Shown here piece by piece: positions 1-64,000 of a stretch of DNA of 64,000 nucleotides (position 1 is its first letter; every line of letters starts with the position of its first letter). The notes under the pieces were generated by a model. The model saw nothing but the letters and a program-made list of their open reading frames with translations, made no database searches and was not told the origin of the DNA. The position numbers and the translations under genes are program-made. The stretch is from an uncultured Gammaproteobacteria bacterium (GTDB taxonomy: Bacteria; Patescibacteriota; Patescibacteriia; 2-01-FULL-39-33): contig CAZEKG010000004.1 of assembly GCA_964512625.1 (NCBI GenBank), positions 9,223-73,222 on the forward strand. The letters are read 5' to 3'.

Positions 1-404
1 ATCAAAAAATCAAGAAAGAAGAGATTACTAATCTAGAGTCCGTCTGCTCAGATGTTTTATCTTTTGAAATAATCCAAGAAAAATATCAAGTTATAATCAT
101 TATTAATACCTTGCAATTCTTGCCACGAGAAAAATGCTTAAAATTAATAACTAACATTAAAAATAAAATAGCATTAAACGGATTTGTTGTCATCAAGGCT
201 TTTACTACCAGTGATTCCAGTTTTATTAGGAACAGGGATAATACTAATAATACCTTCTTCACTCCCAATGAATTGAAAGATTTATTTGATGACTTTAAAG
301 TTCTTCACCATTTCGAATTCATAGCGCTTGATCCTGGTCATGGAGATAAACCAGAACCTCATTTACATGGCATTGTAGAATTAGTTGCTCAAAGAACAAA
401 ATGA
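1..404 (+). CDS. class I SAM-dependent methyltransferase, C-terminal part (TehB-like); 5' end lies outside the window
   Basis: The frame is open from position 3 through the listed ORF at 111..404. The C-terminal region resembles small TehB-type methyltransferases, but no motif I is visible because the N-terminus is missing. Confidence 0.4.
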   Translation, partial: QKIKKEEITNLESVCSDVLSFEIIQEKYQVIIIINTLQFLPREKCLKLITNIKNKIALNGFVVIKAFTTSDSSFIRNRDNTNNTFFTPNELKDLFDDFKVLHHFEFIALDPGHGDKPEPHLHGIVELVAQRTK

Positions 405-440
405 TTTATTATTAGTCACCCACCAAACACGAAATTTTAA

Positions 441-497
441 CATCTCCTCTCGATAAAGTTGGAAGACTTGTCTAAAGTCGTAGAATGTAGCTTTACC
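441..497 (+). repeat. R1 promoter-like repeat, copy 1 (TTGGAA-16 nt-TAGAAT)
   Basis: ~50 bp at ~88% identity to 7527..7581. It contains -35-like TTGGAA, a 16-nt spacer and -10-like TAGAAT. Confidence 0.55.
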
Positions 498-514
498 ACC
501 AAGTAGAAAGTACA

Positions 515-1162
515 ATGAGCTCATACCTATCAATCAAAAAATCAGAGGTAAATAAAGTTCTGTATTCTTTCCTAAAAACAACAAAAAAAGAGTTGGACCT
601 CTTTTTTAATATAAAAAGCCATGAACCATTAATCTTTCTTTTAAATTCCAGAAAAGAATTAGATTTAATTTGGGGAAATAAGACGGAAAAATGGCATGTT
701 GGCGGAACAAGGTGGCTAATAGGGGGTGGGACGAAGCAAGGCGTCATTTTCATCCTTAATCCAGAAGTTTACACTAAAGAATCAAGCCATAAAGATAAGA
801 ACGACTTTTGGAAAACCCTTAAACATGAATATACTCACATCTATTTTAAACAGCTTACGGACGGAGTACTTCCTCTTTGGCTTAATGAAGGAATAGCTTC
901 ATATCTATCCGATCAAAGGCAATCCTGCAAAAACCCTTTAAACATCTTTTCCTATTTTAATAAATCAGATAAAGACATCTATGCTATTGGTTATTTCTGG
1001 GTTGAACTACTAATAAATAAATTCGGGAAAGACAAACTAGTAGGACTGATAAAATCCTTGGAATTAAAACCAAGCTTAACTGAAAAGATATTCAATGAAA
1101 GATTTTATAAAATATACGGTTTTAAATTCAACAAGGCTAATCTTAGTAAGTTAATCGATTAA
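515..1162 (+). CDS. MA-clan (gluzincin-like) zinc metallopeptidase-like protein
   Basis: HEYTH followed ~17 residues later by LWLNEGIA (HExxH...NEG), the signature of thermolysin/M1-like gluzincins. A weak RBS precedes the start, and an R1 promoter-like element lies immediately upstream. Confidence 0.5.
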   Translation: MSSYLSIKKSEVNKVLYSFLKTTKKELDLFFNIKSHEPLIFLLNSRKELDLIWGNKTEKWHVGGTRWLIGGGTKQGVIFILNPEVYTKESSHKDKNDFWKTLKHEYTHIYFKQLTDGVLPLWLNEGIASYLSDQRQSCKNPLNIFSYFNKSDKDIYAIGYFWVELLINKFGKDKLVGLIKSLELKPSLTEKIFNERFYKIYGFKFNKANLSKLID

Positions 1163-1285
1163 GATTAAGAAAATACTTCAAAAAAGAGGCCCGACTTATT
1201 CTTTAAATACATACCAGATAGTATGAAAGATAAAGCAAACTCCATGATTTATAAATCATCTATTGTATAAATAACGTTTATTTCT

Positions 1286-1738
1286 ATGTTCAGAAAAGGA
1301 GTTTCTGCGCTTATCAAAAACAAAAAAGACGAGTTTCTTTTAGTTAATTTAGAATCTTTTGAAGAAAAGTATTTCGCAATTCCAGGCGGCGGAGTTGAGC
1401 AGGGTGAGACACTGGAAGATGCTGTATACCGAGAAATAAAAGAAGAGTTAGGAATTGAAAGGAAGTATCTTGAATTTATAGGCCAAAGCAACATTCCTAT
1501 TAGATTCAAATTTAAGGTAATTAAAATGAATAGAGACGGGGGAAACTACGAAGGTTCGGAGAGATACTTTTTTGGATTTAGATTTATTGGTAATAAAAAA
1601 ATAATAGTTCCAAACCCAGGAGAGGTCCGATCTTACAAATGGATCGCTTATGACGAGTTAAAAAAATATTTACTCTTCGATAATCAGCTGCGGGAAACGT
1701 CAGATAAAATAAAAGAAATATTTCTTAACTTACCGTGA
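1286..1738 (+). CDS. NUDIX hydrolase
   Basis: Nudix box GGGVEQGETLEDAVYREIKEELGIE (GX5EX7REUXEEXGU). Confidence 0.8.
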   Translation: MFRKGVSALIKNKKDEFLLVNLESFEEKYFAIPGGGVEQGETLEDAVYREIKEELGIERKYLEFIGQSNIPIRFKFKVIKMNRDGGNYEGSERYFFGFRFIGNKKIIVPNPGEVRSYKWIAYDELKKYLLFDNQLRETSDKIKEIFLNLP

Positions 1739-1799
1739 TTTTTGTCGTGCGTCTTATGATGGGTCATAATAACTATATAAGGGCATGCTTGAAAAGACT

Positions 1800-1862
1800 A
1801 AAAACTTCCTTTTCTGCTTAGTTTTATGGTATAGTTTTAAGATAAATTAGAATAAAATATGG
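1800..1862 (+). repeat. R2 promoter-like repeat, copy 1 (extended -10 TGgTATAGT)
   Basis: ~60 bp similar to 7748..7809. It ends at the ATG of the 1859 gene. Confidence 0.55.
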
Positions 1863-2368
1863 CAAAAATAAAAATAATTATCTCTTGGGACGGAATAAAA
1901 AGGGAGCTTGAAATGACACTAAAAAATCATCATCACGGCAATTTTAAACGCTGGGGATTAAAGCCTATACTACCGCCACGCAGATCAAGAGAAAGCTATA
2001 TAAATGCTGCTAAAAGATACTATCAAGAATCTGATCGGAAAAACAAAATACAGAGCATTATTCCAGAAATGGAAGCTTGGTGGGATAGAGAAGGTTATTT
2101 ACTTTCAAAAAAAGCCTCCGAAATAACGAGGATTAGTGAACCATCTATTTACTATGTAATTCTAACTCCCTTCGGTCCCGGAGGCGGATATAATAAATTA
2201 GCAAATACTGTTTTTATTAGAATTACCAGTCTCGATAACAGCGATTGGTGGAAAAAAGTAATTATACACGAGGTTGCCCATATATTAAATGGATCAAAAC
2301 TACAAAAAGTTCATAAAGAAAACGAGAGAAAGATTAATGAAATTGTAAGAAAATTACAGACGAAATAG
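1859..2368 (+). CDS. hypothetical small HExxH protein (putative metallo-hydrolase)
   Basis: C-terminal HEVAH motif. The R2 promoter-like element lies immediately upstream. There is no other recognisable domain. Confidence 0.4.
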   Translation: MAKIKIIISWDGIKRELEMTLKNHHHGNFKRWGLKPILPPRRSRESYINAAKRYYQESDRKNKIQSIIPEMEAWWDREGYLLSKKASEITRISEPSIYYVILTPFGPGGGYNKLANTVFIRITSLDNSDWWKKVIIHEVAHILNGSKLQKVHKENERKINEIVRKLQTK

Positions 2369-2460
2369 AAATATGTTAACAAATACAGATAGGATAATAC
2401 AGCTATAAACCAAAAAAACTAGCCTAATTTTAGATATTTTTTTAAGAAAATAATCCGAAA

Positions 2461-3156
2461 CTATTTCTTAATGATAATAATTGCCTCATCCAGTAAATTT
2501 TGAAAATCCTTATTTTTTGACCAAATATTTTTTAATTTCTTTCTTAGCTCTTTATGTTCAGGATATCCGGGATCTTGGCATAATATAATTTTGTTAAACT
2601 CCGGCTCATTCAGTAAAAAAGTTAAAGATTCTTTCAAATCTTCAATCTGGTTATTTTCCAACCCTTTTCTTTTTACGTAGTCTTTGTAGTGATGCAGAAA
2701 CTGCAAGTGCATTATTTCATGGCAAATGGTCGTAATAGAAAAAGAAGTGCTGTGCCACATCGAAGCCATAAACCAGCTTTCTTTTTCGTTATAAGGACAA
2801 ACAAAGCCAGTAGTAAAGTAACAACTGAATTTTTCTTTAAAAATAGGCTTTTTCATGATTAGCTTAAGGGCTTTGAAATACTTTTTTTCAACTAGCCTCC
2901 ATGATTTTTCGAGCGCCTGCATTTCAAAACGCATCACCTTATTTTTGTAATCTTTTTTTGGATTATTTTTAATATAGTCCTCAACTATTTTTTGGGCGCG
3001 AAAAAAACTGGCTTTTTCGATTTTTTCTAAAAGCTCATCCGGAATCTGGGCAATTTGTTCACGCCAATTCAAGCCCCACATATTTTTGTCTTTGGCAATC
3101 AAAACCCAGCTCCAGGCGTCTTTATTGAGATTGTAGTCAAATTTAACTTTTGTCAT
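2461..3156 (-). CDS. hypothetical HExxH protein
   Basis: HEIMHLQFLHH motif in the C-terminal half. A Cys-containing segment precedes it. Family not recognised. Confidence 0.4.
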   Translation of the reverse strand: MTKVKFDYNLNKDAWSWVLIAKDKNMWGLNWREQIAQIPDELLEKIEKASFFRAQKIVEDYIKNNPKKDYKNKVMRFEMQALEKSWRLVEKKYFKALKLIMKKPIFKEKFSCYFTTGFVCPYNEKESWFMASMWHSTSFSITTICHEIMHLQFLHHYKDYVKRKGLENNQIEDLKESLTFLLNEPEFNKIILCQDPGYPEHKELRKKLKNIWSKNKDFQNLLDEAIIIIKK

Positions 3157-3160
3157 GGAT

Positions 3161-3658
3161 TTACTTATTTAATAATCGCCGTATTCTTGCTATTGCCTCT
3201 TTAATAGATGATTCTGTCGATACCAACTTGCCGCCAATCTCTAAGATAAAACTTTTTGCCATGGCGTCACAGTTCAAAAGAATTACTGGTTTTTTAGCTT
3301 TAATTGCCAATGCAACCTCAGAAAGAGTTCCGCTTGAAATCTTACCGCACGCGACAACAACATCACTAGATAATACGTTAATGTTGTTTCTGGCGCTTCC
3401 CATATTTGTTATAATTGGCACATCAACCCAATCAGATGCGAGCCGTGCATTTCTATGAGGAATAATACCAATAGTTAATCCTCCTACAGATTTTGCTCCT
3501 TTATTCACCGCATCCATAATACCTTTATTTCTTCCGCCACTTAAAACTACCCACCCAGATTCAGCAATTGATTTGCCCAATTCAAAAGCAAGGTCACTGT
3601 CTATGTCACGTGCCCCCTCACCCGATCCCATTACTCCAATAATAATCTGCCTGCTCAT
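3161..3658 (-). CDS. TIGR00725 / LOG-like (SLOG) Rossmann-fold nucleotide-binding protein
   Basis: N-terminal IGVMGSG glycine-rich loop, PVILLN and a GGxxT-like core, typical of the YgdH/LOG lysine-decarboxylase-like family. It is tightly coupled to the upstream HD gene. Confidence 0.65.
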   Translation of the reverse strand: MSRQIIIGVMGSGEGARDIDSDLAFELGKSIAESGWVVLSGGRNKGIMDAVNKGAKSVGGLTIGIIPHRNARLASDWVDVPIITNMGSARNNINVLSSDVVVACGKISSGTLSEVALAIKAKKPVILLNCDAMAKSFILEIGGKLVSTESSIKEAIARIRRLLNK

Positions 3659-3661
3659 AGG

Positions 3662-4222
3662 TTAAAAATTTAATAATTTATTACTCTGTCTTGGCTCATC
3701 AAACCAGATACGGGCACTGATGGTGTCGCAACAGTGAACAAATGCGGCAAGAGGATTCATTATTCGTTTGGTATCGTGATAATCATTCTTTTCTCCTTCT
3801 ACATACTTAAGAGCATTTGATTGATCTCTTGTAAGTGAAATTTTTAATCGTTTCGCAATAATTATTGCTGACTGATATTTTGGATTACCTGCAAGAGCCG
3901 CGGGTATTGGCCGACCTCGCCCGTCTATGGTCATATTATATATTTTTTCCAAATCATGAAAGAAGAGAACATAAAGCGCATCTGAAAGCGTAAAAAGAAG
4001 CTGTCGCTGATTATTGAGCGTTTCATAAAGTAAGCAAGCAATCGACATAGTTTCTACTAAATGGCCGACATATCCTCCCTTCCAATTCTGATGCTTATGA
4101 AGACCCCCTGGAGCGCTTTGAAATCGCTCGCCCTCATTTTTTATGATAGCCAAAACATGCCTGCGATCGCTTAGCTTGATTTTTTTGACTAAAGTATTTA
4201 GCTGTTCTAAGTGATTTACCAT
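3662..4222 (-). CDS. HD-domain phosphohydrolase
   Basis: H...HD signature (GHLVETMS ... LFFHDLEKI). The start was moved to the internal Met (MVNHLEQ) preceded by an extended -10 (TGcTAAAAT). The longer ORF to 4303 is also possible. Confidence 0.5.
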   Translation of the reverse strand: MVNHLEQLNTLVKKIKLSDRRHVLAIIKNEGERFQSAPGGLHKHQNWKGGYVGHLVETMSIACLLYETLNNQRQLLFTLSDALYVLFFHDLEKIYNMTIDGRGRPIPAALAGNPKYQSAIIIAKRLKISLTRDQSNALKYVEGEKNDYHDTKRIMNPLAAFVHCCDTISARIWFDEPRQSNKLLNF

Positions 4223-4329
4223 GAATTTATAATATAATATTTTAGCATATAAAAACAAATATCCCATAAAAAACCTCGCCCCGAGATAGCTTGACCCTGT
4301 CATAGTTTATTAGTAATATAAACAAAGAG

Positions 4330-4839
4330 ATGCTTAGCTCCCATGTCTTCAAAAATCGTAAAATAAAAATAGAACTAAATAATAACACTCATAACACATT
4401 TATGTCAACCCCAAAAAACGCTGTTTCAGCTGGAGGAGTTATTGTAAAAAAAGAAAATGAATCATTTTTTATTCTTCTCTTAAGAGATACCCGTTTCCCT
4501 GAATGGTATTTTGCAAAAGGCCATGTCGAGCCAGGTGAAACCCTAGAACAAGCAGCCATGCGCGAGGTGGCCGAAGAAGCGGGATTACATCATCTTAAAA
4601 TTTATTCTTTACTTGGTTCATATGAACGTTTTGTCGAAAAGGCTAACGAACAAAAAACCATTCATTACTTCCTAATGTCACCAACACGAGAAGAGACGCC
4701 TTCGGAACCGGAAAATAAAAATGTGGAATTAAAATGGTTTCCGCTAGAGGAGTTGCCGGTTATGTATTTGCCAGAGCAAAAAGATGTCGTTGAAAAAAAT
4801 TTAGAGAAGATAAAAAACTCCCTAAGTGCGAATACTTAG
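4330..4839 (+). CDS. NUDIX hydrolase
   Basis: Nudix box GHVEPGETLEQAAMREVAEEAGL. An alternative start is at 4402. Confidence 0.75.
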   Translation: MLSSHVFKNRKIKIELNNNTHNTFMSTPKNAVSAGGVIVKKENESFFILLLRDTRFPEWYFAKGHVEPGETLEQAAMREVAEEAGLHHLKIYSLLGSYERFVEKANEQKTIHYFLMSPTREETPSEPENKNVELKWFPLEELPVMYLPEQKDVVEKNLEKIKNSLSANT

Positions 4840-4861
4840 GGAGCGGGAAACGATTAAACAG

Positions 4862-5788
4862 TTATGGTGCGATGTGATGATGCATGTCCGTAAGAGATAT
4901 GATTCCGTCTCCAAGATCACGACCTACGACTTCAACAAGTGTGCCAGCAGGAGTCACTGGATCTCTCAACCAGTGATGAGACCAAACTTGATAGATTTGA
5001 CCAGATGGCTTTTGTACGACATATTTTCTTGGAAAAAGCCACGCAGCAGCACTATCAATAACGTGAGCATTCATTCGAATCTCAGGTGCCAGATATGAAT
5101 CATCATCATAAAGCCTAGCCGGAATTTTATCTCGTTCATCTTCGCCATACGTGAAAATGAACGAGATTTTTTGTCCCTGGTAGTACACTTTCGTCAAATC
5201 GCCTGCAAATACTGAATGAAGATACCCCTGATCGAGGCCATACATTTTCGCATAACGCTCTGCGTAAGACGAGACTACCTTCTTCGTCATAAGCTCCAGC
5301 TCCCTATTGAGCAAGGCATCTTCAATAGCCCGCCTGCACGAATGTGCGGATGAACTATTAAAAATAAGCAAGTCAATATCGAAGTCTAGTGCCTCACAAC
5401 CAAGACTAACCGACCCGCCAAGTCCACACTGATGACTCGCAATTCCGGCCGCCTGCAAAATACCCTTAACAATGCCGACGCGCGAATCAGAGCTTGTAAG
5501 CCAATTCTCAAATACCTGATGTGAGTCTATGCGACCAACAATGTGTTCGGCCGGAATCATTACCGACCATGGATCAATCTGAGCACATCTGATATATGGT
5601 TGCTTAGGAAGTAGGTCTGATCTTTGGTGGCGTAAAAACTTGTCATAACGCCTGCCAGAATACACCCGCTCACCGGCTTCGCTGGGAAAATACATCGGTC
5701 TTCCAAATAGATTACCCCTCTTCGAATACAGAGATCCGATCGAGTAAATCCATCCGGAAACCGTAACAACGGGACACAAAAGATTCAT
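4862..5788 (-). CDS. Pol-beta superfamily nucleotidyltransferase (GS...DxDxD)
   Basis: GLGGSVSLGCEALDFDIDLLIF matches the hG[GS]x9-13Dh[DE]h minimal-NTase motif, and acidic clusters lie downstream (YGEDERD, YDDD). The gene is G+C-rich relative to its flanks. Its start abuts the stop of the upstream gene. Confidence 0.5.
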   Translation of the reverse strand: MNLLCPVVTVSGWIYSIGSLYSKRGNLFGRPMYFPSEAGERVYSGRRYDKFLRHQRSDLLPKQPYIRCAQIDPWSVMIPAEHIVGRIDSHQVFENWLTSSDSRVGIVKGILQAAGIASHQCGLGGSVSLGCEALDFDIDLLIFNSSSAHSCRRAIEDALLNRELELMTKKVVSSYAERYAKMYGLDQGYLHSVFAGDLTKVYYQGQKISFIFTYGEDERDKIPARLYDDDSYLAPEIRMNAHVIDSAAAWLFPRKYVVQKPSGQIYQVWSHHWLRDPVTPAGTLVEVVGRDLGDGIISLTDMHHHIAP

Positions 5789-5790
5789 TG

Positions 5791-6762
5791 TTAGATCTCC
5801 TTTCTTAGAATCTCTTTAATTTGTTCATGGAGATTATCTGGTGAAACATCTTGGTTATTTGTAATGGCATAACCACAAAGACTCACCAGACCGCCCAAAT
5901 CATTCTGCTCATACGTCGGCCACAAACCATCGCGATGAGCATCAAGTTCTATCAACCATCCTTGATCGGCCGATTTTTCAATCTCACGACCACGGATTTT
6001 CGCTCGAGTATGTCGCAAAGCATTAGTTGACTGGAGATGAATAAAAATCACTCTTCCATAACAAGAAAGCAACTCCGCTTCAGACCATCGCAGAAGACTG
6101 CCTAAGAATATTTGCCGCTGAGTCTGGGCAGTCACCCCGCGTTGTTGCAAGACAAGCTGCAACGGTTCATCCTCCCAATTCTCTCTTAATGGAAGAGCCG
6201 CAAGCTTGGCGGGACAATCCTCTTTAATACGATCAAGCTCTCGATATAACTCAAGCACCTCATCACCTTCTTTTTCAAAAATACTAAGAACACTTGACTT
6301 ACCAGAACCCTTAAGACCGATAATCCCAATAAAGAGATTTGATCCCTGCGGCGACAGTGCGTAACGCTGGCCGTGAAAAATACGAAAAGCCCTCGAATAA
6401 ATTCTTTGGCATAATCTATTCTTCATAAAAATGGCGGATTCATCCAACCCGCCAATCAGGCCTGTAATGTACGCTTCCGCTTTTAGATATCCAGCAGAAT
6501 TTAATTCCACAATAACTTGAGCGAGTTTTGAAGAAATGCATTCGCTTACTGGATTCTCATACCATCTCCAAGTCCCAGTGTCTCCATAAATTCTATCGAG
6601 TACGTGGCGTAGCTCGTTTTGAGTTGAGACATCATGAGTGATAGACTCGTCCGCCAAGAGAAGGGTCGATAGGGCAAGTGTCGATTCTTCCCGCAATAAT
6701 TCCAAGTATGATCCACTATAAACCTCGCGAAGAAAAGATCCCAAACCAGTTTCAGAAAACAT
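5791..6762 (-). CDS. P-loop NTPase / nucleotide-kinase-like protein with an uncharacterised ~170-aa N-terminal domain
   Basis: Walker A GIIGLKGSGKSS resembles CoaE/uridine-kinase-type small kinases. The start was chosen at the Met adjacent to the PRTase stop. The longer ORF to 6840 would overlap the PRTase gene by 77 nt. Confidence 0.45.
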   Translation of the reverse strand: MFSETGLGSFLREVYSGSYLELLREESTLALSTLLLADESITHDVSTQNELRHVLDRIYGDTGTWRWYENPVSECISSKLAQVIVELNSAGYLKAEAYITGLIGGLDESAIFMKNRLCQRIYSRAFRIFHGQRYALSPQGSNLFIGIIGLKGSGKSSVLSIFEKEGDEVLELYRELDRIKEDCPAKLAALPLRENWEDEPLQLVLQQRGVTAQTQRQIFLGSLLRWSEAELLSCYGRVIFIHLQSTNALRHTRAKIRGREIEKSADQGWLIELDAHRDGLWPTYEQNDLGGLVSLCGYAITNNQDVSPDNLHEQIKEILRKEI

Positions 6763-6763
6763 G

Positions 6764-7393
6764 TCAACCTCCAATCCACTCCTTGAAAGTAGTTGTCCCA
6801 TATAACAATTGATATGAGAGTATGGCCTGGCGCTCATCAATACTTAAGTAAGGGATGATATCCCTAAGCCGAGATATGGAAATCAAGTCCAAACCATTCT
6901 GAGCCTTAATGCGGTCCGCGGTACTCAAACCATCTTCACCCACATCCTCACGATCAAAAATGCGAACAATGGTTTTAGGATGATGTCCGAATGGGCTTAT
7001 CATATCTAAAACCTTTACGACAGTTTCACCCGTAGTAACCGCATTATCTATCAAAATCGTAGTTTCTTCATTATCAGCAACTTCAATGCTCTGCTCCATT
7101 TTACGAGGATATATAATTGAGAGCTTAACACGCCTACCCAACCTTAATCCATGTTCATAAATAGCTTCCGCCAAAGGAATCCCACTATTCGCAATTCCAA
7201 TAAAATGGGCCGCTTCCAATGATGAGAATTTATTGATTCTCCATGTTGCCGCGGCCATGACCTGAAAAACATCCCCTAGAAGAGTTTTTGGTAGGCGCAC
7301 AGTATAAGGAGACACTCGACCGTTTTTGAAAGTAACTTCATTAAACTGGTATAGTCCGTAATGAAGCAAGTAAGAAGCCTGATTCGAGTTCAT
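6764..7393 (-). CDS. type I phosphoribosyltransferase (PRTase)
   Basis: PRPP-binding motif TILIDNAVTTGETV. The RBS GGAGA lies 6 nt before the ATG of MNSNQ. The gene is G+C-rich. Confidence 0.65.
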   Translation of the reverse strand: MNSNQASYLLHYGLYQFNEVTFKNGRVSPYTVRLPKTLLGDVFQVMAAATWRINKFSSLEAAHFIGIANSGIPLAEAIYEHGLRLGRRVKLSIIYPRKMEQSIEVADNEETTILIDNAVTTGETVVKVLDMISPFGHHPKTIVRIFDREDVGEDGLSTADRIKAQNGLDLISISRLRDIIPYLSIDERQAILSYQLLYGTTTFKEWIGG

Positions 7394-7526
7394 GTACTTT
7401 CTCCTTTCCAGTTGAAAGTCAAACAAGTAATTGTGAAATGTACGAAACTTTTTGTAATGAACGTTATAATGAGCACTTCACTACCACTAAAAACCATATA
7501 ATAAAATGGATATTTTGTCAAGCCAA

Positions 7527-7581
7527 AAATCTCCCCGATAACGTTGGAAGATTTGTCTAAAGTCGTAGAATATGACTTTAC
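7527..7581 (+). repeat. R1 promoter-like repeat, copy 2
   Basis: Same architecture as copy 1. It is upstream of the small Cys-rich ORF. Confidence 0.55.
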
Positions 7582-7666
7582 AAATCCCGAATTCCAACGA
7601 GTAATCAAGCTGCTCTTAAACAGAGGGTTCATCTCTCTATAACTAGGAAGAAAGGAGACGGGCGCC

Positions 7667-7792
7667 ATGTTCGAAGAAATGCACGCTTATGCAGTGAACG
7701 GCCAAAGCTGCGATAGCGCAGATGCCAGTGGCTGTGACTGCTATCAGCGCCCTTCCCCTTCTTATGTGTTTTATGGTATAATTTTAGAGTAA
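7667..7792 (+). CDS. 41-aa Cys-rich small peptide (MFEEMHAYAVNGQSCDSADASGCDCYQRPSPSYVFYGIILE)
   Basis: Strong RBS AAAGGAG 8 nt upstream of the ATG. The R1 promoter-like element is ~90 nt upstream. Four Cys residues. Not in the ORF track because it is shorter than 60 aa. Confidence 0.35.
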   Translation: MFEEMHAYAVNGQSCDSADASGCDCYQRPSPSYVFYGIILE

Positions 7793-7809
7793 ATTAGAAT
7801 AAAATATGG
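7748..7809 (+). repeat. R2 promoter-like repeat, copy 2 (extended -10 TGgTATAAT)
   Basis: Contains gttttatggtataattttagagtaaattagaataaaatATGgc, which ends at the plsC start. Confidence 0.55.
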
Positions 7810-8435
7810 CTTATTGGTTAATAAAAAAACTGCTTTCCCCATTAGTTAAGGCCGTTTGGGTTGAAAAAGTAGAAGGAATAGAAAACATCCCTAGAACCGG
7901 GTCAGCTATTTTAGCATTTAATCATTGTAGTTATATGGACTTTATTACTTTTGGAGCTGTATCGCCCAGATTAGTTTTCTATCTGGCTGGTGAGGTTTTT
8001 TTTAAAAAATGGTGGTGGAGACCACTGGTTATATTAACTGGACAAGTAAAGGTTGATCGTCAAAGCAAAGATAAATCCAATTCTATAAAACAAGCTCTCT
8101 CAATACTTAAACAGCAAAAATTATTAGGCATATTCCCTGAAGGAACAAGATCAGCTAATGGCAAGCTCCAAAAAGCCTATTCTGGAGTAGCTAAAATAGC
8201 TATAGCTAGCCAAGTAAACATTATACCGGTTGGCCTTATCGGAACTTATGAAATTATGTCACGTCATAATAAGTTTCCCAAATTAAATAAAAAATGCCGT
8301 ATAATAATTGGAAATCCCATAGACCTGTCAGAATACTACGGCCAAGAATATAATCAAGAAATTATAGATATGATAACTAATAAAAAAATAATGCCAGAAA
8401 TAGCTAGGCTTAGTGGACAAGATTACACCTATTAA
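7806..8435 (+). CDS. plsC: 1-acyl-sn-glycerol-3-phosphate acyltransferase
   Basis: HX4D motif NHCSYMD and FPEGTRS motif. Confidence 0.75.
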   Translation: MAYWLIKKLLSPLVKAVWVEKVEGIENIPRTGSAILAFNHCSYMDFITFGAVSPRLVFYLAGEVFFKKWWWRPLVILTGQVKVDRQSKDKSNSIKQALSILKQQKLLGIFPEGTRSANGKLQKAYSGVAKIAIASQVNIIPVGLIGTYEIMSRHNKFPKLNKKCRIIIGNPIDLSEYYGQEYNQEIIDMITNKKIMPEIARLSGQDYTY

Positions 8436-8508
8436 ATTCTAATAGATAATTACTTTATTTTTTCATCTATTTCGTGTTATAATTAAGTCAAGATGACTTA
8501 ATTTTTTT

Positions 8509-9168
8509 ATGGCTGGAATAGTGTTTTTTGATCTGGACGGGACAATGGTCTGTGGACAAACACAGCAAATGTTAATAAAATACTTATTTCATAAAAATAG
8601 GCTCAACTTTTTTTACCTATTAATCTCACTCTTATGGTTTGCACTATATAAAATAAGAGTCGTTAGGAATGTTGAAAAAATTATGTCCCAATCCTATAAA
8701 ATAATAAAAGGATGGGATTATGAAGACACTCAAATTCTAATAAAAGATTTTTTCGATACAGAAATAAAAAAAAAGATATATCCTCAAGCAATAGCTATTA
8801 TAAAAAAATATCAATTAGATGGCAAAGACATTGTAATAATATCAAATACACCACAAATAATAGTAAATGAGATTATAAAATATTTCAACTTAAGTCATGG
8901 CTATGGAACTAGATTAGAAATTATCAATAATAAATTTACTGGAAAAATATCTGGCCATGCTGTTTATGGAATAGAAAAGGTTAACCTTATAAAGAGAGAA
9001 ATGCCACACATAGATTTTAATAAAAAAAATACCATTTCCTATTCAGATCATTACTCAGATATTCCTTTATTAAAACTTACTTCGAAAAGTTTTGTAGTAA
9101 ACCCAGATAAAAAACTAAAGATTGCTGCCATTAAAAATAAATGGCAATTAGTCAACTTCTTTATATGA
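8509..9168 (+). CDS. HAD-IB family hydrolase
   Basis: FFDLDGT motif I, the size of a HAD-IB (phosphoserine-phosphatase-like) member. It has an ATGA overlap with the next gene. Confidence 0.6.
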   Translation: MAGIVFFDLDGTMVCGQTQQMLIKYLFHKNRLNFFYLLISLLWFALYKIRVVRNVEKIMSQSYKIIKGWDYEDTQILIKDFFDTEIKKKIYPQAIAIIKKYQLDGKDIVIISNTPQIIVNEIIKYFNLSHGYGTRLEIINNKFTGKISGHAVYGIEKVNLIKREMPHIDFNKKNTISYSDHYSDIPLLKLTSKSFVVNPDKKLKIAAIKNKWQLVNFFI

Positions 9169-11366
9169 GCATCTTCGCCATATCATGCCTAGCTGTAGCA
9201 ATACTTTCTATAGTATTGGGTGGTTTAGTTTATATTAGAAATAAGTCAGGAAAAATAAATCGTTCCTGGTTTTTTGTTACATTTTCTATTTTTTGCTGGT
9301 CACTTAGTTTTTGGGGGGTAGTTACAGCCAAAGATCAAAACATAGCTTTATTTTGGCAAAGAATTCTAGATATTTCTGGAATATTCATACCTATAACATT
9401 TCTTGATTTTGTCTTAGTTCTTTTGGATGAAAATAAATCACAAAGATATAAAGTTAAAATATACTTAATATATTTGATTGGTATAATCTTTTCGGTAATT
9501 AGTCTATTTCCTATTTTTAAAATAGGAATGAAACAAGTCTTTAATTTTCCTTACTGGATAAATCCTGGCCCATTATATTTTATATTTCCAGGAATGTTTT
9601 TTACTTTAGTGATTTATTTTTCATACCTTCTTTTTAAAAACTACTTTAAACTAACTGGGTTAAAAAAAATACAGATAGGTTATGTGCTTCTAGCTAGTAT
9701 AGTAGGTTTCGGCGGAGGAATAACAGATTTTTTCCCTCAGTTAATACAGATATATCCAGTGGGACACTATTTTGTAGCCTTTTATGTTGTTTTTATAAGC
9801 TACGCGATTAGTCGCTATCGTCTAATGGAAATAAAAACGATCATTAAAAGATCATCCGTTTTCGCATTACTTGTAATGCTAATAGGTGCTACATTCGTAT
9901 TATTATCATCTTTAATAAGCAACATGATTGCTATCTTATTTAATGAGACATCAAATACATTGACAGCCTTATTTGTAGCTATAATCATAACTCTGATATT
10001 TCAGCCTCTTAAAAACTTCTTAGAGAAGATAACCGATAAATTCTTATTTACTAAGGGATATAATCCATCATTAATTATATCTAGAATAACAGACCTAAAC
10101 TCTTCAATCACTAATTTAGATTTGCTACTATCATCAACTTCTGAGGTTTTAAATGACACCTTTTATTATTCAAAAATAGCTATTATCCTATTAGATGAAA
10201 AAAAGAAGTTAAAAATTGAATACCAAAAAGGCTTAGATATTAAAAATGTTTCTCAGTTTATTAGGGGCAAAGAAAGAGATCTAAAAAGAAATTTTTCTGA
10301 GACTAGAAATATTAAAGTTATCGACGAATTAAGATCTAGTTACGAGGCTGGGGAATATAAGCCGCAAAATATTAAACTTATATACCAACTATACGATTTA
10401 GATATTGCTTTAGTTATTCCCCTTTTTGTTAAGGATAAATTAACTGGTATTATCGCACTTGGAAACAAAAAATCGGGTGACCCATACAATAATCAAGACC
10501 TCCAACTCCTAAGTATTATTGCCGGACAATCAGCTGTATCAATAGAAAATGCCAAATTGTATGATGAATTGCAAGACTTCAACGTAAAACTCCAAAAAGA
10601 AGTTAAAAAAGCCACAGCCAAATTAGAAGTTGCCAACAAAGAACTGCAACGACTCGATCAATCAAAATCAGAATTCCTTTCCATCGCCTCCCATCAACTC
10701 CGAACGCCCTTAACCGTAATTAAAGGCTACTCTTCAATGATTCTCGAGGGCAGCTTCGGCCGAGTCCCGAAACTGATTAAGGAAAATATGGATAAGGTCT
10801 TTAGTTCAACCGAACGCCTTATTGCCCTCGTCGAAAACCTTTTAAATGTTTCCAGGATCGAAGCCGGCCGCATTCAGTTTGATCTTGAGCCAGTCGACCT
10901 TGAAAGCGTAGTTAAAGTCTTTATCGATGATTTCACCCCTAAAGCTGAAGCTAAAAAAATCAAACTCTCCTTCTACCCTGAAAAGAAATTGCCTAAAGTT
11001 CTTGCCGATCCTCAAAAGATTAAAGATGTCATTTCTAATCTACTTGATAATTCCATTAAATACACTCCGACAGGAGAAATTACCGTCTCCCTACATCTAG
11101 AAAGCCAATCGGTCGTCTTTGCCTGCCAGGATACAGGCATGGGCATCGATCCAAACGACTTGCCTCGATTATTCAATAAATTCGTAAGGGGTACTGATAT
11201 GAATAAAGTCCAAACCGACGGAACGGGATTAGGTCTTTATTACGCTAGGATGATTGTAGAGAATATGGGCGGCCGAATATGGGCGGAAAGCAACGGCAAA
11301 GGCAAAGGCAGCAAGTTCTGCTTCTCCCTTAACCTAGCCAATAAAGGCGAGGCGAAAAAAATGTAG
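9141..11366 (+). CDS. membrane-bound sensor histidine kinase (multi-TM sensor, GAF-like, HisKA, HATPase_c)
   Basis: H-box ASHQLRTPLTVIKGY. N/G boxes DNSIKYT ... DTGMGI ... GTGLGLYYARMIVENMGGRIWAES. The N-terminus is hydrophobic with ~7 TM segments. Confidence 0.8.
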   Translation: MAISQLLYMSIFAISCLAVAILSIVLGGLVYIRNKSGKINRSWFFVTFSIFCWSLSFWGVVTAKDQNIALFWQRILDISGIFIPITFLDFVLVLLDENKSQRYKVKIYLIYLIGIIFSVISLFPIFKIGMKQVFNFPYWINPGPLYFIFPGMFFTLVIYFSYLLFKNYFKLTGLKKIQIGYVLLASIVGFGGGITDFFPQLIQIYPVGHYFVAFYVVFISYAISRYRLMEIKTIIKRSSVFALLVMLIGATFVLLSSLISNMIAILFNETSNTLTALFVAIIITLIFQPLKNFLEKITDKFLFTKGYNPSLIISRITDLNSSITNLDLLLSSTSEVLNDTFYYSKIAIILLDEKKKLKIEYQKGLDIKNVSQFIRGKERDLKRNFSETRNIKVIDELRSSYEAGEYKPQNIKLIYQLYDLDIALVIPLFVKDKLTGIIALGNKKSGDPYNNQDLQLLSIIAGQSAVSIENAKLYDELQDFNVKLQKEVKKATAKLEVANKELQRLDQSKSEFLSIASHQLRTPLTVIKGYSSMILEGSFGRVPKLIKENMDKVFSSTERLIALVENLLNVSRIEAGRIQFDLEPVDLESVVKVFIDDFTPKAEAKKIKLSFYPEKKLPKVLADPQKIKDVISNLLDNSIKYTPTGEITVSLHLESQSVVFACQDTGMGIDPNDLPRLFNKFVRGTDMNKVQTDGTGLGLYYARMIVENMGGRIWAESNGKGKGSKFCFSLNLANKGEAKKM

Positions 11367-11402
11367 CAAGTTTGTGAAAAATGATGAATACTAAATAACT
11401 AT

Positions 11403-12146
11403 ATGCAGATTGGCATCACCACTTCCGTAACAACTAAAAGCAAATACTGGCAAAGGATTAATGATTTTATCGAATTAGGATTCTGCCATATTGAAATATA
11501 TAATAAAGCCACTCGCATAAGACTGTCTGATATAGATCCTTTAAGAAAGCTTAAAAAGGAAAACAAGCTAAGTTTCTCCTTTCATTCCATGTCTCAAGAC
11601 CTTTTCTGCAAGGACAAAATAATCGCCAATGCCGAGCTAGCTTTTATAAAGGGAGAAATAAGATTAGCTTCTCTAATCGGCTGTAATAATTTTATCTTTC
11701 ACCTTAATGTTTCAAAGTCATTAAATCTTCAGGAATTAAAACAGCTTACGACGCTATCTAATCTAGCTAAAAAGTCGGGTATAAAACTATGCCTGGAAAA
11801 TAATTTCAGCACTTCTTTTAGTAACCATAATTTAGTTAAGTTGGTTGGGAATATAAAAGATCTTTACTGCTGCCTTGATATCGGCCATTTAAATGTGGCC
11901 CTTGGACGAGGATTTATTAAAGATAAAGAGAAATTCATAAACAGCATTAGGGATAAAATTGTCCAACTTCACATAAGTTTTAATGATGGGCAAAAAGACC
12001 AACATCGCGAGCCCAGGATGGGAGATAAGAAATATCTTAATGAAATCATCGAAATTATTGGCAATCCTGATTTATTAGCAATTATAGAAACAAGGGATAT
12101 TGGACAAGCTATAAAGACTAGAAAATTAATGGAAAAATATATCTAA
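11403..12146 (+). CDS. sugar phosphate isomerase/epimerase (xylose-isomerase-like TIM barrel)
   Basis: LCLEN and DIGH motifs typical of the AP-endonuclease-2 / TIM-barrel family. Confidence 0.5.
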   Translation: MQIGITTSVTTKSKYWQRINDFIELGFCHIEIYNKATRIRLSDIDPLRKLKKENKLSFSFHSMSQDLFCKDKIIANAELAFIKGEIRLASLIGCNNFIFHLNVSKSLNLQELKQLTTLSNLAKKSGIKLCLENNFSTSFSNHNLVKLVGNIKDLYCCLDIGHLNVALGRGFIKDKEKFINSIRDKIVQLHISFNDGQKDQHREPRMGDKKYLNEIIEIIGNPDLLAIIETRDIGQAIKTRKLMEKYI

Positions 12147-12155
12147 AAAAAATAA

Positions 12156-12190
12156 AGGCCCGCAGTCAATAACGACTGCGGGCCTTTATG
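12156..12190 (+). terminator. intrinsic terminator hairpin
   Basis: aaaGGCCCGCAGTCaataacGACTGCGGGCCttt followed by T-rich sequence. Confidence 0.6.
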
Positions 12191-12235
12191 TATTTAGTAA
12201 TTTTATAATCATTGAACTTGGGGTTTTGTGATTAT

Positions 12236-12270
12236 TGACATCATTATTTAAAATGTGTTATTATCAAATG
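12236..12270 (+). promoter_or_regulatory. sigma70-like promoter (TTGACA-17 nt-TGtTATTAT)
   Basis: Consensus -35 and an extended -10 lie ~65 nt upstream of the 12334 operon. Confidence 0.45.
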
Positions 12271-12333
12271 TTGCAATGCTACTAAGAAAATATTAATTGC
12301 AATAGAGTTCTTTGACATATAGGAGAAAGAGAG

Positions 12334-12981
12334 ATGGAAATCGATGGCTACATCAAGGGTTTTATGGGTCCAGTTCAACTGGAATGCCCGTTTGGTATCG
12401 CCTTATGGGCAAACAAAGCTCCTGGAAAGGGGTTTATTATGCATTCGGCATTGTCAGAAATATGCACTCATAAAAAACCATCCATTGTTGTTGATGACTA
12501 TCTTCCGATGGCAATATTTCACCGTTCTGTTGAAAAGCAGACAGAGATAAATGGTTTGTATTTTGAGGCATTATCCGAAAAGTGCTCGGAAATCAGCTTG
12601 ATGAGTGGTATTGTAAATCAGGCTGAGTATTTTAACAGAGTCATTGCAATGTTGGACAAGATAACGTTTTTGGGATTCGTAAGATGTTTGCCACAAAAAA
12701 AACTCGTCAGTGGCCTGGGGAGTATTGTTATGAGCGAAGTTTTGCATGCAGCTGCGGAATTATTTGTTTTCGAGCACATGAAATCAATGGGCTTGAAGAC
12801 AATAATCATCCCCCAATTCGCTCAGGCCATAATGTCCTTGCACCGCAATATCTCGGCTAATCCGCTAAGCGCTATTGTAACGTCCAATTTTGCAACCGAA
12901 ACAGACTTTGAGCGGCAAAGCCAGGAGTTATGGAGCTTGGCTGATCAGTTACTCGTCGCAATAAAAAGTCAAACCCAATAG
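12334..12981 (+). CDS. hypothetical protein (first gene of the tyrS operon)
   Basis: The RBS is tAGGAGaaagagagATG. No recognisable domain. G+C-richer than its surroundings. Confidence 0.5.
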   Translation: MEIDGYIKGFMGPVQLECPFGIALWANKAPGKGFIMHSALSEICTHKKPSIVVDDYLPMAIFHRSVEKQTEINGLYFEALSEKCSEISLMSGIVNQAEYFNRVIAMLDKITFLGFVRCLPQKKLVSGLGSIVMSEVLHAAAELFVFEHMKSMGLKTIIIPQFAQAIMSLHRNISANPLSAIVTSNFATETDFERQSQELWSLADQLLVAIKSQTQ

Positions 12982-13010
12982 AAGAGGAGAACGGAAAGGA
13001 GTAAGTAGTA

Positions 13011-13967
13011 ATGTATTTATTGTTGTCGTTTCTATCCACTAACTACAGTCAGTTAAACGATCACTGGCAAAAACATTCGGTTCTGAAGAAAGAAGGTAAG
13101 CGCGGTAGCGATAAGCCTTTTATCAAAGAGCTGGGTGGTTGTCTAGAAGTCATTGATTGGTCAACTAAACAAACTGTTTGGTCAATGCCTTTCAATAGTC
13201 CGGCCGGCACCTACCGGTTTTCGTCTGACTTACTAATGGTCAACTCTCTGCGGCAGGGAGCTATCAGTTTTGTTTCTCTGTCCAATAAGGCCGTAGTCGC
13301 AACTATCGGCAACGTTGCCTTCAATAAACCTCATTCGCTCATCAAAACAACCAGTGGTTTTATGGTTGCAAGCACGGGAGTTGACGCAATAGTGGAGGTG
13401 GATGGCAATGGCTCAATGCTCTATTCGTTCTTCTTCACAGAACACGGATACGAACTTGACCAACTCGGCACCAAACGATCGATTGATTTCAGTGCCAATC
13501 ATCAAGGCGTTGAATATCCTTCCTTGCACCAAACGACCCATGTAAACTATGCAAGGTATGTCGACGCTACCGAGACAAGAATCGTTGCCACATTGTTTCA
13601 TCCCGGTGAGCTGGTAATCATTGACAAAGAGTCCGGCGAAATAAAAATCATCTTGGATGGATTGAAAAATCCGCACAATCTGAAACCGGCTCTAGACAGA
13701 CAAGTCCTCTGTAATACATCGGCCAACGCCGTAATAGTAATGAACGGCGACTTCGAGATCATTGATCAGTTCGGCGACGGCCTGGGTATGTCTTGGGTAC
13801 AAGATGCCATATACTGTGAAGCAAGTGGTACCTTTATTGTGGCTGATGCGGATAATCATCGTTTGCTTGAACTCGACTGGAACGGAAGACCTGTCGACGA
13901 TTACTCGTTTTCACAGGACAACCGTATTTACGAAGTTTGTGAATTCAATGGAAATGTCAAGCCATAA
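13011..13967 (+). CDS. beta-propeller (NHL/SMP-30-like repeat) protein
   Basis: AAAGGAG RBS. Repeated FIVADADNHRLLELD-type NHL-like motifs. Confidence 0.45.
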   Translation: MYLLLSFLSTNYSQLNDHWQKHSVLKKEGKRGSDKPFIKELGGCLEVIDWSTKQTVWSMPFNSPAGTYRFSSDLLMVNSLRQGAISFVSLSNKAVVATIGNVAFNKPHSLIKTTSGFMVASTGVDAIVEVDGNGSMLYSFFFTEHGYELDQLGTKRSIDFSANHQGVEYPSLHQTTHVNYARYVDATETRIVATLFHPGELVIIDKESGEIKIILDGLKNPHNLKPALDRQVLCNTSANAVIVMNGDFEIIDQFGDGLGMSWVQDAIYCEASGTFIVADADNHRLLELDWNGRPVDDYSFSQDNRIYEVCEFNGNVKP

Positions 13968-13981
13968 GGAGGGGGCTGGCT

Positions 13982-14770
13982 ATGAAAACCAGAATTTTGA
14001 CGTTTACTGATTGCTCTGATGTCGCCAGTAATGAACTGCGAGCGACACTGACCCGCATGATTGATGATCTCGACATGGATAGCAACATCATTGTTGAGCC
14101 TTTTGTCAACTGCAAGGAGTTCTCCGTCGTCAACTGCGCCTTCATGGTGCGTTTATTGGCGGAAAGCTATGACCCAAAAAAAACAATCTTCCTGATTATA
14201 GCCAATGCCTTGCCCACCGCACGATCCAATCGTGCGAGATTGGTTGGACGAACGAAAAACGGAATCCGTTTTGTGGCGGAGAACACAGGGACACTTTCTT
14301 GGCTATTGGATGACTTCGGCCTCAAAGAGTTATATGAATATTCATCCAAAGGCCTTGACGGTCAGACTTTTGTATCCTTCGGAGGAAAGTACTTTCACGC
14401 TCCTGAAGCGGTCAAAATTGCCAGCATGGCCGAGTTTAACGGTTATGATGTCAAGTTTGACCCTGCCAGATTGACGAGAGTAGCTATTCCCGAGGGGAGC
14501 GTCGTTCACATCGATAATTTCGGCGTGGCCAAAATCAAAATGGTCCTACCGGCTGATTTGAAAGACGGTGAACAGCTGCGGTTGGCAATAAACGGACAAG
14601 AATGGAACACGGTACTATACTCCCATGCCATGAAAAATCTACCTGATGGCACGTGGACTATTTACAAAGGCAGCTCAATGGGATTGGCAGAGATTGGTTG
14701 TGTACGCAGAGTCGTTACCGACTCCGGCTACTTTGGAATTGGTGATGTTATAAGTATGAAAAGGAGCTGA
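13982..14770 (+). CDS. SAM hydroxide adenosyltransferase family protein (DUF62; SalL/FlA chlorinase/fluorinase family)
   Basis: N-terminal ILTFTDCSD (LTDFG-like). Central GSVVHIDNFGVAKI (G.VV.ID.FGN). C-terminal GSSMGLAEIG...GDVISM. The RBS is GGAGGGGG. Confidence 0.6.
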   Translation: MKTRILTFTDCSDVASNELRATLTRMIDDLDMDSNIIVEPFVNCKEFSVVNCAFMVRLLAESYDPKKTIFLIIANALPTARSNRARLVGRTKNGIRFVAENTGTLSWLLDDFGLKELYEYSSKGLDGQTFVSFGGKYFHAPEAVKIASMAEFNGYDVKFDPARLTRVAIPEGSVVHIDNFGVAKIKMVLPADLKDGEQLRLAINGQEWNTVLYSHAMKNLPDGTWTIYKGSSMGLAEIGCVRRVVTDSGYFGIGDVISMKRS

Positions 14771-14772
14771 CA

Positions 14773-15963
14773 ATGAACAGTAACGGCAAGAAAGCACCTG
14801 TCCAGGCCATCCTTGGTCGCGGACATATCCAGGAAGTTATATCCGATCAAGACATATCCGAATTGCTGAGCGGACCACCCCTCAGAGTAAAGTGGGGAAC
14901 TGATCCGACCAGCAAAAACATCCACCTTGGGAGATCGATACCCATCATGCTTCTGCGCGATTTGCAGCAGCTCGGGCATCAGATTGTTGTGATTATTGGC
15001 AATTTCACAGCCGAGATCGGCGACACAAGCGACAAAGATTGTGAACGGCCAGCCATTTCAACCGAGGCGGTGATACAGAACATGCAGACCTACATCCAGC
15101 AAATCGGCCAGATCCTTGATTTGGATAAGACCGAATTCCATTTCAACAAAGACTGGTGGGGCCAGATGGACTTCAGCCGCTTTGTTCGCATTACGGACTT
15201 GTTTTCCTTGGCAGAATTTTCGGCGAGAAACAATATCGCCAAACGTCTGCGGGAAGGAAAACGGGTATCCATCCGGGAGATGATCTATCCCATCATGCAG
15301 GGCTACGACTCCCTTCACTTAGATGCAGACATTGAGATAGGCGGCACCGACCAAAAGTTCAACATGCTGGCCGGACGAACAATCCAACGCGCTCACGGAA
15401 AGAAAGCCCAATCCCTGATCATGACGACACTGATTGAAGGACTAGACGGGCGCAAGATGAGTTCCTCCTGGGGCAACACGATTAACCTGACGGACAGTCC
15501 CGATGACATGCTCGGCAAACTTATGAGCATGAAGGACGAGATGATCATTCCTTACTATATCCATTTGACCCGCGTACCGCGCGAAGTCATTGATGAGTTC
15601 ACGAGGAAGATGTCCGCCAACGAAGTCAACCCTCGCGATGTCAAGCTGGAACTGGCCGTTGCAATCGTCTCCGATCTCTACAGTTCTGATCTGGCGGAGA
15701 AAGCTGCTGCCGAATTCAAGAAAGTTTTCCAGCAACGAGAGTTGCCGGAAGACATGCCCTCTTTCCAAGTCAAGAACACCAACATTGTTGATGTCTTGCT
15801 GGAAATCGGGTTCGCCGGTTCGCGCAGCGCAGCAAGACGGTTGATAGAGCAAGGTGGCGTGCGCATAGACGACGCCAAAGTCTCCGAATTATCGTCTGAA
15901 ATTCCCAACCAATGCGTAATTCGAAAGGGAAAGCTGCACTTTGCGAAAGTCGAAAAGGTGTAG
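14773..15963 (+). CDS. tyrS: tyrosine--tRNA ligase
   Basis: DPTSKNIHLG (HIGH-type), LQQLGHQIVVIIGNFTAEIGDTS, GGTDQ, KMSSS (KMSKS-type) and a C-terminal S4 domain (RRLIEQGGVRIDDAKV). Confidence 0.8.
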   Translation: MNSNGKKAPVQAILGRGHIQEVISDQDISELLSGPPLRVKWGTDPTSKNIHLGRSIPIMLLRDLQQLGHQIVVIIGNFTAEIGDTSDKDCERPAISTEAVIQNMQTYIQQIGQILDLDKTEFHFNKDWWGQMDFSRFVRITDLFSLAEFSARNNIAKRLREGKRVSIREMIYPIMQGYDSLHLDADIEIGGTDQKFNMLAGRTIQRAHGKKAQSLIMTTLIEGLDGRKMSSSWGNTINLTDSPDDMLGKLMSMKDEMIIPYYIHLTRVPREVIDEFTRKMSANEVNPRDVKLELAVAIVSDLYSSDLAEKAAAEFKKVFQQRELPEDMPSFQVKNTNIVDVLLEIGFAGSRSAARRLIEQGGVRIDDAKVSELSSEIPNQCVIRKGKLHFAKVEKV

Positions 15964-15994
15964 CTGACGACCAGTTCGTCACCGAAGAGCATAC

Positions 15995-16032
15995 CTAAAG
16001 GCACAGTCATCTACAGACTGCGCCTTTTTTAT
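15995..16032 (+). terminator. intrinsic terminator
   Basis: GCaCAGTCatctacaGACTGcGC followed by cttttttatttg. Confidence 0.45.
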
Positions 16033-16038
16033 TTGCTT

Positions 16039-16788
16039 CTATTTTACTAGAAAAGGTTTAATAAGTTTTTTTGCTTGAGAAAAATCTATTGCTGAAGAAT
16101 GTCCGCCATTAATGATTTTTAATTGACTGTGCGGATAATCATGAGATAATGATTCAGCCATTTCTTTTGGAGTAATTTCATCATCTCTCCCCACTAATAT
16201 CAACACTTCTGACTCGTTTGATCTTATGGCTTTGACTGATAAGGAATTCCTTTTCCTGCCATTTATCTCATTAAAGAATGATTCTTTATTCTTAAATCTG
16301 TATGAAAGCGGGTAATTACGCTCAATCATATTATATGTTGTCTTAGCGTTATTTAAATTGGCTTCTTCTTGATGCAAATAAGGCTTACTAAGAGGCGACA
16401 AGAAAATGATTTTTTTAATCTTATTAAAATCATATTCTCTTAAGGCCAGGTCTATAATATACGAACCGAAGCTATGCGAGAATAATACTATCTGACTGGG
16501 CTTAATCATTTGCTTAGGCTTTCTTGGGCCAAAGAAATACTCTCCTCGATTAATAAAATCATACCAATCTTTTACATCTTTTATGCAATTGATAATTGAA
16601 AAATCACCATAACTATCGAAAGTACCTGAATATAAAGGACAAAGTACATTATAATCTTGGCTCATCAAAAAATCTATAAAACTGTTAGTTGCTGGGTATT
16701 TAGGAAAACCTGTTAGAAAAAGAACGAAATTATCCGATCTAGACGGAAATAATAATGCCCTCTTTCTTCCATTGATTTGAGTAATCAT
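16039..16788 (-). CDS. alpha/beta hydrolase (serine esterase-like)
   Basis: GxSxG nucleophile elbow (HSFGS) and a C-terminal His. Confidence 0.55.
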   Translation of the reverse strand: MITQINGRKRALLFPSRSDNFVLFLTGFPKYPATNSFIDFLMSQDYNVLCPLYSGTFDSYGDFSIINCIKDVKDWYDFINRGEYFFGPRKPKQMIKPSQIVLFSHSFGSYIIDLALREYDFNKIKKIIFLSPLSKPYLHQEEANLNNAKTTYNMIERNYPLSYRFKNKESFFNEINGRKRNSLSVKAIRSNESEVLILVGRDDEITPKEMAESLSHDYPHSQLKIINGGHSSAIDFSQAKKLIKPFLVK

Positions 16789-17051
16789 ATTTAATAAAAT
16801 AATTATATACTTGATAATAAATTTAGCTATAAGACTTCAGATCGATTAAATAACTCTAGAATTCGCCTCTCTTATAATTAAACAAATATAACATTTTTAA
16901 ATAAATAAAACAATCCTTCGAACCTAAATTCTAGACCGAAGCACAACATAATCACAATAACCTTTTATACTCACAAATTTTTAAAATCTACTATTAAAAT
17001 TTACTATAGTAACATATATCGAAATAAAAAGCCGGGATTTCCGGCTATAAA

Positions 17052-17207
17052 CTACTGACCGTAGAATACCTGATATATGGACCAGGATCCGAATTGTTCT
17101 TTAGTCATAATAGATTGGCCGCTGACCATCAACGAAACTACCACAAAAACAAGAATAGTAGCGATAATCAGAGACACTCCAACTTTCAAGGAACGCTTAA
17201 GAGGCAT
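17052..17207 (-). CDS. 51-aa small membrane protein
   Basis: AAGGAG RBS 7 nt before the ATG (MPLKR). One TM segment. A hairpin terminator at 17028..17046 (AGCCGGgatttCCGGCT) lies downstream. Confidence 0.35.
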   Translation of the reverse strand: MPLKRSLKVGVSLIIATILVFVVVSLMVSGQSIMTKEQFGSWSIYQVFYGQ

Positions 17208-17389
17208 TTTTCTACTCCTTTCTTTTAAGCTACGTGCAATCATAAAATCCCAATGTATTTATATAATAAAACTAGTTACCATAACTGTCAACTAAATGAA
17301 AGAGCGAAAAACTATATAAACACAACATTATATACAAAAACTCTCTAATCTGCTTTAATTAACTTAGCAACCTAATAACCATTAAATAA

Positions 17390-18025
17390 ATGTCTCGTCA
17401 GCCCTCCCTAACTCCAGCCAAAATCTCCGTCGCCATCGCCCTAATCACTGAAAAAGAAATAAGCAGACAAATCTCTAAAGCCAGTCAGGCTATAGCCAAT
17501 CTTTTTGAGAATAATAATATCATAGACAATAGGGCTTTCCCCGCCCACATCTCGCTTTATCTGGGCGGTTTTGCTAAAGAAGATATCCCGGCCGTCAAAA
17601 AAACTCTCGAGCCTTTTAAAGAAACCATTCCTAAAATAACTCTGACCGTAAAAAAGATCCGCTTAAAGTCTCCTGGCTTCATTTATCTTGATCTTGAACT
17701 GCCAAAAGTACTTTTAGTCTCATATCAGAAGATGATTGAAAGTCTAGCCGTCATCCATCAACAAGACCCCGTCTATCGCCCAAGAATTATCAATAGATGG
17801 GCCAAACTGACTGGAAGCCAAAAAGCTTCTCTAAAGCATTATGGTGATTATAAAATTAAAGATCGACTTAATCCGCATATCTCTATCGCCTTGGTAGTCG
17901 AAAAACATGGGAAAGCTGCGCTTAAGCTAGCCAAAGAAATCATTACTCTGCCTCAAGAAATAAAAATCCGCCGAATACAAGCCGTCGATATCGGGCATAA
18001 AAATGAAAAATGGCAAATTCTGTAA
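17390..18025 (+). CDS. 2H phosphoesterase (LigT/ThpR-like RNA 2',3'-cyclic phosphodiesterase)
   Basis: Two H-x-S-x motifs (AHISLY and PHISIAL) ~115 residues apart. Confidence 0.55.
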   Translation: MSRQPSLTPAKISVAIALITEKEISRQISKASQAIANLFENNNIIDNRAFPAHISLYLGGFAKEDIPAVKKTLEPFKETIPKITLTVKKIRLKSPGFIYLDLELPKVLLVSYQKMIESLAVIHQQDPVYRPRIINRWAKLTGSQKASLKHYGDYKIKDRLNPHISIALVVEKHGKAALKLAKEIITLPQEIKIRRIQAVDIGHKNEKWQIL

Positions 18026-18080
18026 ATCATAACCTGATTGCCTTTTTCCTCTATATTTAGTAAGATTGATAGTAAGATAA

Positions 18081-19112
<1,032 letters not shown>

Positions 19113-19127
19113 AATGTTTCTCTAAAT

Positions 19128-19160
19128 AAAAAATCCCCGCTATTACAGCGGGGATTTTTT
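19128..19160. terminator. bidirectional intrinsic terminator
   Basis: aaaaATCCCCGCtattacaGCGGGGATttttt between convergent genes. Confidence 0.6.
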
Positions 19161-19166
19161 ATTGCC

Positions 19167-19973
19167 TTAACTGCCAAAAGTCATGAAGTTGGAGCTTTCA
19201 TACCTTTTAACAGCTCGGTAGAATATCTTAATCGATAAAATAAACCAAAAGACAGTCAAAGCTGCTATTAACAAAAATTTGAGCTCTGAAATATTCCTTA
19301 CAGCTTCTACGGGCAAGGCCCCGATCAAAAGAGATGGAATTAAAAAAATAAAAATAAATCTCATAACACCTTGAAAAGCTCCTCCATGAAAAATCGAAGG
19401 AGTCAAAAATAATTCAAACAGCCCGGAAGACACGGAATTGGCATCCATAAAAAAGAAACTGATCGAAAAAACCGCAATGACTATCGATAAGAATGTTATC
19501 GTAGTCATAATAATCAACGCCAGCATCATTAATAATTGAATCAAGTCCATTCTAATCAAAACAGCATAAACAGCTAACGAAGCAACGCCAAAAACGATAT
19601 CACCGACCGCCGAAGAACTGAATGCGGAGGTAGCAACTCTTAATAAAATATTTTTGGGCGACAACATAAAACGATCAAAGGATCCTGACGCGACATAATC
19701 CGGCAGTTTACGGACTCCTATCGCTACCGAAAAAACCAAACCGTAGGAAAGAGCGCCGAAGCCTAACAAACCGACAATATCAGCCGCCGTCCAGCCGCCG
19801 ATTACTCCCACTGATTTGACAAAAAATACCCAGAGCAGAACAAAAGCCGAGTTATTGATAGCCATGCCAATCACATTCATTAAAAAGCTAGTGCGAAGCT
19901 CAGCGCTACTTTGAATATTCTTCTTTATCGCATACCAAGCGAAATATAATTCCTTAAACATATTAACCGCCAT
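19167..19973 (-). CDS. ABC-2 family transporter permease
   Basis: Polytopic membrane protein downstream of an ABC ATPase. 11-nt overlap with the next permease. Confidence 0.6.
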   Translation of the reverse strand: MAVNMFKELYFAWYAIKKNIQSSAELRTSFLMNVIGMAINNSAFVLLWVFFVKSVGVIGGWTAADIVGLLGFGALSYGLVFSVAIGVRKLPDYVASGSFDRFMLSPKNILLRVATSAFSSSAVGDIVFGVASLAVYAVLIRMDLIQLLMMLALIIMTTITFLSIVIAVFSISFFFMDANSVSSGLFELFLTPSIFHGGAFQGVMRFIFIFLIPSLLIGALPVEAVRNISELKFLLIAALTVFWFILSIKIFYRAVKRYESSNFMTFGS

Positions 19974-20763
19974 TAATAGATACTTTTTCTTTAGCCCTGG
20001 AGAAAATAAAAATCATCCCTGAAAGCAGAACCGCAATCCAGAACCATTGGATACTTAACAGCCGATACCAATTCCCAGACCAGGATCCATAAACCGTATG
20101 CGTAATGAACTGAGAAGCGCCAAACGGACTGTAAAGCGACAGCTTATACATAATAGGAGGGAAAAGCGCAATAGGCAAATAGGATCCGCCCAAAATCATA
20201 ACCGACTTGTCGATGATCCAAAACAAGGGGTTTATATCCTCTATCCAAAAAGCCATTAAACCTACTATGGTATACAAGATTAAAGACAGGAGCATGGCGC
20301 CCAAAAAAGTCATGGCTAAGGTGGGAATGAAAATAACCAGCTTCATAGTAGCTGGAAACCCGACAGCTAATGATAAAATCAAGGTTCCTACCACTGTTGC
20401 TACTAAAAAAGAATAGAGTCCCGATCCTATTTGCCACCAAAAACGATAACTAAGATATGAGACCGGCTTACTGAATAATACTTCCACATTGCCCGATTGG
20501 ACATCCTGCATAATAAGCCTAGAAATATCCCTCAGCCTTAAAGTGGAAAAAGCGAAATAGAAAAAAATACTCCAGGCCACAAAAATATATTCCGTGCCAT
20601 TAACCGCTCCTCCGTTAAGATTAAAAACATACCAGTAAATAATCAATAACACTCCGCAACGCGCTACAATAATAACCGTATCCAAGATTAATCGTCCCGG
20701 ATATTGAATTCTATCTCTAATTAGAATGCTTAAAATTTTTCTAGCCAGCTTCATTCTTTTCAT
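19963..20763 (-). CDS. ABC-2 family transporter permease
   Basis: Polytopic membrane protein that overlaps the ATPase gene. Confidence 0.6.
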
Positions 20764-21730
20764 ATATATGTCGAATAACCGTCTCTAAGTCAGCATCGTA
20801 AACATCAATATCCTCGACCTCGAACAACTCCAGTAGTTGCTTCAAAGCTTCTTTAACGCTCACCTTATTAATATCGACCACGACTGTAATCTTATTGTCG
20901 CACTTTTCCCGATAACTCAAACCAGCTAACAACTTCGGGAATTTCTCAAACCTAGACATTGGAACCAAATCGACATACTTTTCATAAATAAATGTCTTAG
21001 CCAGGTCCTCAGTTAGCAAATCTTTCACTAAAACGCCATGGTTGATGATAATAGTCCGATTGCAAAGAGACTCAATATCGCCGACATCATGGGAAGTTAA
21101 GAAAATAGTAGTTTTTTCTTCCTTATTTATCCTCAGCAGTAAATCCCTTAAAGATTTTTTAGCCACCACATCCAGGCCAATCGTCGGCTCGTCTAAAAGA
21201 ATTAGTTGAGGTTTATGAATTAGAGAGGCAGCCACTTCGGCGCGCATCCTTTGGCCTAAAGACAGCTTGCGCACCGGCTGATCAATGAATGAACCTAAAT
21301 CAAAAATTTCCGTCAACTCCTCTAAGCGCTGTTTTATCTGGGACTCGCTCAAATCATACATTACGCCAAAAAACTCCAACGAATCAGTCAATGGCAGATT
21401 AGGTAGAAGCTGAGAACGTTGGCCAAAGACCGTACCGATTTTATAAGCCAGTTTTTTGCGATCTTTGACTGGATCGAGACCTAAAACGTTAGCGCTGCCA
21501 GAAGTCGGGTGCAATATCCCCGTTAACATCTTTATAGTTGTAGACTTTCCAGCACCGTTAGGCCCGATAAAGGCTATGCGTTCTCCCTCGTCAACTGTAA
21601 AAGAGATATCATTAACGGCTGTTAACTCCTTGATTTCCGGAGCAAAAAGGTTCTTTAGCCAACCAGCCTGCTGTCTTTTAATGGGGAAAGTGAATTTTTT
21701 AGACAAGCCTTTGACCGTTATTGATTTCAT
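20741..21730 (-). CDS. ABC transporter ATP-binding protein
   Basis: Walker [10 protein letters not shown], signature LSLGQRMR, Walker B LILLDEPT. The start was set at MKSITVKGL. The longer ORF begins at a non-ATG codon. Confidence 0.85.
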
Positions 21731-21880
21731 AAGTGTTTTTAGGATATATTTATATATTTTACATCCGAAGGAAGGTTTTAGCAATTAGTATCCAGCTTAA
21801 ATTTCAAAGCCCGGCCTCTAATGACCGGGCTTGTCTCTGTTACGTAGCAAGTTACGTAACAATCATTTTTATTGCCAATT

Positions 21881-23599
21881 TTATCTTTTATCCTTAATCT
21901 CCTGCAAAAGTTTTTCTTTAAACTCCTCTACCTTTATGCTTCCCTGATCGCCATCGCCGCGCTTGCGGACTGCCACCGACTTATCAGTAACCTCTTTCTC
22001 TCCGACAACCAGGATATATGGCGTTTTTTGTTTCTCGGCATTCCTAACCCTTTTACCAAGTGATTCATTGCTGTCGTCAATCTCGACTCTGATACCAGCT
22101 GATTTTAAATCATTTAAAACTTCCCTTCCGTAATTACTGAACTTTTCTGAAACCGGGATAATAACCGCCTGAACCGGCGACAGCCAAGCCGGGAAAATAC
22201 CGGCGTAATGCTCAATCAAAATCCCCAGGAATCTTTCAATTGAACCGTAGACAACTCGATGAATCATGACCGGCCGTTTTTCCTGACCATCATTATCCAC
22301 GTATTTGAGATCGAATCTTTCCGGCAGATTCATATCTAGCTGAATCGTCCCGCATTGCCAGGTTCTGCCAATAGCGTCCTTGATATGGATATCAATCTTC
22401 GGACCGTAAAAAGCCCCATCCCCTTCATTAATCTTATACTCTAATCCGGTAGCGTCCAAAGCGTTTTTTAGGCCGGTTGTCGCCGCTTCCCAAGCCTCAT
22501 CGCTACCGATTGATTTCTCCGGCCGAGTTGAAAGTTCAAGATGATAGCTAAGGCCGAAAACGGAATAAACCTCTTCAACTAATTTTAGAACGCCTAAAAT
22601 TTCTTCCTTGATTTGATCCGGTCGCATAAAGATATGAGCATCATCCTGATGGAAAGCGCGAACCCGGAACAATCCCGCTAAGACGCCGGAGAGCTCATGA
22701 CGATGGACTAAGCCGACTTCCGCCCAACGTAGTGGTAAGTCGCGATAAGAATGCAAGCCTTCTTTATACATCATAAGTCCGCCAGGGCAATTCATCGGCT
22801 TAATGGCATACTCCATTTCATCAATCATCGTCTCATACATATTCTCGCGATAATTTTCCCAATGGCCCGAAACTTCCCAAAGCTTTTTCGAAAGCATAAC
22901 CGGCGTCTTTATCTCATCATAACCGGCCTTGCCATGGGCTTGGCGCCAATATTCCAACAACTCATTCCAAACAACCATGCCTTTAGGTTTAAAAAACGGG
23001 AAGCCGGGACCTTCCTCATGAAAAGAGAATAAATCCAACTCTTTGCCAAGTTTTTTATGATCTCGCTTTTCCGCTTCTTCTAAAATTTTTAAATATTTTT
23101 GCAATTCATCCTTAGTTTCGAAAGCGACGCCGTAAATCCGCTGCAGCATTTTATTCTTTTCACTGCCCTTCCAATAAGCGCCGGCGATTTTCATCAATTT
23201 AAAATGCCCAAGCTCTTTAGTACTTTCAACATGCGGCCCACGGCAAAGATCTTCGAATTCTCCGACTTGGTAAAAACTAACCGAAGTTTCACCGCTTTCA
23301 GCTAAGTCGTTAATCAATTCTTTTTTATACGGCTGATCAGCCATTTTTTTCAATGCCTCTTCAATAGAAGTTTCTGACCTGATAAATTCTAATTTCTTTT
23401 TTATCAACTCTTTCATTTTTTCTTCTATCGTCTTTAAATCATCAGGCGTAAAAGTCTTATCACCCAAGTCAAAATCGTAATAGAAACCGTTTTCAATTGT
23501 CGGGCCAATAGCGAATTTTACTTCGCCGAATAACTCCTTAACCGCATAAGCTAAAACATGCGAAGTTGAATGGCGAATTTTTTCCAATTTTTCATTCAT
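21881..23599 (-). CDS. thrS: threonine--tRNA ligase (apparently lacks the N-terminal TGS domain)
   Basis: Class II motifs, a HxxxH editing-domain region and an anticodon-binding C-terminus. The start was set at MNEKLEKIRHS because the upstream Met at 23659 lies inside the leader terminator. Confidence 0.85.
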   Translation of the reverse strand: MNEKLEKIRHSTSHVLAYAVKELFGEVKFAIGPTIENGFYYDFDLGDKTFTPDDLKTIEEKMKELIKKKLEFIRSETSIEEALKKMADQPYKKELINDLAESGETSVSFYQVGEFEDLCRGPHVESTKELGHFKLMKIAGAYWKGSEKNKMLQRIYGVAFETKDELQKYLKILEEAEKRDHKKLGKELDLFSFHEEGPGFPFFKPKGMVVWNELLEYWRQAHGKAGYDEIKTPVMLSKKLWEVSGHWENYRENMYETMIDEMEYAIKPMNCPGGLMMYKEGLHSYRDLPLRWAEVGLVHRHELSGVLAGLFRVRAFHQDDAHIFMRPDQIKEEILGVLKLVEEVYSVFGLSYHLELSTRPEKSIGSDEAWEAATTGLKNALDATGLEYKINEGDGAFYGPKIDIHIKDAIGRTWQCGTIQLDMNLPERFDLKYVDNDGQEKRPVMIHRVVYGSIERFLGILIEHYAGIFPAWLSPVQAVIIPVSEKFSNYGREVLNDLKSAGIRVEIDDSNESLGKRVRNAEKQKTPYILVVGEKEVTDKSVAVRKRGDGDQGSIKVEEFKEKLLQEIKDKR

Positions 23600-23639
23600 A
23601 TTATTGTATTTAATTTTTTTATTCGTATTTGCAAACGTT

Positions 23640-23835
23640 AAAAAACAAAAAACTCCCATCTCAAAAACATATCAAAGACATGATCTTGGGACGAGAGTTT
23701 TAATTCCCGCGGTTCCACCCACTTTCCTCAGCCACAGCCAAGGCTCTTTTTATATAAACTTAGCGGATAAATCCGATAGCGTCGAACCTTTTTCGACAAC
23801 CATAGAAGGTTGGTATCCTTCTCAATCGCTTAAGG
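23640..23835 (-). promoter_or_regulatory. T-box riboswitch leader of thrS (Thr specifier ACC)
   Basis: On the minus strand: promoter TTGACA-16 nt-TGTAAAAT (23838..23868). A GAAGGauACCAaCCUUC hairpin carries an ACC codon. A T-box sequence AAAGUGGGUGGAACCGCGGGA lies at 23704..23724. A U-run at 23641..23655 precedes the thrS start. Confidence 0.6.
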
Positions 23836-23938
23836 GTATTTTACAATAGAGTAGATGCAACTGTCAATTTAAAAAAATATCGCCTAAATTAGCCCCATTC
23901 TTGTTATTTTGCCCATTTTCTGATAAAATCTAACCAAT

Positions 23939-25645
23939 ATGACTTACGCCATTGATAAAATCAAAGAGGAGATAAAAAGCTCTATTATCGCAGCAACGGG
24001 CGAAAATATCGATCCTAGCAACTTACTAATAGAAACGCCGCCGAATCCGGAAATGGGCGATTTTGCCGTTTCTTGTTTTTACCTTTCAAAACTCCTAAGA
24101 CGCTCTCCCAATATCCTAGCCGAGGAGCTTAAAACTAAAATTAAACCGTCTTCAACCTTCAAATCAGTCCAAAATATCGGTCCTTATGTTAATTTTTTCC
24201 TTAATTCGAAGAATTTAGCCCAAAAAACCTTAAAAGAAATCGAATCCAAGGGCTCGAAGTTCGGCCAATTAAAAGCCGAAAAAGAAAAATTAATGATCGA
24301 ATACTCCCAGCCCAATACTCATAAAGAATTTCATGTTGGCCATCTTCGCAATGCTATTTTAGGCTCAATCCTAGTCAATACCTATCGTTTCGGCGGTAAG
24401 AAAGTCATCGCCGCCAATTATATCGGCGATATCGGCTCTCATGTTGCTAAGTGCCTTTGGGCGCTAGAAAAATTCCACGCTGGCGAAGAACCAAAAGAAC
24501 ATAAAGGCCAATTCCTTGGCGCTATTTATACTGAGGCTTGCCAAAAAATAGAAGAAAACGAGGAATTTAAGAAAGAAGCGGCGGAAATACAAGTAAAACT
24601 GGAAAATGGCGATAAAAAACTCCTAGCCTTATGGAAAAAAACCCGCGCTTGGAGTCTCGACAATTTTAATGATATTTATAAAACCCTTGATATTAAATTT
24701 GATAAGTTTTTTTACGAAAGCGAAGTCGAAAAACCCGGTAAAAAGCTGGTCGCCGATCTTTTAGAGAAAAAAATCGCTGAAAAATCAAAAGGAGCGGTTA
24801 TTATCGACTTAGATAAGTATAAATTGAAGCAATTCCTGCTTTTGAAATCAGACGGCTCTTCCCTCTATTCGACTAAAGAACTAGCCTTAGCTAAGCTTAA
24901 ATTCGAAAAATTCAAAATCGATGCTTCATATATTATTGTCGATAACCGGCAAAGCTTCTATTTCCAACAATTCTTTAAAACCTTGGAGATCATGGGCTTT
25001 AAAGAAAAAACCGCCCATATTTCTTACGAATTTGTAACCCTGAAAGACGGGGCTATGGCTTCACGCAAAGGCAATGTCATTATCTTTGAAGATTTTTTTG
25101 CTGAAATTATTAAAAAAACCAATGAAGAGACCGCTAAACGTCACAGCGATTGGTCGCCGGAAAAGATAGCTAAGACCGCGGAAAATATCGCTTTAAGCGC
25201 CATTAAATTCAACATGATTAAAGTCGGCAATAATAGCATCATCGTTTTCGATATGGAAGAAGCCCTGAGCTTCGATGGCTTTACCGGCCCCTATCTCCAA
25301 TATACTGTCAGCCGTATCAACAGCATTTTTAGGAAAGAAAAAGCCAAGAGCCTCAAGGAAGTTGACTTATCCCTCCTAAACAGCGAATTAGAAAAAGAAA
25401 TTTTGATTAAATTGGCGGAATTTCCCGAGAGCATTAAAAAAGTCATCGAAAGCAACGAGCCAAGCGTCTTAGCAAAATATCTTTTCGAGCTTGCAAAAAG
25501 CTTTTCTCGCTTTTATCAGGAAGTTCCGATAATCACCTCGGAAGAAAAAATAAAATTCGCTAGATTATCTCTAATCTCAGCCGTTAAACAAGTTTTAGTC
25601 AACGGCTTAACTCTTTTAGGAATAAAAGAATTGGAAGAAATGTAA
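23939..25645 (+). CDS. argS: arginine--tRNA ligase
   Basis: EFHVGHLRN (HIGH), a DALR anticodon-binding region and a C-terminal ...EEM. The promoter TTGTTA-17 nt-TAAAAT ends ~9 nt before the ATG, so the mRNA is probably leaderless or has a very short leader. Confidence 0.9.
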   Translation: MTYAIDKIKEEIKSSIIAATGENIDPSNLLIETPPNPEMGDFAVSCFYLSKLLRRSPNILAEELKTKIKPSSTFKSVQNIGPYVNFFLNSKNLAQKTLKEIESKGSKFGQLKAEKEKLMIEYSQPNTHKEFHVGHLRNAILGSILVNTYRFGGKKVIAANYIGDIGSHVAKCLWALEKFHAGEEPKEHKGQFLGAIYTEACQKIEENEEFKKEAAEIQVKLENGDKKLLALWKKTRAWSLDNFNDIYKTLDIKFDKFFYESEVEKPGKKLVADLLEKKIAEKSKGAVIIDLDKYKLKQFLLLKSDGSSLYSTKELALAKLKFEKFKIDASYIIVDNRQSFYFQQFFKTLEIMGFKEKTAHISYEFVTLKDGAMASRKGNVIIFEDFFAEIIKKTNEETAKRHSDWSPEKIAKTAENIALSAIKFNMIKVGNNSIIVFDMEEALSFDGFTGPYLQYTVSRINSIFRKEKAKSLKEVDLSLLNSELEKEILIKLAEFPESIKKVIESNEPSVLAKYLFELAKSFSRFYQEVPIITSEEKIKFARLSLISAVKQVLVNGLTLLGIKELEEM

Positions 25646-25652
25646 TTTAGAA

Positions 25653-26234
25653 ATGAAAAAAGAAATCGCTTTAAAAAAACTTAATGACGATTGGGCGAAA
25701 AAAATAAATTCTCCGCTTCTAACTACTTGCAACCGGATCGTTCCGGGAGACGGTAACGCAGAAGCGGAAATTTTATTTATCGGCGAAGCACCGGGAAAAA
25801 AAGAAGACGAAACAGGAATTCCTTTCGTCGGCGCCGCCGGAAAATTCCTAAACGAAATGTTATCGTCGATCAATTTAAAAAGAGAAGATGTTTATATCAC
25901 TAATATCATAAAATGCCGGCCGCCAGAAAATCGCGATCCACTACCTGAGGAAATAGAAGAATTCTTGCCTTGGCTTTACGCTCAGATCGATTTAATAAAA
26001 CCAAAGATTGTTGTAACCTTAGGCCGCCACTCTCTTTCAACTCTGATTCCCAATCAAAAAATATCAATAGTCCATGGTACGATCTTACGAAAAAACATCC
26101 CTAATTTAGACCTTATTTCGGTATTCGCTCTCTATCATCCGGCCGCCGCCCTCTATAACGGCTCGCTGAGAAAAGTATTAATTGAAGACTTTAAAAAAAT
26201 TCCAACCGCCATTAAATCGTTAAAGAAAAAATAA
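25653..26234 (+). CDS. uracil-DNA glycosylase, family 4
   Basis: LFIGEAPGKKEDETGIPFVGAAGKFL (GEAPG motif) and HPAAAL. Confidence 0.8.
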   Translation: MKKEIALKKLNDDWAKKINSPLLTTCNRIVPGDGNAEAEILFIGEAPGKKEDETGIPFVGAAGKFLNEMLSSINLKREDVYITNIIKCRPPENRDPLPEEIEEFLPWLYAQIDLIKPKIVVTLGRHSLSTLIPNQKISIVHGTILRKNIPNLDLISVFALYHPAAALYNGSLRKVLIEDFKKIPTAIKSLKKK

Positions 26235-26257
26235 TCCTAAGAGGTTTGCGATAAAAA

Positions 26258-26292
26258 AGTCAAACATAAAATCCCCCTCTGCAGATGGGGGA
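26258..26292. terminator. bidirectional terminator hairpin
   Basis: aaaATCCCCCtctgcagatGGGGGATttt. Confidence 0.5.
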
Positions 26293-26312
26293 TTTTATGT
26301 TTGAGAAAATTT

Positions 26313-26420
26313 TTATTTCTTTTTCTTTTTTGCGGTTTTCTTTTTTGCAACTTTCTTTGCTGCTTTCTTTACTACTTTCTTTTTTGCAACTTTCTTTGCT
26401 GCTTTCTTTTTTGCTGCCAT
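26313..26420 (-). CDS. 35-aa lysine/alanine-rich basic peptide (MAAKKKAAKKVAKKKVVKKAAKKVAKKKTAKKKKK), histone-H1-tail-like
   Basis: RBS GGAGGTGA 5 nt upstream of the ATG. The terminator hairpin lies immediately downstream. The ORF track shows only the low-complexity antisense ORF 26285..26509. Confidence 0.4.
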   Translation of the reverse strand: MAAKKKAAKKVAKKKVVKKAAKKVAKKKTAKKKKK

Positions 26421-26846
26421 TTTTATCACCTCCTTTCAAGTGGGATTTTATTTCTTTTTCTTGTTTAAATATTTTTTCAAAAAAATATTTTAAACTACTT
26501 TTATTATAACATAAAAAAATGATGTCAACAATAGTTTTCCACAGGCAAGAAAATATTTTTTATTTTTTTTCTTCACTAAAATGAAATTAAAAAAAATATT
26601 CGGCGAATATTTTTTTTAAAACGATAAATAAATCATCTTCTTAAGCGATAAATCTCAAGATAATTGCGCGTCTTCATCTATTAAAATATTTTATTACTAA
26701 AAAAGAAAATTACCCGGTTCAAAGCTCGATTCCCGCCGATTTTTTTATCCCCTTTTCGCTTAATTGGAAAGAAACAGAAATAAATTGCATTATTATTTTC
26801 ATAGTGCTAGAATAAAGCCATAAAGAGGCTGGAACGATCAAAAACC

Positions 26847-27233
26847 ATGAAAGATAAAAAAATAAAAGTCCTGATTATCGAAGATGATCGCGACTTGGCT
26901 CAAATTTATTCTTTAAAGCTCAAAAGCGAAGGTTTCGAAATCGCCGAAACTTCCGACGGCGCCGTCGCCATTGAAACTATCAAGAAGGAAAAGCCGGATA
27001 TCGTCCTACTTGATCTAGTCTTGCCTAATATGGACGGCTATACTATATTAGATAAAATGAGAAAAGATCCTGAATTAAAGAATACCTCAGTCTTTGTTTG
27101 GAGCAACCTGACCCAGGAAAATGAAATCCAAAAGGCGAAAAAGCTAGCTATCAACGAATACCTGATAAAATCCGACTATACTCCGACAACTCTCGCCAAA
27201 AAACTGTTCGACCTGATAAAAAATAAAAAATAA
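26847..27233 (+). CDS. single-domain response regulator (CheY-like receiver)
   Basis: KVLIIEDD ... DIVLLDLVLPNMDG ... conserved Lys. No output domain. Confidence 0.8.
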   Translation: MKDKKIKVLIIEDDRDLAQIYSLKLKSEGFEIAETSDGAVAIETIKKEKPDIVLLDLVLPNMDGYTILDKMRKDPELKNTSVFVWSNLTQENEIQKAKKLAINEYLIKSDYTPTTLAKKLFDLIKNKK

Positions 27234-27245
27234 AAGATACTTGTC

Positions 27246-27443
27246 ATGCCAAAACCAACTATCAATGAAAGCTGTATCGCCTGCGGCACTTGCGAAGCTA
27301 TCTGCCCAGCCGTTTTTAAAGTCCAAGATGTCGACAATAAGCACATCGCTACTGTTTTAGAAGCTGATTACGCGGCTGAAAAGGCTAATATTGATGACGC
27401 TATTAATTCCTGTCCGGTACAAGCCATCGCTTGGCAGGAGTAA
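27246..27443 (+). CDS. 4Fe-4S ferredoxin
   Basis: CIACGTCEAICP cluster motif plus a distal Cys (NSCP). Confidence 0.7.
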   Translation: MPKPTINESCIACGTCEAICPAVFKVQDVDNKHIATVLEADYAAEKANIDDAINSCPVQAIAWQE

Positions 27444-27523
27444 ATATATAAGAACCAAAGCATTGTCGTGCCGAAGGTGTACTAGGGGATGTGAAAGCAT
27501 CCCTTTTCTTTTTTAAAGAAAAA

Positions 27524-27745
27524 TTGACTCCGAGACCGTAAAATGCTAGAATTGGGTAGATATAAAAATAGCAAAAGCGCCAATATTCTGACTATCATCA
27601 GAAAAGCTGCTGAAAGAAATCCCTCGTAATAAGGGAGAATAGACTCAGCCGGAAACGCCCGTAACCGCGATAAATCAAGTTAAATTCCGAGATGGTACCG
27701 CCCGCGAGGGCTCCGGATAGCCAGGCTCGGTTTTTTTAATTAATT
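27524..27745 (+). promoter_or_regulatory. ileS promoter plus a ~200-nt leader, possibly a T-box riboswitch (Ile specifier AUC)
   Basis: Promoter TTGACT-17 nt-TAGAAT (27524..27552). The leader contains AUCA at 27594..27597. A T-box-like sequence AAAUUCCGAGAUGGUACCGCCCGCG lies at 27682..27708. A G+C-rich segment and a U7 run at 27731..27737 come just before the ileS ATG. Confidence 0.35.
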
Positions 27746-27767
27746 TTCAATTTTAAATTGCAATAAT

Positions 27768-30749
27768 ATGACCGAAGAAAAAAAATGGGTTAATCCGATT
27801 CCTGAAAAAGAAAAAGAAATCGAAAAATTTTGGCAAGAGAATAAGATCTTCGAAAAATCGTTGGAAAAAACCGCAAAGGGGCCTGTTTTTAATTTTTACG
27901 ACGGTCCGCCTTTCGCAACCGGCACTCCTCATTACGGCCATTTAGTCGCTAGCGTCATGAAAGATGTCGTTCCGCGCTATTGGACTATGAAAGGTTATTA
28001 TATCGAAAGAAAGTGGGGCTGGGACTGCCATGGCTTGCCAATTGAAAATATTGTTGAAAAAGAATTGAGCTTTAAGAGTAAGAAGGATATCGAGGAGTAC
28101 GGCATAGAAAATTTTAACGAACTTTGCCGATCAAAAGTCTTAAGCTATGTCGAGGAATGGAAAAAGACCATTTCCCGCTTCGGACGCTGGGCAGATATGG
28201 AAAATTCCTATCGAACTATGGATTTGCCTTATATGGAAAGTATTTGGTGGGTTTTTAAGGAGCTTTTCAATCGAGGTTTGGTTTATGAAGGCTATAAATC
28301 GATGCATGTTTGTCCTCGCTGTGAAACAACCCTCTCTCAACAAGAAGTCAGTGAAGGTTATAAAGATATTAAAGACTTATCGGCAACTGCGAAATTCGAA
28401 TTAGCCGATGAACCAGGAACTTTCGTTTTGGCCTGGACGACAACCCCTTGGACTTTGCCAGCCAATGTGGCTTTAGCGGTTGGCGAAGATGTGGAGTATG
28501 TTTTAGTGTTATTGCAAGGGAATGAGAGTAAAGAAGAAAGCTTTATCCTTGCTAAAAATCTTGTAGAGAAATTATTAGCCGGTAAAGAATACAAGATCAT
28601 AAAAGAACTAAAAGGCTCGGACTTAGTCGGTAAAAAATATAAGCCGCTATTCCCCTACTACTTGGATAAAGAATTAAATAATAAAGAAAATCTTTATACT
28701 CTTGTTAGCGCTGATTTCGTTACAACCGAAGACGGTACCGGTGTCGTCCATATCGCGCCGGCTTTCGGGGAAGACGATATGAGGCTTGGCCAGGAAAAAA
28801 ACCTGCCTTTCATCCAAAATGTCACCATGAGCGGCCATTTCAAGGATGAAGTCGAGGATTTTAAAGGTCTAAATGTCAAACCGATCGAAGATAGCCAAGC
28901 TACTGATATTGAAATAATAAAATACTTGTCCGGCAAGAGCTTATTATTCGCTAAAGAGAAATATGAGCATAGCTACCCGCATTGCTGGCGTTGTGATACT
29001 CCTTTAATCAACTATGCGACCTCTTCTTGGTTCGTAAAAGTGACGGAAGTAAAGCCTAAAGCTTTAGAATTAGCTAAGGAAATTAATTGGTCGCCTAATC
29101 ATATCAAAGAAGGCCGATTCGGCAAATGGCTCGAAGGCGCGCGCGACTGGTCTATCTCCCGCCAAAGATTTTGGGCTAGCGTCATGCCGATTTGGCGTTG
29201 CGAATGCGGCGAGCAAATCGTTTTCGGCTCAGTAAAAGAACTTGAAGAAGCCTCCGGCGAGAAAATAGCCGATCTCCATAAGCATATTGTCGATAAAATA
29301 AGCGTCCCCTGCCCGAAATGCGATAAAAAAATGAAGCGCATCCCTGATGTTCTTGATACCTGGTTCGATTCCGGCTCAATGCCTTACGCCCAAGTCCATT
29401 ACCCTTTTGAAAATAAGAAGGAATTCGAGAACAGTTTCCCGGCGCAATTTATCGCCGAGGGTGTCGATCAAACTCGCGCTTGGTTTTATTACCTTCACAT
29501 TATCGCCTCAGCTATAAAAGACGGCAGCGCTTTTTCTAATGTCATCGTTAATGGAATCGTCTTGGCGGAGGACGGTAAAAAAATGTCAAAAAAGCTCCAA
29601 AACTATCCTGAACCTGAAATCGTCATGGAAAAATACGGGGCTGACGCTTTAAGATATTATCTTCTATCATCGCCGGTAATGTCTGCTGAGAATATGAATT
29701 TTTCAGAAGCCGGCGTCAAAGAAGCGATGCAAAAAATCGTCATGTTGACTAATAACATTCTTAATTTCTATAAGCTATACGCTGAAGAAAAACAAGAAGG
29801 CGACGATTCCTCAAAAAATATCCTAGACCGCTGGCTCCTCGCCAAGCTCAATGACTTGATAAAAGAGGTGACCGAATCGATGGAAGCTTATGATTTGCCG
29901 CGTTCTGTTCGGCCAATCCAGGAATTCATCGATGAATTTTCGACTTGGTGGCTAAGGCGTTCCCGAGATCGTTTTAAAGATGAGAATGAAGAAGATAAAA
30001 AACAAGCTTTAGCGACTTTTAAATATGCTTTACTAGAAATGTCGAAGATCATGGCGCCTTTTACGCCATTTATCGCCGAACATCTATATAAAGAAACCGG
30101 TGGCGAAAAACAATCAGTCCATTTAGAATCTTGGCCGAAATTCAATCAAGATTATAACAATCAATATTCGTATTTAATTGAAGATATGAAATCTATACTG
30201 GATGTAGCAACGTTAGTTCATTCCATTCGTTCATTGAAGGGCATAAAAATTCGTCAACCACTGAATAACTTATACTTCTCAAGCTCTATCGGTGAAAAAG
30301 ATCAAGATAATATTAATAACTATTGCAAAATATTATCTGACGAAATCAATATTAAAAATGTCATTTTTGAAAGAAGTCGTAATTTCTATGATCAAAAAAA
30401 GAAAGAAAGTGATCTATTAAATAGAAATATTATAGTACAAGAAACGATGCGATCGATCATTGTTATTGATATAAGTATAACCGATGAGCTTCGAGCTGAA
30501 GGATTGACTCGAGAAATAATTAGAACGATTAACGGCTTAAGAAAAGACCAAGGACTGACTATCAAGGACAAGATAAAAATCGAATGGCAAAGCGAAAGTA
30601 AAATGGCTCAAGCTGTTTTAAGCGATGAAAAAACCAAGCAGGAAATCGTTAAAGCTGTCTTAGCGGATGAGTTCGTAAATAGCGACTCGCTTGATAAGTT
30701 TTCAGAATTGAACGGCGAAAAAATTGCGATTAGAATTACCAAAATTTAA
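27768..30749 (+). CDS. ileS: isoleucine--tRNA ligase
   Basis: PHYGHLVA (HIGH), WDCHGLP and KMSKKL (KMSKS). 993 aa. Confidence 0.9.
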   Translation: MTEEKKWVNPIPEKEKEIEKFWQENKIFEKSLEKTAKGPVFNFYDGPPFATGTPHYGHLVASVMKDVVPRYWTMKGYYIERKWGWDCHGLPIENIVEKELSFKSKKDIEEYGIENFNELCRSKVLSYVEEWKKTISRFGRWADMENSYRTMDLPYMESIWWVFKELFNRGLVYEGYKSMHVCPRCETTLSQQEVSEGYKDIKDLSATAKFELADEPGTFVLAWTTTPWTLPANVALAVGEDVEYVLVLLQGNESKEESFILAKNLVEKLLAGKEYKIIKELKGSDLVGKKYKPLFPYYLDKELNNKENLYTLVSADFVTTEDGTGVVHIAPAFGEDDMRLGQEKNLPFIQNVTMSGHFKDEVEDFKGLNVKPIEDSQATDIEIIKYLSGKSLLFAKEKYEHSYPHCWRCDTPLINYATSSWFVKVTEVKPKALELAKEINWSPNHIKEGRFGKWLEGARDWSISRQRFWASVMPIWRCECGEQIVFGSVKELEEASGEKIADLHKHIVDKISVPCPKCDKKMKRIPDVLDTWFDSGSMPYAQVHYPFENKKEFENSFPAQFIAEGVDQTRAWFYYLHIIASAIKDGSAFSNVIVNGIVLAEDGKKMSKKLQNYPEPEIVMEKYGADALRYYLLSSPVMSAENMNFSEAGVKEAMQKIVMLTNNILNFYKLYAEEKQEGDDSSKNILDRWLLAKLNDLIKEVTESMEAYDLPRSVRPIQEFIDEFSTWWLRRSRDRFKDENEEDKKQALATFKYALLEMSKIMAPFTPFIAEHLYKETGGEKQSVHLESWPKFNQDYNNQYSYLIEDMKSILDVATLVHSIRSLKGIKIRQPLNNLYFSSSIGEKDQDNINNYCKILSDEINIKNVIFERSRNFYDQKKKESDLLNRNIIVQETMRSIIVIDISITDELRAEGLTREIIRTINGLRKDQGLTIKDKIKIEWQSESKMAQAVLSDEKTKQEIVKAVLADEFVNSDSLDKFSELNGEKIAIRITKI

Positions 30750-30761
30750 ACCATACAAATA

Positions 30762-32021
30762 ATGTCCCCGACTAAAAAACCGGAGCTTCTCCTGCCGGCT
30801 GGCAATTTAAAAAAACTGAAAACCGCTTTCGAATACGGTGCCGACGCCGTCTATCTTGGACTACCACAATTTTCCCTACGCGCCAAGACGGGTTTTGATC
30901 TCAAAACCCTTAAAGAAGGTATAATTTACGCCCATAAGCTTAAGAAAAAAGTTTATGTGACAATCAATATCTTCGCTCACAATAAGCATATTAAAGCTCT
31001 TCCACCTTATTTAAAAACCTTAGCCTCATTAAAGCCCGATGCTATAATTCTCTCCGATCCGGGAGTCTTAAGCATGGTAAAAAAATATCTCCCGAAGACC
31101 GAAATCCATCTTTCAACCCAAGCCAATACCCTAAACTATGAAGCGGTTAAATTTTGGTCGAAAAACGGCGTTAAAAGAATCATCCTCGGCCGGGAAACCA
31201 GTCTTAAGGACATTAAAGAGATAAAAAAACTAGCCCCGAAAACGCAATTGGAAGTTTTCGTCCATGGCGCCATGTGCCTAAGCTATTCCGGTCGCTGTTA
31301 TCTTTCCGCTTGGCTCAATAACCGCAGCGGCAATCTCGGCGAATGTACTCAGCCTTGCCGCTGGAATTATAAAATGTATATCGAAGAGCCGCTGCGTCCA
31401 GGAGAACTGATGCCCTTAGAAGAAGATAAGAACGGCACTTACATTTTAAATTCTCGAGACTTAAGACTGATAAGATATTTGCCGGAACTCTTAAGCGCCG
31501 GCATTACCTCTTTTAAGATCGAAGGCCGAACAAAAAGCGCTTACTACCTTGCCATGGTTACAAAATGTTATCGCCAAGCCATCGAAGCGACTATAAAAAA
31601 TAAAAATAAGAAAACTTTAAATTCAAAACTACTAGAACTGGAAAAAGAACTGGAAAAAATAGATAACCGCGGCTATACGACCGGCTTCATGTTTGAAAAA
31701 ACGAAGACTAAGGAACAACAAAATTTCTTAAGCTCGAAAGCAACCTCGAACTGGCAGTTGGCCGGCGAGATTGTTGAAGTAAAAAAAGATAAAAAAGGCT
31801 TAAAGATCTACTTCCAAGCCCATAATACTTTAAAGGCTGGCGAAATGGCGGAGATTGTTACCCCTGGGAGGCAATATTCTCTAAAATTCCCAGCCATCTA
31901 CTCAAAAAAAGGAGAAAAAATCGAGGAAGTGCATGGCGGAACAGCCGACATTTACAACTTTAATTTGCCGGCTGAGTATGATATAGTAAAGGCAGGAATC
32001 ATTAGGATTCCGCTGAAATAA
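30762..32021 (+). CDS. peptidase U32 family protein (RlhA/TrhP-like)
   Basis: N-terminal ELLLPAGNLKKLKTAFEYGADAVYLG, typical of the U32 collagenase-like family, and a Cys cluster CTQPCRW. Confidence 0.7.
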   Translation: MSPTKKPELLLPAGNLKKLKTAFEYGADAVYLGLPQFSLRAKTGFDLKTLKEGIIYAHKLKKKVYVTINIFAHNKHIKALPPYLKTLASLKPDAIILSDPGVLSMVKKYLPKTEIHLSTQANTLNYEAVKFWSKNGVKRIILGRETSLKDIKEIKKLAPKTQLEVFVHGAMCLSYSGRCYLSAWLNNRSGNLGECTQPCRWNYKMYIEEPLRPGELMPLEEDKNGTYILNSRDLRLIRYLPELLSAGITSFKIEGRTKSAYYLAMVTKCYRQAIEATIKNKNKKTLNSKLLELEKELEKIDNRGYTTGFMFEKTKTKEQQNFLSSKATSNWQLAGEIVEVKKDKKGLKIYFQAHNTLKAGEMAEIVTPGRQYSLKFPAIYSKKGEKIEEVHGGTADIYNFNLPAEYDIVKAGIIRIPLK

Positions 32022-32026
32022 TCATC

Positions 32027-32620
32027 ATGATTTCTTACTTAAAAGGGCGAATCATCCATAAATCGTCTTTCCTGAAAAAAGATAATTACTTAGTTATTAG
32101 TACCGGTAATATCGGCTATAAAGCTTATGTTCTCGACCGGACTCTTAATAACAGAGGGCTAGGAGAAGAAATCGAATTATTTACTTACACTCAAGTCGGA
32201 GAAACGGTTCTTGATTTATACGGTTTCGAATCGATGGAAGAATTGGAATTCTTCGAATTACTACTTACTCTTTCCGGTATCGGGCCTCGCTCCGCTTTAG
32301 ACATCTTGAAAAAAGGCAAGATTGCCGACATAAAAAACGCCGTCGCTTCCCAAAATCATAAAATCCTCAGCCAAGTATCCGGCATCGGCCCGAAAACGGC
32401 GGAAAAAATAGTTATCGGCTTAAAAGATAAGCTGGCTGGAGACTATAAAGCCGACTCCGGAGAAAATTGGAGTGATAATTTCAACGAAGCTCTCGAAGCC
32501 CTAATCGGCTTAGGCTATAACGCCAACCAAGCCAAAAACGCTTTAAGCGAAATCAAAGGCGAATCAACTGAAGAAAAAATCAAACAAGCTCTTAAATATT
32601 TAAGCGGTAAAAAAAATTAA
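32027..32620 (+). CDS. ruvA: Holliday junction branch-migration complex subunit RuvA
   Basis: MISYLKGRI N-terminus and two HhH motifs (LSGIGPRSA, VSGIGPKTA). Confidence 0.8.
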   Translation: MISYLKGRIIHKSSFLKKDNYLVISTGNIGYKAYVLDRTLNNRGLGEEIELFTYTQVGETVLDLYGFESMEELEFFELLLTLSGIGPRSALDILKKGKIADIKNAVASQNHKILSQVSGIGPKTAEKIVIGLKDKLAGDYKADSGENWSDNFNEALEALIGLGYNANQAKNALSEIKGESTEEKIKQALKYLSGKKN

Positions 32621-32621
32621 T

Positions 32622-33665
32622 ATGTCCAATATCCTTAAGAATCGCCAAGCTGTCAAAGCTTCCATCGCTAACTTAGGAAGCCAAATGATGCAATCATGGA
32701 AAATAAATATCCCTGCCCGAGTACCAGATAGGTATCGAACTACTAGCAATGCGGTTTTTTGCGGCATGGGCGGTTCCAATCTTGCCTCAGAAATGGCTTT
32801 GCATGTTTTTAAGGATAAGATTAGCAAACCCGTTATCCTTGTCCGCGATTACGATCTTCCAGTTTGGGCTAATAAGAATACCCTCGTCATCCTTAGTAGC
32901 TACTCGGGATCAACCGAAGAAGTCTTAAGCTGTTTCCAGCAAGCCTTGAAAAAAAATTGCCAAATCGTCGTTATCGCTTCGGGCGGAGAACTTGTAAAAA
33001 AAGCTGAAAAAGAAAAGATTCCGGTTTTCATAGTCGATAAGTCGCTTAATCCCTCCGGCCAACCTCGCTACGCCGTCGGGGCTCAAATGGGCACTGTCCT
33101 AGCCATTTTTAAAAAGACTGGCCTAATTAATATCAATCAGGAAGAAATCGAGCAGGCCGCCGAATACTTAGGAATCCTTAACGAGCTTTTCGCCGAAAAA
33201 ACAGCCGAGAATCCGGCTTTTGAAATTGCGAAAAGGATCAAAGGTAAAACGCCGCTAATTATTTCCGCTGACTTCCTTTCCTCTAATGGCCATATCCTCG
33301 CCAATCAACTTAATGAAAGCGCCAAGAACCTCGCCTATTCTTTCCTAATCCCGGAACTTAATCATCATCTCTTAGAAGGCTTGGAATTCCCGAAAGCCAG
33401 CAGTAAGAACTTGATCGGCTTAATGCTTAACGCTTCCTCGCTCCCGGAAAGAATTAGGAAAAGATATTCGGTAACCGGCAAGGTACTCGCTAAGAAAAAT
33501 ATCGACTATATCGAATATTGGATCGAGGGCGATAATCTTTTCCTCGCCGCCTTAGAAACTTTATCTTTCGGCAGCTGGCTTAGCTATTACCTCTCAGAAA
33601 TGAATGGCGTCGACCCGACTCTCATTCCTTGGGTTGATTACTTCAAGAAAGAACTGAAAAAATAA
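32622..33665 (+). CDS. SIS-domain bifunctional phosphoglucose/phosphomannose isomerase-like protein
   Basis: AVFCGMGGSNLASE SIS motif. ~347 aa. Confidence 0.6.
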   Translation: MSNILKNRQAVKASIANLGSQMMQSWKINIPARVPDRYRTTSNAVFCGMGGSNLASEMALHVFKDKISKPVILVRDYDLPVWANKNTLVILSSYSGSTEEVLSCFQQALKKNCQIVVIASGGELVKKAEKEKIPVFIVDKSLNPSGQPRYAVGAQMGTVLAIFKKTGLININQEEIEQAAEYLGILNELFAEKTAENPAFEIAKRIKGKTPLIISADFLSSNGHILANQLNESAKNLAYSFLIPELNHHLLEGLEFPKASSKNLIGLMLNASSLPERIRKRYSVTGKVLAKKNIDYIEYWIEGDNLFLAALETLSFGSWLSYYLSEMNGVDPTLIPWVDYFKKELKK

Positions 33666-33685
33666 GAAGCTGACTCCTAAAAAGC

Positions 33686-35284
33686 ATGCTCATCAAACTA
33701 AAAAGGATTCTTGACTATATCGAATCCCATAGCAAAACTTTCGGCGTTTTGCTTTTTTTGTTTGCCTTTTTTTATTTCTCTTGGCTGCAATTTAATACCG
33801 GACTCGGCGATCCCGATAGCTATTACCATTTAAAAATCAGCCAACTTATCTTTGAATTAAAATCGCCGGTTTATAATTTTCCTTATCTTCAATTTACGAC
33901 CTTAAAGGATTATTATATCGATCATCACCTCCTTTATCATCTCTACTTAGCGCCTTTTATTGGTTATTTCGGCCTTTTCCTCGGCGGCAAGATAGGCCAT
34001 ACCCTATTAGCCTCTTTATCGATCGTTGCTTTCTACTTTCTAACTAAAAAATTAAAAATAAAATACGCTTTTTTCCTCGTCCTCTTACTTTTCTTAACGC
34101 CGGCTTATATCTTTCGCATCAATCTGATTAAAGCCCAGCCCCTTTCCTTGATTATCGTTTTTCTTTCAACCTACTTTATTATTAAAAGAAAATTATCCGC
34201 CCTGATCGCTTTAAGTTTTATTTATGTTTGGTCTTACGGCGGCTGGGCGATCCTGCCTATTATCGCACTAACTAATATCTTTTCCGAAAGCCTTAAAGAG
34301 TTAGCTGATTTTTCAAGATCTTCTTTAGCCGGTTTTATAAAAAATATTTTCAGTAAAAGAAATATCCAACTGATCTTAGCCGTTTTAACCGGCTTAGCTC
34401 TTGGAATAGTTATTAACCCTTATTTTCCGAAAAACCTCCCCTTTTATTTCGATCAAGTCGTTCAAATAGGACTTTTCAATTACCAATCGAAAATCGCCGT
34501 CGGCGCCGAATGGTATCCTTACGGACCTTTAGACTTCTTAATTAAGATAGGCGTACCTTTTATCTTATTCCTTTTAAGCTTAGTATTATTTTTTAATTAT
34601 CATAAAAAACTCAATAAGAATACCTGGTTTATTTTTATCCTTAGTTGTCTTTGGCTAATAGCTACCGTAAAATCAAGAAGAAACCTGGAATATTTCGCTC
34701 CTTTCGCCTTATTACTTTTCGGATTGCTTTATACCGAGGCAGTTAATAATCCTTATATCAAGAATGAACTAGCGCCAATAGCTAGAAATATTAAAAAATA
34801 TATATGCGATACGAAAATCCATTTCTATTTTTTAATTTCTATCGCCATAATTTGCTGTTTTTTAAATATAGCCTTAATCGGCGAAAAAATAAGAGCCTCA
34901 TTCAATAAAGACTACCGGGAAGACTACTTAAAAGCGGAAAGCGCGGTCATTAAAAACAATAGCGAAAAGGACGAGATTATTTTCAATACTGAATGGGATG
35001 ATTTCCCGGCCCTCTTTTATCATAATACTAATAACTATTATATAACCGGACTGGATCCGACTTTCATGTGGCTGAAAAATCAGGAGGACTACAAGAAATG
35101 GGACGCCATCATAAGTAATAAGCTATCCGGAGAAGAAATTAAAAAGGAGCTAATTAATACCTTTAAGAGCCGTTTAATTATATTAGAAACTGACCGGAAA
35201 GAATTACTCTTAAAGCTCAGTGAAGGCCCGGAATTCGAAAAACTTTTTCAATCAGCCAGGTTTGCCATTTTTAAAATTAAATAA
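33686..35284 (+). CDS. polytopic membrane protein, possibly a GT-C-fold glycosyltransferase
   Basis: More than 10 predicted TM segments. An early loop has GLGDPDSYYHL (acidic DxD-like loop). Family not resolved. Confidence 0.4.
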   Translation: MLIKLKRILDYIESHSKTFGVLLFLFAFFYFSWLQFNTGLGDPDSYYHLKISQLIFELKSPVYNFPYLQFTTLKDYYIDHHLLYHLYLAPFIGYFGLFLGGKIGHTLLASLSIVAFYFLTKKLKIKYAFFLVLLLFLTPAYIFRINLIKAQPLSLIIVFLSTYFIIKRKLSALIALSFIYVWSYGGWAILPIIALTNIFSESLKELADFSRSSLAGFIKNIFSKRNIQLILAVLTGLALGIVINPYFPKNLPFYFDQVVQIGLFNYQSKIAVGAEWYPYGPLDFLIKIGVPFILFLLSLVLFFNYHKKLNKNTWFIFILSCLWLIATVKSRRNLEYFAPFALLLFGLLYTEAVNNPYIKNELAPIARNIKKYICDTKIHFYFLISIAIICCFLNIALIGEKIRASFNKDYREDYLKAESAVIKNNSEKDEIIFNTEWDDFPALFYHNTNNYYITGLDPTFMWLKNQEDYKKWDAIISNKLSGEEIKKELINTFKSRLIILETDRKELLLKLSEGPEFEKLFQSARFAIFKIK

Positions 35285-35295
35285 ATAAGCATAAA

Positions 35296-35327
35296 AAAAT
35301 CATCCGTTTTACAACAGATGATTTTTT
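35296..35327. terminator. bidirectional terminator
   Basis: aaaAATCATCcgttttacaacaGATGATTtttt. Confidence 0.5.
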
Positions 35328-35345
35328 ATACTTGTTTAAAAGATT

Positions 35346-35756
35346 TTAGCCAGCAGTTGCTATAACGATATTATCAATAACGAACTTGGTAATACCGTAA
35401 GAAGTCATGATAATAACGACGCCGATAATAGCATTGATAATCAGTTTTTTTGCTTTATCAACTTTGCCGGTATCGCCACCAGCCGTCATCCATTGGAAGC
35501 CCGCCCAAATAATTAGTAGGACAAAGACAATGCCTAGAAAGCCTAGGATTACTTCAACTACTTTACCAATGAGTTGAGGTAAAGTTTCAGCAGAAGCTCC
35601 GCCAAGAGAACTAAGACCGGTATTATCTAGATTACTATTTATACTTCCAGAAACATCGACTTGAGTCGCTGCCAAAACTAAACTTGGCAAGATAAATACC
35701 AGCATAAATAGAACTGGCAATACTCTAACCGCTAACTTTTTCACTTTTTTCATCAT
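35346..35756 (-). CDS. secreted TrbC/VirB2-like pilin paralog 1
   Basis: Signal peptide plus the conserved core IWAGFQWMTAGGDTGKVDKAKKLIINAIIGVVIIMTSYGIT (two TM segments around WMTAGGD). The start was set at MKKVKKLAV. Confidence 0.6.
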   Translation of the reverse strand: MMKKVKKLAVRVLPVLFMLVFILPSLVLAATQVDVSGSINSNLDNTGLSSLGGASAETLPQLIGKVVEVILGFLGIVFVLLIIWAGFQWMTAGGDTGKVDKAKKLIINAIIGVVIIMTSYGITKFVIDNIVIATAG

Positions 35757-35790
35757 ATTTTTTTTATTTAATTTCACTAAATTTAATTTT

Positions 35791-36255
35791 CTAAATTGTT
35801 CCATCAGCGGCAGTCGGAAGAGGAGCAGTCGGCGTAGAGGCGCCCGGAGCTTTCATAGCATCATTAATAGACTTAATAACGAAAGTCGTTATTCCGTAAG
35901 ACATCATGATAATTATTAGACCAATAACGGCATTAAGAATAAGGGTTTTAGACTTTCCGACTTTACCAGTATCGCCTCCCGCTGTCATCCATTGGAAGCC
36001 CGCCCAGATAATTAGAAGTATAAAAACAATGCCAAGGAAAGCGAGGATTTTCCCAATAATATCTCCAACTAAATAAGGTAAATTCAGCTTTTCGCCCCCC
36101 AACTCCTTGAGATTGGTACTGCCCATATTGTTCTTAATATTGGTCAAGATCTTACCATCGGCGGCTAAAGACTGAGAAGATAAAAGAAAAGAAAAAGAAA
36201 AAAACAAAACCGCTATCGTCAATATCAATAATATTTTCTTTCTTTTTTCTTTCAT
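35791..36255 (-). CDS. TrbC/VirB2-like pilin paralog 2
   Basis: Signal peptide. IWAGFQWMTAGGDTGKVGKSKTLILNAVIGLIIIM. Confidence 0.6.
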   Translation of the reverse strand: MKEKRKKILLILTIAVLFFSFSFLLSSQSLAADGKILTNIKNNMGSTNLKELGGEKLNLPYLVGDIIGKILAFLGIVFILLIIWAGFQWMTAGGDTGKVGKSKTLILNAVIGLIIIMMSYGITTFVIKSINDAMKAPGASTPTAPLPTAADGTI

Positions 36256-36272
36256 ATTAAATAAATTGCTAA

Positions 36273-36689
36273 TTATTTAGGAGAAACAGCTCCTGGAGAT
36301 GAAGTCGCCGCACTGCCAATAACATCAATTACGAAATAAGTCAGGCCATAAGAAGCAAGAATAATGACTAGCCCAATAACTGCATTAATCAATAAAGTCT
36401 TAGACTTTCCGACTTTACCAGTATCGCCTCCCGCTGTCATCCATTGGAAGCCCGCCCAGATAACTAAGATTACAAAAACTACTCCGAGAAAGCCAAGCAA
36501 AGTAGCGACAATATTACCAATAAAGGTAGCGAGGCCGGCGCTATTACCTTGAGCTCCACCCAAAGAAACAAGGCCCGTATTTTTTAAATTTTTCATTGTC
36601 TCAGACGGTGCCGCTAAGGCGAAAATTGGGGACAACAAGAAAAAAACTAATAAAGAAACTGAAAATAATTTTATAGTATTTTTTTTCAT
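36273..36689 (-). CDS. TrbC/VirB2-like pilin paralog 3
   Basis: Signal peptide. IWAGFQWMTAGGDTGKVGKSKTLLINAVIGLVIIL. Confidence 0.6.
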   Translation of the reverse strand: MKKNTIKLFSVSLLVFFLLSPIFALAAPSETMKNLKNTGLVSLGGAQGNSAGLATFIGNIVATLLGFLGVVFVILVIWAGFQWMTAGGDTGKVGKSKTLLINAVIGLVIILASYGLTYFVIDVIGSAATSSPGAVSPK

Positions 36690-36697
36690 AAATCTAA

Positions 36698-37072
36698 CTA
36701 TTCCGTTATACCGACAAGGCTTAAAACTAAGGTAGTTATACCGTAAGAAACCATGACCAGTATCAAGCCGATAACCGCGTTAATCATAATCTCCTTAGCT
36801 CTTTTTACTTTTGCCGTATCTCCCCCGGCCGTGCCCCAGGTAAAGCCGGCCCAGATAACTAAAACAATCATTATAACGCCGATAAAACCTATGATTGAAG
36901 TTACCATGACTCCAACTAGGCTCGGAAGATCAGAAGAAGCGCCGGTTTTCAAACTTTCCGGGACTGCATTCCCCAATCTCGTCCTAGCATCACTAGTAGT
37001 AGCGATGGCTTCCTGACTAAAAGCTAAAAAAGCTAAAAAAACTAGAGTTAATTTTGTTTTCAAGTTTTTCAT
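36698..37072 (-). CDS. TrbC/VirB2-like pilin paralog 4
   Basis: Signal peptide. IWAGFTWGTAGGDTAKVKRAKEIMINAVIGLILVM. Confidence 0.55.
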   Translation of the reverse strand: MKNLKTKLTLVFLAFLAFSQEAIATTSDARTRLGNAVPESLKTGASSDLPSLVGVMVTSIIGFIGVIMIVLVIWAGFTWGTAGGDTAKVKRAKEIMINAVIGLILVMVSYGITTLVLSLVGITE

Positions 37073-37120
37073 AATTAGAATCAGGAGGGACGGACGAATC
37101 CGTCCCTCAATGAATCAATA

Positions 37121-37495
37121 TTAACCGTTGGTAATACCTTGAAGATTAGTAATAACGAAACTGGCAATTGCGTAAGCACTGAAAATAATAACCAAACCGA
37201 TAATACCGGAGATGATTAATTTCTTAGCCTTCTCAACTTTAGATTCGTCGCCAACCGCTGTCATCCAAATGAAACCGCCCCAAAGGACGATTAAAACGGC
37301 AAGAATGCCCAAGAAGCTTAGAACGATGCCGACTAAGCCTTGGATGGTCTCTTTTAGATCATTGTTGCCAAGACCGAATTGAGCGTTTTCCAAATCAACA
37401 TTAACCTGAGCGCTAGTCATTAAAGGCAATGCCATAAGAGAAACTAAGGCCATGCTTAAAACGGCAGCTCCTACTTTTTTCTTTGTGATTTTCAT
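37121..37495 (-). CDS. TrbC/VirB2-like pilin paralog 5
   Basis: Signal peptide. LWGGFIWMTAVGDESKVEKAKKLIISGIIGLVIIF. Strong RBS GGAAGGGAGGTGAA. Confidence 0.55.
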   Translation of the reverse strand: MKITKKKVGAAVLSMALVSLMALPLMTSAQVNVDLENAQFGLGNNDLKETIQGLVGIVLSFLGILAVLIVLWGGFIWMTAVGDESKVEKAKKLIISGIIGLVIIFSAYAIASFVITNLQGITNG

Positions 37496-37601
37496 TTATT
37501 CACCTCCCTTCCTGGCTAATTAAATAATGTTATATTTAACCGCCCTTAATTTATTATACTTATAATTTAGCAAACTTTGCGACTTTAGACAACAATAAAA
37601 C

Positions 37602-37940
37602 CTATGCTCCAATAGCTTGAAGAACAAAGCTGACAATGGCATAGGAACTGAAAACGAAAAATAACCCTAAAACTGCCCAAATCATCATCTCCTTGCCTTT
37701 CTTAATCTTACTAGAGTCACCATAAGACATCATCCAGGTCAATCCCCCGTAAACAAAAGCGACAAGAGCTAAAACGCCGGTTAATCCAAGAGCAGCTGTG
37801 GTCGCATTCTTAACCACCGTCTCGATACTAGCAGCCTCTCCTAGTGGATTTAGAAGTTGCGTCGGTTCTTGAGCTAAAACAACTACCGGTAAAATAAAAA
37901 CTACTGCCTGTATAGCGAGGATTGATAATCTTTTTTTCAT
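37602..37940 (-). CDS. TrbC/VirB2-like pilin paralog 6
   Basis: Signal peptide. VYGGLTWMMSYGDSSKIKKGKEMMIWAVLGLFFVF. Confidence 0.5.
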   Translation of the reverse strand: MKKRLSILAIQAVVFILPVVVLAQEPTQLLNPLGEAASIETVVKNATTAALGLTGVLALVAFVYGGLTWMMSYGDSSKIKKGKEMMIWAVLGLFFVFSSYAIVSFVLQAIGA

Positions 37941-37972
37941 ACTATTTTCCTTAATAAAGAATTAACTTTAGT

Positions 37973-38422
37973 TTATTCGGTTTTCCCCGGACATTGGCTC
38001 CAATTACTACCTTGACCGGTTTTTAAAATACTGGATAGTTTTGAATAAGAATCACTAACTCCGCCACCCACTAAGGCTAAGACAACTGTATTGATAATCG
38101 TCCAAGCGAAGAAGATAATACAAATCCCGACCGTAGCGGCGATTAAAGTATTCTTACCCCATTGATAACGGCTCGAATTGCCATAAGCTGTAATCATAAT
38201 CATACCGCCCCAAATAAACATCAAGATTCCAAGGACTCCGGAAAGCCCAACTAATATATCGGAAGCATTAGTAAAAATTTTAAGGAATTCACAAGGAGTA
38301 CAGATGCCTGTGTTTATACATGTGATGCCGTCTAAAAGATTATTAGCAGCCCTAACCTCGGAAACTCTAAAAAGAGAGAAAAGAGCAAATGATAAAAAAG
38401 TTATGGCTAAATATTTTTTCAT
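37973..38422 (-). CDS. divergent Cys-rich pilin-like paralog 7
   Basis: Signal peptide, a Cys cluster CINTGICTPC, then a two-TM hairpin IWGGMIMITAYGNSS...IAATVGICIIFFAW. ATGA overlap with the SBP gene. Confidence 0.45.
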   Translation of the reverse strand: MKKYLAITFLSFALFSLFRVSEVRAANNLLDGITCINTGICTPCEFLKIFTNASDILVGLSGVLGILMFIWGGMIMITAYGNSSRYQWGKNTLIAATVGICIIFFAWTIINTVVLALVGGGVSDSYSKLSSILKTGQGSNWSQCPGKTE

Positions 38423-39816
38423 TGCGTCGTTATTGGTTTGACTAAAGTCTGATTGATAACCTGCATCGCTGTATCAATAATAGCTTTAAACTCTTTTTCA
38501 TTTTGAGAAATTAAAGCGTCATCAATCATTTTCTTAAGCGCGCTTTCGGCGGCTGGTAAATCATAACCGCTATACCAGTTATCGGCTGTTAGGATTTCTG
38601 AAGCCGGAGCATTCATATTTTCATCTTCAAGTTGAGATGCAATTAAAGATTTTAAAGCTGTCGGCCGTTTCGCGACTTTTAGGAATTTCTGAGCCTGTTC
38701 TTTTTCAGTCGCAAAAACCAAGAAGTCCCACGCCGCATCGGAATTAGCCGTTTTCTTAGAAACAGTTTCCAGCCAATAGTTCGCAAAGTTAACTTTATTG
38801 CCGGGTACCTGAGGAATTGGCGCTATACCAAGATTAAGTCTCGGCGCTTTGGCTTTAATCGTCGGCAAGTCGTAACTATAGCCGAAAACCATGCCAACTC
38901 GGCCAGCCATAAAAGCCTCCAAAGAATCGCCCATTTCCGCATTCCAAGTATAAGTACTCTTCGTCGGAGAAGCAAAATCAAGATAGAATTGGATAGCCTT
39001 TAAGCCTGGATTATAATCTTTGCGATTAGGATCGCCCTGCATGAAAGCGACTCCTCCATTAGGAAAAAGCATTGTGGCGCCGTTTTGCATCATCAAAACG
39101 GAGAGTAGATCGCTCGCTCGATTTATATTTTTTCCGGTTCCAATAGCCGCACCAGCTTGAACAATTTTATCTTCAGCATCAAACTTAACCATTTTTTCAA
39201 CCGCTTTTTGGAAATCTTCCCAAGTCTCGGGGACTTGAGCGATACCATTCTGATTTAAGATGTCTTTATTGTAAAAAAGAATCAATGTATCCAAAGATAG
39301 AGGCAAACCGTAAACTTTATTATCAAGGATAACATTCTTGGCGACCACATCAGCGAAGTTCGCTTTTATTTCCCGAACCGTCGGAGAATTTTTCGTTCTT
39401 AATTCGTAAGCGATTTCTTTTTTAATGCCGCCCTTCTCGTATTGATAAGCGAGAGTTATTTGAGCCGGCATAGGAGCGATCTTAGTTTGGTATTTCTTTA
39501 GCCAGCCCTCGGGAATCGAAAACATATCCGGACCGCGATCCTCGGCTAAGGCATTCAATAATTCCTTTTCATACTCTTCGTAACGGAATTTGCGATAATT
39601 TATTTTTATGTTCGGATGCAAAGCGCGGTAAGCGGCGATAATCTCGGTAAAGGCATCATCATCTTCCCAAACGCGCCAATAATTAAGCTCGATCGGTTTC
39701 ATTTTTTCCTGAACATCTTTGCCCGGATTTTTACAACCAAAACCGGAAGTGGCGACGAAAGCTAAAAGTAAAAACAAGGTTGAGAACCGAGTTATGTTTT
39801 TCTTAGAAATTTTCAT
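38419..39816 (-). CDS. ABC transporter extracellular solute-binding protein (family 1), signal peptide/lipoprotein-like
   Basis: ~465 aa with SBP_bac_1-type periplasmic sugar-binding architecture. N-terminal signal with Cys. No cognate permease or ATPase adjacent. Confidence 0.65.
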   Translation of the reverse strand: MKISKKNITRFSTLFLLLAFVATSGFGCKNPGKDVQEKMKPIELNYWRVWEDDDAFTEIIAAYRALHPNIKINYRKFRYEEYEKELLNALAEDRGPDMFSIPEGWLKKYQTKIAPMPAQITLAYQYEKGGIKKEIAYELRTKNSPTVREIKANFADVVAKNVILDNKVYGLPLSLDTLILFYNKDILNQNGIAQVPETWEDFQKAVEKMVKFDAEDKIVQAGAAIGTGKNINRASDLLSVLMMQNGATMLFPNGGVAFMQGDPNRKDYNPGLKAIQFYLDFASPTKSTYTWNAEMGDSLEAFMAGRVGMVFGYSYDLPTIKAKAPRLNLGIAPIPQVPGNKVNFANYWLETVSKKTANSDAAWDFLVFATEKEQAQKFLKVAKRPTALKSLIASQLEDENMNAPASEILTADNWYSGYDLPAAESALKKMIDDALISQNEKEFKAIIDTAMQVINQTLVKPITTQ

Positions 39817-40158
39817 GAAGAGAGAATTTATCTTTACATAAATTATAACATATTTTTATGATTCGAGATAAGGGCTATTGTGTATAATTAATAACTTATA
39901 ATATGTAACTAGTAACAAGTAAATACAAATCCACTTAAACTGAGAGCTACTTAAAACTACAAGTCCCCAGTTGCTAGTTACTAGTCCCAAATATTTCAGG
40001 TTAATAGTCCTTAATATTCTAATTAAATTTCCAGTCTATATTTCCTATTCCCAATTATAAGCCTATAACCCTCTTCCACTAATAATTTAATCATTAAATA
40101 ATATAACAGTTGTTATTATCTAAATTTAGCCTTTTTGACTAATTTTAGCCAATTGCTA

Positions 40159-40187
40159 TTGACAAACTTTTTATTATATGCTATAAT
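40159..40187 (+). promoter_or_regulatory. consensus sigma70 promoter (TTGACA-17 nt-TATAAT)
   Basis: Perfect hexamers with optimal spacing, ~150 nt upstream of the lipoprotein gene. Confidence 0.55.
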
Positions 40188-40335
40188 GATATGTTCGTAA
40201 GTAGAACGACTTGAGTCTCCAATCTTAGCTAAAAACCTGTCAAGAGCTTTTAAGTTACTTTAGCCTATTTTAGGTAAGATTGGGGACTTGAGTGAATCAA
40301 AATCAACTGGGCTACAAGCCCAAGGAGAAGCGACC

Positions 40336-40836
40336 ATGTTGAAACGCTCTTTCATCGCCATTTTTGCTCTAACCATCGCCCTGACTCTTTCCGGCTGCGG
40401 CGGGAAAAAAATGGACCAAACGGAACTATATTACTTCCAATCGGCCAGGTATCTCCTGGATAAGGGAGTGATCAGTTCCGACGACCTGGCCAAGTCGGCC
40501 ATCAAGGATCCGGACTTTCAACAACGGATCAATCGGGAGATTGTGCCTTTTATCGCGCAAGGACTCCCGAAGCCGACGACTGCCCCCCAACCCCCGGCGG
40601 AGGAGACTGCCAAGTCCTCGAAGGAGTTGGAAGAATTCAAAAAAGCCGTTACCGAAAGCAGTGAGAGCTTTAAGAAGCTCGTCACTGAAAGCGGTGAAAG
40701 CTTTAGGAAGCAGGCGGAGGAAGTTTCCGAGAAGCTATCGTGTAAAATCGAACGTTTCGACGAGACTTACCGATCCTGGCTTTATCGCCAGCCCAACCCG
40801 CCACTGACACTTCCAACCCCTCCGGGCTCCTCATAA
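40336..40836 (+). CDS. lipoprotein with Pro/Glu-rich and repeated KKAVTESSESFKKLVTESGESFRK segment
   Basis: RBS AAGGAG 8 nt before the ATG. Signal with lipobox LTLSGC. Confidence 0.5.
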   Translation: MLKRSFIAIFALTIALTLSGCGGKKMDQTELYYFQSARYLLDKGVISSDDLAKSAIKDPDFQQRINREIVPFIAQGLPKPTTAPQPPAEETAKSSKELEEFKKAVTESSESFKKLVTESGESFRKQAEEVSEKLSCKIERFDETYRSWLYRQPNPPLTLPTPPGSS

Positions 40837-40937
40837 GCGAAGAGCCAAGAACCAACCTAAGCCAGCGCTGAAAAGTGCTGGCTTATTTACTTTAATTGTT
40901 TTTTGCTTTAAAATTAAGGTAATACTTAATAAAAAAT

Positions 40938-41105
40938 ATGGCTAAAAAACTTTCTCCTCAACAGCAAAAAATGATTACTGATGAAATAAATAAATATCTC
41001 GAAAGAGTCGAGGTTTTAAAAAAAGACTATAGAAAGAGAATAGAAGAAATAATTAAGCGGGCGGAAGAAATAAAAATCCATCAGATTAAATCTAAGATAC
41101 AATAA
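40938..41105 (+). CDS. 55-aa coiled-coil small protein
   Basis: Open frame MAKKLSPQQQKMITDEINKYLERVEVLKKDYRKRIEEIIKRAEEIKIHQIKSKIQ immediately upstream of the large gene. Below the ORF-track cutoff. Confidence 0.3.
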   Translation: MAKKLSPQQQKMITDEINKYLERVEVLKKDYRKRIEEIIKRAEEIKIHQIKSKIQ

Positions 41106-41114
41106 ATAAAATAT

Positions 41115-43463
41115 ATGGATAAAAATAATAATGGCGAAATACCAGCAAGAAGAGGGGACGTTGATCCAACGAGACAGGAACTTAACCAATTACTAAGCGA
41201 TGTAAATGCCCCAAATCCAGACGCAGCACTTCCAGGTGAGCGGCTGAACCACGCAGTAAAAGAAGGGGTTGATACCGTAAATGCTGAGACGGTAGAAGGA
41301 GTCATTACCGACACTAAAAGAGAGACTTTAGGTGAAATCTCTTTGGGAAGTGATGCCGTAAGCGATGCTACCAAAGGACTACCAAAAGATATAACAGCTC
41401 CTTTAGTAATAGAGGCAGATGAAGCGGCGGCGATCTTATCGGCCGGGCTAAGACAAGAAGCTGAAACACTAAGAGACCATAAGAATAATATAGAAGACAA
41501 CGCCCAACCTAATAATCCAGCTGTTTTTAAAGAAAATAAAGAGGGAGGAGATTCAATTAAATTCGTAAACGACCTTAAAACAAATATACCAATACATACG
41601 GCCAAAGAAATACTTTATGATTTAGCAGCTAGAGATTTTATAACCTTTAATGATGAAGTAAAACTAAGAAGAACCTTAGATTCATTTGAAAATTCTGAAC
41701 AAACTGGCCCTGATTTATTTAAAATTATCAATAACATCAAAGAATTAAAGAAAAACAATAATGATTCCCCACTTACTGTATCAAGAAAAACTGCGGGGGA
41801 GATATTAGATTCTTTAGTGGACTCTCAACCAGAAGTATTTGATGGACAAAAAATCGAAAGATTACAAGAAGAAATAAGGTCTTTTTATGAAAGTAAAAAA
41901 GAGAAACCTGATGAAATATCTCTAAAAATACTTTTTAAAATTATTGAAGACTCTATTAATAATACAGCGGATAAATCCCCTTTAGTCGCTCCAGATCTCA
42001 TTACCCCTAAACCAACATCAACACAAGGAGTTGAAACCGACTCAGGAGATGACTGGCATTATCGAAAACCAACTCCGGTAGAGCCTGAGGATGAAGATAA
42101 TGAAACTTCAGTTAATCCAGAGCCTGTCACTCCTGAAACAACACCAGCAAATGAACCCTCCTCAGAACCCATTATAGAACCAACACCCTCAACCCCGGAA
42201 CCTGCTAGTCCCTCACCATCTCCAGAGCCTGTCACTCCTGAAACAACACCAGCAAATGAACCCTCCTCAGAACCCATTATAGAACCAACACCCTCAACCC
42301 CAGAACCTACTAGAACAGAAACTCCTCCGCAAGCCTTAGAAATTCCCGATCCATACGAGTTTGACGGTATAATAAAAACCAAATACCGAGACATTAAAAA
42401 TTGGTTCGATAGGAACCTTTCCGTAGGCTTCGGCGAAGGCAAAGAACATAGGACTTCCAACAGGTTTTTTAAATCCATCGCTAATTTTTGGGATAATAAA
42501 TGGTTTAACCGCCATGATAAAAAATCTGCCGCCCTTGAAGCCAGGCAAGATTCCATAACTAACCAAGTTAACCGCCTTAAAGCCCAAATAAGCGCTCGTG
42601 AAGCCCGTTTAGCCGGCAATCCTTCTAATTCAGAAAGAAGAAAACTGGAAAGAGAATTGAGAAAATATGAAGACCTGCTATTACCCTTAGAAAGAAAACA
42701 AGAAAAACTAGCCACTAAACTGGGTGATTTTGACCGTGTTAAGGAAAAGCATCATGAGAGAGTAGCGGCGAGATGCGAAAGTATAAGCTCCGCCATAAAA
42801 GAAAAAATGTCGGAGAATCTTGAGCTTATCAATGATAAAAAATTAGACCTCTCCAAAAGAGAAGCTGATATCCAAACAGCTAAAGATACTCTAGATACTT
42901 GCAAAAGCGCTTTATTAGAAATAAAAAGGCAATACCGCAGTGCCGACCCATTAACCAGGCCGGAACTTAAGGCCAATATAAGCGCCATAGAAGAAAAAAT
43001 TAAAGAACAATCGGACGAGCTTAAAGAAAAATCAAAGGAATACCGAGCTATAAGCAAACAGCTAAATAGACTAGCAAAAAGAACCAACCCCTGGATAGAT
43101 TTAGCGACTAATTACGAAAGAATGGCTGATCGGACAGCTCCTTATTCCTCAAGAGATCGAAGACCTAATGATACTATGTCCGAAACAATTACTCCGACTA
43201 GGCCTTCAGGTTACGAAGCCTCCTCAGAGTCTAATCTAGAAATTAGGGATAACGAGCCAGTCAAGATTGACGCCTATTTAGCAATTTGGAATGCCTTTAA
43301 TACTGATATTCCAATACTTAGAGAAAGCTTAAGCCTAGGAAGAGAAAAATCAATTCCTATCTCACGACTAGAAAATATAATTAGAAGTAATAATCCTTCA
43401 GCAGAAGGTCTAGATAGGCGCTTTCAGGCCTTAAGAAAAATTAAAACAATTAAAGACAACTAA
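41115..43463 (+). CDS. large (782 aa) hypothetical protein with a Pro/Thr/Glu-rich tandem-repeat linker and a C-terminal coiled-coil region
   Basis: No signal peptide. Central EPVTPETTPANEPSSEPIIEPTPSTPEP duplicated. C-terminal heptad-rich segment (LEARQDSITNQVNRLKAQISAREARL...). Confidence 0.5.
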   Translation: MDKNNNGEIPARRGDVDPTRQELNQLLSDVNAPNPDAALPGERLNHAVKEGVDTVNAETVEGVITDTKRETLGEISLGSDAVSDATKGLPKDITAPLVIEADEAAAILSAGLRQEAETLRDHKNNIEDNAQPNNPAVFKENKEGGDSIKFVNDLKTNIPIHTAKEILYDLAARDFITFNDEVKLRRTLDSFENSEQTGPDLFKIINNIKELKKNNNDSPLTVSRKTAGEILDSLVDSQPEVFDGQKIERLQEEIRSFYESKKEKPDEISLKILFKIIEDSINNTADKSPLVAPDLITPKPTSTQGVETDSGDDWHYRKPTPVEPEDEDNETSVNPEPVTPETTPANEPSSEPIIEPTPSTPEPASPSPSPEPVTPETTPANEPSSEPIIEPTPSTPEPTRTETPPQALEIPDPYEFDGIIKTKYRDIKNWFDRNLSVGFGEGKEHRTSNRFFKSIANFWDNKWFNRHDKKSAALEARQDSITNQVNRLKAQISAREARLAGNPSNSERRKLERELRKYEDLLLPLERKQEKLATKLGDFDRVKEKHHERVAARCESISSAIKEKMSENLELINDKKLDLSKREADIQTAKDTLDTCKSALLEIKRQYRSADPLTRPELKANISAIEEKIKEQSDELKEKSKEYRAISKQLNRLAKRTNPWIDLATNYERMADRTAPYSSRDRRPNDTMSETITPTRPSGYEASSESNLEIRDNEPVKIDAYLAIWNAFNTDIPILRESLSLGREKSIPISRLENIIRSNNPSAEGLDRRFQALRKIKTIKDN
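42121..42309 (+). repeat. tandem direct repeat (105 bp unit, ~1.8 copies) inside the large gene
   Basis: agcctgtcactcctgaaacaacaccagcaaatgaaccctcctcagaacccattatagaaccaacaccctcaacccc... is repeated almost identically from 42226. Confidence 0.85.
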
Positions 43464-43464
43464 T

Positions 43465-43710
43465 ATGACTAATTCCTCTCTTTTAGATGACACAAAAAAA
43501 CTGCTCGAGGATCTTAAAAAAAATGATCAATACATAAAATCCCAAATATCTGATCCTTTACAAAATCTTCAATCTGATATTAATGGCTTAGAGAAGAAAA
43601 TAGATCAAGATGAAAAAGATCTTAATGATCTCAATCAGGCAACTATTAAAGGTCTTGCTGAAGATGCGACCTTTCGAATTGCTGAGAGCGAAAAAATATT
43701 GGAAGATTAA
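43465..43710 (+). CDS. 81-aa coiled-coil hypothetical protein
   Basis: Its start abuts the stop of the large gene. A terminator CTCCCttcgccGGGAG at 43743..43772 follows. Confidence 0.35.
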   Translation: MTNSSLLDDTKKLLEDLKKNDQYIKSQISDPLQNLQSDINGLEKKIDQDEKDLNDLNQATIKGLAEDATFRIAESEKILED

Positions 43711-43799
43711 TTTTTTTACCCCACCCCTCTTTATAAACTAAAAACTCCCTTCGCCGGGAGTTTTTAATTTATAATTGATTTTAATTCCCGCTTAGGAGT

Positions 43800-44846
43800 C
43801 TAAACGATAACCGGCTCTTCCCGCTTCTTATTCCTTAGCCATTTAAAAATAATGAATGATAATAAAAATATCGGAACGGTAATCAAGATCGCCTTCGACT
43901 TCGGAAAAAAGTAAAAAAGCGTCAAATCGATAACAACCCAATGAAGTATATAAACATTCAAAGTCGCATCACCAAGAATCTTTAAAACCTTAAAAATTAT
44001 TTCTACCGCCCGGAATTTAATAAGCCCGATTAAATCATGAACCCCCATTAAAATAAACATTATGAAATAAGAAGCGAAAATATAATAAGGCCTAAGCGGA
44101 TACATATAACTCGTAAGATCGGTCGATTGTCCGGAAAACTTTAAAAACGCATACGAAACGAAGAATAAAACGCCGAATAAGGCCAGCCAGCGCTTATAAT
44201 GCTTCTGATACTCACTCAAGGCTAAGTAATAACCGAAGACGAAAGGCGCTAACCAATAAAGAATCGAGAAAGTCACATTATTCCTCGCATAAATAAAATC
44301 CGTCAGCGAATTGACCGGTAAAGGAATAAGATAGTTAATAATTAGAATCAAGCCGATAATTCCGAGTAAAACCGTTTTCGGATATTTTAATTTTTTAGTT
44401 ATCAAAATAAAAAGCGGCGAAATCAAGAAATACAAGCCGAGAGTCAAAATGATCGTAATCGGAACCGTAAAAGCTTTCAAGCTTAAGATATGGAAAGCGT
44501 CAAGAATATTCTTATCCTTGAATTGGAGAAAAAACGGCTCCTTATTAAAATCAAAAAAAGCCAGCTTAACTAAATTGTAAGCGAAAAAAATCGCAATTAA
44601 TCGCGTTCCCTTATAAGCTGTCTTCTTAAAGCCCTCGAGCCAGGTCCGTTTTTTAGCATAAGCAAGATAAATGACCGCGCCAAGATTAGAAAAGAAAAAT
44701 AAAACGCTCGGATAAAGCCATTGCTTGAAAAGCTGTTGTTCCGACGTAATCTTTAAGTTCGACCAATCAATTAAATGAATCGCAATGATAGCTAAAATGG
44801 CCAAACCGTTAATAAACGAAATGTAAGGATTCCTTTCTTTATTCAT
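43800..44846 (-). CDS. acyltransferase family 3 (OafA-like) membrane protein
   Basis: N-terminal RNPYISFINGLAILAIIAIHLID, typical of acyltransferase_3. ~10 TM segments. Confidence 0.55.
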   Translation of the reverse strand: MNKERNPYISFINGLAILAIIAIHLIDWSNLKITSEQQLFKQWLYPSVLFFFSNLGAVIYLAYAKKRTWLEGFKKTAYKGTRLIAIFFAYNLVKLAFFDFNKEPFFLQFKDKNILDAFHILSLKAFTVPITIILTLGLYFLISPLFILITKKLKYPKTVLLGIIGLILIINYLIPLPVNSLTDFIYARNNVTFSILYWLAPFVFGYYLALSEYQKHYKRWLALFGVLFFVSYAFLKFSGQSTDLTSYMYPLRPYYIFASYFIMFILMGVHDLIGLIKFRAVEIIFKVLKILGDATLNVYILHWVVIDLTLFYFFPKSKAILITVPIFLLSFIIFKWLRNKKREEPVIV

Positions 44847-46599
44847 TATTTTTTCCGTTAATTCTTTCTCCTATCTGTTGGCGCCACATAGCGTAATAAA
44901 GGCCTTTTTGCTCTAATAATTCCTCATGCTTTCCAGATTCAATAATTCTTCCTTTCTCAAGGACAAAAATCCGATCGGCGTGCATGACTGTTGAAAGACG
45001 ATGAGCAACCATAACGACAAGATGTTTCTTCTCTTTGGATATTTTCCTAATCGTTCCGGAGATTTCCTCTTCCGTTATCGAATCAAGCGCCGAAGTCGCC
45101 TCATCAAAAATTAAAAGCCGCGGCTTCCTTAAGAGCGCCCGAGCGATTGACAGCCGTTGCTTCTCGCCGCCGGAAACCTTTATACCGCCTTCGCCGATAG
45201 TCGTTTCTAAACCGTTAGCCGCTCGCTCTAAGAGGCTTTGTCCGGCCGCCGATTTCATCGCTTCCAAGCACTCCTCATCGCTAGCCTTAGGGCTAGCAAA
45301 AAGCAAGTTCTCTTTTATACTGCCGGCAAAAAGCTGGGTATCTTGGGAAACTAAGCCGATCTGCTTTTGCAATCCGGAAATATCAATCTCTTTGATATCC
45401 TGACCGTTAATCATGATCCGGCCGGTTTCACTGCGATACAAGCCGACTAAAAGCTTAATCAGCGTCGTCTTGCCCGAGCCAGAAGGGCCGACGAAAGCGA
45501 TCGTCTCCCCTATTTTCGCTTTAAAAGAAATCTCTTCAAGGGCTTTAACGGAGGCGGTTTGATGTTGGAAAGCGACCTGAGAGAATTCCAAGCCTTCCAG
45601 TTCGCCAATCAAAACCGGCGCTTCCGGAATCTTTTCTTTCGGCGTTTTCATGATATCGTCGAAGTTCTTTAAAGAAGCTTGAGTTTCACGATAGATATTA
45701 ATGATGTTGCCCATCTCTTGCAGTGGACCGAAAATGAAAAAGGAATAAACGAAAAGAGAAAAGAACTCGCCGAAAGATATTTTTTGGAAATAAATCAAAG
45801 CCAACATAAGGAACATAATCGTCGTTCGAAGAAAATTGACGGTCGTCCCCTGAATAAAGCTCAGCGTCCTGATATATTTTACTTTATTCAGCTCTAATCC
45901 CAGGATTTTTTCCGTCGTTAAGTTAAGGCGCTTGATTTCCTGATTAGCTAAGCCCAAGCTTTTAACTAACTCAACATTCCTTAGTGACTCAGTCGTCGCG
46001 CCAGCTAAAGCCGTCGTTTCCGACAAGATCTTTTTTTGCGCTTCCTTAATCCGCTTGCTTAAAATTGAACTCAGCCAGCCGATAACCGGCGCCGCAATGA
46101 AATAAATCGGAGCGATCAGCCAATAGACGGTAAAGGAATAAACTGTTACAAAGATGACGCCGACCAAAGAAGTGAAAAGGATATTAATGAAATTAGAAAT
46201 GAGACGCTCAATATCGCTGCGCGCTTTTTGGAGCTTACCGAGAGTCTCGCCACTGCGTTGATCCTCAAAAATCGCGTAAGGTAATTCAAGGGAATGTTTA
46301 ATGCCGTCAGTATAAATATTGGCGCCTACTTTTTGAGTTATAGTACTGATATAATAATCCTGAAAGCTCTTCGCGACTCGAGAAACAAAAGCTGCTCCGA
46401 CCGAAGCGCCAAGGAGCGTTAAAACGCCGGCAATGAATTGATTGAGCTGATACTGATTAAACTTCGAAATATAATTGTCGATTACCAAGCGAAAGATATA
46501 CGGATCAAGAAGAGAGAAGACCTGATTGACGGCCGCCAAAAAAAGAGCCAAGACAATCAGCTTCCAATATTTTTTTAAATAAGGCCAAAGTATTTTCAT
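44839..46599 (-). CDS. ABC exporter, fused permease/ATPase (MsbA-like)
   Basis: 6-TM N-terminal domain, Walker A GPSGSGKTT, signature LSGGEKQRLSIARAL, Walker B LLIFDEATSALD. Confidence 0.85.
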   Translation of the reverse strand: MKILWPYLKKYWKLIVLALFLAAVNQVFSLLDPYIFRLVIDNYISKFNQYQLNQFIAGVLTLLGASVGAAFVSRVAKSFQDYYISTITQKVGANIYTDGIKHSLELPYAIFEDQRSGETLGKLQKARSDIERLISNFINILFTSLVGVIFVTVYSFTVYWLIAPIYFIAAPVIGWLSSILSKRIKEAQKKILSETTALAGATTESLRNVELVKSLGLANQEIKRLNLTTEKILGLELNKVKYIRTLSFIQGTTVNFLRTTIMFLMLALIYFQKISFGEFFSLFVYSFFIFGPLQEMGNIINIYRETQASLKNFDDIMKTPKEKIPEAPVLIGELEGLEFSQVAFQHQTASVKALEEISFKAKIGETIAFVGPSGSGKTTLIKLLVGLYRSETGRIMINGQDIKEIDISGLQKQIGLVSQDTQLFAGSIKENLLFASPKASDEECLEAMKSAAGQSLLERAANGLETTIGEGGIKVSGGEKQRLSIARALLRKPRLLIFDEATSALDSITEEEISGTIRKISKEKKHLVVMVAHRLSTVMHADRIFVLEKGRIIESGKHEELLEQKGLYYAMWRQQIGERINGKNNE

Positions 46600-47351
46600 A
46601 ATTCTACATTTACTGACTTAACCATTGCCTTGCCATCTATGATTTCTCCGCGAAATACCGCATGCTGACCTGATGATTCGAATAGCTTAAAACAATCAGC
46701 CTTGCTAAAACCAACTCGACAATCGCTTTCCGGCAGGAATTGCATCAAGCTGTATTTCAAGCCGTCATTAGTATCATAAGAAATGTAGGATTGGCCACTT
46801 TGAGGATTTTGACTATCTTTCGCGATCTTAACTCGAGCGTAAAAAGGCGATTTGATTTCTTTAATAGCCGTAACCTGCCAAGACTTAAGGCCGATTATCG
46901 GCTCTAAGCCCAGCTTATCATCAATCGTAAATTCGCCGATCGCTAAAAAATCCTTATCCGGGGAACTAAAAACCAAGTTAGCGATATAGCCGTCAATCCA
47001 GGCAATCGAATACGGCAAAGCGTTCTTGATTTCTATCGCCTTCTTATCCTTAATCATTTTCGAATAATGAGAAGCGAAATACTTTTCGATTTTTAAACGA
47101 TTATCTAATACTCTTTGACATTCGTTTTGGCTGGCTAAATCGCTTTTTAAACAAGGATCAAGCGCTTTTTTTATTTCGCCGCATTCGCCGTTCGGTTCGC
47201 CAGCCGGGTTACCATATTTTACCCATTCCCCGGAAACGCAAACCCAGGAATTTCGCGCCGCGCCGAAATCCAAGCGTGAAATAACTAAAAAAGAAATAAC
47301 TCCAGAGAATAATAATACAACAACAATTAAATTGAGGATAATTTTTTTCAT
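46596..47351 (-). CDS. hypothetical secreted/membrane-anchored protein
   Basis: N-terminal hydrophobic anchor. No known domain. Overlaps the exporter gene by 4 nt. Confidence 0.4.
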   Translation of the reverse strand: MKKIILNLIVVVLLFSGVISFLVISRLDFGAARNSWVCVSGEWVKYGNPAGEPNGECGEIKKALDPCLKSDLASQNECQRVLDNRLKIEKYFASHYSKMIKDKKAIEIKNALPYSIAWIDGYIANLVFSSPDKDFLAIGEFTIDDKLGLEPIIGLKSWQVTAIKEIKSPFYARVKIAKDSQNPQSGQSYISYDTNDGLKYSLMQFLPESDCRVGFSKADCFKLFESSGQHAVFRGEIIDGKAMVKSVNVEL

Positions 47352-47358
47352 TTTTATT

Positions 47359-47625
47359 CTATTCCAAGGAAATTATTTGAATGCCTTTTTCTAAAATATC
47401 TTTCTCTGGCCAAAATAACTCATCAATCTTAAATCTTCCTACATAAGTAGCTTTCTTTTCGATCGAACGGCCGGTATACTCTTTTAATTCCGGATCCCAT
47501 TCTTCTAGCATTAAAGTATCACCTTCGCTAATTTCAAAATCATTTAAACGTAATTCATATTTCTTTTTACCGGAAGAAACCACTTCAAAATATTCAGGAT
47601 GAATTTTCTTTTTAATGATTGCCAT
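47359..47625 (-). CDS. DUF3850/ASCH-like (PUA-fold) small protein
   Basis: IHPEYFEVVSSGKKKYELRLNDFEISEGDTLMLEEW matches the DUF3850 pattern. Confidence 0.5.
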   Translation of the reverse strand: MAIIKKKIHPEYFEVVSSGKKKYELRLNDFEISEGDTLMLEEWDPELKEYTGRSIEKKATYVGRFKIDELFWPEKDILEKGIQIISLE

Positions 47626-47641
47626 TTTTTTAAATTATTTT

Positions 47642-48148
47642 TTATTCTTCATTAGATAAATTAAAATGAAACAAGCTTTCTAAAATCGTAACTTTCTTAT
47701 CTAAGATTTTATCACCTTCGCCAAAGCTAAATCGTCCCCTTAAATAATTACCATTAATAACTTCGGGGAGCCAAAAAGGATCATCCGGCCACATACTTTC
47801 AAACGGCAAGGACTCAACCCTAAACCAATCAGGATTCATCTCCTCTGATTCTTTCGGTTCATTTTCCCATTCTTCAGCGAAATAAACATGAACTAATTGA
47901 TGCCACTCCGGCTTATGCGGAAAATAGAAAGCTAACTCCGCCATCTTTTTCAACTCCTTAATATCAACTCCGATTTCTTCCCTTGCTTCTCTAATAGCCG
48001 CCTCTTCAATCGTCTCTCCGGACTCGACCTTACCGCCAACGCCATTCCAACGATTAACTCCGAATCCCCGCTTTTTCATCGCTAAACATATATCAGTTAA
48101 GCGATTTTCCGATTTTTTTACTAAAAACAATAAAGTTGTATCCCTCAT
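47642..48148 (-). CDS. NUDIX hydrolase (MutT-like)
   Basis: Nudix box GVGGKVESGETIEEAAIREAREEIGV. Confidence 0.8.
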   Translation of the reverse strand: MRDTTLLFLVKKSENRLTDICLAMKKRGFGVNRWNGVGGKVESGETIEEAAIREAREEIGVDIKELKKMAELAFYFPHKPEWHQLVHVYFAEEWENEPKESEEMNPDWFRVESLPFESMWPDDPFWLPEVINGNYLRGRFSFGEGDKILDKKVTILESLFHFNLSNEE

Positions 48149-48521
48149 ATTCTTAATACTTAAAAAGCCTCTAAAATGTATCTAAATTATATGCTAATCA
48201 GCCGGCTCTTACAACTTTTTAAGCCTAAATCCTTTGTTTTACCCTTAAAATGAAACAATCAACGCTCCCATACCGTAATACCATCCATGTAATGGAATGG
48301 CGAGAGGTAAAAATGTTATTAAAAAATGCTAAAAGACTCGCTTCTCCTAAACTTTTTGCCCAAATTTAGGCAATACAATATAAAAAGACCTTTTCTTGAC
48401 ATAACCGACGGATTATTGCCATTTTTGTTTTTATGCCTTTTTTTGACTAAAAACCTTTTCCGGCTTCCTCCATAAAAAAGCCATTTTACCCATTAATTCA
48501 AATTAAAAAATAATCCATCAT

Positions 48522-49424
48522 ATGAAATCAAAAAGAATCTTATTCAGTCTGGCCATAACTATCGTCACCTTCTTAGGCCTAGGTCTTAGCCCAAGCCATG
48601 ACGCTTTAGCTGTAGATTACGGCACAGCCAACATCTTCGTTAATGACTCCATAGCTCAAAAGCCGATTTATAACAGTTACATTGTCCTTATCAGTAAGGC
48701 GACAGGTTATGAATTTATCTCATCGAATTATAACGACGGCCATGTTTATTGGAAAAATATTCCAGTCGGAGAGTATACCCTTATAGCTAGAAATATTGAT
48801 TATAAAGAATCAGAAAAAATAAGCTTAACGATCAGCCAGGGAGTTGTCGTTGGTAAAACTATTAAGCTTGAACCGAAAGTAATTAAAGAATATGGGAGTG
48901 TAAATATTTCTATTACCGATTCTTTAACTAATGAATACCTTAAAGATAGCTATGTAGCTTTAATTAGTAAGGTTCATGGTTGCAATGTAGCATCATCCAA
49001 TTCTAATGATGGAAAAATTAATTTTAAAAATGTTCTCGCTGGAGAATATACTCTTGTTATTAAAAATTATAAATATAAAGAAATATCTCCGATCGATATT
49101 ACTATAAAATCCGGATCGGTAAACGGGACTCAGATAAGTATGGAACCTAAAGTAGTTATTAAATACGGGGGAGTTAATATCAGGGTAATTGATTCAACGA
49201 CTAAAAATATGCTTAGAAACAGCTATATCGCCCTGATCAATAAGACTCATGGATATAACGTCGCCTCTTCTAACGCCAATAACGGCAATGTTTATTGGAA
49301 AAATATCCCCGAAGGAGAATACAAATTAGTCGTAAGAAATTATGGCTACCAACCAGTTGAATCGATGGATATTACTGTAACTGCCAATGCGATTTTTGGA
49401 ACAGTAATAAAGTTGTCTAAATAA
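48522..49424 (+). CDS. secreted protein with three ~100-aa tandem repeats (carboxypeptidase-regulatory/Ig-like beta-sandwich repeats)
   Basis: Signal peptide. Three repeats share ...NDSIAQKPIYNSYI(V/A)LISK..GY.(V/F)(A/I)SSN.NDG.(V/I)YWKN(I/V)..GEY.L(I/V).(R/K)N..YK..E.I.(L/I)T(I/V)....V.G..I.(L/M)EPKV. Confidence 0.5.
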   Translation: MKSKRILFSLAITIVTFLGLGLSPSHDALAVDYGTANIFVNDSIAQKPIYNSYIVLISKATGYEFISSNYNDGHVYWKNIPVGEYTLIARNIDYKESEKISLTISQGVVVGKTIKLEPKVIKEYGSVNISITDSLTNEYLKDSYVALISKVHGCNVASSNSNDGKINFKNVLAGEYTLVIKNYKYKEISPIDITIKSGSVNGTQISMEPKVVIKYGGVNIRVIDSTTKNMLRNSYIALINKTHGYNVASSNANNGNVYWKNIPEGEYKLVVRNYGYQPVESMDITVTANAIFGTVIKLSK

Positions 49425-49481
49425 ATTAAATCTAATTAATAAAAAAGAGCCTCTATTGATTGAAGCTCTTTTTTAGTTGGA

Positions 49482-49841
49482 TTATTTAGATAAAATAATT
49501 TTATTAATAGTTATCAATATCGCCCCCTTAGCTGGCAGGCCTTTATTTTCTTCCATTGCTTCGACATATCCCTTCCATTTTCCGTCATTAAAATATTCCG
49601 CTTCCCCTATCAACTTGCAACCACTCATTTCAGAATCCCAAACAATCAGGCAAACGTTTTTATTTCCGGCAATATCCTCCAAAGTCCGGTTCATATAATT
49701 ATCCGTAATTAAAATCTGATTATTCGCGACAACCTTAACTGAGGCAACACCAATAATATTAGGCTTATCATCTGCAGTAATAGTAGCTAATCCCAAAGGA
49801 TTATTCTCTATCAATTCTTTTACTTCATTTAGATTTACCAT
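49482..49841 (-). CDS. pyridoxamine 5'-phosphate oxidase-like FMN-binding split-barrel protein
   Basis: ~119 aa. LATITADDKPNIIGVASV...NKNVCLIVWD pattern typical of the PNPOx-like family. Confidence 0.5.
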   Translation of the reverse strand: MVNLNEVKELIENNPLGLATITADDKPNIIGVASVKVVANNQILITDNYMNRTLEDIAGNKNVCLIVWDSEMSGCKLIGEAEYFNDGKWKGYVEAMEENKGLPAKGAILITINKIILSK

Positions 49842-49857
49842 AATTAATTATTTAACA

Positions 49858-50271
49858 TTAAGAAACTTTACTGAAATCGCCGTTCAATATAATAGGCGCC
49901 ATAGCTTCCAATTCATCGCGATAGCCCATATCGGGAATGCCATGTAAAAGATAAATCGGCTTATTAAGGACAAAGGCGAATCCCATTTCTAAGAAAGAAT
50001 TGCCGCCGATATAGCCCTCGATTCCTTTTCGCTCAATATTGACGATAAGGATTGCGTCGCTATTTTTTATCTTCTCAAAATAACCTCGAATCAGATCATA
50101 TTCTACCTTATTCCGCGCCGATTCCGTATGCATCTTATCAATGACTTCCATAGCGGCGTATTCATGAGTAAAATCAGGCAGAACAACCTCATAGCCAAGC
50201 TCCTTAAGCCTCTTTTCCGCCTCAACCATCTCCTTCGAAGCAGTCATACTGCCGCAAACAACTATCTTCAT
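49858..50271 (-). CDS. nucleoside 2-deoxyribosyltransferase-like protein
   Basis: KIVVCGSM N-terminus and SDAILIVNIERKGIEGYIGGNSFLEMGFAFVLNKPIYLL matching the NDT-family core (aD.v.a...G.fE.G.A...KP). Confidence 0.5.
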   Translation of the reverse strand: MKIVVCGSMTASKEMVEAEKRLKELGYEVVLPDFTHEYAAMEVIDKMHTESARNKVEYDLIRGYFEKIKNSDAILIVNIERKGIEGYIGGNSFLEMGFAFVLNKPIYLLHGIPDMGYRDELEAMAPIILNGDFSKVS

Positions 50272-50285
50272 ATTTTTAAAATTAA

Positions 50286-50894
50286 TTAATTATTCTCAAC
50301 CGCTTTCTCAAAAGCTTTTTCAAGCGCCTCGATTATTTGAACCTCTCTCGTAATTCTATTATCCGTTAAAAAACTCTGGGGATCCTGCTTATCGATTTTA
50401 ATCCCCTTAGCTGCTAAAGTTTCCGCAAGAGTAGTTCCGACAGTATTATCTTTAAATCCGCCTTCTTTTCTTAAGGTTTCTTCCACGCTTTCATTAGGAA
50501 ATAAGACTCGAAGAGACGATATCGAAGAATAAGCCTCTCCACTAGAAAACTTTATAACCGCTACCGCTCTATCCTCGTATTCGCCGTTTTTGTTTTTAAA
50601 GATGCCATTTTCAATACTGATAAATAAAGCTGGAAGATTATCGCTCCTTTCCTTTAGGATTTTTTCCGCATCAATAATCCTATTCTTCGCGCCTAATTCC
50701 GTTTCCTCGCCGACCGGCTGTTCGTTAACTCCCGAAGCGGCCTTAACGCTTATGACATTTAAATCCTTATCCGGAAAAAATTCAGCCAAGAATTTTTTAA
50801 CCGCGTTTATTTTTATAGCACTCTGAGAAGTAACTATAATATAATCAGGTAAGCTTAAATTTTTTAACCTCTCTTTTAATTCTTGCTTATCCAT
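50286..50894 (-). CDS. inosine/xanthosine triphosphatase-like (YjjX/DUF84) non-canonical NTP phosphatase
   Basis: AASGVNEQPVGEETELGAKNRIIDAEKILKE aligns with YjjX [25 protein letters not shown]. Confidence 0.6.
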   Translation of the reverse strand: MDKQELKERLKNLSLPDYIIVTSQSAIKINAVKKFLAEFFPDKDLNVISVKAASGVNEQPVGEETELGAKNRIIDAEKILKERSDNLPALFISIENGIFKNKNGEYEDRAVAVIKFSSGEAYSSISSLRVLFPNESVEETLRKEGGFKDNTVGTTLAETLAAKGIKIDKQDPQSFLTDNRITREVQIIEALEKAFEKAVENN

Positions 50895-50899
50895 AAAAG

Positions 50900-51529
50900 C
50901 TATTTAATTAAATCATCAAAATTATCATACGCGCTTAAAAGATTGCTCTTAAGTTCCTGACCATTCTTAAGCCTTTCGATTATTTTATTTATCTCATCCG
51001 CTTCTTCTGGACTAAATCCTAAAGCTTTGATAAATTTCTCGCGAGTTTCTTTTACCGGCTTACTTTTACAATAATCAGCCAAGAATGAATACCATTTATC
51101 TAGATCACTTTTATCAATATCGAATTTTATATTCTCATAATCAATATCCCGGAAATAATTCGTTATTTCTTCCCAATCATTTAATTTATCGTAGAATAAT
51201 TCATCCTCAAAGAACTTGCAAGCAACCTTGAATATCCGACCATGGCCGAATTCTTCCTCAAACTCTTCGTATATTCGATTAGAAATAAAATAATCTCCTA
51301 ATTTTTCATCAACAATCGAATGGAATTTCAATCCGGCCATGAAAGAATTTTCTCCAATGAGATCTTTTATGGAAAGCCCTTTAAAATGAGTCAACCCCCT
51401 CTTAATAATATTAAGATAACGGATATCCGGAAAACTAGTGCCGATAAAAAATTCCTTGCGAGAAAGGTTTTTAAAATGATTATTGTAAACTTTGTCCGCT
51501 AAGACGATATGGGTTATTGGCGTGGCCAT
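50900..51529 (-). CDS. hypothetical protein (first gene of the NDT/ITPase operon)
   Basis: No recognisable motif. 5-nt gap to the ITPase gene. Confidence 0.4.
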   Translation of the reverse strand: MATPITHIVLADKVYNNHFKNLSRKEFFIGTSFPDIRYLNIIKRGLTHFKGLSIKDLIGENSFMAGLKFHSIVDEKLGDYFISNRIYEEFEEEFGHGRIFKVACKFFEDELFYDKLNDWEEITNYFRDIDYENIKFDIDKSDLDKWYSFLADYCKSKPVKETREKFIKALGFSPEEADEINKIIERLKNGQELKSNLLSAYDNFDDLIK

Positions 51530-51563
51530 TGATTAAATTATAATTGAATTAAAAAATCTGTTT

Positions 51564-51908
51564 CTAAGGTTTATGCAATAAACACTCACAAGGCTTTTGC
51601 TTCAAAATCACTTTCTGTTTAGCAATCGTATCAATAAATACTCTCTGACTACCGGAACCGATCGCTAATTTTTTATCAAGCGGCGTATAATGATTATATC
51701 CGCGACGAGTAAACTCTTTGACTAACGCTTCATGCCTTATATAAAGAGCTTTTTGCTTACCGACCCAGCGCAAGGTCTCCGGATGACGTGAATACCCTCC
51801 TTTGGCTTTGTGCTTGGTTAAAATATTCCAAAGCCCGTGAAGCTCGCGATGTTCAGCGAGTAAATGCTTGCGACATAGATGATTTGGATGTATATCCCAA
51901 ATGCGCAT
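51564..51908 (-). CDS. pyrimidine dimer DNA glycosylase (T4 endonuclease V / DenV family)
   Basis: MRIWDIHPNHLCRKHLLAEHRELHGLW aligns with the T4 endoV N-terminus ([28 protein letters not shown]). Confidence 0.7.
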   Translation of the reverse strand: MRIWDIHPNHLCRKHLLAEHRELHGLWNILTKHKAKGGYSRHPETLRWVGKQKALYIRHEALVKEFTRRGYNHYTPLDKKLAIGSGSQRVFIDTIAKQKVILKQKPCECLLHKP

Positions 51909-51949
51909 ATTTTTGAAATTAACTTATTTTTATCCCGCCAATAAAATTT

Positions 51950-52120
51950 CTATTTAGAGTTCTTACTCCTGTTTTTTATAATTTTAAAAATACCAAAAAT
52001 AATTACTATAAGGCCAAGTCCTTGTAATCCTGGACTATCATCATATCCTCCAAAAAATATCATGAAAGCGCCCAATGGAATTATAAGGAAGTAAAAGATT
52101 GTTTTAGTTGATTGATTCAT
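51950..52120 (-). CDS. 56-aa two-TM small membrane protein
   Basis: Open frame MNQSTKTIFYFLIIPLGAFMIFFGGYDDSPGLQGLGLIVIIFGIFKIIKNRSKNSK. No clear RBS. Confidence 0.25.
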   Translation of the reverse strand: MNQSTKTIFYFLIIPLGAFMIFFGGYDDSPGLQGLGLIVIIFGIFKIIKNRSKNSK

Positions 52121-52354
52121 ATAAAAATAGGCTTGAGAATTATAATTTTATAAAATGTGAAAATTGGCGATAGTGATGTCCGGAAGTTTGAACCGTTAAA
52201 ACAGCTAAATATCAAAAATCTTGATTTGATTATACGTAAACTAAGACTAATTTACAAAGAAAAACCAGAATATTTTGATGTACCGAGTTTTGCAGTTAAA
52301 GTTTATTGATATATGCACTATCCTATACTGTTTTGATAAGGATAATGTATATAT

Positions 52355-52999
52355 CTATTTTTTCTTAGCTATAACAATGAATTTATTAAAATCGAATTCC
52401 TCCTTACTTTTTGGCGGCCTACTAAATTCATTTATAATTTCAAAGCCAGTATCATTAAGTAATTTTTTTAATTCCCCTGCTGAAATGATATTTAAAAATA
52501 TTTTTTCATCTGGTTTCAGTGGCTCATCAATAATTATTTCCTGAGATTTTCCTTCTTGAATACCGAAATAAACTATTCCTCCATGTTTCAAAATTTTATA
52601 TAAATTTTCAATGGTTTCTTGCGTGTCTTTTCTGGGTATATGAATTATTGAAAAAGAAGCAAGGATTCCGTCAAAGGTTTCTGGTTTAAAATTAAGTCGG
52701 CGTATATCTGCCTTCTCAAAATGTACTTTTGAATTTTTCTTTTGAGCCAAACTAATCATCTTATCTGACATATCAACGCCAATCACGCCGTAACCCTTGG
52801 TTTGCATGTAATCTGAATCAGTTCCAGGTCCGCATCCAGCGTCCAAAATAGTTCCGCTGATCTTAATTAACTTCAAAAACTCATCTATCCTTTCTGATGG
52901 ATTATTAAATTCGTCAGCATAGAGCTGGCTAATTTCGTCATATGTTTTTGTCGTGAGTTTAACTTTGTCTTCCATAGTTCGAATCCCTTTAGAGTTCAC
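52355..52999 (-). CDS. class I SAM-dependent methyltransferase
   Basis: Motif I ILDAGCGPGTDSDY. Methyltransf_11-like size. Confidence 0.75.
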   Translation of the reverse strand: MNSKGIRTMEDKVKLTTKTYDEISQLYADEFNNPSERIDEFLKLIKISGTILDAGCGPGTDSDYMQTKGYGVIGVDMSDKMISLAQKKNSKVHFEKADIRRLNFKPETFDGILASFSIIHIPRKDTQETIENLYKILKHGGIVYFGIQEGKSQEIIIDEPLKPDEKIFLNIISAGELKKLLNDTGFEIINEFSRPPKSKEEFDFNKFIVIAKKK

Positions 53000-53014
53000 T
53001 CATTTTATTAATTT

Positions 53015-53102
53015 TGGCGGAGAGGGGGAGATTCGAACTCCCGGTACCTTGCGGTACGCCGCTTTTCGAGAGCGGTACCTTCAACCACTCAGACACCTCT
53101 CC
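53015..53102 (-). tRNA. tRNA-Ser (anticodon CGA)
   Basis: Reverse complement GGAGAGGTGTCTGAGTGGTTGAAGG...CCGCTCTCGAAAAGCGG...GGGAGTTCGAATCTCCCCCTCTCCGCCA. The 7-bp acceptor stem pairs. The anticodon loop is CTCGAAA. There is a long variable arm (GTACCgcaaGGTAC), a T-loop TTCGAAT and an encoded CCA. Confidence 0.85.
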
Positions 53103-53198
53103 AAACTTTTTTAAATAATTACTCAAAAGATACTTCTTTCTCTCTCTTCCTTGACCCAACCACTAACCAATCTTAACGCCTGAAATGCTCCCTGTCAA

Positions 53199-54461
53199 TC
53201 AGTCGCCCTTCTTTAAACTTAACTCCCGATTAGTGGCCACCATGAATAAAATAAGCCAAAAAAGAACCGAGAGATCATTCTTAAAATAAGGCGCGTCAAC
53301 AAGTCCGTGGATCAAGATCTCGACCATCGTAAAAAACAGCGTTAAAGCCCAAACCCGGCTGCCGAATCTCCCGAAATAATCGCTTAAGCTACGTAACATG
53401 CTACGTAACCAAACAGCTATAAAAACAAATACCCCGAATAAGCCGGTCTCGCTCCAAAAATTAAATAGAATGTTATGAGGATAAAGATAAATCTCGAAGA
53501 ATTTATGGATATGATAAGGAACTATCTTCAGCTGATACCCGGCGAGCCCGGCGCCGAAGAGCCAATTATCCTTAAGCATCACCCAAGTCTCGCCCCAAAT
53601 CAGCCGGCGAATCATCCCCGACCAATCCTTTAAAAAGAGTTTCGAATAAACGAAGGCCTGAAGATCTTGGCTGAAAAATAAGATGGCCATGAAAATAACG
53701 ATAAGAATCAAAAAAGGAAGCCTCGTCTTTTTATAAATCAATCCCCAAATCGTACAAACAGCTAAAACAGCTAAAACCGCCGCCTCGGACTGAGCAAAAA
53801 CGATAGCAATGAAAGATAAGGCGATAATTAAAACTTTTAAACTCGCTAAACGATAGCTCTTCGCCTTTTGAAAAAGAAAACCGGTAAAGAGGATAATAAT
53901 CGGCCCGAGATAAAGCCCGACCGCGTTCGGATAACCGTAAATAGAAACGATCCTGTCCGTATTGCCATCCTTATTTAAAAAAGCGAGCGGTACGCCGAAA
54001 GCGCTGAACTTTTGCCAAATACCAAAGAGCGAAATATAAACCGCCGAGATGCCGAGCATCCAAACGAGCCTAGTAATTTCCTTTTTCTCTTTAACTAGCG
54101 ATACGAGAATGATATAAAATAAAACCGGCTCAATGAAATAAGCTTTTAAGATCCCTAAGGCGCCGAGCTTATTAGGTGAAACGATAACCGCTAAGATAGC
54201 CGCTAAGATAACTAAAAGGGAAAGCCAAAAAAAATATGACCTCGCGTATTTCTTAAAATCAATCTTTTTTCTTATTAAAAGGACTCCAAAAAGGATCAAG
54301 ATCATCGCTTCCAAAAGAGTCATCGGGATATTTAGAAGTGAAAACCGAATTAAATAAACCGGCAACAAGGCGGTAATAAGATAAAGACTCCAAAGTGGCC
54401 GTCGCCAGGAAAGATAAAAGAATAAACAGCTGAATAATAAAATGCCGATTAAATAAAGCAT
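53199..54461 (-). CDS. O-antigen ligase/polymerase-like (Wzy_C) polytopic membrane protein
   Basis: ~12 TM segments with a large loop near the C-terminal third. It is adjacent to a Wzx flippase. Confidence 0.45.
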   Translation of the reverse strand: MLYLIGILLFSCLFFYLSWRRPLWSLYLITALLPVYLIRFSLLNIPMTLLEAMILILFGVLLIRKKIDFKKYARSYFFWLSLLVILAAILAVIVSPNKLGALGILKAYFIEPVLFYIILVSLVKEKKEITRLVWMLGISAVYISLFGIWQKFSAFGVPLAFLNKDGNTDRIVSIYGYPNAVGLYLGPIIILFTGFLFQKAKSYRLASLKVLIIALSFIAIVFAQSEAAVLAVLAVCTIWGLIYKKTRLPFLILIVIFMAILFFSQDLQAFVYSKLFLKDWSGMIRRLIWGETWVMLKDNWLFGAGLAGYQLKIVPYHIHKFFEIYLYPHNILFNFWSETGLFGVFVFIAVWLRSMLRSLSDYFGRFGSRVWALTLFFTMVEILIHGLVDAPYFKNDLSVLFWLILFMVATNRELSLKKGD

Positions 54462-54464
54462 ATC

Positions 54465-55883
54465 TTAGTTATCAATCTTAACGATACCGCTAAACGATTC
54501 TCTCGTTACGCCTCGATTTATAAAAATAACCGCGAAATAAACAATCGCTCCGACTAGCGTAATCGTCAAGATGTTCTGATTCTTAAATAATAAAAGGAAT
54601 AAAACCATGATGAAGCCGGCCGGCAAAACTTTACTAAAAATCTTAAGGCTGATTTTTAAGCCCGAATACTTTTTAAGGATATAGTAAGAACAACCGGCGA
54701 TTATGCTCTCACTTAAAACCGTAATGATGGCCGCCGCCCAATAGGAATAAATAGGAATGAAAATAAAATAAAGAACAAGGGCTAAGACCGCATCGAAAGC
54801 GTAGAATTTTATCATCTTCTTTTGGAGTTCGCCAGCCACGATCCCATAGCCGAAAAGCGAACCAAAATAAATAGCCGCCGCCGCAAAAATAAGGACTTTA
54901 AGTAGCTCGCCGGAAAAAGAGAATTCCGAACCGGCAACGAAAGTCATGATCTTCTCGCCGTATAATAAACAGCCTAAAATGATCGGTGCAATCAAAATGA
55001 CAAAAAAATCAAAAGCTTTTTGGACAGTCAGCTTAAACATCTCCCGATTAGAAACGAAGAAAACCGTCATAACCGGAAGGACGAGACCTAAGAACATATA
55101 AGGGAATTGAACCAATATCTCAAGGACTTTATAGGTCGCGCCGTAAAGCCCGACTTCGTTTTGCGGGCGGAAAAGCGACATGATAATCGTATCGGCGCGG
55201 AAATAAACGAGGGTTAAGGCGATTGTCATCGCCAACGGCCAAGTCGTCCGATAAATATCGGCCCAAACATTCCTATCAAAAGCCGGCCTAACTCTTAAAT
55301 ATTTTCCAGAAGAGAAATAAAGGATGAAAAAATTAACTGCCGAACCTAAAACCGTAAAAAACAATAGAGCCGACAACCCGAGATCATAACTGATTGCAAG
55401 ATAAATACCAATTAATAAAACCAATCGCGACCAAACCTCGGAAATAGAAGTCATAGCCATATCAATATGCTTTTGATACAAGCTGACTAAAACGGTTTGT
55501 AAGGAAATAAACAAGAAAGAAAAACTGGCTAGGACAATCCCCCCTTTAACCGCTTCCGGATAAGGCAATAAAAAGGCGACAAGAGCGGAAAGAGTTAAAA
55601 AGACTAGCGCCGAACAAAACCTTAGGGTAAAAGCGTTATTAAATATTTTCTTTTCATCGGCTCCCGGCCGGGAAAGCATTTGGGTCGTCGTCATTTGGAG
55701 CCCGAAATCGACTAAGACGCTCGAGAATTGGAGGTAGGAAATAATCGTCGTATAGTAGCCGAAGCCGGTTTGACCGAGGTAACGAGTTATTAAGGCGATA
55801 GCGCCAAGGCCAAGCAGGACGCTGGCGATTTTTCCGGCGATTTGATAGAAAGTGTTTTTAGCTATTTTTTTTATTAGTGACAT
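54465..55883 (-). CDS. oligosaccharide flippase (Wzx/MOP superfamily)
   Basis: N-terminal IKKIAKNTFYQIAGKIASVLLGLGAIALITRYLGQTGFGYY, typical of polysaccharide-biosynthesis flippases. 12-14 TM segments. Confidence 0.7.
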   Translation of the reverse strand: MSLIKKIAKNTFYQIAGKIASVLLGLGAIALITRYLGQTGFGYYTTIISYLQFSSVLVDFGLQMTTTQMLSRPGADEKKIFNNAFTLRFCSALVFLTLSALVAFLLPYPEAVKGGIVLASFSFLFISLQTVLVSLYQKHIDMAMTSISEVWSRLVLLIGIYLAISYDLGLSALLFFTVLGSAVNFFILYFSSGKYLRVRPAFDRNVWADIYRTTWPLAMTIALTLVYFRADTIIMSLFRPQNEVGLYGATYKVLEILVQFPYMFLGLVLPVMTVFFVSNREMFKLTVQKAFDFFVILIAPIILGCLLYGEKIMTFVAGSEFSFSGELLKVLIFAAAAIYFGSLFGYGIVAGELQKKMIKFYAFDAVLALVLYFIFIPIYSYWAAAIITVLSESIIAGCSYYILKKYSGLKISLKIFSKVLPAGFIMVLFLLLFKNQNILTITLVGAIVYFAVIFINRGVTRESFSGIVKIDN

Positions 55884-56180
55884 GAAGAAATATTAAAGTG
55901 TAAAAATCAAAATGGAAATTATTTTAAATTCTTATTTGTATTTGTATTTGCGAGCCTTAAAAAATATTGTGCTGATTTTTCATAAGAGCGAGGCTTAAAA
56001 GCCAATTACTTCTGTTGCTATTCTGATAATTGGCTTGCCGAGCGAAATGAAATAATCAGCCATGATTTTTTACAGCGAGCGATTTTTCTTTTTGTTAGCT
56101 TTTTCTTTGTTAAAAAAGAAAAAGTAAAAACAAAGAATTAATAATCAAACTCTTTCTTGATGTGGAGAAGGAAATACAAA

Positions 56181-57206
56181 CTACCTCCAAAGATTCTTCG
56201 CCTCATCCCAATAACCAGCATTACCCTTAACCGTCTTCATATAATACCACCACTCCGGCCCCCAAAGATAAATCTCCGAAAAACCGGCTTGCCGGGCATA
56301 CTCGATATTGTTCTTAAACTTCTCAACACTAAGCGACTTATCAATCTCTTTTTGGCTGATCTTGGCCAAGGTCGTATTCTCCGGATGCCAGGATTCGGTT
56401 TGCAATTCAGCTACAATTATCTTATCAATTCCTGTTAAGGCCTTAACTAACTGCGCCTTAAAATAATAAGTTGAAGGCGGAAGGAACCAGCTGAAATAAC
56501 CGAAGCGCTTATCATAAACAACCCGATACATCGTTGTCCCTAAAAGATCGCCTCCCGATCTTGCTGCTGGAATCCAAGTCGATAATTCTCCGCTATCAGT
56601 AATTAGAATAGGCTTACCAGTCAACTCCTTAACGAGCTTAATCTCATTCTTAAAGTTAGCCTTATCAAGCGGCGGACAAATACCGAAAGTTCCTAGATAC
56701 GGCTCATTCTCAACCTGCCAATAAATGATATTGGGGTTATCTTTATAGCGTTCAACAGTTTTTCTAACAAAAGCTAATTGGCTCGTCGCGATTTTATCTT
56801 TTTCCCAGCCACCAATCCAACTCGGATCATGGCATTCCGGCCAACGAGGCAATCTTCGTCCGACCGCCAAGATTATCTTTACTCCCCGCTTAGACGCTTC
56901 GCTGACCTGCCAATCGAGATCATCATAATCATAAACACCCTCCGCCGGCTGAGTAACATTCCAATAAGCGCTAAGGCGAATATGATCGACTTTAAGATCA
57001 TCAAGAATCGCCAAATAAGTTTTTTGCCAATCAAGGCCCAATTCATATTGAGCGTAATTTTTAGTAAAGGTTACGCCATAGCTAACCTCGGGCTGGGAAA
57101 AATTAAGTAAATAAAAAATAAGAAGAAGAATCACGATAAATGGCGAGGCTAATAAAGCGATCAAGAGAAGTTTATGCATATAATTAAATGAAAGATGAAA
57201 AATCAA
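56181..57206 (-). CDS. membrane-anchored glycoside hydrolase, GH5-like
   Basis: N-terminal TM segment. Catalytic NEP motif (WQVENEPYLG). TIM-barrel-size domain. Confidence 0.45.
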   Translation of the reverse strand: MIFHLSFNYMHKLLLIALLASPFIVILLLIFYLLNFSQPEVSYGVTFTKNYAQYELGLDWQKTYLAILDDLKVDHIRLSAYWNVTQPAEGVYDYDDLDWQVSEASKRGVKIILAVGRRLPRWPECHDPSWIGGWEKDKIATSQLAFVRKTVERYKDNPNIIYWQVENEPYLGTFGICPPLDKANFKNEIKLVKELTGKPILITDSGELSTWIPAARSGGDLLGTTMYRVVYDKRFGYFSWFLPPSTYYFKAQLVKALTGIDKIIVAELQTESWHPENTTLAKISQKEIDKSLSVEKFKNNIEYARQAGFSEIYLWGPEWWYYMKTVKGNAGYWDEAKNLWR

Positions 57207-57235
57207 AATGAAAAGTGAAAGTTTAAAATTTAAAA

Positions 57236-57607
57236 TTATTTTTTACCTTTTAATGTTAAAATGCTCGAAGCTAATATATTGGCTATTTCGACTTGTTCAG
57301 ATATTAACCAATTCAACTCTGGAACATTTCCATAACCAGTATTTCTAAGTAACGTTAACCATACCTTGGATTCATTAGCTGACTTTAAAGAATGTGTAAA
57401 GAAATTAATAAAATCCTTTCTTGAGCTTGCCGAGTTCGCTTCCACATAATTAGCTAAAACGCTTGTGCCGCTTCTTAAAAGCTGCTTACCCATTACATCA
57501 GCAACATTGCTTTTAGGCATTCTATCAATGAACTTAACTAATCTTAGAACATAACTGTATAATCTTTTTTTAAATTCAACTTTAAACTTTGCATTGTCAT
57601 TTTCCAT
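57236..57607 (-). CDS. four-helix-bundle protein (23S rRNA intervening-sequence protein family, TIGR02436-like)
   Basis: Characteristic YSYVLRLVKFIDRMPKS...GKQLLRSGTSVLANYVEANSASSRKDFINFFTHSLKSANES. Confidence 0.75.
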   Translation of the reverse strand: MENDNAKFKVEFKKRLYSYVLRLVKFIDRMPKSNVADVMGKQLLRSGTSVLANYVEANSASSRKDFINFFTHSLKSANESKVWLTLLRNTGYGNVPELNWLISEQVEIANILASSILTLKGKK

Positions 57608-57622
57608 TTTGATTTTTACATT

Positions 57623-58516
57623 TTAAATCAAAATCAATACCAATCCGCCAATAATAAGCGCCGTAGCCGCCGCCTTTTGGATCAAAACTTTTTTCGTCAT
57701 CTTCTCTTCGAGAATTTTCGGGAATTTTCTCGATAAGACCAAAATAATAATTAAAAGGAAAACATACTCCAAGCCTCTTAAAGCATTAATGATAGCGACG
57801 CTTTGAGAAATGGAAATAGCATAGTTTACAAGAATAAAACTTAAAGCCCCGCAAACTTGCCCGAAAATGAATAAGCTGGTCGATTGCTTTTCCGGCTGTT
57901 TGATTTCATGAAAAATATCCTGGCGATTCTTCGCGATAAAAAGAAAAGCGAAAGCGCCGATAAAAGTTCCGAGCCGAGCGGTAACAAAAACTGTTGTGAA
58001 ATCCTGATGATCATAAAGGTATTTCGATAAGACATACGAGAGAGCGAAAAGTATGGTCGCAATTAAAGCAAGAATATAACCGGCACGGGATTTATTAGTT
58101 TGTTTCTGACGCGAGATTAAAACCGTTCCAAGAAGGATTGCAATAAAGCCGAAGAAACCGAACCAACTTAATTGCTCCCCTAAAAATAAGTAAGCCAAGA
58201 ATAAGACGAAAACCGGCTGCCAACCACCCATAAAAGGCGTAATCCTCGAGGCTTCGTTCTTACTTAAAGCCTTAAACATATAAAGATACGCGAAAGCGAA
58301 GATAAAGCCGGAGATAAGATCAAGAGCGAAAAGCGTCCAAGGATAACCAAAGCTGAAACCGAAAGGCGCGATAATGACGCCTAAGACGCTTAAAGCGGAA
58401 ATAAAAAAAGCGTAAACCGCCGGATTGGAAATCTTTTTCGATAAAAGAAATTTATCCGTCGTTGTCGCTATAGCGTTTAAAAAATAAGCGAAAATGATAA
58501 TTATCAGCCAACTCAT
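57623..58516 (-). CDS. EamA/DMT family transporter
   Basis: 10 TM segments in two EamA-like halves. Confidence 0.65.
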   Translation of the reverse strand: MSWLIIIIFAYFLNAIATTTDKFLLSKKISNPAVYAFFISALSVLGVIIAPFGFSFGYPWTLFALDLISGFIFAFAYLYMFKALSKNEASRITPFMGGWQPVFVLFLAYLFLGEQLSWFGFFGFIAILLGTVLISRQKQTNKSRAGYILALIATILFALSYVLSKYLYDHQDFTTVFVTARLGTFIGAFAFLFIAKNRQDIFHEIKQPEKQSTSLFIFGQVCGALSFILVNYAISISQSVAIINALRGLEYVFLLIIILVLSRKFPKILEEKMTKKVLIQKAAATALIIGGLVLILI

Positions 58517-58696
58517 AAGGGAGGGTTATTTTTAGCAATTATAGCATTTTAAAGCCAATTTAAAAAGCTCGCCTGACGACGAGCTAAATGATCACAATTC
58601 GCGTTCTTTTTTTCAGGACAATAGGTGCCAAGATCGCGATTTTCATTCCCTCTCTCCTTCCTTTAGGTAAGGGGTTATGCGCGCGAAATGACCTAG

Positions 58697-59041
58697 TTAG
58701 TTAAGGGTAACTATCTTAACTCGTCGCCCAAATTTCCGGCAGCCTATATCTTGAATAGTCCGAAATTGGTCCGGCAACTCGCCCGAAGAGTACTCGATTA
58801 GGAACCGCCCCCCAGCCAAGCTGGTAACCATGTACAGACCATCACCCAGCGAGTGAGTTTTCCTGAAAAACATGTTGCTCGGGAGATGATACCAGTGACG
58901 AGGCCGGCCGACGAACTCCATGAAGGTCGCATGGAACTCCAACCTCCTAATGACGCTACAAAAGACAATAACCGTGAGGCCTATCAGAACCGGCTTCCAA
59001 AAATCGAAATCGAAACTGAAATGAACTCCCATGATATCCAT
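58697..59041 (-). CDS. hypothetical protein with an N-terminal TM segment
   Basis: Own promoter TTGACA-17 nt-TAAGAT (59118..59090 on the minus strand). RBS GAAGGGGAG. Downstream terminator GCTCGtcgtcaggCGAGCttttt at ~58566..58590. G+C-richer than the neighbours. Confidence 0.4.
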   Translation of the reverse strand: MDIMGVHFSFDFDFWKPVLIGLTVIVFCSVIRRLEFHATFMEFVGRPRHWYHLPSNMFFRKTHSLGDGLYMVTSLAGGRFLIEYSSGELPDQFRTIQDIGCRKFGRRVKIVTLN

Positions 59042-59160
59042 GTTTTCTCCCCTTCTTGTCGCCCTAAGCGACTTAGATCCGCTAAAAACGTAAAGAACTC
59101 ATGTCCTAAAGACCTTATATCTTAATACATTTGCCATTTTTTGTCAATACCGGGTAAATC

Positions 59161-60183
59161 CTATTCAATCATCATGCCGTCGCCAAAGCTGAAAAAACGA
59201 TACTTTTCCTTAATCGCTTCTTGATAAGCCTTATTTATCAGCTTTTTACTCGAAAAAGCGCTGACCAGCATCAATAAGGTCGATTTCGGGGTATGGAAAT
59301 TAGTAATAATACTATCGACAAAATTGAATTTATAACCCGGATAAATGAAAATATCGATCCATTTACCTCCCGACTTAACTTTTCCGGCCTCACAATGAGC
59401 TTCCAACGTTCTAACGCTCGTAGTTCCGACCGCAATTATCCGCCGACCTTCCTCTTTGGCTTCATTCAATCTCTTGGCCGTCGCCTTATCTATTTCTCCG
59501 TATTCGCTATGAATCTTATGCTCCTCAATATAATCTGTCTTAACCGGCGCAAAGGTTCCTAGTCCGACATGAAGAGTTACAAATTCGATTTGAATCCCCT
59601 GTTTTTTAAGCTTCGCTAATAACGGCTTAGTAAAATGAAGCCCGGCTGTCGGTGCAGCGACCGAACCTTGCTTCTTCGCATAAACCGTTTGATAATCATC
59701 AAGTTCCGATTCCTTCTTAATATAGGGCGGTAAAGGCGTCTTACCTGCTTTAAAAAGCTCGCGATCGGAAACATTGAATTGAACTGCCCAAACGCCATCA
59801 GTTTCTTTATTTAAAACTGTCGCTTTTATCTTTTTAGAAATACCGACTGATAGCCCGCTCTGGGCCTTACCGCGAATAAGACAATTCCATTTCCTATTTC
59901 CTGTCTTACTTAATAAAAATATTTCTATTCCTCCGCCCGTCTCCTTCTTACCGATAAGCCGCGCCGGAATGACTTTGGAATTATTAAAAACTAAAACATC
60001 TCCCGGCTTCAATATATCGGGTAGATCGCAAAATTGATTATGGAAAATCCGGCCACTCTTTTTATTTAAAACAAGAAGTCGCGCCTGGTCGCGCGGCTTA
60101 ATCGGTTCTTGGCCGATAAGTTCGGCCGGGAGATAATAATCAAACTCCGTTATGGGGGTGAGTTGCAGCTCTGACTTTTTCAT
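59161..60183 (-). CDS. queA: S-adenosylmethionine:tRNA ribosyltransferase-isomerase
   Basis: N-terminus LTPITEFDYYLPAELIGQEP, TAGLHFT, and a C-terminal queA-like region. The start was set at MKKSEL. The longer ORF extends to 60276. Confidence 0.85.
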   Translation of the reverse strand: MKKSELQLTPITEFDYYLPAELIGQEPIKPRDQARLLVLNKKSGRIFHNQFCDLPDILKPGDVLVFNNSKVIPARLIGKKETGGGIEIFLLSKTGNRKWNCLIRGKAQSGLSVGISKKIKATVLNKETDGVWAVQFNVSDRELFKAGKTPLPPYIKKESELDDYQTVYAKKQGSVAAPTAGLHFTKPLLAKLKKQGIQIEFVTLHVGLGTFAPVKTDYIEEHKIHSEYGEIDKATAKRLNEAKEEGRRIIAVGTTSVRTLEAHCEAGKVKSGGKWIDIFIYPGYKFNFVDSIITNFHTPKSTLLMLVSAFSSKKLINKAYQEAIKEKYRFFSFGDGMMIE

Positions 60184-60691
60184 TGATTCTTTGAATAGTT
60201 TTAGCGACATGATAGGGATCGGGAATTTGTTCAAAAACAAATCTCTCCGTTTCTCCGGCGGATTGGATATAGACATCGCCGTAATGGAGCATGGTCGGAA
60301 AAAAGCCTTTCTGTTCGACTGTCACATCTTGGATCCGATTAAGATCAAGCTCGGAAACGGTCCGATTGAATAAAGCGTTCTGCTCGCGACTAATAATTCG
60401 CTCCGTCGTTACTGTCCAAACATCAAGATAAATTTCCGTCCAAGCCGTAAAAGCAAAAACGATAATGAATAGAAGATAAGAGAATAATAAAACGATTAAA
60501 ACGGAATAATATCTTTGATCATCAAAAACCCAAGGTAGGCTATAAGAAATAAAAATATAAATCGCCAAAGGAATAAGAAAAAGGAAAATGTAATAAAGAA
60601 AAGTTGTTAGAAAAACGAACCAATGCCGCCGAAGATGGAAGACAACCTCCTCGCCTGCTTTCTTATTGGGAATATAATTGAGTGGGATCAT
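60140..60691 (-). CDS. bacterial PH-domain (YdbS/YdbT-like) membrane protein
   Basis: Two N-terminal TM segments, then a bPH_2-like segment (TTERIISREQNALFNRTVSELDLNRIQDVTVEQ). Confidence 0.55.
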   Translation of the reverse strand: MIPLNYIPNKKAGEEVVFHLRRHWFVFLTTFLYYIFLFLIPLAIYIFISYSLPWVFDDQRYYSVLIVLLFSYLLFIIVFAFTAWTEIYLDVWTVTTERIISREQNALFNRTVSELDLNRIQDVTVEQKGFFPTMLHYGDVYIQSAGETERFVFEQIPDPYHVAKTIQRINEKVRAATHPHNGV

Positions 60692-60963
60692 AAGCCTTGT
60701 TTCATGTTAGTAAAGCCGCTAAAATCAACGCCCATGGCACTGAAATCAAGAATCGGCTGAGTCCAATCGATGACTAATAATTGACTGAAAGAGAAGATTA
60801 GAAAAATACTGACCAAGAAAATATAGCCAATCATGACCGAGACATTAACGATACTGAAAAAACCGAAAGAGATTAAATGATAAATATTAAACAGGCTATA
60901 TAAAATAAACATAGCGACGACCGCGAGATAAAAATAATAGAAGACTGCTAAAGTTATAACCAT
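60688..60963 (-). CDS. small hydrophobic protein
   Basis: Three predicted TM segments. Overlaps the downstream gene by 4 nt. Confidence 0.3.
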   Translation of the reverse strand: MVITLAVFYYFYLAVVAMFILYSLFNIYHLISFGFFSIVNVSVMIGYIFLVSIFLIFSFSQLLVIDWTQPILDFSAMGVDFSGFTNMKQGL

Positions 60964-60986
60964 ATTTAATTCTCAATTTCGAGTTT

Positions 60987-62012
60987 TTAAAATTGTCCTA
61001 AATCGGCCGGCGGCTCGATTCCTAAATGCTTGTAAGCAAGCTCTGTCGCGACTCGCCCGCGCGGTGTTCGATTGATAAAACCAATCTGTAATAGAAAGGG
61101 CTCGATTACATCCTCGATCGTATCCATTTCTTCCGCTAAAGAAGAGGCGACCGTATTAAGGCCGACAGGCCCGCCGGAAAATTTCTTAATAATAACTTCA
61201 AGGAAATCGCGATCGATCTTATCTAGTCCGGCCTCATCAACTTCTAACATGCTCAAGGCTTCGCCAGCGGATTCATCATCAATTTTACCATTTTTCCTGA
61301 CTTGCGCAAAATCGCGGACGCGCTTTAAAAGCCGATTAGCTATTCGCGGCGTTTGACGCGACCTCTTAGCGATTTCTCGGCCGGCTGATTCTTCCATTTC
61401 AATCCCTAAGATTTTCGAAGCGCGATTTAAGATCGCCTCTATCTCGTTATTGGCATAAAAATTCAAACGATGGATGTTGCCGAACCGATCCCTTAAAGGC
61501 GAAGATAGCCCGCTCATCTTTGTTGTCGCCCCGATTAAAGTGAATCGCGGCAAGTTTAAACGCAAGGTTCGCGCCGAAGGCCCCTTGCCAATAATAATAT
61601 CGAGGACATAATCTTCCATGGCCGGGTAAAGGATTTCTTCAACCGACTTATTTAACCGATGGATTTCATCAATGAATAAAACATCGCCGTCATTAAGGCT
61701 CGTGATAATTGCCGCAAGATCCCCTGCCCGCTCAATCGCCGGACCAGAAGTCACTTTTATATCGCTCCCCATCTCATTAGCAATAACATGCGCTAAAGTC
61801 GTCTTACCGAGCCCCGGCGGCCCGAAGATTAAAACATGCTCTAGGGCCTCTCCCCTGTTCTTGGCCGCTTCTATAAAAATGCTAAGATTTTCCTTGACCT
61901 GAGGCTGGCCGATATACTCTTCAAGTTTTTGCGGCCGCAAAGTTAAATCTAACGCCTTATCTATCGGCGCTTCAATCGACGAAACAACTGATTCTTCCAA
62001 TTCTTCTTCCAT
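60987..62012 (-). CDS. ruvB: Holliday junction DNA helicase RuvB
   Basis: Walker [12 protein letters not shown], Walker B DEIHRL, sensor motifs and a C-terminal winged helix. Confidence 0.9.
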
Positions 62013-62098
62013 ATTATTCTAATCTTATCATTGTAACTGAAAAGATTCAATTGTCGGCTCGTATTGAATTTTTAGTCAATTAGAAGTAAAATCTAGTT

Positions 62099-63136
62099 AT
62101 GGCAAGAATAATTTACGGGGTCTCCGGCCAAGGCTTTGGCCATTCAACCCGAAGCAAAGAAATTCTCACTCACCTGGCCTCTAAGGGTCATGAGCTTTTA
62201 GTATTTACTTATAATCAAGGGGCTTATTTCCTTAAAGACGACTTTAATATTTGGGAAGTGCCCGGATTAGAACTGACTTATAAGAACAATAAACTGGTTT
62301 ATTGGAATACGATTGTTAAAAATGTCGGTAAGCTCGCCCGCCAATCGAAAAATTGGAAAGAGAATTTATCTAAGTTTAGGGAATTCAATCCTGATTTAGT
62401 CATAACCGACTTCGAGCCGCTTTCAGCCGTACTCGCTAAGGTCCAAAGAATTCCGCTAATTTCTCTCGACAATCAGCATCAAATGACCAATACCAAACTT
62501 GAACTGCCCATAAAATATAAGAAAGATCTTATGGCTGATCAAATGGTCATAAAATCCCTAGTTTGGGGGGCTAAATACTATCTCCTCACCTCTTTTTTCA
62601 AAACCGAAATAAAAAAGAAACATACCTTCCTCTTTCCCCCGATTCTAAGAAAGGAAATAAGGGAGTTAAAAACCGAAAAACGCGATTATATCCTAGTTTA
62701 TCAAACGACCGCCTTTGGTTCTTTAATTGAGGAATTGAAAAAAATAGATCAAAAATTCATCGTTGTTGGACAAGAAATAGCTAAAATAGAAGGAAATGTC
62801 ACTCTTAAGAAATATAGCCGGGAAGAATGGCTAAGTGATCTCGCTAATTGTAAAGCTATTATCGGTACGGCGGGATTAAGCCTAATAACAGAGAGCCTTT
62901 ATCTTGAAAAGCCTTATTTAGCCATTCCGATCAATAAACAAATCGAACAAGTTATAAACGCCCATTATTTAAGAAAAATGAATTACGGCGATTACTGCTA
63001 TAAGTTCAATAAAGAGTGTTTCGAGGACTTTTTAAAGCGCCTGCCCGAATTTGAAGCTTCTTTAAAGAACTATCCTAAATCTGATAATTCCGAAATTCTA
63101 AAAAAACTAGATGAGTTAATAGATTATTTGGCCTAA
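62099..63136 (+). CDS. glycosyltransferase, MJ1255/TIGR00661-like (GT-B fold)
   Basis: N-terminal GVSGQGFGHSTRSKEI, typical of this GT family. Confidence 0.6.
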   Translation: MARIIYGVSGQGFGHSTRSKEILTHLASKGHELLVFTYNQGAYFLKDDFNIWEVPGLELTYKNNKLVYWNTIVKNVGKLARQSKNWKENLSKFREFNPDLVITDFEPLSAVLAKVQRIPLISLDNQHQMTNTKLELPIKYKKDLMADQMVIKSLVWGAKYYLLTSFFKTEIKKKHTFLFPPILRKEIRELKTEKRDYILVYQTTAFGSLIEELKKIDQKFIVVGQEIAKIEGNVTLKKYSREEWLSDLANCKAIIGTAGLSLITESLYLEKPYLAIPINKQIEQVINAHYLRKMNYGDYCYKFNKECFEDFLKRLPEFEASLKNYPKSDNSEILKKLDELIDYLA

Positions 63137-63261
63137 TTTAAACATAATATCTAAATTTAAACAAAATACCGGAGTAATTAGTTCCGGTTTTGTTTTTAAT
63201 ATCATTAAAACCAACTTATTTAGTAGGTTATAATTCTGATCCTAAAAAGCTGAATAAAAAC

Positions 63262-63270
63262 TGTGGATAA
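63262..63270. promoter_or_regulatory. DnaA box (TGTGGATAA, a perfect match to TTATCCACA on the other strand)
   Basis: Exact 9-mer. A degenerate box GGGGATAAA lies 11 bp downstream. Confidence 0.45.
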
Positions 63271-63440
63271 ACTGTTGCTAAAGGGGATAAATGTCTAGAC
63301 ATGTCTGGACAGAACTCAAAAACCTAAGACTGTTCATAAGTCAACCTTTAAAACTGTTTTTGGCTAAATTTAGATAAATATATATTAGCTAAAATAAGCC
63401 AAATATATTTAGACGATCATTTTACCAATAAAAAAGAAAA

Positions 63441-63456
63441 TGTTTCACGTGAAACA
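63441..63456. promoter_or_regulatory. parS site 1 (TGTTTCACGTGAAACA)
   Basis: Exact match to the chromosomal ParB-binding consensus tGTTtCAcGTGAAACa. Confidence 0.8.
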
Positions 63457-63537
63457 TTTTGTATTTGCGAGCCTTAAAAAATATTGGCATCTAAGACCCC
63501 TTTAACTTCTATTTATTATCCCAAAGCCCCTTTAGTT

Positions 63538-63662
63538 GTCATCCCGGACCTGCCTGTCCGGTAGGCAGGCTTGATCCGGGATCCAGGTTAATTAAAAATT
63601 CGATCTAATTAAACCTGGATTCCCGCCCCTGCCTACCGGTAGGCAAGGTGCGCGGGAATGAC
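63538..63662. repeat. 125-bp G+C-rich imperfect palindrome (MITE/REP-like hairpin element)
   Basis: Arms GTCATCCCGGACCTGCCTGTCCGGTAGGCAGG...CCTGCCTACCGGTAGGCAAGGTGCGCGGGAATGAC. It contains the perfect 20-bp palindrome CCTGCCTACCGGTAGGCAGG. Confidence 0.7.
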
Positions 63663-63689
63663 AATCAAAGAGGATATTAACTAATAAAA

Positions 63690-63705
63690 TGTTTCACGTG
63701 AAACA
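63690..63705. promoter_or_regulatory. parS site 2
   Basis: TGTTTCACGTGAAACA inside a 24-bp perfect palindrome. Confidence 0.8.
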
Positions 63706-63772
63706 TTTTCAACTTTTAGAACTCCCTGCAAGAAATAATCCAACCCTGATAAACAATTAACGATTTACAAAT

Positions 63773-63788
63773 TGTTTCACGTGAAACA
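63773..63788. promoter_or_regulatory. parS site 3
   Basis: TGTTTCACGTGAAACA. Confidence 0.8.
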
Positions 63789-63865
63789 TTTTGTAAAATT
63801 CCAATCTATACTAATAAATGAGTAAAATGCTAAAACTCGACGATAAACTTGTCTTTTTTAAGAAA

Positions 63866-63881
63866 TGTTTCACGTGAAACA
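63866..63881. promoter_or_regulatory. parS site 4
   Basis: TGTTTCACGTGAAACA inside a 32-bp perfect palindrome TTAAGAAATGTTTCACGTGAAACATTTCTTAA. Confidence 0.8.
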
Positions 63882-63958
63882 TTTCTTAAATTAAAAAACG
63901 TCCGATTTTCGATTGATATTTTTGGTTATCATTTTCTTAATGACTAGTTATTTGAAAA

Positions 63959-63974
63959 TGTTTCACGTGAAACA
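63959..63974. promoter_or_regulatory. parS site 5
   Basis: TGTTTCACGTGAAACA inside a 32-bp perfect palindrome TTTGAAAATGTTTCACGTGAAACATTTTCAAA. Confidence 0.8.
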
Positions 63975-64000
63975 TTTTCAAAAATTGAACTAAATAAATA

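Follow-up and report, generated by a model that had tools for sequence, protein, structure and literature searches.

Two short promoter-like repeats, each present twice and probably reused before unrelated genes, in a gene-shuffling interval of a candidate-phyla-radiation-type genome

Two different short sequences, R1 and R2, occur in exactly two copies each in the 64-kb window (the whole stretch of DNA analysed, 64,000 nt) of a small uncultivated bacterium, against about zero expected by chance; they are probably core-promoter modules, about 58 nt long and unrelated to each other, both of which local recombination has placed before a further gene unrelated to the first. The repeats had been described in an earlier note, and alignment together with shuffles bears out two copies of each in essentially the same places. 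Copies were counted with core patterns, allowing up to three mismatches, across the 64-kb window; dinucleotide shuffles gave on average 0.00–0.16 matches per core pattern, and none reached two. A repeat scan of the whole window returned no other dispersed non-coding repeats of more than 80% identity, and no Rfam covariance model matched in the window at the gathering threshold (at E ≤ 1 there was nothing in 7400–7860, and in 380–1900 two chance-level matches only).

R1a (439–497, plus strand) lies upstream of pepMA (515–1162, plus strand), which encodes an MA-superfamily peptidase (Pfam PF13485), and R1b (7526–7581, plus strand) is situated in the divergent intergenic region between a PRTase operon on the minus strand and a Cys-rich ORF on the plus strand. 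A gapped alignment of both copies has 50 identical columns out of 58, with six mismatches and two gaps; the ungapped core of 46 nt (451–496 and 7536–7581) is 89% identical, the best 36 nt 94%. TTGGAA-16-TAGAAT, the motif previously reported, is present in both (459–486 and 7544–7571), with the −35 box at 459–464 and the −10 box at 481–486 in R1a, the latter ending 28 nt 5′ of the pepMA ATG, and with the boxes at 7544–7549 and 7566–7571 in R1b. Most of R1b is held within an imperfect palindrome of 58 nt (7542–7599, no strand), the outer arms of which are CGTTGGAA and TTCCAACG and the inner part of which is a 10-3-10 dyad, TAAAGTCGTA-GAA-TATGACTTTA, with the −10 box at its centre. Folded as DNA, this palindrome reaches −16.6 kcal/mol (z = −6.6; 0/200 shuffles were as good) and ranks fifth among the 70-nt hairpins of the window, ranks 1–3 of which resemble canonical terminators. 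No hairpin is found at R1a (DNA fold z = −0.5); the palindromic element is whole at R1b and truncated in the R1a copy. The history of R1 is argued from this palindrome. R1 was absent from every relative fetched, and in IMG/VR and the JGI metagenomes its 19-mer core turned up only by chance, between flanks of no relation.

R2a (1805–1863, plus strand) lies upstream of gene D (1859–2368, plus strand), which encodes a 169-aa HExxH protein of no known family, and R2b (7752–7810, plus strand) upstream of a plsC-type acyltransferase gene (7806–8435, plus strand), the first gene of a conserved PlsC-HAD-histidine kinase anchor. Both copies are identical at 49/59 positions without gaps and at 51/60 with gaps. 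They carry the extended −10 motifs noted before, TGGTATAGT at 1827–1835 in R2a and TGGTATAAT at 7774–7782 in R2b, the latter 23 nt before the ATG; a second −10-like hexamer, TAGAAT, follows at 1848–1853 and 7795–7800, and ATGGC forms the end (1859–1863 and 7806–7810, all on the plus strand). The repeat thus extends from promoter position −37 through the extended −10 and a leader of about 17 nt, which has no Shine-Dalgarno (SD) site, to coding position +5. The earlier placement of all four repeats directly upstream of a start holds in so far as all positions are promoter-like; R1b, however, is 86 nt away from the ATG at 7667, and R2 reaches 5 nt into the coding sequences. R2 has no significant inverted repeat, and its 21-mer had no match in IMG/VR. 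A core of R2 (27/28 nt) was found upstream of an asparaginase gene in another species (locus L016), and GTTTTATGGTATAAT was found again in loci L021–L024 (sites 2165, 4734 and 7481, each about 60–80 nt 5′ of a called gene start).

A scan for the generic promoter consensus gave 35 matches versus 29.7 ± 5.1 in shuffles, which is no enrichment, so the hexamers alone prove nothing. SD sites are missing from nearly all genes in the window, and at about seven other genes TGnTAtAAT is located some 10–34 nt 5′ of an ATG that has no SD site; R2 conforms to this layout, and R1a has its −10 box at the 28 nt given above. Taking hexamers or an extended −10 together with proper spacing and distance to the gene, both R1 and R2 have the form of sigma-70-type promoters, and RNA polymerase would be expected to initiate there; by its layout, which is the usual one for this genome, R2 looks like a complete core promoter.

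The genes downstream of the paired repeats are not paralogues: gene D compared to PlsC gives a BLASTP E value of 4.6, the peptidase and the Cys-rich ORF do not match at all, and DNA similarity behind the R2 copies ends at +5. Besides its own, just two 90%-identity clusters contain homologues of gene D, which are some 53% identical to it. In the window, gene D is followed by an operon without SD sites on the minus strand (2461–4222), encoding G (186 aa, no family), an SLOG/LDcluster4 (TIGR00725-like) protein and the HExxH protein E, by NUDIX2 (4402–4839, plus strand), and by a GC-richer segment (4862–7751, minus strand; 41–46% GC), the genes of which have SD sites and encode a 308-aa orphan, a P-loop-like protein (start at about 6762) and a PRTase-like protein (6764–7393). 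R1b and the Cys-rich ORF, both on the plus strand, lie inside this segment, which stops at the left edge of R2b; the repeats do not delimit one compositionally distinct insert; an inserted segment between them had been suggested as one possibility. Sequence searches of the PDB with three orphan proteins found nothing, and PADLOC, run on the island genes, returned no more than weak domain-level matches, with no known defence system.

Comparison of the R2 edges between strains relies on one sister-strain contig of 1 kb (L020), which covers the R2 upstream of gene D. Its order is peptidase, intact terminator, R2, gene D; NUDIX1 is absent. In the window, the strain-specific NUDIX1 segment (1192–1804, plus strand; CDS 1286–1738 with a NUDIX domain) takes the place of 20 sister-strain nucleotides, to which half of the pepMA terminator (the right one) belongs, the other half being left at about 1180–1191, and its right end coincides exactly with the left edge of R2a. 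The "cargo of peptidase plus NUDIX" envisaged earlier is no original unit: NUDIX1 was inserted in this strain specifically, and the peptidase terminator was destroyed by it. R2 of L020 is identical to R2b at 57 of 59 positions and to R2a at 51 of 59; all eight differences to R2a fall into the 5′ 38 nt of R2a, as against 97.8% identity in the neighbouring gene D (Fisher p = 2e-4). The three versions of R2 share one left edge and have three different upstream flanks. Because NUDIX1 is present here and absent from L020, and because the Cys-rich gene is truncated, the left edges of R2 are identified as recombination breakpoints, and the recombination scar once suspected at this locus stands for the R2 edges at least.

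Neighbouring genes, too, change place between near-identical strains: the NUDIX2 CDS, 95.5% identical in a sister strain (L025), is located there between histidine kinase and AP_endonuc_2 genes, and the interval from a conserved TehB-type methyltransferase gene to the PlsC-HAD-kinase genes differs in content in every relative examined (L003, L013, L016, L021, L026 and L028). No relative near enough for comparing the whole interval at nucleotide level was found: the nearest PlsC is 64% identical, and identity to the peptidase does not exceed 65% in any homologue. Nor was an empty site, with a single R1-R2 pair and no DNA between 1.9 and 7.7 kb, found among the relatives fetched.

The Cys-rich ORF (7667–7792, plus strand; 41 aa, SD AAAGGAG) lacks the C-terminal CVSCDSCDCD(T)SE conserved in its homologues in relatives, and its last 13 codons plus the stop codon are R2b sequence. 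It is 71% identical in DNA to an ORF of L016, which has the same 13-nt SD region. The homologues adjoin radical-SAM/SPASM and HExxH genes; in L026, a peptidase homologue is followed by a 69-aa Cys-rich ORF and then by a radical-SAM/SPASM gene. The exact 41-aa peptide has no match in the protein collection, and NCBIfam holds no family for the Cys-rich peptides or for the HExxH partners in relatives. What the earlier note had taken for the cargo of the second module is 3′-truncated, a homologue of a conserved small gene; an annotation trap is corrected thereby, the ORF being no intact peptide gene but a decapitated relative of the small gene beside radical-SAM/SPASM genes.

The preferred reading, that of promoter reuse, starts from the duplications, their exact edges, the breakpoints at the left edges of R2, the incompleteness of R1a and the changed places of neighbouring genes in near-identical strains, all of which the sequences show. 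Reuse would have taken place inside a hypervariable gene-shuffling interval, which reaches from the conserved TehB-type methyltransferase to the conserved PlsC-HAD-histidine kinase genes. R2 would now head gene D and plsC, and its TAGAAT 5 nt before the ATG might provide an alternative, leaderless start; R1 would be a −35/−10 promoter, for which the 58-nt dyad of R1b, centred on the −10 box, is a possible operator. Truncated R1a would now head the MA-type peptidase gene, and full R1b the remnant of the Cys-rich gene. We infer homologous or microhomology-mediated recombination, with no dedicated recombinase, as the origin of the copies, and infer likewise the order of events at the locus. It may be noted with regard to promoter reuse that, given the interleaved, co-oriented order and the mere 170 nt between R1b and R2b, one event would be more natural than two. 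Since the repeat edges, those of R2 at least, are breakpoints, the locus has the look of a gene-shuffling hot spot with ordinary reuse of promoters and no new kind of element; if nothing beyond such reuse is involved, the case is tidy but ordinary.

Putative mobile promoters (PMPs) are described as sequences that precede non-paralogous genes of the same genome and are 80% or more identical over 50 nt or more, sampled by the authors in a window from −150 to −50; they occur mostly in pairs, with a mean identity of about 92%, some families cross species and no mobile element is associated with them (Matus-Garcia, Nijveen & van Passel 2012; PMC3575422). R1 and R2 resemble PMPs in reaching this identity, in their pairing, in their non-paralogous neighbours and in the lack of a mobile element, and the R2 core, as mentioned, also occurs in L016. 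With respect to the sampling window, R1b (−141 to −86) lies inside and R1a (−76 to −18) partly inside, whereas R2 (−54 to +5), the putative core promoter with −10 box and start codon, lies nearly completely outside. Further differences are that strain comparison here identifies the edges as breakpoints and that the host has a candidate-phyla-radiation-type genome with genes mostly devoid of SD sites. In horizontal regulatory switching, reportedly described by Oren et al. in PNAS in 2014, whole intergenic regions are swapped through homologous recombination within the genes on either side. Similar to this, the promoter was apparently replaced independently of its flanking genes, the R2a allele differing by 14% and gene D by 2%; different from it, the unit is a sharp-edged module of 59 nt, and the NUDIX1 gene came along.

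An unlikely, though still serious, alternative to promoter reuse is a one-step duplication, in which DNA of the form R1-x-R2, circular or on a sister chromosome, recombined with a resident R1-y-R2 by a Campbell-type single crossover or by unequal crossing-over, leaving direct copies of this scaffold around the D-to-PRTase block; it corresponds to the duplicated module or scar of the earlier note. The four copies are indeed co-oriented and strictly interleaved (R1..R2......R1.R2), both pairs lie within 7.4 kb with no further such repeats in 64 kb, and divergence within the pairs does not differ significantly when the sister-strain R2 is used (6/58 versus 2/59); moreover, the peptidase and the Cys-rich ORF are neighbours in L026, so both "cargos" are members of one gene set. 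However, the two scaffold interiors share no similarity beyond R1 and R2, and the boundaries in composition and SD usage (4862–7751) are off the repeats, with R1b, the Cys-rich gene and the PRTase operon in one foreign-like piece. The missing empty site speaks against this duplication as well, and the truncation of R1a and the gene cut at R2b would call for further events anyway.

It is rather improbable that the copies are alike through selection for a shared regulator, with no common descent. Candidate operators would be the R1b dyad, the 10-3-10 core of which has the −10 box at its centre, or a TAATTT-N5/6-AAATTA dyad in R2, which, as read from the sequences, also exists in the R2-like site of L016; the peptidase would then be co-regulated with the Cys peptide, a pairing in line with their linkage in L026, and gene D with plsC. 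The similarity, however, is uniform over 56–59 nt and breaks off sharply on either side, which argues for copied DNA and not for a binding site of 15–20 nt. The dyad is also lost from R1a, and co-regulating the Cys-rich gene has no obvious purpose because that gene is truncated. As a statement on function, shared regulation is compatible with common descent, and co-regulation via R1 and R2, as put forward earlier, is possible.

We offer as a long shot that R1 and R2 are "docking" modules of a recombinase-free cassette exchange in candidate-phyla-radiation bacteria. Sharp-edged core-promoter modules, common to strains and even species, would serve as homology patches for swapping cargos (the NUDIX genes, the peptidase gene and the Cys-peptide gene), each of which would land right behind a working promoter; the palindrome at R1b would belong to this exchange system as a site of regulation or recombination. 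If true, this would functionally be an integron without integrase. The attC consensus of integrons has the order RYYYAAC...GTTRRRY and forms an imperfect palindrome. Reminiscent of integrons are gene-sized NUDIX1 and NUDIX2, which are differently placed in near-identical strains, and the bulged, imperfect R1b palindrome between genes. In contrast to integrons, there is no attC array, and R1 and R2 come with promoters, which most integron cassettes lack. R1b as an attC site was rejected, as its palindrome has the attC order reversed, no integron integrase was detected among the genes scanned (about 1–20.8 kb) and the hairpin is single.

Very little credence is given to R2a/R2b (5947 bp apart) or R1a/R1b (7085 bp apart) being attL/attR of an integrated mobile island, or to the repeats being copies of a miniature transposable element. 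They are direct repeats around a partly GC-richer block, and R1b has a palindrome, as do some recombination sites; however, no integrase, transposase or recombinase domain was detected (Pfam for about 1–20.8 kb, NCBIfam and PADLOC also for the island genes), the copies are only 83–90% identical, where att sites have identical core repeats, often at a tRNA gene, and of two interleaved pairs no more than one could be att sites. The outer arms of R1b, GTTGGAA...TTCCAAC, are the reverse of the attC order, and plasmid or phage similarity of 1–8000 amounts to weak gene-level matches only (TIGR00725, Nudix genes). R2 has neither terminal inverted repeats nor a target duplication, no target-site duplication flanking R1b was seen in the sequence, and the R1 core, as stated, has nothing but chance matches in IMG/VR and the JGI metagenomes. 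An origin from a tRNA or att site was rejected, the sole tRNA of the window being located at 53 kb. Correia elements, ERIC and REPIN are described as promoter-bearing miniature repeats (PMC3575422). R1 and R2 share with these a short, intergenic nature and the ability to supply promoters, and R1b is palindromic; those elements, however, have terminal inverted repeats and tens to hundreds of copies, compared to two copies each of R1 and R2 in 64 kb. Mis-joining of the contig at short repeats, which its metagenome-assembled source and mosaic GC content might suggest, was rejected as scarcely credible, because the copies differ by 10–17%, with longest exact shared runs of 19 and 21 nt, and are thus too diverged to collapse or mis-join, and because R2a-D-E and peptidase-R2-D are confirmed independently, in other sequencing runs, by the Logan contigs L019 and L020.

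How newly acquired genes are expressed in the tiny, mostly RBS-less genomes of the candidate phyla radiation is barely understood. The locus offers a concrete, strain-resolved case in which modules of promoter plus start codon appear to have been copied before different genes, with the junctions exactly at the module edges, and in which gene-sized neighbouring pieces move between strains of 95–98% identity. R1 and R2 are, further, candidate native promoters for a lineage without genetic tools.

Reading of positions 1-9000, together with a repeat finder, bears out the earlier note in its claim that two unrelated pairs of promoter-like direct repeats are present. The copies of R1, 439-497 (R1a) and 7526-7581 (R1b), align with 50 identical positions, 6 mismatches and 2 gaps of one base each, and their ungapped core (451-496/7536-7581) is 89% identical; those of R2, 1805-1863 (R2a) and 7752-7810 (R2b), are identical at 49 of 59 positions without gaps. 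Allowing up to three mismatches, the core patterns match at these sites only within the 64-kb window, and essentially never in dinucleotide shuffles. No further dispersed non-coding repeat above 80% identity emerged from a scan of the whole window, and apart from R1 and R2 the region 7400-8500 has no resemblance to 1-2500.

The source is a small genome with a mean GC content of ~38%. A TehB-type methyltransferase (to 404) is followed by R1a, an MA-type peptidase, NUDIX1 (1286-1738), R2a and D, a 169-aa HExxH gene; then come, on the minus strand, E (another HExxH protein), a SLOG/TIGR00725-like protein and G (186 aa, no family), NUDIX2 (4402-4839) on the plus strand, a 308-aa orphan, a P-loop-like and a PRTase-like protein, again on the minus strand, and finally R1b, a Cys-rich ORF, R2b and the PlsC-HAD-histidine kinase genes. 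In the protein collection PlsC itself occurs on a single 73.6-kb NCBI contig. Its nearest homologues are 58-64% identical, the named ones being of Parcubacteria type (Buchananbacteria and others). PlsC-HAD-kinase is conserved in three relatives' loci (L003, L013 and L016), and what lies upstream of plsC is different in every relative fetched; in L016 a TehB methyltransferase is found 1.7 kb upstream, with two unrelated genes between.

Both copies of R2 terminate in ATGGC and so reach five bases into the coding sequences of D (1859) and plsC (7806), whose proteins are unrelated. R2b carries TGGTATAAT at 7774-7782, 23 nt upstream of the ATG; the counterpart of this -10 sequence in R2a is TGGTATAGT. 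A second -10-like box, TAGAAT, is situated 5 nt before the ATG in both copies, so that a leaderless start might be an alternative. Transcripts are predicted to begin near 1842 and 7789 with a leader, or near 1859 and 7806 without one. TGnTAtAAT ending ~10-34 nt before the ATG is seen at about seven other genes of the window, and Shine-Dalgarno (SD) sequences are missing from nearly all window genes; the R2-type layout is the norm here. As the left edge of R2 lies at about -37 relative to the extended -10 box, the module would consist of exactly a core promoter, a leader and a start codon. A generic promoter scan showed no enrichment over shuffles; the case for a promoter is one of position and genome-specific layout, not of hexamers.

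Outside the window, the R2 core recurs (27/28 nt) upstream of an asparaginase gene in L016, and GTTTTATGGTATAAT occurs three times in L021-L024, each time with a called gene start ~60-80 nt further on, which suggests that the centre of R2 is a lineage-wide promoter form; the full 59-nt module appears to be private to this lineage. In the form TTTATGGTATAATTTTARNTAAATTAG, R2 may represent a cross-species promoter family. The R1 core is missing from all fetched loci, and in IMG/VR and the JGI metagenomes it had nothing beyond chance matches.

The sister-strain sequence that touches a repeat amounts to ~1 kb. It is a Logan contig, L020, with a 97% identical relative of D, and reads peptidase 3′ end (95.5% identical), intact terminator AAAAAAGAGGCcttcGCCTCTTTTTT, R2, D. 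Window positions 1192-1804, with NUDIX1, take the place of 20 nt of L020 that include the right half of the terminator. Since the terminator is intact in L020 and halved in the window, NUDIX1 was inserted later, and its right junction coincides with the left edge of R2a. The R2 of L020 matches R2b, the copy before plsC, at 57/59 positions and R2a at only 51/59, while the D beside it is 97.8% identical to that of the window (Fisher p = 2e-4); the 5′ two-thirds of R2a therefore derive from a third, diverged R2 allele, which presumably arrived with NUDIX1. The three versions of R2 have three different upstream flanks and one common left edge. NUDIX2 (4402-4825) is 95.5% identical to 2021-2444 of another sister-strain contig, L025, where it is placed between the histidine kinase gene and the AP_endonuc_2 gene, and the match is limited to the coding sequence. 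The histidine kinase gene also looks mosaic: nothing in L025 matches its 5′ half (9141-10400, 28% GC) at the nucleotide level, and its 3′ half is 90% identical.

At the downstream copy, the 41-aa Cys peptide which the earlier note took for the cargo of a duplicated module turns out to be a truncated gene. L016 has a 46-aa ORF (…CFDCDCGDGGGDGGCVSCDSCDCDSE) flanked by a radical-SAM/SPASM gene and an E relative; the window ORF has 71% nucleotide identity to it and shares an identical 13-nt SD stretch, GGAAGAAAGGAGA. It is without their conserved C-terminus, CVSCDSCDCD(T)SE, and the alignment stops where R2b starts, so that the left edge of R2b is a breakpoint too. A similar Cys-rich ORF precedes an E relative and plsC in L021, and in L026 a 69-aa Cys-rich ORF and a radical-SAM/SPASM gene come after a peptidase homologue. 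Within its coding part (7681-7750) the window ORF can pair strongly with itself (-17.1 kcal/mol as DNA) and ranks fourth among the 70-nt hairpins of the window, probably as a by-product of repeated TGC/GAT/GGC codons.

SD sequences are almost confined to 4862-7792 (the genes of the 308-aa orphan, the P-loop protein, which starts at ~6762, and the PRTase, along with the Cys ORF) and 12334-15963 (including tyrosyl-tRNA synthetase, 51% GC); both are GC-richer stretches, and the remaining ~50 genes are without a canonical SD, which suggests that the two blocks were acquired from SD-using donors. The first, foreign-like piece contains R1b and has its right end at R2b, and is therefore not bracketed by the repeats.

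As to R1, TTGGAA-16-TAGAAT is present at 459-486 and 7544-7571, with predicted transcription starts near 493 and 7578. The earlier note overlooked that R1b forms most of a 58-nt imperfect palindrome (7542-7599) with outer arms CGTTGGAA / TTCCAACG and an inner 10-3-10 dyad centred on the -10 box. Folded as DNA it reaches -16.6 kcal/mol (z = -6.6; 0/200 shuffles as good) and comes fifth in strength among the 70-nt hairpins of the window; the three strongest resemble canonical terminators, and the palindrome has neither a T-run nor an Rfam match. What remains in R1a is 17 nt of left flank, then the left arm and the loop and ~10 nt of the right arm, and no fold results (z = -0.5); R1a is therefore a truncated version of the element found in full at R1b.

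The best-supported reading, which we hold with some reserve, is that promoters were reused through local recombination within a hot spot of gene shuffling. Only those rearrangements that left a promoter whole would survive, and for this reason the module edges would coincide with the functional limits of the promoter. The closest described phenomenon is that of "putative mobile promoters", with which R1 and R2 agree in identity, length and non-paralogy (PMC3575422). Duplication of an [R1-x-R2] scaffold in a single event would be the more economical explanation of the interleaved order; this model nevertheless requires extra steps and is at odds with the composition boundary, and we consider it rather improbable. 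Regulator sites alike purely by convergence, att sites or a MITE, and mis-assembly are each unlikely. No integrase or transposase domain was found in the genes scanned (~1-20.8 kb), nor was any known defence system or any plasmid or phage similarity.

Several other features deserve mention. In relatives, a recurring set combines a small Cys/Asp-rich ORF with a radical-SAM/SPASM enzyme and an HExxH protein (L016 5423-7624; L021 1226-2095; L026 5402-8786), often with a TehB-type methyltransferase or MA-type peptidase; NCBIfam has no family for its small ORFs or HExxH proteins, and in L021-L024 the gene callers picked another frame over the Cys-rich one. Judging from gene neighbourhood only, the set may make a modified peptide. 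The minus-strand operon 4862-7393 encodes the PRTase-like protein, the P-loop-like protein (323-349 aa) and the 308-aa orphan, none with a Pfam match above threshold or a sequence relative in the PDB; by eye, a GGS...DFDID motif in the orphan recalls Pol-beta-type nucleotidyltransferases. The adjoining G-SLOG-HExxH operon (2461-4222) is likewise uncharacterised. A tandem array of five paralogous genes (124-154 aa; 61-73% identical in DNA) occupies 35376-37358 on the minus strand. At the right end of the window, in an AT-rich stretch, five copies of the perfect 22-nt palindrome AAATGTTTCACGTGAAACATTT (63429-63978; spacings 249, 83, 93 and 93 nt) may be an array of operators or else mark an origin-like region.

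What the first reader, a model, noticed from the sequence alone, without database searches (positions are those of the whole stretch)
1286..4839. Cluster of nucleotide-signal-processing-type domains: 2 NUDIX, SLOG/TIGR00725, HD, three small HExxH proteins
Within 3.5 kb there are two NUDIX hydrolases, a LOG-like SLOG Rossmann protein (a family proposed as nucleotide-derivative sensors/processors), an HD phosphohydrolase and three small HExxH putative metallo-hydrolases (515, 1859, 2461). They lie immediately next to the NTase/kinase/PRTase operon. A nucleotide generator beside several nucleotide hydrolases or sensors resembles the published nucleotide-centred conflict-system layout (established knowledge of domain associations; the assignment here is inference).
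Basis: inference. Interest (0 to 1): 0.6.

Follow-up and report, generated by a model that had tools for sequence, protein, structure and literature searches.

The report
Rare five-gene nucleotide-building cassette
Two of the flagged genes (an HD hydrolase and one NUDIX hydrolase) form, with the neighbouring phosphoribosyltransferase-kinase-nucleotidyltransferase operon, a very rare and uncharacterised five-gene cassette that recurs in ultra-small (CPR) bacteria, while the SLOG protein, the other NUDIX and the HExxH proteins are just neighbours.

Summary
The domain calls are largely right. There are two NUDIX hydrolases, a SLOG/TIGR00725 protein, a divergent HD protein and three HExxH proteins.

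The grouping is wrong. Comparison with six independent related loci shows one conserved unit of exactly five genes:
- HD-like hydrolase (3662-4222, -)
- ApnA-hydrolase-like NUDIX (4402-4839, +)
- OB-flanked pol-beta nucleotidyltransferase (4862-5788, -)
- NMP-kinase-like P-loop kinase with a novel helical N-domain (5791-6762, -)
- OPRT-like phosphoribosyltransferase (6764-7393, -)

The unit keeps its content at 28-82% identity, with unrelated flanks. It also occurs in a lineage that reads UGA as a sense codon. It is extremely rare: 14 NTase clusters among 5.8 billion proteins. No defence or phage library models it as a system.

SLOG (Moco-carrier-protein-like), NUDIX1 and two HExxH proteins never travel with it. 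The 231-aa HExxH protein does so only in the closest relative.

No effector or sensor-effector fusion is present, so the "nucleotide-signalling conflict system" reading is not supported as stated.

My best guess, by inference: a base plus PRPP gives an NMP, the kinase phosphorylates it, and the NTase transfers a nucleotide to an acceptor. NUDIX and HD turn the product over. The substrate and the biological role are unknown.

The parts
6764..7393 (-). OPRT-like type I phosphoribosyltransferase (209 aa). First gene of the three-gene operon.
   Evidence: PDB orotate PRTases hit at E=7e-7, full length. TIGR00336 scores 42 bits, far below its 106.8 cutoff, so this is not PyrE. NGRxSPY and FDRE(D/E) are conserved. 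The PRPP loop reads D-N-A-x-T-[TS]-G-x-T in all 7 orthologues. Orthologues are 31-67% identical in L001, L007, L008, L010, L011 and L015.
5791..6762 (-). Two-domain kinase-like protein (323 aa): a helical N-domain with no detectable relatives (residues 1-130) and a P-loop NMP/nucleoside-kinase-like domain.
   Evidence: AF2 model with pLDDT 92.9. Foldseek best matches are a Sulfolobus adenylate-kinase-related protein, 3lw7 (2e-5), then dephospho-CoA kinases and UMP/CMP and adenylate kinases. Walker A GLKGSGKS and an arginine-rich RHxRAxxRGRxxE segment (read as a LID by analogy) are invariant. Only 13 homologue clusters exist among 5.8e9 proteins. The start lies 1 nt after the PRTase stop codon.
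4862..5788 (-). Pol-beta-type nucleotidyltransferase (308 aa) with an N-terminal beta domain and a C-terminal OB-like barrel.
   Evidence: Invariant G-G-S...D-x-D at residues 124-139. AF2 pLDDT is 81, with domains at 1-86, 89-230 and 236-308. Foldseek finds only OB-fold matches, E about 0.02. In the wider family, 39 of 61 members hit NTP_transf_2 and 15 hit MTPAP-like_central. The profile hits Trf4 (0.004) and MntA (0.012). There are 14 clusters among 5.8e9 proteins.
4402..4839 (+). NUDIX hydrolase 2 (145 aa), convergent on the NTase gene. The most conserved protein of the module.
   Evidence: PF00293, E=9.6e-23. Best PDB matches are T. thermophilus Ndx1 (8e-15) and the Aquifex Ap4A hydrolase (7e-11). 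It is 76-82% identical in L001-L010, 69% in L021, and 45-52% in L011 and L015. It always sits convergently after the NTase gene.
3662..4222 (-). HD-superfamily hydrolase, YhaM-HD-like (186 aa; the ORF extends to 4303).
   Evidence: Invariant H44, H54, H89, D90, K93, H163, D166. The profile hits YhaM at E=6e-4. 18 of 65 relatives hit Pfam HD and 7 hit TraI_2. It is present in every module locus where the contig allows the test, but in three different positions.
4817..4844 (-). Terminator-like hairpin (11-bp stem plus a T-run), 18 nt after the NTase stop codon and inside the 3' end of the convergent NUDIX gene.
   Evidence: This is a consensus scan only; function is not shown.
4379..4408 (-). 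Promoter-like site (TTGACA-18-TATTAT, 11 of 12, with TG) upstream of the HD gene, in the HD/NUDIX2 divergent spacer.
   Evidence: This is a consensus scan only. It fits the corrected NUDIX2 start at 4402.
7493..7521 (-). Promoter-like site upstream of the PRTase-kinase-NTase operon.
   Evidence: 10 of 12 matches. Consensus scan only.
3161..3658 (-). SLOG / Moco-carrier-protein-like gene. In this genome it is wedged 3 nt after the HD gene. It is NOT part of the conserved module.
   Evidence: PF18306, 1.8e-46. PDB 6y01 at 1e-44 and 2iz5 at 5e-40. No homologue in any related locus.
2461..3156 (-). 231-aa HExxH protein of no known family, 4 nt after the SLOG gene. A possible lineage-specific companion, seen only in the closest relative.
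   Evidence: 76% identical orthologue in L007, co-oriented with HD and separated from it by a different gene. Absent from L001, L008, L010, L011 and L015. No Pfam, NCBIfam, PDB or PHROG hit.

Best explanation
The real feature is a conserved, rare five-gene cassette that straddles the right edge of the flagged region. It consists of HD-like hydrolase, NUDIX hydrolase, and the operon OPRT-like PRTase -> NMP-kinase-like kinase -> OB-flanked pol-beta NTase.

Proposed mechanism:
1. The PRTase condenses a free, probably non-canonical, base with PRPP to give a nucleoside 5'-monophosphate.
2. The kinase phosphorylates that product towards the di- or triphosphate.
3. The NTase uses this nucleotide, or ATP, to nucleotidylate an acceptor hydroxyl. 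Its beta/OB domains and the poly(A)-polymerase-like affinities of its wider family point to an RNA 3' end or a second nucleotide as the acceptor.
4. The ApnA-hydrolase-like NUDIX and the YhaM-like HD enzyme hydrolyse the product or surplus precursor, which makes the process reversible or self-limiting.

What is shown: the five-gene linkage, the fold or family of each protein, and intact catalytic motifs. What is inferred: the order of reactions, the substrates and the acceptor.

The SLOG, NUDIX1 and HExxH genes are neighbours, not components. The 231-aa HExxH protein may be an accessory in one sub-lineage.
For: Linkage:
- All five genes are found in the window, L001-6 (Hainich groundwater), L007 (GCA_030649205.1), L010 (Logan), L011 (GCA_043800435.1; 32-52% identity) and L015 (28-45% identity, UGA read as a sense codon).
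- L008 (Uhrbacteria) has four of the five and is cut by the contig end where HD could lie.
- PRT>kinase>NTase are always co-directional, with small gaps or overlaps. The NUDIX gene is always convergent on the NTase gene. The HD gene takes three different positions.
- An all-against-all comparison of flanks finds no other gene shared across loci, apart from the 231-aa protein in L007.

Enzymology:
- PRTase: OPRT-like, with PRPP-binding motifs.
- Kinase: NMP-kinase fold, invariant Walker A and a conserved arginine-rich LID-like segment.
- NTase: GGS/DxD motif plus an OB-like barrel.
- NUDIX: intact box, nearest to Ap6A/Ap4A hydrolases.
- HD: invariant metal ligands, YhaM-like.

Rarity: 14, 13 and about 20-70 clusters for the NTase, kinase and HD protein respectively among 5.8e9 proteins. 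About 5 of 185,579 species genomes carry it.
Against: - No biochemical data exist, and no characterised homologue is closer than superfamily level for the NTase, the HD protein or the kinase N-domain.
- The PRPP loop has D-N instead of the usual acidic pair, so the PRTase chemistry may be atypical.
- The OB-fold assignment rests on weak Foldseek matches (E about 0.02).
- No riboswitch or ligand clue was found.
- The HD-like family and distant NTase relatives also occur alone in other genomes, so each protein can work outside the module.
Confidence: 0.45

Rival explanations
1. The whole stretch 1286-7426 is one nucleotide-second-messenger conflict system. The NTase makes a signal, the SLOG protein senses it, the HExxH proteins act as effectors, and the NUDIX and HD enzymes degrade the signal.
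For: In this genome HD, SLOG and the 231-aa HExxH gene are separated by only 3-4 nt and look co-transcribed. The 231-aa HExxH protein is also near the module in L007. SLOG domains do sense nucleotides in Thoeris ThsA (established knowledge).
Against: - SLOG, NUDIX1 and the HExxH proteins at 515 and 1859 are absent from every other module locus.
- The SLOG protein is a stand-alone Moco-carrier-like protein with no effector domain.
- No PADLOC system matches.
- The NTase has no CD-NTase/SMODS hit.
- The conserved module has no toxic effector.
Confidence: 0.08
2. The five-gene cassette is an immune or conflict module that works without a classical effector. It might synthesise an antiviral nucleotide analogue (viperin-like logic), or edit the nucleotide pool or RNA ends of an invader. 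NUDIX and HD would protect the host.
For: - Distribution is patchy and rare across divergent CPR lineages.
- Some loci lie beside mobile or defence-type genes: a serine recombinase and a D5-like primase in L015, an rve integrase in L011, AbiEii and Fic in L007, and type-IV-secretion-like genes in L008.
- HD-like relatives occur in phages: phrog_5889 at 3.8e-7, and a 635-kb phage.
Against: - Module GC tracks host GC everywhere (0.28-0.52), and in L015 the genes contain recoded UGA. This points to long residence rather than recent mobility.
- No PADLOC hit.
- None found in 2.9 million viral contigs.
- Other loci (L010, L001) have housekeeping or cell-wall neighbours.
Confidence: 0.2
3. The cassette is a non-orthologous salvage route for a dinucleotide cofactor, NAD-like. 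PRTase would make the mononucleotide, the NTase would adenylylate it, the kinase would phosphorylate it, and NUDIX and HD would recycle it. It would parallel NadV-NadM/Nudix clusters.
For: The enzyme classes match NAD salvage clusters in outline: PRTase + adenylyltransferase + Nudix (established knowledge; phage NAD pathways are reviewed in PMC9503650). CPR bacteria lack many cofactor pathways (established knowledge). The kinase resembles dephospho-CoA and NMP kinases.
Against: - The PRTase is OPRT-like type I, not Nampt/PncB type II.
- The NTase is pol-beta type with an OB fold, not a HIGH-motif NMNAT.
- A core cofactor pathway would not be confined to about 14 protein clusters.
- An OB-fold domain is unexpected for a small-molecule adenylyltransferase.
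Confidence: 0.12
4. The genes are unrelated house-cleaning or housekeeping enzymes that lie together by chance.
For: NUDIX and HD enzymes are common sanitising enzymes. This description probably does fit NUDIX1, SLOG and the HExxH genes at 515 and 1859, which show no conserved linkage.
Against: For the five-gene core, linkage is kept in seven contexts with unrelated flanks, down to 28-35% identity and across a genetic-code change. The HD gene is repositioned yet retained.
Confidence: 0.03

Closest known systems
Nucleotide-centric conflict systems / CBASS-type layouts (Burroughs et al. 2015, NAR; recalled, paper not held in the library)
   Same: A pol-beta-fold NTase sits next to NUDIX and HD hydrolases. 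A SLOG protein is nearby in this one genome.
   Different: There is no CD-NTase/SMODS signature and no sensor-effector fusion. No effector is conserved. SLOG is not conserved with the module. No PADLOC model matches.
NAD salvage clusters NadV (Nampt) + NadM/Nmnat-Nudix, and phage NARP2 (PMC9503650; otherwise recalled)
   Same: The logic is similar: PRTase makes a mononucleotide, an NTase joins it to a second nucleotide, and a Nudix enzyme is present in the same cluster.
   Different: The PRTase is OPRT-like type I. The NTase is pol-beta type with an OB fold rather than a Rossmann HIGH-motif enzyme. The module has an extra P-loop kinase and an HD protein, and its distribution is extremely narrow.
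Ter-associated 'nucleoside-like metabolite' biosynthetic module with PRTases (Anantharaman, Iyer, Aravind 2012; cited in PMC5512222)
   Same: A PRTase is proposed to build an unusual nucleotide from a base and PRPP in an accessory, conflict-linked cluster. There is a weak PRTase_2 hit (E=0.0018, below cutoff).
   Different: This module has no TerD, ATP-grasp, HAD or aldolase partners. The Ter module has no pol-beta NTase, NUDIX or HD.
Phage nucleotide-pool editing cassettes, e.g. PurZ + DatZ (HD dATPase) + MazZ, or dNMP kinase + dNTPase sets (recalled)
   Same: A nucleotide-making enzyme and a nucleotide kinase are combined with HD and pyrophosphohydrolase enzymes that remove competing nucleotides.
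   Different: No PurZ or MazG homologues are present. The cassette is chromosomal in CPR bacteria and was not found in viral contigs. It also contains an NTase with an OB fold.
Non-canonical poly(A)/terminal nucleotidyltransferases (Trf4/MTPAP family) paired with the 3'-5' exonuclease YhaM
   Same: The wider NTase family hits MTPAP-like_central (15 of 61 members) and Trf4 (E=0.004). The HD partner is most like the HD domain of the YhaM exoribonuclease. Together they suggest an add/remove pair acting on RNA 3' ends.
   Different: The similarities are at motif or superfamily level only. The domain architecture (N-terminal beta domain plus C-terminal OB) is different, and the link to a PRTase and a kinase is unprecedented.

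Membership tests
Pol-beta nucleotidyltransferase superfamily (protein 4862-5788) | hG[GS] - x9-13 - [DE]h[DE]h motif on a beta-alpha-beta core | tested here: met
   G124, G125, S126 ... D137-x-D139 are invariant in 13 orthologues and in 61 wider relatives. The AF2 model has strand-helix-strand at residues 121-143.
Pol-beta nucleotidyltransferase superfamily (protein 4862-5788) | Significant match to a curated NTase model | tested here: inconclusive
   The window protein hits nothing. Its HMMER-linked relatives hit NTP_transf_2 in 39 of 61 cases, best E=5.6e-9. The wider profile hits Trf4 at 0.004.
CD-NTase / SMODS signalling nucleotidyltransferases (CBASS) | Match to CD-NTase/SMODS models, and an adjacent effector with a nucleotide-sensing domain | tested here: not met
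   No Pfam or PADLOC hit to such models. No effector gene is conserved in any locus.
HD phosphohydrolase superfamily (protein 3662-4222) | H ... HD ... D metal-binding residues | tested here: met
   H54, H89-D90 and D166, together with H44, K93 and H163, are invariant in 65 sequences.
HD phosphohydrolase superfamily (protein 3662-4222) | Match to PF01966 above threshold | tested here: inconclusive
   The window protein has no hit. 18 of 65 relatives hit HD, best E=2.7e-5. The profile hits YhaM's HD domain at 6e-4.
NUDIX hydrolases (1286-1738 and 4402-4839) | Nudix box GX5EX7REUXEEXGU and a PF00293 match above cutoff | tested here: met
   76.5 and 81.1 bits against a cutoff of 21.1. The box is intact in both proteins and in all NUDIX2 orthologues.
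Orotate phosphoribosyltransferase PyrE (6764-7393) | Score above the TIGR00336 equivalog cutoff, and the canonical acidic pair in the PRPP loop | tested here: not met
   42.1 bits against a cutoff of 106.8. The PRPP loop is D-N in all orthologues. It is OPRT-like in fold and PRPP motifs but is not a PyrE orthologue.
P-loop NMP/nucleoside kinases (5791-6762, C-domain) | Walker A motif, an arginine-rich LID, and a fold match to NMP kinases | tested here: met
   GLKGSGKS and the arginine-rich RHxRAxxRGRxxE segment are invariant. There are 33 Foldseek matches with E<=1e-3, all of them small-molecule P-loop kinases (nucleotide, dephospho-CoA, shikimate and gluconate kinases). The substrate is not testable here.
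SLOG superfamily, LDcluster4 / Moco-carrier-protein clade (3161-3658) | Match to PF18306 above cutoff | tested here: met
   158 bits against a cutoff of 26.3. PDB Moco carrier proteins hit at 1e-44 and 5e-40. TIGR00725 scores 101.7, marginally below 106.9.
Zincin metallopeptidases (515-1162, 1859-2368, 2461-3156) | HExxH plus a third ligand, and a match to a peptidase model | tested here: inconclusive
   HExxH is present in all three. Only 515-1162 reaches a cutoff (Peptidase_MA_2, 33.3 vs 32.4 bits; HExxH-x18-E). The other two have no family.
Known anti-phage defence systems (PADLOC-DB v2) | System-specific protein models matching the module proteins | tested here: not met
   Only generic NUDIX (PDC-S07) and weak SLOG hits. 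Nothing for the NTase, PRTase or HD protein, and only two sub-threshold hits (E about 0.04) for the kinase.

The most novel reading that the evidence does not exclude
The five-gene cassette is a previously undescribed pathway, confined to CPR bacteria. It would build a non-canonical nucleotide from a free base via PRPP, and then use a new OB-flanked pol-beta NTase family to install it on an RNA 3' end or to make a new dinucleotide signal. Dedicated NUDIX and YhaM-like HD 'eraser' enzymes would reverse this. That would be a new writer/eraser system for nucleotides, or a new kind of effector-less immunity.
Probability: 0.25. Interest if true: 0.8.

Novelty: new variant of a known kind. Interest (0 to 1): 0.55.

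Why it matters
Three of the five proteins have no curated family: the NTase, the HD-like hydrolase and the kinase N-domain. Yet they are held together by selection across deeply divergent ultra-small bacteria, including a recoded lineage. That is the signature of a real, unknown pathway.

CPR bacteria depend on salvaged bases and nucleotides. A dedicated base -> nucleotide -> transfer route with built-in hydrolases could reveal a new nucleotide derivative, RNA-end modification or immune chemistry.

For the scan, the result also shows that the visually striking 'domain cluster' is mostly coincidental. Only two of its seven genes belong to the conserved unit.

Tried and rejected
1. Exact-sequence look-ups of the window's SLOG and NTase proteins found no contig on record.
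2. Single-sequence PDB searches of the NTase, kinase, HD protein and the 231-aa HExxH protein gave nothing significant.
4. Horizontal-transfer-by-composition idea: rejected. The module's GC is within the window's gene distribution and tracks host GC in every locus.
5. Riboswitch or leader RNA that might name the ligand: no Rfam hit even at E<=1 in 1-8000.
6. Phage origin: no NTase relatives in 2.9 million viral contigs. Only the HD-like protein has a lone homologue, in one 635-kb uncultured phage, without the other genes.
7. A sixth conserved gene: an all-against-all comparison of flanks found none, apart from the 231-aa HExxH protein in L007.
8. Contexts of distant NTase relatives in DPANN archaea (L016, L022) and of HD-like paralogues (L012, L025) lack the module and gave no functional clue.
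9. Literature searches found no description of this gene combination. The Burroughs 2015 paper is not held.
10. MdcG/CitX-like holo-ACP synthase idea: only 1-3 of 61 wider relatives hit MdcG models, and an ACP gene is near the module in only one lineage. Not pursued.

Full report
**1. What is in the flagged region**

- 1286-1738 and 4330-4839 are NUDIX hydrolases (PF00293, E=2.6e-21 and 9.6e-23). Both have intact Nudix boxes.
- 3161-3658 is a SLOG protein (PF18306 LDcluster4, E=1.8e-46). TIGR00725 scores 101.7 bits, just under its 106.9 cutoff.
- More precisely, the SLOG protein is a close relative of Moco carrier proteins with solved structures (6y01 at 1e-44, 2iz5 at 5e-40).
- The 'HD' protein (3662-4303) has no Pfam, NCBIfam or PDB hit on its own.
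- Its family does show HD character. An alignment of 65 of its 71 detected homologues shows invariant H44, H54, H89-D90, K93, H163 and D166.
- Of those 65, 18 hit PF01966. The family profile hits the HD domain of the exoribonuclease YhaM (E=6e-4). HD is therefore right at family level.
- HExxH occurs in the three left-most proteins (515, 1859, 2461) and in none of the other 60 window proteins.
- Only 515-1162 reaches a model cutoff (Peptidase_MA_2; HExxH-x18-E). The three are not paralogues.
- What signal there is points to zincin peptidases, not nucleotide enzymes.

Orthologue alignments move four start codons:

| Gene | Corrected start |
|---|---|
| HD | 4222 |
| NUDIX2 | 4402 |
| Kinase | 6762 |
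| PRTase | 7393 |

**2. The neighbouring operon**

- 6764-7393 is an OPRT-like type I PRTase. PDB OPRTs hit at E=7e-7 over the full length.
- It is far below the PyrE equivalog cutoff. It has an invariant D-N in place of the usual acidic pair in the PRPP loop.
- 5791-6762 folds with high confidence (pLDDT 92.9) into two domains.
- The first is a 130-residue helical N-domain with no detectable relatives. The second is a P-loop domain.
- The P-loop domain best matches an adenylate-kinase-related protein, dephospho-CoA kinases and UMP/CMP kinases. Walker A and an arginine-rich LID-like segment are invariant.
- 4862-5788 carries an invariant GGS...DxD pol-beta NTase motif.
- Its model (pLDDT 81) has an N-terminal beta domain, the NTase core and a C-terminal five-stranded barrel. 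That barrel is the only part Foldseek can match, to OB folds at E about 0.02.
- A full HMMER scan of 1.84 billion representatives links it to about 300 clusters of similar length.
- Of 61 of these examined, 39 hit NTP_transf_2 and 15 hit the poly(A)-polymerase-like palm model. The wider profile hits Trf4 (0.004) and MntA (0.012).

**3. The decisive test: co-occurrence**

The NTase has only 14 homologue clusters among 5.8 billion proteins. All come from uncultured, mostly CPR-type bacteria. The kinase has 13.

I fetched their contigs and searched them with all window proteins. Five genes recur in every locus where the contig allows the test: PRTase, kinase, NTase, NUDIX2 and the HD-like protein.

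| Locus | Source | Identity to window | Module genes |
|---|---|---|---|
| L001-6 | Hainich groundwater | 55-81% | all five |
| L007 | GCA_030649205.1 | 66-81% | all five |
| L008/9 | Ca. Uhrbacteria | 57-82% | four; contig ends where HD could lie |
| L010 | Logan | 58-76% | all five |
| L011 | GCA_043800435.1 | 32-52% | all five |
| L015 | ENA metagenome contig | 28-45% | all five |
| L021 | 2.4-kb contig | 48-69% | NTase + NUDIX only |

- PRT>kinase>NTase are always co-directional and nearly or actually overlapping.
- NUDIX2 is always convergent on the NTase gene. It is the most conserved protein, at up to about 80% identity.
- The HD gene sits divergently upstream of the PRTase in L001, L010 and L011. 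It sits co-directionally upstream in L015. It lies beyond the NUDIX gene in the window and L007.
- A gene that is moved but retained is strong evidence of functional linkage.
- In L015 the genes contain 1-6 in-frame UGA codons, and neighbouring genes contain up to 22. The cassette therefore also lives in a recoded CPR lineage.
- An all-against-all comparison of everything flanking the module found no other shared gene. The one exception is the 231-aa HExxH protein, 75% identical, in L007 only.
- SLOG, NUDIX1 and the HExxH proteins at 515 and 1859 were found in no related locus.

**4. Local organisation in the window**

- Gaps of 1-2 nt join PRTase, kinase and NTase.
- An 11-bp hairpin with a T-run follows the NTase stop codon (4844-4817).
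- An 11-of-12 promoter-like site (4408-4379) precedes the HD gene. These are consensus matches only.
- HD, SLOG and the 231-aa HExxH gene are 3-4 nt apart and are probably co-transcribed here.
- In L007 a different gene, an alpha/beta hydrolase on the opposite strand, occupies the SLOG position. SLOG is therefore an insertion specific to this genome.
- The operon is not compositionally foreign. Its GC is 0.415, against a gene mean of 0.393 with sd 0.046.
- In every locus the module's GC follows the host's, from 0.28 to 0.52. The 'G+C-rich' impression comes from AT-rich flanks.

**5. What it probably does**

All five proteins keep their catalytic motifs, and all are small-molecule or nucleic-acid-end enzymes. 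The most economical reading is inference, not demonstration. It is a short pathway:

1. Base + PRPP gives an NMP (PRTase).
2. The kinase phosphorylates the NMP.
3. The NTase transfers a nucleotidyl group to an acceptor.
4. The Ap4A/Ap6A-hydrolase-like NUDIX and the YhaM-like HD enzyme remove the product or its precursors.

Three observations favour an RNA 3' end or a second nucleotide as the acceptor:
- the beta/OB domains on the NTase;
- the poly(A)-polymerase-like affinities of its wider family;
- the exonuclease-like affinity of the HD partner.

The biological role is open. Rarity, patchy distribution and some mobile or defence-type neighbours are compatible with an accessory or conflict role. 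Those neighbours are a serine recombinase plus a D5-like primase in L015, rve in L011, AbiEii and Fic in L007, and type-IV-secretion-like genes in L008.

Against that, three points hold:
- Composition is ameliorated in every host.
- PADLOC has no system model.
- No relatives were found in viral contigs.

The classical signal-sensor-effector scheme also fails, because no effector is present.

**6. Comparison with known systems**

- The cassette shares logic with NAD-salvage clusters (PRTase + adenylyltransferase + Nudix).
- It also shares logic with the PRTase-containing Ter-associated metabolite module and with phage nucleotide-pool editing sets (kinase + HD + pyrophosphohydrolase).
- It is a member of none of these. 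The PRTase is OPRT-like, not Nampt-like, and is not PyrE. The NTase is pol-beta type with an OB fold, not NMNAT or CD-NTase.
- No literature record of this combination was found.

**7. Verdict**

The link to the operon is real for the HD gene and one NUDIX gene. It is not real for the rest, and the 'conflict system' layout is not met.
- The genuine finding is a rare, uncharacterised five-gene nucleotide cassette of CPR bacteria.
- I rate it a new variant of a known kind (nucleotide-metabolising operons with NTase, NUDIX and HD), of moderate to good interest.

Noticed in passing
window 12334-14770: A co-directional trio just upstream of tyrS, with GC 0.42-0.47. Two proteins have no Pfam family (215 aa and 318 aa). 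The third is a 262-aa protein with a SAM_HAT_N domain (SAM hydroxide adenosyltransferase / fluorinase-chlorinase-like, E=1.4e-6). This may be another small nucleoside-related operon.
   Followed up: no
L015 1-14083 (ENA ERZ23491059 scaffold_4535; its NTase protein is named 'Spirochaetaceae bacterium 4572_7' at NCBI): Genes contain many in-frame TGA codons (5-22 per gene) and end in TAA or TAG. The contig therefore uses a UGA-sense code (code 25 or 4) and is probably a Gracilibacteria/Absconditabacteria-type CPR, not a spirochaete. The module there lies next to a serine recombinase, an HTH protein and a D5-like primase-helicase.
   Followed up: partly
L001-L003 (Hainich groundwater contigs), e.g. 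L001 13160-13447: A fragment 80% identical to the C-terminal 67 residues of NUDIX2 lies about 2 kb from the intact gene, beside a 402-aa NUDIX protein. On contig Hain_H41_01um_R2_598 the whole block of about 13.5 kb containing the module appears twice. This is either a tandem duplication or an assembly artefact.
   Followed up: no
L011 4242-4598 and 9698-10945: A 118-aa MacB_PCD fragment and a full MacB/FtsX gene bracket the module plus a metallo-beta-lactamase-fold gene. An rve integrase lies 0.3 kb from the fragment. This may be an insertion of the cassette into, or next to, a macB paralogue.
   Followed up: no
L031 9995-10519 (LR745206.1, 635-kb uncultured phage): A huge-phage genome encodes a lone homologue of the HD-like protein (39% identity over 92% of the query). 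It has none of the other module genes within 10 kb. The family also matches phrog_5889, of unknown function.
   Followed up: partly
L016 2548-4151 and L022 3859-6292 (DPANN archaea): Distant relatives of the NTase (25-31% identity) sit next to an unannotated protein of about 240 aa in both archaeal loci. In L022 they follow a class I methyltransferase and lie near a RIO kinase. This may hint at an RNA-related role for the wider NTase family.
   Followed up: partly
window 9141-11366 and L007 1-1870: Both the window and its closest relative carry a 7TM-GAF-HisKA sensor kinase a few kb from the PRTase end of the module. The two proteins are only 32% identical, so this is a shared architecture rather than clear orthology.
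   Followed up: no
window 7806-9168: A PlsC-type acyltransferase and a HAD hydrolase with very low GC (0.27-0.34) separate the module from the sensor kinase. The AT-rich flanks on both sides of the module are what make it look G+C-rich.
   Followed up: partly

Follow-up and report, generated by a model that had tools for sequence, protein, structure and literature searches.

A tyrosyl-tRNA synthetase gene in a conserved, apparently mobile cassette with a triad-less DUF62 protein and a putative TyrRS-like mini-domain

Introduction

Antibiotic gene clusters may carry a self-resistance copy of an aminoacyl-tRNA synthetase (aaRS), such as TrpRS for indolmycin, IleRS for mupirocin and SerRS for albomycin, among others. 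The characterised DUF62 enzymes are (R)-SAM hydrolases (bioRxiv 10.1101/2025.08.29.672840; PMC10491745), and their His-Arg-Asp triad is described as strictly conserved among SAM hydrolases, whereas the halogenases lack it (PMC10491745). Cyclodipeptide synthases (CDPSs) are small stand-alone class Ic aaRS-like Rossmann proteins without HIGH or KMSKS, in which an amino-acid pocket homologous to the one in TyrRS or TrpRS is retained (PMC3105412).

Here, we compare with these systems a tyrS gene found in the window, i.e. the whole stretch of 64,000 nucleotides that was analysed. It belongs to a unit of five genes, A-B-C-TyrRS and a convergent alpha/beta-hydrolase gene, E, hereafter the cassette, in which C encodes a DUF62-type protein.

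Results

Architecture of the cassette

Genes A (12334-12981, 215 aa), B (13011-13967, 318 aa), C (13982-14770, 262 aa) and D, which is tyrS (14773-15963, 396 aa), follow one another on the plus strand from 12334 to 15963, separated by 29, 14 and 2 nt; the gene order and tight packing given in a preliminary description of this DNA were thus recovered. Gene E (16039-16788, minus strand, 249 aa), convergent with tyrS, encodes an alpha/beta-hydrolase matching Pfam Abhydrolase_1 and related families. It was absent from that description, yet it is a member of the conserved unit.

A predicted sigma-70-like promoter is present upstream of A, as had been proposed (12235-12264, plus strand). It combines TTGACA, a spacer of 18 nt by the tool's count and a TG-extended TATTAT, and is a consensus match only, at 11 of 12 positions. 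The left boundary of the cassette is a strong bidirectional terminator hairpin (12152-12189, plus strand, stem of 16-17 bp including 9 GC pairs), which terminates the upstream AP-endonuclease-2-like gene. The terminator previously placed after tyrS corresponds to a terminator-like hairpin with a T-run between the convergent D and E genes (16004-16030, hairpin 16004-16020, plus strand), whose 5-bp stem, followed by CGCCTTTTTT, makes it weaker than the hairpin at 12152-12189. No SAM riboswitch or T-box was found upstream of the cassette. The gene spacing, together with stop/start codon overlaps in relatives, where B, C and D overlap by 4-17 nt and are translationally coupled, leads us to infer that A to D are co-transcribed.

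The 10-mer TTGTGATTAT (12226-12235, plus strand) overlaps the -35 region of the cassette promoter, and a second copy, similarly oriented, precedes gene E (16948-16957, minus strand). A third copy, at 14987, is inside tyrS and codes for VVIIG. All three copies in the window fall within the cassette, against an expectation of 0.24, and none of 100 shuffles reached three. The 10-mer is not conserved at the corresponding positions in relatives. The copies upstream of A and E may represent a candidate shared operator.

Conservation, linkage to synthetases and mobility

The five-gene cassette is kept in four other lineages (L001, L002-L005, L006-L009 and L014), with protein identities of 42-85%. Gene E occupies the equivalent position in L001, L002-4, L006, L009 and L014 (46-70% identity), and its alpha/beta-hydrolase family adjoins C in 24 loci. 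A class Ic aaRS gene lies at most three genes from the C-subfamily member in 37 of 82 loci, immediately adjacent in 20, as compared with a rough expectation of 1-2% for a 1000-gene genome by our own estimate. These loci span CPR bacteria, DPANN archaea, Bacilli, Lachnospiraceae, Alphaproteobacteria and actinomycetes. The DUF62-tyrS linkage first noticed in the window is therefore real and is found in relatives, whereas its absence from all of them had been named beforehand as the outcome that would speak against it.

The widespread core consists of a DUF62-type C, a full-length class Ic aaRS and a stripped synthetase-like domain of about 200 aa. Its order varies: TyrRS-A-hydrolase-C in L019-21, C-TyrRS-A in L046 and C-A-TyrRS in L036, L038, L040, L044 and L049. 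The same gene set occurs with an archaeal-type TyrRS in DPANN archaea and, elsewhere, with TrpRS and a sister family of A, f9. As the window holds further aaRS genes within 16 kb (TrpRS, ThrRS, ArgRS and IleRS), some of the neighbourhood signal could stem from translation-gene clustering.

The G+C content of the block climbs from 0.38 to 0.51, against 0.30-0.37 in the flanks, in agreement with the G+C-richer gene block reported earlier. The GC3 of tyrS, 0.63, is the highest of 60 window ORFs (mean 0.39, sd 0.079). Shifts in G+C between module and host flanks go both ways, the module being richer by 0.07-0.10 in the window and in L014, and poorer in L046 (0.44 versus 0.62). No synteny of the flanks was detected among L014, L002, L006 and the window, neither with the window nor mutually; for L001 the comparison covered only about 350 nt per side. 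Composition and varying flanks together suggest an apparently mobile, laterally moving cassette.

Protein C, a triad-less member of DUF62

Protein C matches Pfam SAM_HAT_N with 28.5 bits, barely over the cutoff of 26.3. The profile of its subfamily retrieves DUF62 proteins of the PDB (2zbu, 2f4n) with E values of 1.8e-14 to 6e-14, SalL with about 1e-6 and FlA with 0.6, which supports its earlier assignment to the DUF62/SalL/FlA superfamily; the SalL chlorinase and the FlA fluorinase are therefore less similar to it than the hydrolases are. With the DUF62 SAM hydroxide adenosyltransferases or (R)-SAM hydrolases (PH0463, MJ1651, SaDUF62 and StDUF62), C shares fold and superfamily, the N-terminal ribose-binding Asp and the SAM-contacting HID-FG and GS motifs; the ribose- and Met-binding motifs TDxxD, HIDNFG and GSS are retained in the subfamily. 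However, the water-activating triad of these enzymes is gone: of 68 members, 61 have Asn for the canonical Asp and 63 have Gly for the His, and the Arg position is not conserved, C itself having N75, G134 and a shifted R86. In addition, the (R)-SAM hydrolase equivalog model of NCBIfam gives 22 bits, for a cutoff of 350. Therefore, plain SAM hydrolysis for salvage is poorly supported, and the function of SAM hydroxide adenosyltransferase proposed at the outset is unlikely for C. The protein could still hydrolyse SAM via other residues, or its role might be limited to binding.

SalL and FlA are, like C, triad-less adenosyl transferases of the superfamily. WYGK of SalL aligns with FGGK of the C subfamily, so that a counterpart of the SalL Gly G131 is retained, whereas SalL Y70 aligns with Ile/Val and FlA S158 with Gly. 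Among the cassette neighbours, no genes of downstream halometabolite steps, e.g. purine nucleoside phosphorylase, were seen, in contrast to SalL and FlA. Residues specific to the C subfamily, present in at least 60 of 68 members, are C11, K136, H139, H176, N179, K184 and R242.

The genomic partners also distinguish C from the hydrolases, since they are aaRS genes. Nevertheless, some subfamily members have no aaRS nearby. Other subfamily clusters comprise PEP mutase, HIT and an adenylate-kinase-like gene; AsnB, a MoaA/viperin-like radical SAM enzyme and a sulfotransferase; or B12-radical-SAM enzymes, an O-methyltransferase and PPDK_N-type phosphotransferases. Judged by gene content, these clusters look biosynthetic, some of them of nucleotide or phosphonate type. 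Peptidase_S51 is present in 12 subfamily loci, HIT recurs too, and in 26 loci PPDK_N and PEP-utiliser domains are fused to a MerR-type HTH. Enrichment of the subfamily is seen in lineages with reduced genomes, namely CPR, DPANN, Chlamydiae and Holosporales.

Proteins A and B

Protein A gave no match in Pfam, NCBIfam or PDB sequences. Its AlphaFold (AF2) model has a pLDDT of 93.6 and a pTM of 0.89, and each of the best 50 Foldseek matches in the PDB is a catalytic domain of TyrRS, native or engineered (TM 0.50-0.60, probability 1.0). According to this model, A is a minimal TyrRS-like class Ic aaRS Rossmann domain without HIGH or KMSKS. Residues G21, W25, D54, P58, R64, S91, F115, P120, K123 and E135 are invariant in its family.

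Homologues of A share a module with TyrRS in 15/15 cases and f9 adjoins TrpRS in 9/9 cases, so the subfamily of the synthetase-like domain matches that of the partner aaRS. The two families are homologous, with an hhalign probability of 98% (E 1.9e-13) and reciprocal HMM matches. Protein A, initially left as unknown, is thus no bystander but, by its predicted fold, a TyrRS-like mini-domain that travels with TyrRS.

The CDPSs (AlbC, Rv2275, YvmC) resemble A in size class, fold, missing HIGH/KMSKS and amino-acid pocket, but they are longer (239-289 aa, compared to 170-228 aa in the A family) and are not among its best 50 structural neighbours, which are TyrRS instead. A presents neither a Pfam CDPS match nor the Y-x3-E motif, and the site of the CDPS catalytic Ser, which follows a conserved Gly, is occupied in its family by Ala, Val, Asn or Ser. 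As this Ser is not conserved, a CDPS-like use of aa-tRNA lacks motif support. To our knowledge, CDPS genes are not characteristically paired with a cognate aaRS.

Protein B scores 16.4 bits against the Pfam NHL repeat, under the cutoff of 20, but a profile of B and its relatives matches NHL propellers of the PDB (E 1.4e-5). B is probably an NHL-type beta-propeller, as read originally from its sequence. Its family has many invariant His residues and is distributed in this cassette type and L047 only; the single-sequence AF2 model of B has a pLDDT of 40.

The cassette TyrRS

Gene D encodes a full-length TyrRS of the T. thermophilus type with an S4-like C-terminal domain (TIGR00234, 313 bits for a cutoff of 113.8; 266 bits with PDB 6byq and 223 bits with 1h3e). 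It differs from that type by HLGR in place of HIGH, KMSSS in place of KMSKS and its location in a cassette, while the tyrosine-binding YPIMQGYD (Y..Q..D) is intact. The same HLGR is found in 58/79 stand-alone relatives, KMSSS in 58/79 and the tyrosine pocket in 79/79; branch length and evolutionary rate are normal. The description of D as a canonical TyrRS thus stands, and tblastn finds a single TyrRS in the window, as stated before. None of the 80 closest stand-alone relatives of D has the cassette, and therefore tyrS may be a plain housekeeping gene joined to A-B-C. Some relatives of D carry a fused B3/4 domain, suggesting that accessory domains are recruited in this TyrRS lineage.

Several related modules contain additional synthetases: in L036 a canonical TyrS-type enzyme lies 2.3 kb from the module TyrRS, L026 and L013 each have a canonical aaRS copy and a sub-cutoff paralogue, and L061 has three TrpRS-type genes. 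The earlier view that tyrS is likely housekeeping agrees with its lineage-typical motifs and normal rate, but not with its foreign composition, its non-syntenic flanks and the second canonical aaRS in related modules.

Discussion

We propose, tentatively and as a possibility, a role for the cassette in making or processing a metabolite of the aromatic aminoacyl-adenosine or adenylate-like type, here a small adenosine-tyrosine conjugate. The "small tailoring pathway", given as a second option in the preliminary description, is the closest fit to the evidence. In favour of a metabolite we counted the conservation and mobility of the cassette, the A-TyrRS and f9-TrpRS pairing, the triad loss in C, the aaRS linkage, the extra aaRS copies beside C and the biosynthetic-looking clusters of other C members. 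Against it, we counted the window TyrRS, whose motifs, pocket and branch length carry no sign of specialisation, together with the cassette-free stand-alone relatives, the aaRS-rich window, an A without the CDPS Ser and the low pLDDT of the B model. As in antibiotic clusters with a self-resistance aaRS, a synthetase gene stands among biosynthetic-looking enzymes, and relatives (L036, L026, L013, L061) have second or third copies of the same aaRS type within the cluster or close to it; unlike these clusters, the cassette resides mostly in ultra-small CPR bacteria and DPANN archaea, and the window TyrRS shows no resistance-type divergence.

These extra or divergent aaRS copies would also suit a resistance or immunity island, without biosynthesis, directed against an aminoacyl-adenylate-mimicking antibiotic of the host or a neighbour. 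TyrRS would then be an extra or insensitive target, A, a synthetase-like binding domain without ATP motifs, a decoy sequestering the inhibitor, and C, the propeller and the hydrolase would cleave it, in keeping with the recurring alpha/beta-hydrolase, Peptidase_S51 and HIT genes; in related modules the PPDK_N-type enzyme, with its PEP-utiliser and fused MerR-type HTH domains, would inactivate the antibiotic by phosphorylation, like rifampin phosphotransferase. Composition and flanks are island-like as well. We consider this unlikely, as the ATP and tyrosine motifs of the window TyrRS are those of stand-alone relatives, many C relatives lie among biosynthetic enzymes (B12-radical-SAM, methyltransferases, PEP mutase, AsnB) and the cassette has no conserved efflux gene. 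The reading given first for this locus, a housekeeping tyrS co-transcribed for convenience with a DUF62 enzyme whose hydrolysis of SAM, or of the inactive R-epimer, yields adenosine and methionine, for salvage or repair in an organism without purine synthesis, appears quite unlikely. It has to contend with the replaced triad, the equivalog score and the lack of a SAM riboswitch or T-box upstream, and it leaves unexplained the strict A-TyrRS/f9-TrpRS pairing, the extra aaRS paralogues and the nucleotide or phosphonate cluster contexts, even though C has the superfamily and SAM-binding motifs of characterised (R)-SAM hydrolases, its subfamily is enriched in reduced genomes, TyrRS looks normal and four more aaRS genes lie in the region.

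The invariable match between A or f9 and the partner synthetase, the translational coupling of B-C-D in relatives and the B3/4 fusions could also point to a regulatory or quality-control module, in which A, by binding to TyrRS, tyrosine or tRNA-Tyr, would modulate charging or proofread it, and C would be a SAM/adenosine sensor or scavenger tying charging to the methionine/SAM status. We hold this to be very unlikely: the hydrolase, propeller and PPDK_N partners, and the C-subfamily members without a nearby aaRS, would remain unexplained, and we know of no precedent in bacteria for a catalytic-domain mimic regulating a class Ic aaRS. Finally, unrelated neighbours kept together by the shared ancestry of close genomes would account for the restriction of the full A-B-C-D/E order to one clade (window, L001, L002-9, L014) in which TyrRS is monophyletic. 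Such hitch-hiking is strongly disfavoured and extremely improbable, since the gene set recurs in different orders (L019-21; L036, L038, L040, L044, L049; L046), with a TyrRS of archaeal type in DPANN archaea, with TrpRS and f9 elsewhere, and between non-syntenic flanks.

In the proposed synthesis or processing of an adenosine-tyrosine conjugate, C would transfer the 5'-deoxyadenosyl group of SAM to a nucleophile that is not activated water. A would provide a tyrosine or tyrosyl binding pocket, or use Tyr-tRNA, and TyrRS would be the source of activated tyrosine, the protected target, or both, while the NHL propeller B and the alpha/beta-hydrolase E would tailor, release or detoxify the product. 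The cassette TyrRS has the look of a fully functional enzyme, which may have a role in translation as well. Its partner A belongs to a new sequence family, a stripped-down synthetase-like protein that was previously unrecognised.

Organization of the tyrS cassette

Four ORFs were found on the forward strand where the preliminary description had placed them: gene A (12334-12981, 215 aa), gene B (13011-13967, 318 aa), gene C (13982-14770, 262 aa) and gene D, i.e. tyrS (14773-15963, 396 aa). They are separated by 29 nt (A/B), 14 nt (B/C) and 2 nt (C/D), and from this gene spacing alone we infer that A to D would be co-transcribed. The promoter-like site, the terminator-like hairpin and the raised G+C content described previously are all present. 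A sigma-70-like site (TTGACA-18 nt-TG-extended TATTAT), matching 11 of 12 positions in the consensus comparison, lies 70 nt 5' of A and comes after the gene preceding the cassette, which ends in a strong terminator hairpin (12152-12189), while a weak hairpin with a T-run is located 3' of D (16004-16030). Convergent with tyrS is gene E, an alpha/beta-hydrolase gene (16039-16788, reverse strand), giving a cassette of five genes and 4.5 kb. The G+C content climbs from 0.38 to 0.51 across the A-D block, with 0.30-0.37 in the adjacent sequence, and the GC3 of tyrS (0.63) is the highest among the 60 ORFs of the window (mean 0.39, sd 0.079). A further compositional outlier, at 40288-40836, is a 182-aa ORF with a TTG start and without any Pfam match, whose GC3 (0.60) ranks second in the window.

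Three copies of the 10-mer TTGTGATTAT are present in the 64 kb, at 12226-12235 (+), 14987-14996 (+) and 16948-16957 (-), all of them inside the cassette (0.24 copies expected; none of 100 shuffles reached 3). Two copies are upstream of the two transcription units of the cassette, in orientations matching these units, and the third (14987) codes for VVIIG within tyrS. The search for flanking repeats gave no convincing direct repeat around the cassette, the only candidate being a 15-nt imperfect inverted repeat containing TTGTGATTAT; neither this repeat nor the 10-mer is kept in related cassettes.

Several neighboring genes were also recorded. Between the cassette and trpS, a 2H-phosphoesterase/2'-5' RNA ligase (LigT)-like gene (17390-18025) scores 23.3 bits in Pfam, below the cutoff of 27. 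Next to trpS, on its 3' side, comes an ABC-2-type exporter operon (19167-21784, reverse strand) made up of an ATPase gene, a membrane component gene and an unassigned ORF; in the related locus L014, an ABC ATPase with 42% identity precedes the cassette by about 6 kb, which may be a coincidence. Five small ORFs of 124-154 aa (35346-37495, reverse strand) constitute a tandem pilin family, and the three that were scanned are T4SS_pilin, TrbC/VirB2-like.

Conservation and probable mobility of the cassette

The order A-B-C-TyrRS followed by the convergent alpha/beta-hydrolase (247-249 aa) is kept in L001, L002-L005, L006-L009 and L014, the latter being the Saccharibacteria MAG CAZVMH01 (L numbers designate loci with C homologues). 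The DUF62-tyrS linkage, whose synteny the preliminary description had proposed to check, is thus present in relatives. The identities to the window proteins are 42-68% for A, 53-76% for B, 50-80% for C, 61-85% for TyrRS and 46-70% for the hydrolase. Overlaps of 4-17 nt among B, C and D in those relatives suggest translational coupling, and since the hydrolase is kept at the same place, the gene at 16039-16788 of the window belongs to the unit.

The flanks of the cassettes of L014, L002 and L006 have no genes in common with the window nor among themselves; even L002 and L006, whose TyrRSs are 81% identical, are embedded in unrelated surroundings. The G+C content of the modules departs from that of their host flanks in both directions, being higher in the window (0.44 versus 0.37 and 0.40) and in L014 (0.48 versus 0.38 and 0.42), and lower in L019 (0.41 versus 0.50 and 0.48) and L046 (0.44 versus 0.62). 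Together, the unrelated flanks and the two-way departure in composition indicate that the five-gene cassette, tyrS included, moves as one unit. No tRNA-Tyr or tRNA-Trp gene was found inside the modules. A tRNA-Ala(GGC) is positioned 0.2-1.9 kb from the module boundary in three of them (L035, 3869-3940; L036, 5609-5682; L081, 3094-3169), and may be an integration site or a matter of conserved synteny.

Protein C belongs to a triad-less DUF62 clade

The Pfam SAM_HAT_N model recognizes C with 28.5 bits, barely above the cutoff of 26.3, and SAM_HAT_C is detected in the relatives L061 and L072 and not in the window C. The profile of the C subfamily covers residues 19-259 of MJ1651 and 2zbu with an E-value of about 1e-14, and matches SalL with about 1e-6 and FlA with 0.63. 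C retains TDCxD, HIDNFG and GSS, motifs which in characterized members contact the ribose and methionine moieties.

The His-Arg-Asp triad was inspected by aligning 68 members of the subfamily with MJ1651, 2zbu and SalL. Asn takes the place of the Asp in 61 of the 68 and Gly that of the His in 63, while the Arg column is variable (Pro, Arg or Thr), with an Arg two residues downstream in 62 members. In hydrolases this triad is strictly conserved and activates water, and it is absent from halogenases (PMC10491745). The NCBIfam (R)-SAM hydrolase equivalog NF058624 gives C only 22.1 bits, far below its cutoff of 350. Protein C therefore shares sequence and fold homology with the DUF62 hydrolases but lacks both their triad and an equivalog match, and its initial designation as a SAM hydroxide adenosyltransferase is not supported. 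At the halide-pocket positions of SalL and FlA, the equivalent of SalL G131 is kept in the clade (G135, 65/68), the Y70 column presents Ile or Val and the equivalent of FlA S158 is Gly. No neighbor that would process a 5'-halo-5'-deoxyadenosine, e.g. a purine nucleoside phosphorylase, was found in the cassette, which otherwise consists of A, B, the TyrRS and the alpha/beta-hydrolase. The clade exhibits highly conserved residues of its own, K136, H139, H176, N179, K184 and R242, and its recurrent neighbors are aminoacyl-tRNA synthetases (aaRSs), PPDK_N proteins and hydrolases. The sequence features of C point to its being a SAM-binding relative for which triad-activated water is an unlikely nucleophile.

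A 2023 review names hydroxide, fluoride and chloride as the only known acceptors of adenosyl transfer from SAM (PMC10491745). With highly conserved residues of its own, the widespread triad-less clade is a concrete candidate for a new SAM adenosyl acceptor, and the labels "SAM hydrolase" or "chlorinase/fluorinase" given by annotation pipelines probably misname the reaction of these proteins.

Protein A is a TyrRS-like domain paired with a cognate synthetase

Protein A had no match in Pfam, NCBIfam or PDB profile searches, and Pfam returned none for 43 members of its family at E-values up to 5. The AlphaFold2 model built with 43 homologues has a pLDDT of 93.6 and a pTM of 0.89, and TyrRS catalytic domains or engineered variants of these account for all of its 50 best matches in a Foldseek search of the PDB (TM 0.50-0.60, probability 1.0). 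The alignment of the family contains neither HIGH nor KMSKS, and its invariant residues are G21, W25, D54, P58, R64, S91, F115, P120, K123 and E135. As predicted from the model, A is a stripped-down TyrRS-like class Ic domain.

To our knowledge, the class Ic catalytic domain has given rise to few stand-alone proteins besides the cyclodipeptide synthases. A domain of this kind without the ATP motifs is the hallmark of these enzymes, whose catalytic residues are G35, S37, Y178, E182, P184 and Y202 (PMC3105412). The modeled A resembles them in presenting a stand-alone class Ic Rossmann fold devoid of HIGH and KMSKS, and it has an invariant G21 and an acidic E135. However, when the catalytic positions were placed on A by eye, without structural superposition, the Ser position was occupied by Ala, Val, Asn or Ser, no Y-x3-E-x-P motif was present and the family profile did not match. 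We consequently rejected A as a cyclodipeptide synthase: with a variable Ser, a missing Y-x3-E and an unmatched profile, the likeness is one of architecture only.

Upon clustering of the ORFs around 82 C-carrying loci, blind to prior annotation, a sister family, f9, emerged, whose members of about 260 aa are homologous to A (hhalign probability 98%, E 1.9e-13; reciprocal HMM matches). All 15 A-family genes are in a module with a TyrRS, ten of them immediately adjacent to it (including that of L036, whose synthetase was masked in the ORF map) and the other five in the A-B-C-TyrRS arrangement. In the same way, all nine f9 genes are immediately beside a TrpRS. The gene order varies, i.e. TyrRS-A-hydrolase-C in L019-21, PPDK_N-hydrolase-C-A-TyrRS in L036, L040, L044 and L049, hydrolase-C-TyrRS-A in L046, and PPDK_N-hydrolase-C-f9-TrpRS in L035, L045 and others. 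A gene set kept while its order varies is a classical signature of functional coupling. A and f9 thus represent an unannotated family of minimal TyrRS/TrpRS-like domains, each strictly paired with its cognate synthetase.

For protein B, the Pfam NHL score (16.4 bits) is below the cutoff of 20, and a profile of six homologues matches the NHL propellers PknD, Thin and TRIM71 of the PDB with E-values of 1e-5 to 1e-3. The single-sequence AF2 model (pLDDT 40) was unusable.

The cassette TyrRS: sole enzyme or second copy

The D protein scores 313.1 bits with TIGR00234 (cutoff 113.8) and 211.5 bits with tRNA-synt_1b, possesses the SYY_C-terminal and S4 domains and is of the T. thermophilus type (6byq, 266 bits; 1h3e, 223 bits). 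In D, HIGH is represented by HLGR and KMSKS by KMSSS, the latter being present in human cytosolic TyrRS as well, and YPIMQGYD is intact. We compared D with its 80 closest metagenome relatives (38-53% identical, some on contigs of nearly 1 Mb), of which 79 were extractable. No A, B, C or E gene lies within 8 kb of any of the 80. HxGR is found in 58 of the 79 stand-alone enzymes, KMSSS in 47, KMSSS or KMSTS in 58, and the tyrosine-binding Y..Q..D in all 79. As these variants are common to most stand-alone relatives, a reading of HLGR/KMSSS as a resistance-type specialization of D was rejected. The cassette TyrRSs constitute one clade nested among the stand-alone relatives, with root-to-tip distances of 0.47-0.49 compared to 0.45 (sd 0.024). 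Only one 50%-identity cluster among 1.8 billion representatives exceeds 50% identity to D, and it probably stems from a cassette contig, since its contig agrees in length and source with that of the C homologue P0010. D thus looks fully active and descended from an ordinary TyrRS lineage, as judged from these comparisons.

The preliminary description had considered D, as the only tyrS of the window, likely to be the housekeeping enzyme, and a single TyrRS was indeed found in the 64 kb. A sole TyrRS to which A-B-C became joined is favored by the normal rate of evolution and by the small genome size of such organisms, whereas the composition, the non-syntenic flanks and the occurrence of canonical together with module copies in relatives favor a mobile second copy; we regard the two as nearly evenly balanced. 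Bearing on this question, five aaRS genes are gathered within 16 kb (14773-30749), an unusually dense arrangement: tyrS is followed by the genes of TrpRS (18102-19112), ThrRS (21881-23659, reverse strand), ArgRS (23939-25645) and IleRS (27768-30749).

A second clade of module TyrRSs (L019, L021, L036, L038, L040, L044, L046 and L049) presents HLGH and KMSKS, with Met for the expected Gln in the tyrosine-binding helix (YGxLMGID). L036, a Paceibacterota (CPR) MAG and the sole locus of this clade with enough visible flank, also contains a canonical TyrS-type enzyme 2.3 kb away (12936-14198, reverse strand), with 520 bits to PDB 2ts1, the TyrRS of Geobacillus (formerly Bacillus) stearothermophilus. 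This gene may be an acquisition from Firmicutes that backs up the module TyrRS with its altered tyrosine site (Gln to Met). Among the relatives of D, the database entries P0115, P0116, P0118, P0128 and P0133 (630-715 aa) bear an apparent N-terminal B3/4 fusion, confirmed by Pfam in P0115 and P0128 and judged by eye in the other three. B3/4 is the fold of the editing domain of the PheRS beta-subunit, and may be here a cis-editing or tRNA-binding module.

The C clade is linked to class Ic synthetases across domains of life

The C subfamily is rare, with 87 confirmed relatives in 185,579 species genomes. A class Ic aaRS is found within three genes of C in 37 of 82 loci and immediately adjacent in 20, compared to our rough expectation of 1-2% for a 1000-gene genome with two such genes. 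This linkage to class Ic synthetases is a general one that spans bacteria and archaea. In the DPANN archaeal locus L011, an archaeal TyrRS (388 bits) is followed by C, two radical-SAM enzymes and a methyltransferase, and in L013 and L023, also DPANN, two archaeal-type TrpRS paralogues are beside C. In clusters of Bacilli, Lachnospiraceae and Alphaproteobacteria, the gene after C codes for a divergent TrpRS paralogue, which keeps HIGH and KMSKS and has GxDN versus the standard GxDQ; besides one or two additional TrpRS copies, these clusters contain a PPDK_N-type phosphotransferase, an oxidoreductase-like protein, a B12-radical-SAM enzyme or an O-methyltransferase. A sub-cutoff synthetase accompanies a canonical one in L026 (TyrRS beside C, 173 bits for a cutoff of 220; canonical copy, 362 bits) and in L013 (TrpRS).

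Other surroundings of C were observed. In Chlamydiae, Holosporales and Odyssella, C occurs with a PEP mutase (352 bits, above cutoff), HIT, an adenylate-kinase-like gene, Ldh_2 and a second C. Across L043, L042, L068, L070, L073 and L067 (Odyssella, Chlamydiae, Holosporales and other MAGs), C is duplicated or fused and its partners (PEP mutase, HIT, adenylate-kinase-like, Ldh_2, B12-radical-SAM, PPDK_N) have a phosphonate-type look, in obligate intracellular bacteria. In L037, L055, L034 and L062, C adjoins a MoaA/viperin-like radical SAM protein, an asparagine-synthase-type amidotransferase, a guanylate-kinase-like protein, an enolase paralogue and a weak sulfotransferase match, a layout resembling the modified-nucleotide pathways of the prokaryotic-viperin kind. 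As judged from their gene content, these clusters look like variations on a shared theme, the chemistry of adenosine or adenylate-type compounds. In the CPR loci L024, L025, L027, L028, L030-L032, L039, L051, L058 and L065, the partner of C is a protein of about 375 aa, usually accompanied by a Peptidase_S51 gene. The C-terminus of this partner is weakly like HisRS motif 3 (Pfam tRNA-synt_His, 21.7 bits, cutoff 25), a hint that the C clade may also team with class II aaRS-like proteins.

Possible function of the cassette

We tentatively propose, as a plausible reading, that the cassette makes or handles an adenosine-tyrosine conjugate. In the proposed scheme, C would cut SAM at C5' and hand over its 5'-deoxyadenosyl group to some nucleophile that is not activated water. 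A would provide a tyrosine or tyrosyl pocket, itself unable to activate the amino acid, and the TyrRS would be the source of Tyr-AMP or Tyr-tRNA, or the protected target, or both. B and E would tailor or hydrolyze the product, which would resemble tyrosyl-adenylate or the aminoacyl end of Tyr-tRNA.

An unlikely alternative account is a pure resistance island. In its favor, several relatives resemble antibiotic clusters with a self-resistance aaRS in carrying an additional copy of the same specificity, with two TyrRSs in L036 and L026, two TrpRS-type enzymes in L013 and L023, and three in L061; on the other side stand the ordinary motifs of D and the biosynthetic enzymes beside many relatives of C. 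The PADLOC anti-phage defense models gave no meaningful match for A-E. The salvage reading of the preliminary description, which had been offered beside a small tailoring pathway, agrees with the retained SAM-contact motifs and conflicts with the lost triad; we hold it to be quite improbable. A regulatory or quality-control module, which the strict pairing of A and f9 with their synthetases would suit, is in our view still less likely. No T-box, SAM riboswitch or other Rfam family was found 5' of the cassette, where only sub-threshold matches due to the terminator hairpin were obtained. Given a gene set kept under varying order, we consider mere chance extremely improbable.

All the parts of the system come from known superfamilies, and what appears to be undescribed is the triad-less C clade, the A/f9 family and the obligatory partnership with TyrRS or TrpRS. 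No paper linking DUF62, a SAM hydrolase or a chlorinase to a tRNA synthetase was found in a literature search that covered subscription journals thinly. A broader reading, which we consider doubtful, is that the triad-less clade transfers the adenosyl group of SAM in a third manner, with an organic or phosph(on)ate nucleophile as acceptor instead of water or halide, and teams with a new family of mini class Ic synthetases devoid of the ATP motifs, A being the one for Tyr and f9 that for Trp, to build aminoacyl-adenylate or -adenosine mimics without ATP. The TyrRS or TrpRS would then be the substrate supplier or the immune target, and the product a weapon or signal carried on mobile cassettes of episymbiotic CPR and DPANN organisms, with larger versions in Firmicutes and actinomycetes.

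With its 4.5-kb length, the cassette is directly synthesizable and testable, and any product targeting an aaRS would be of antibiotic interest. CPR bacteria and DPANN archaea are thought to be nearly devoid of secondary metabolism. That they would hold a new reaction class together with a new type of small-molecule system is a possibility we regard with some skepticism; if the cassette does make or resist an adenylate mimic, it would bear on the interaction between these episymbionts and their hosts.
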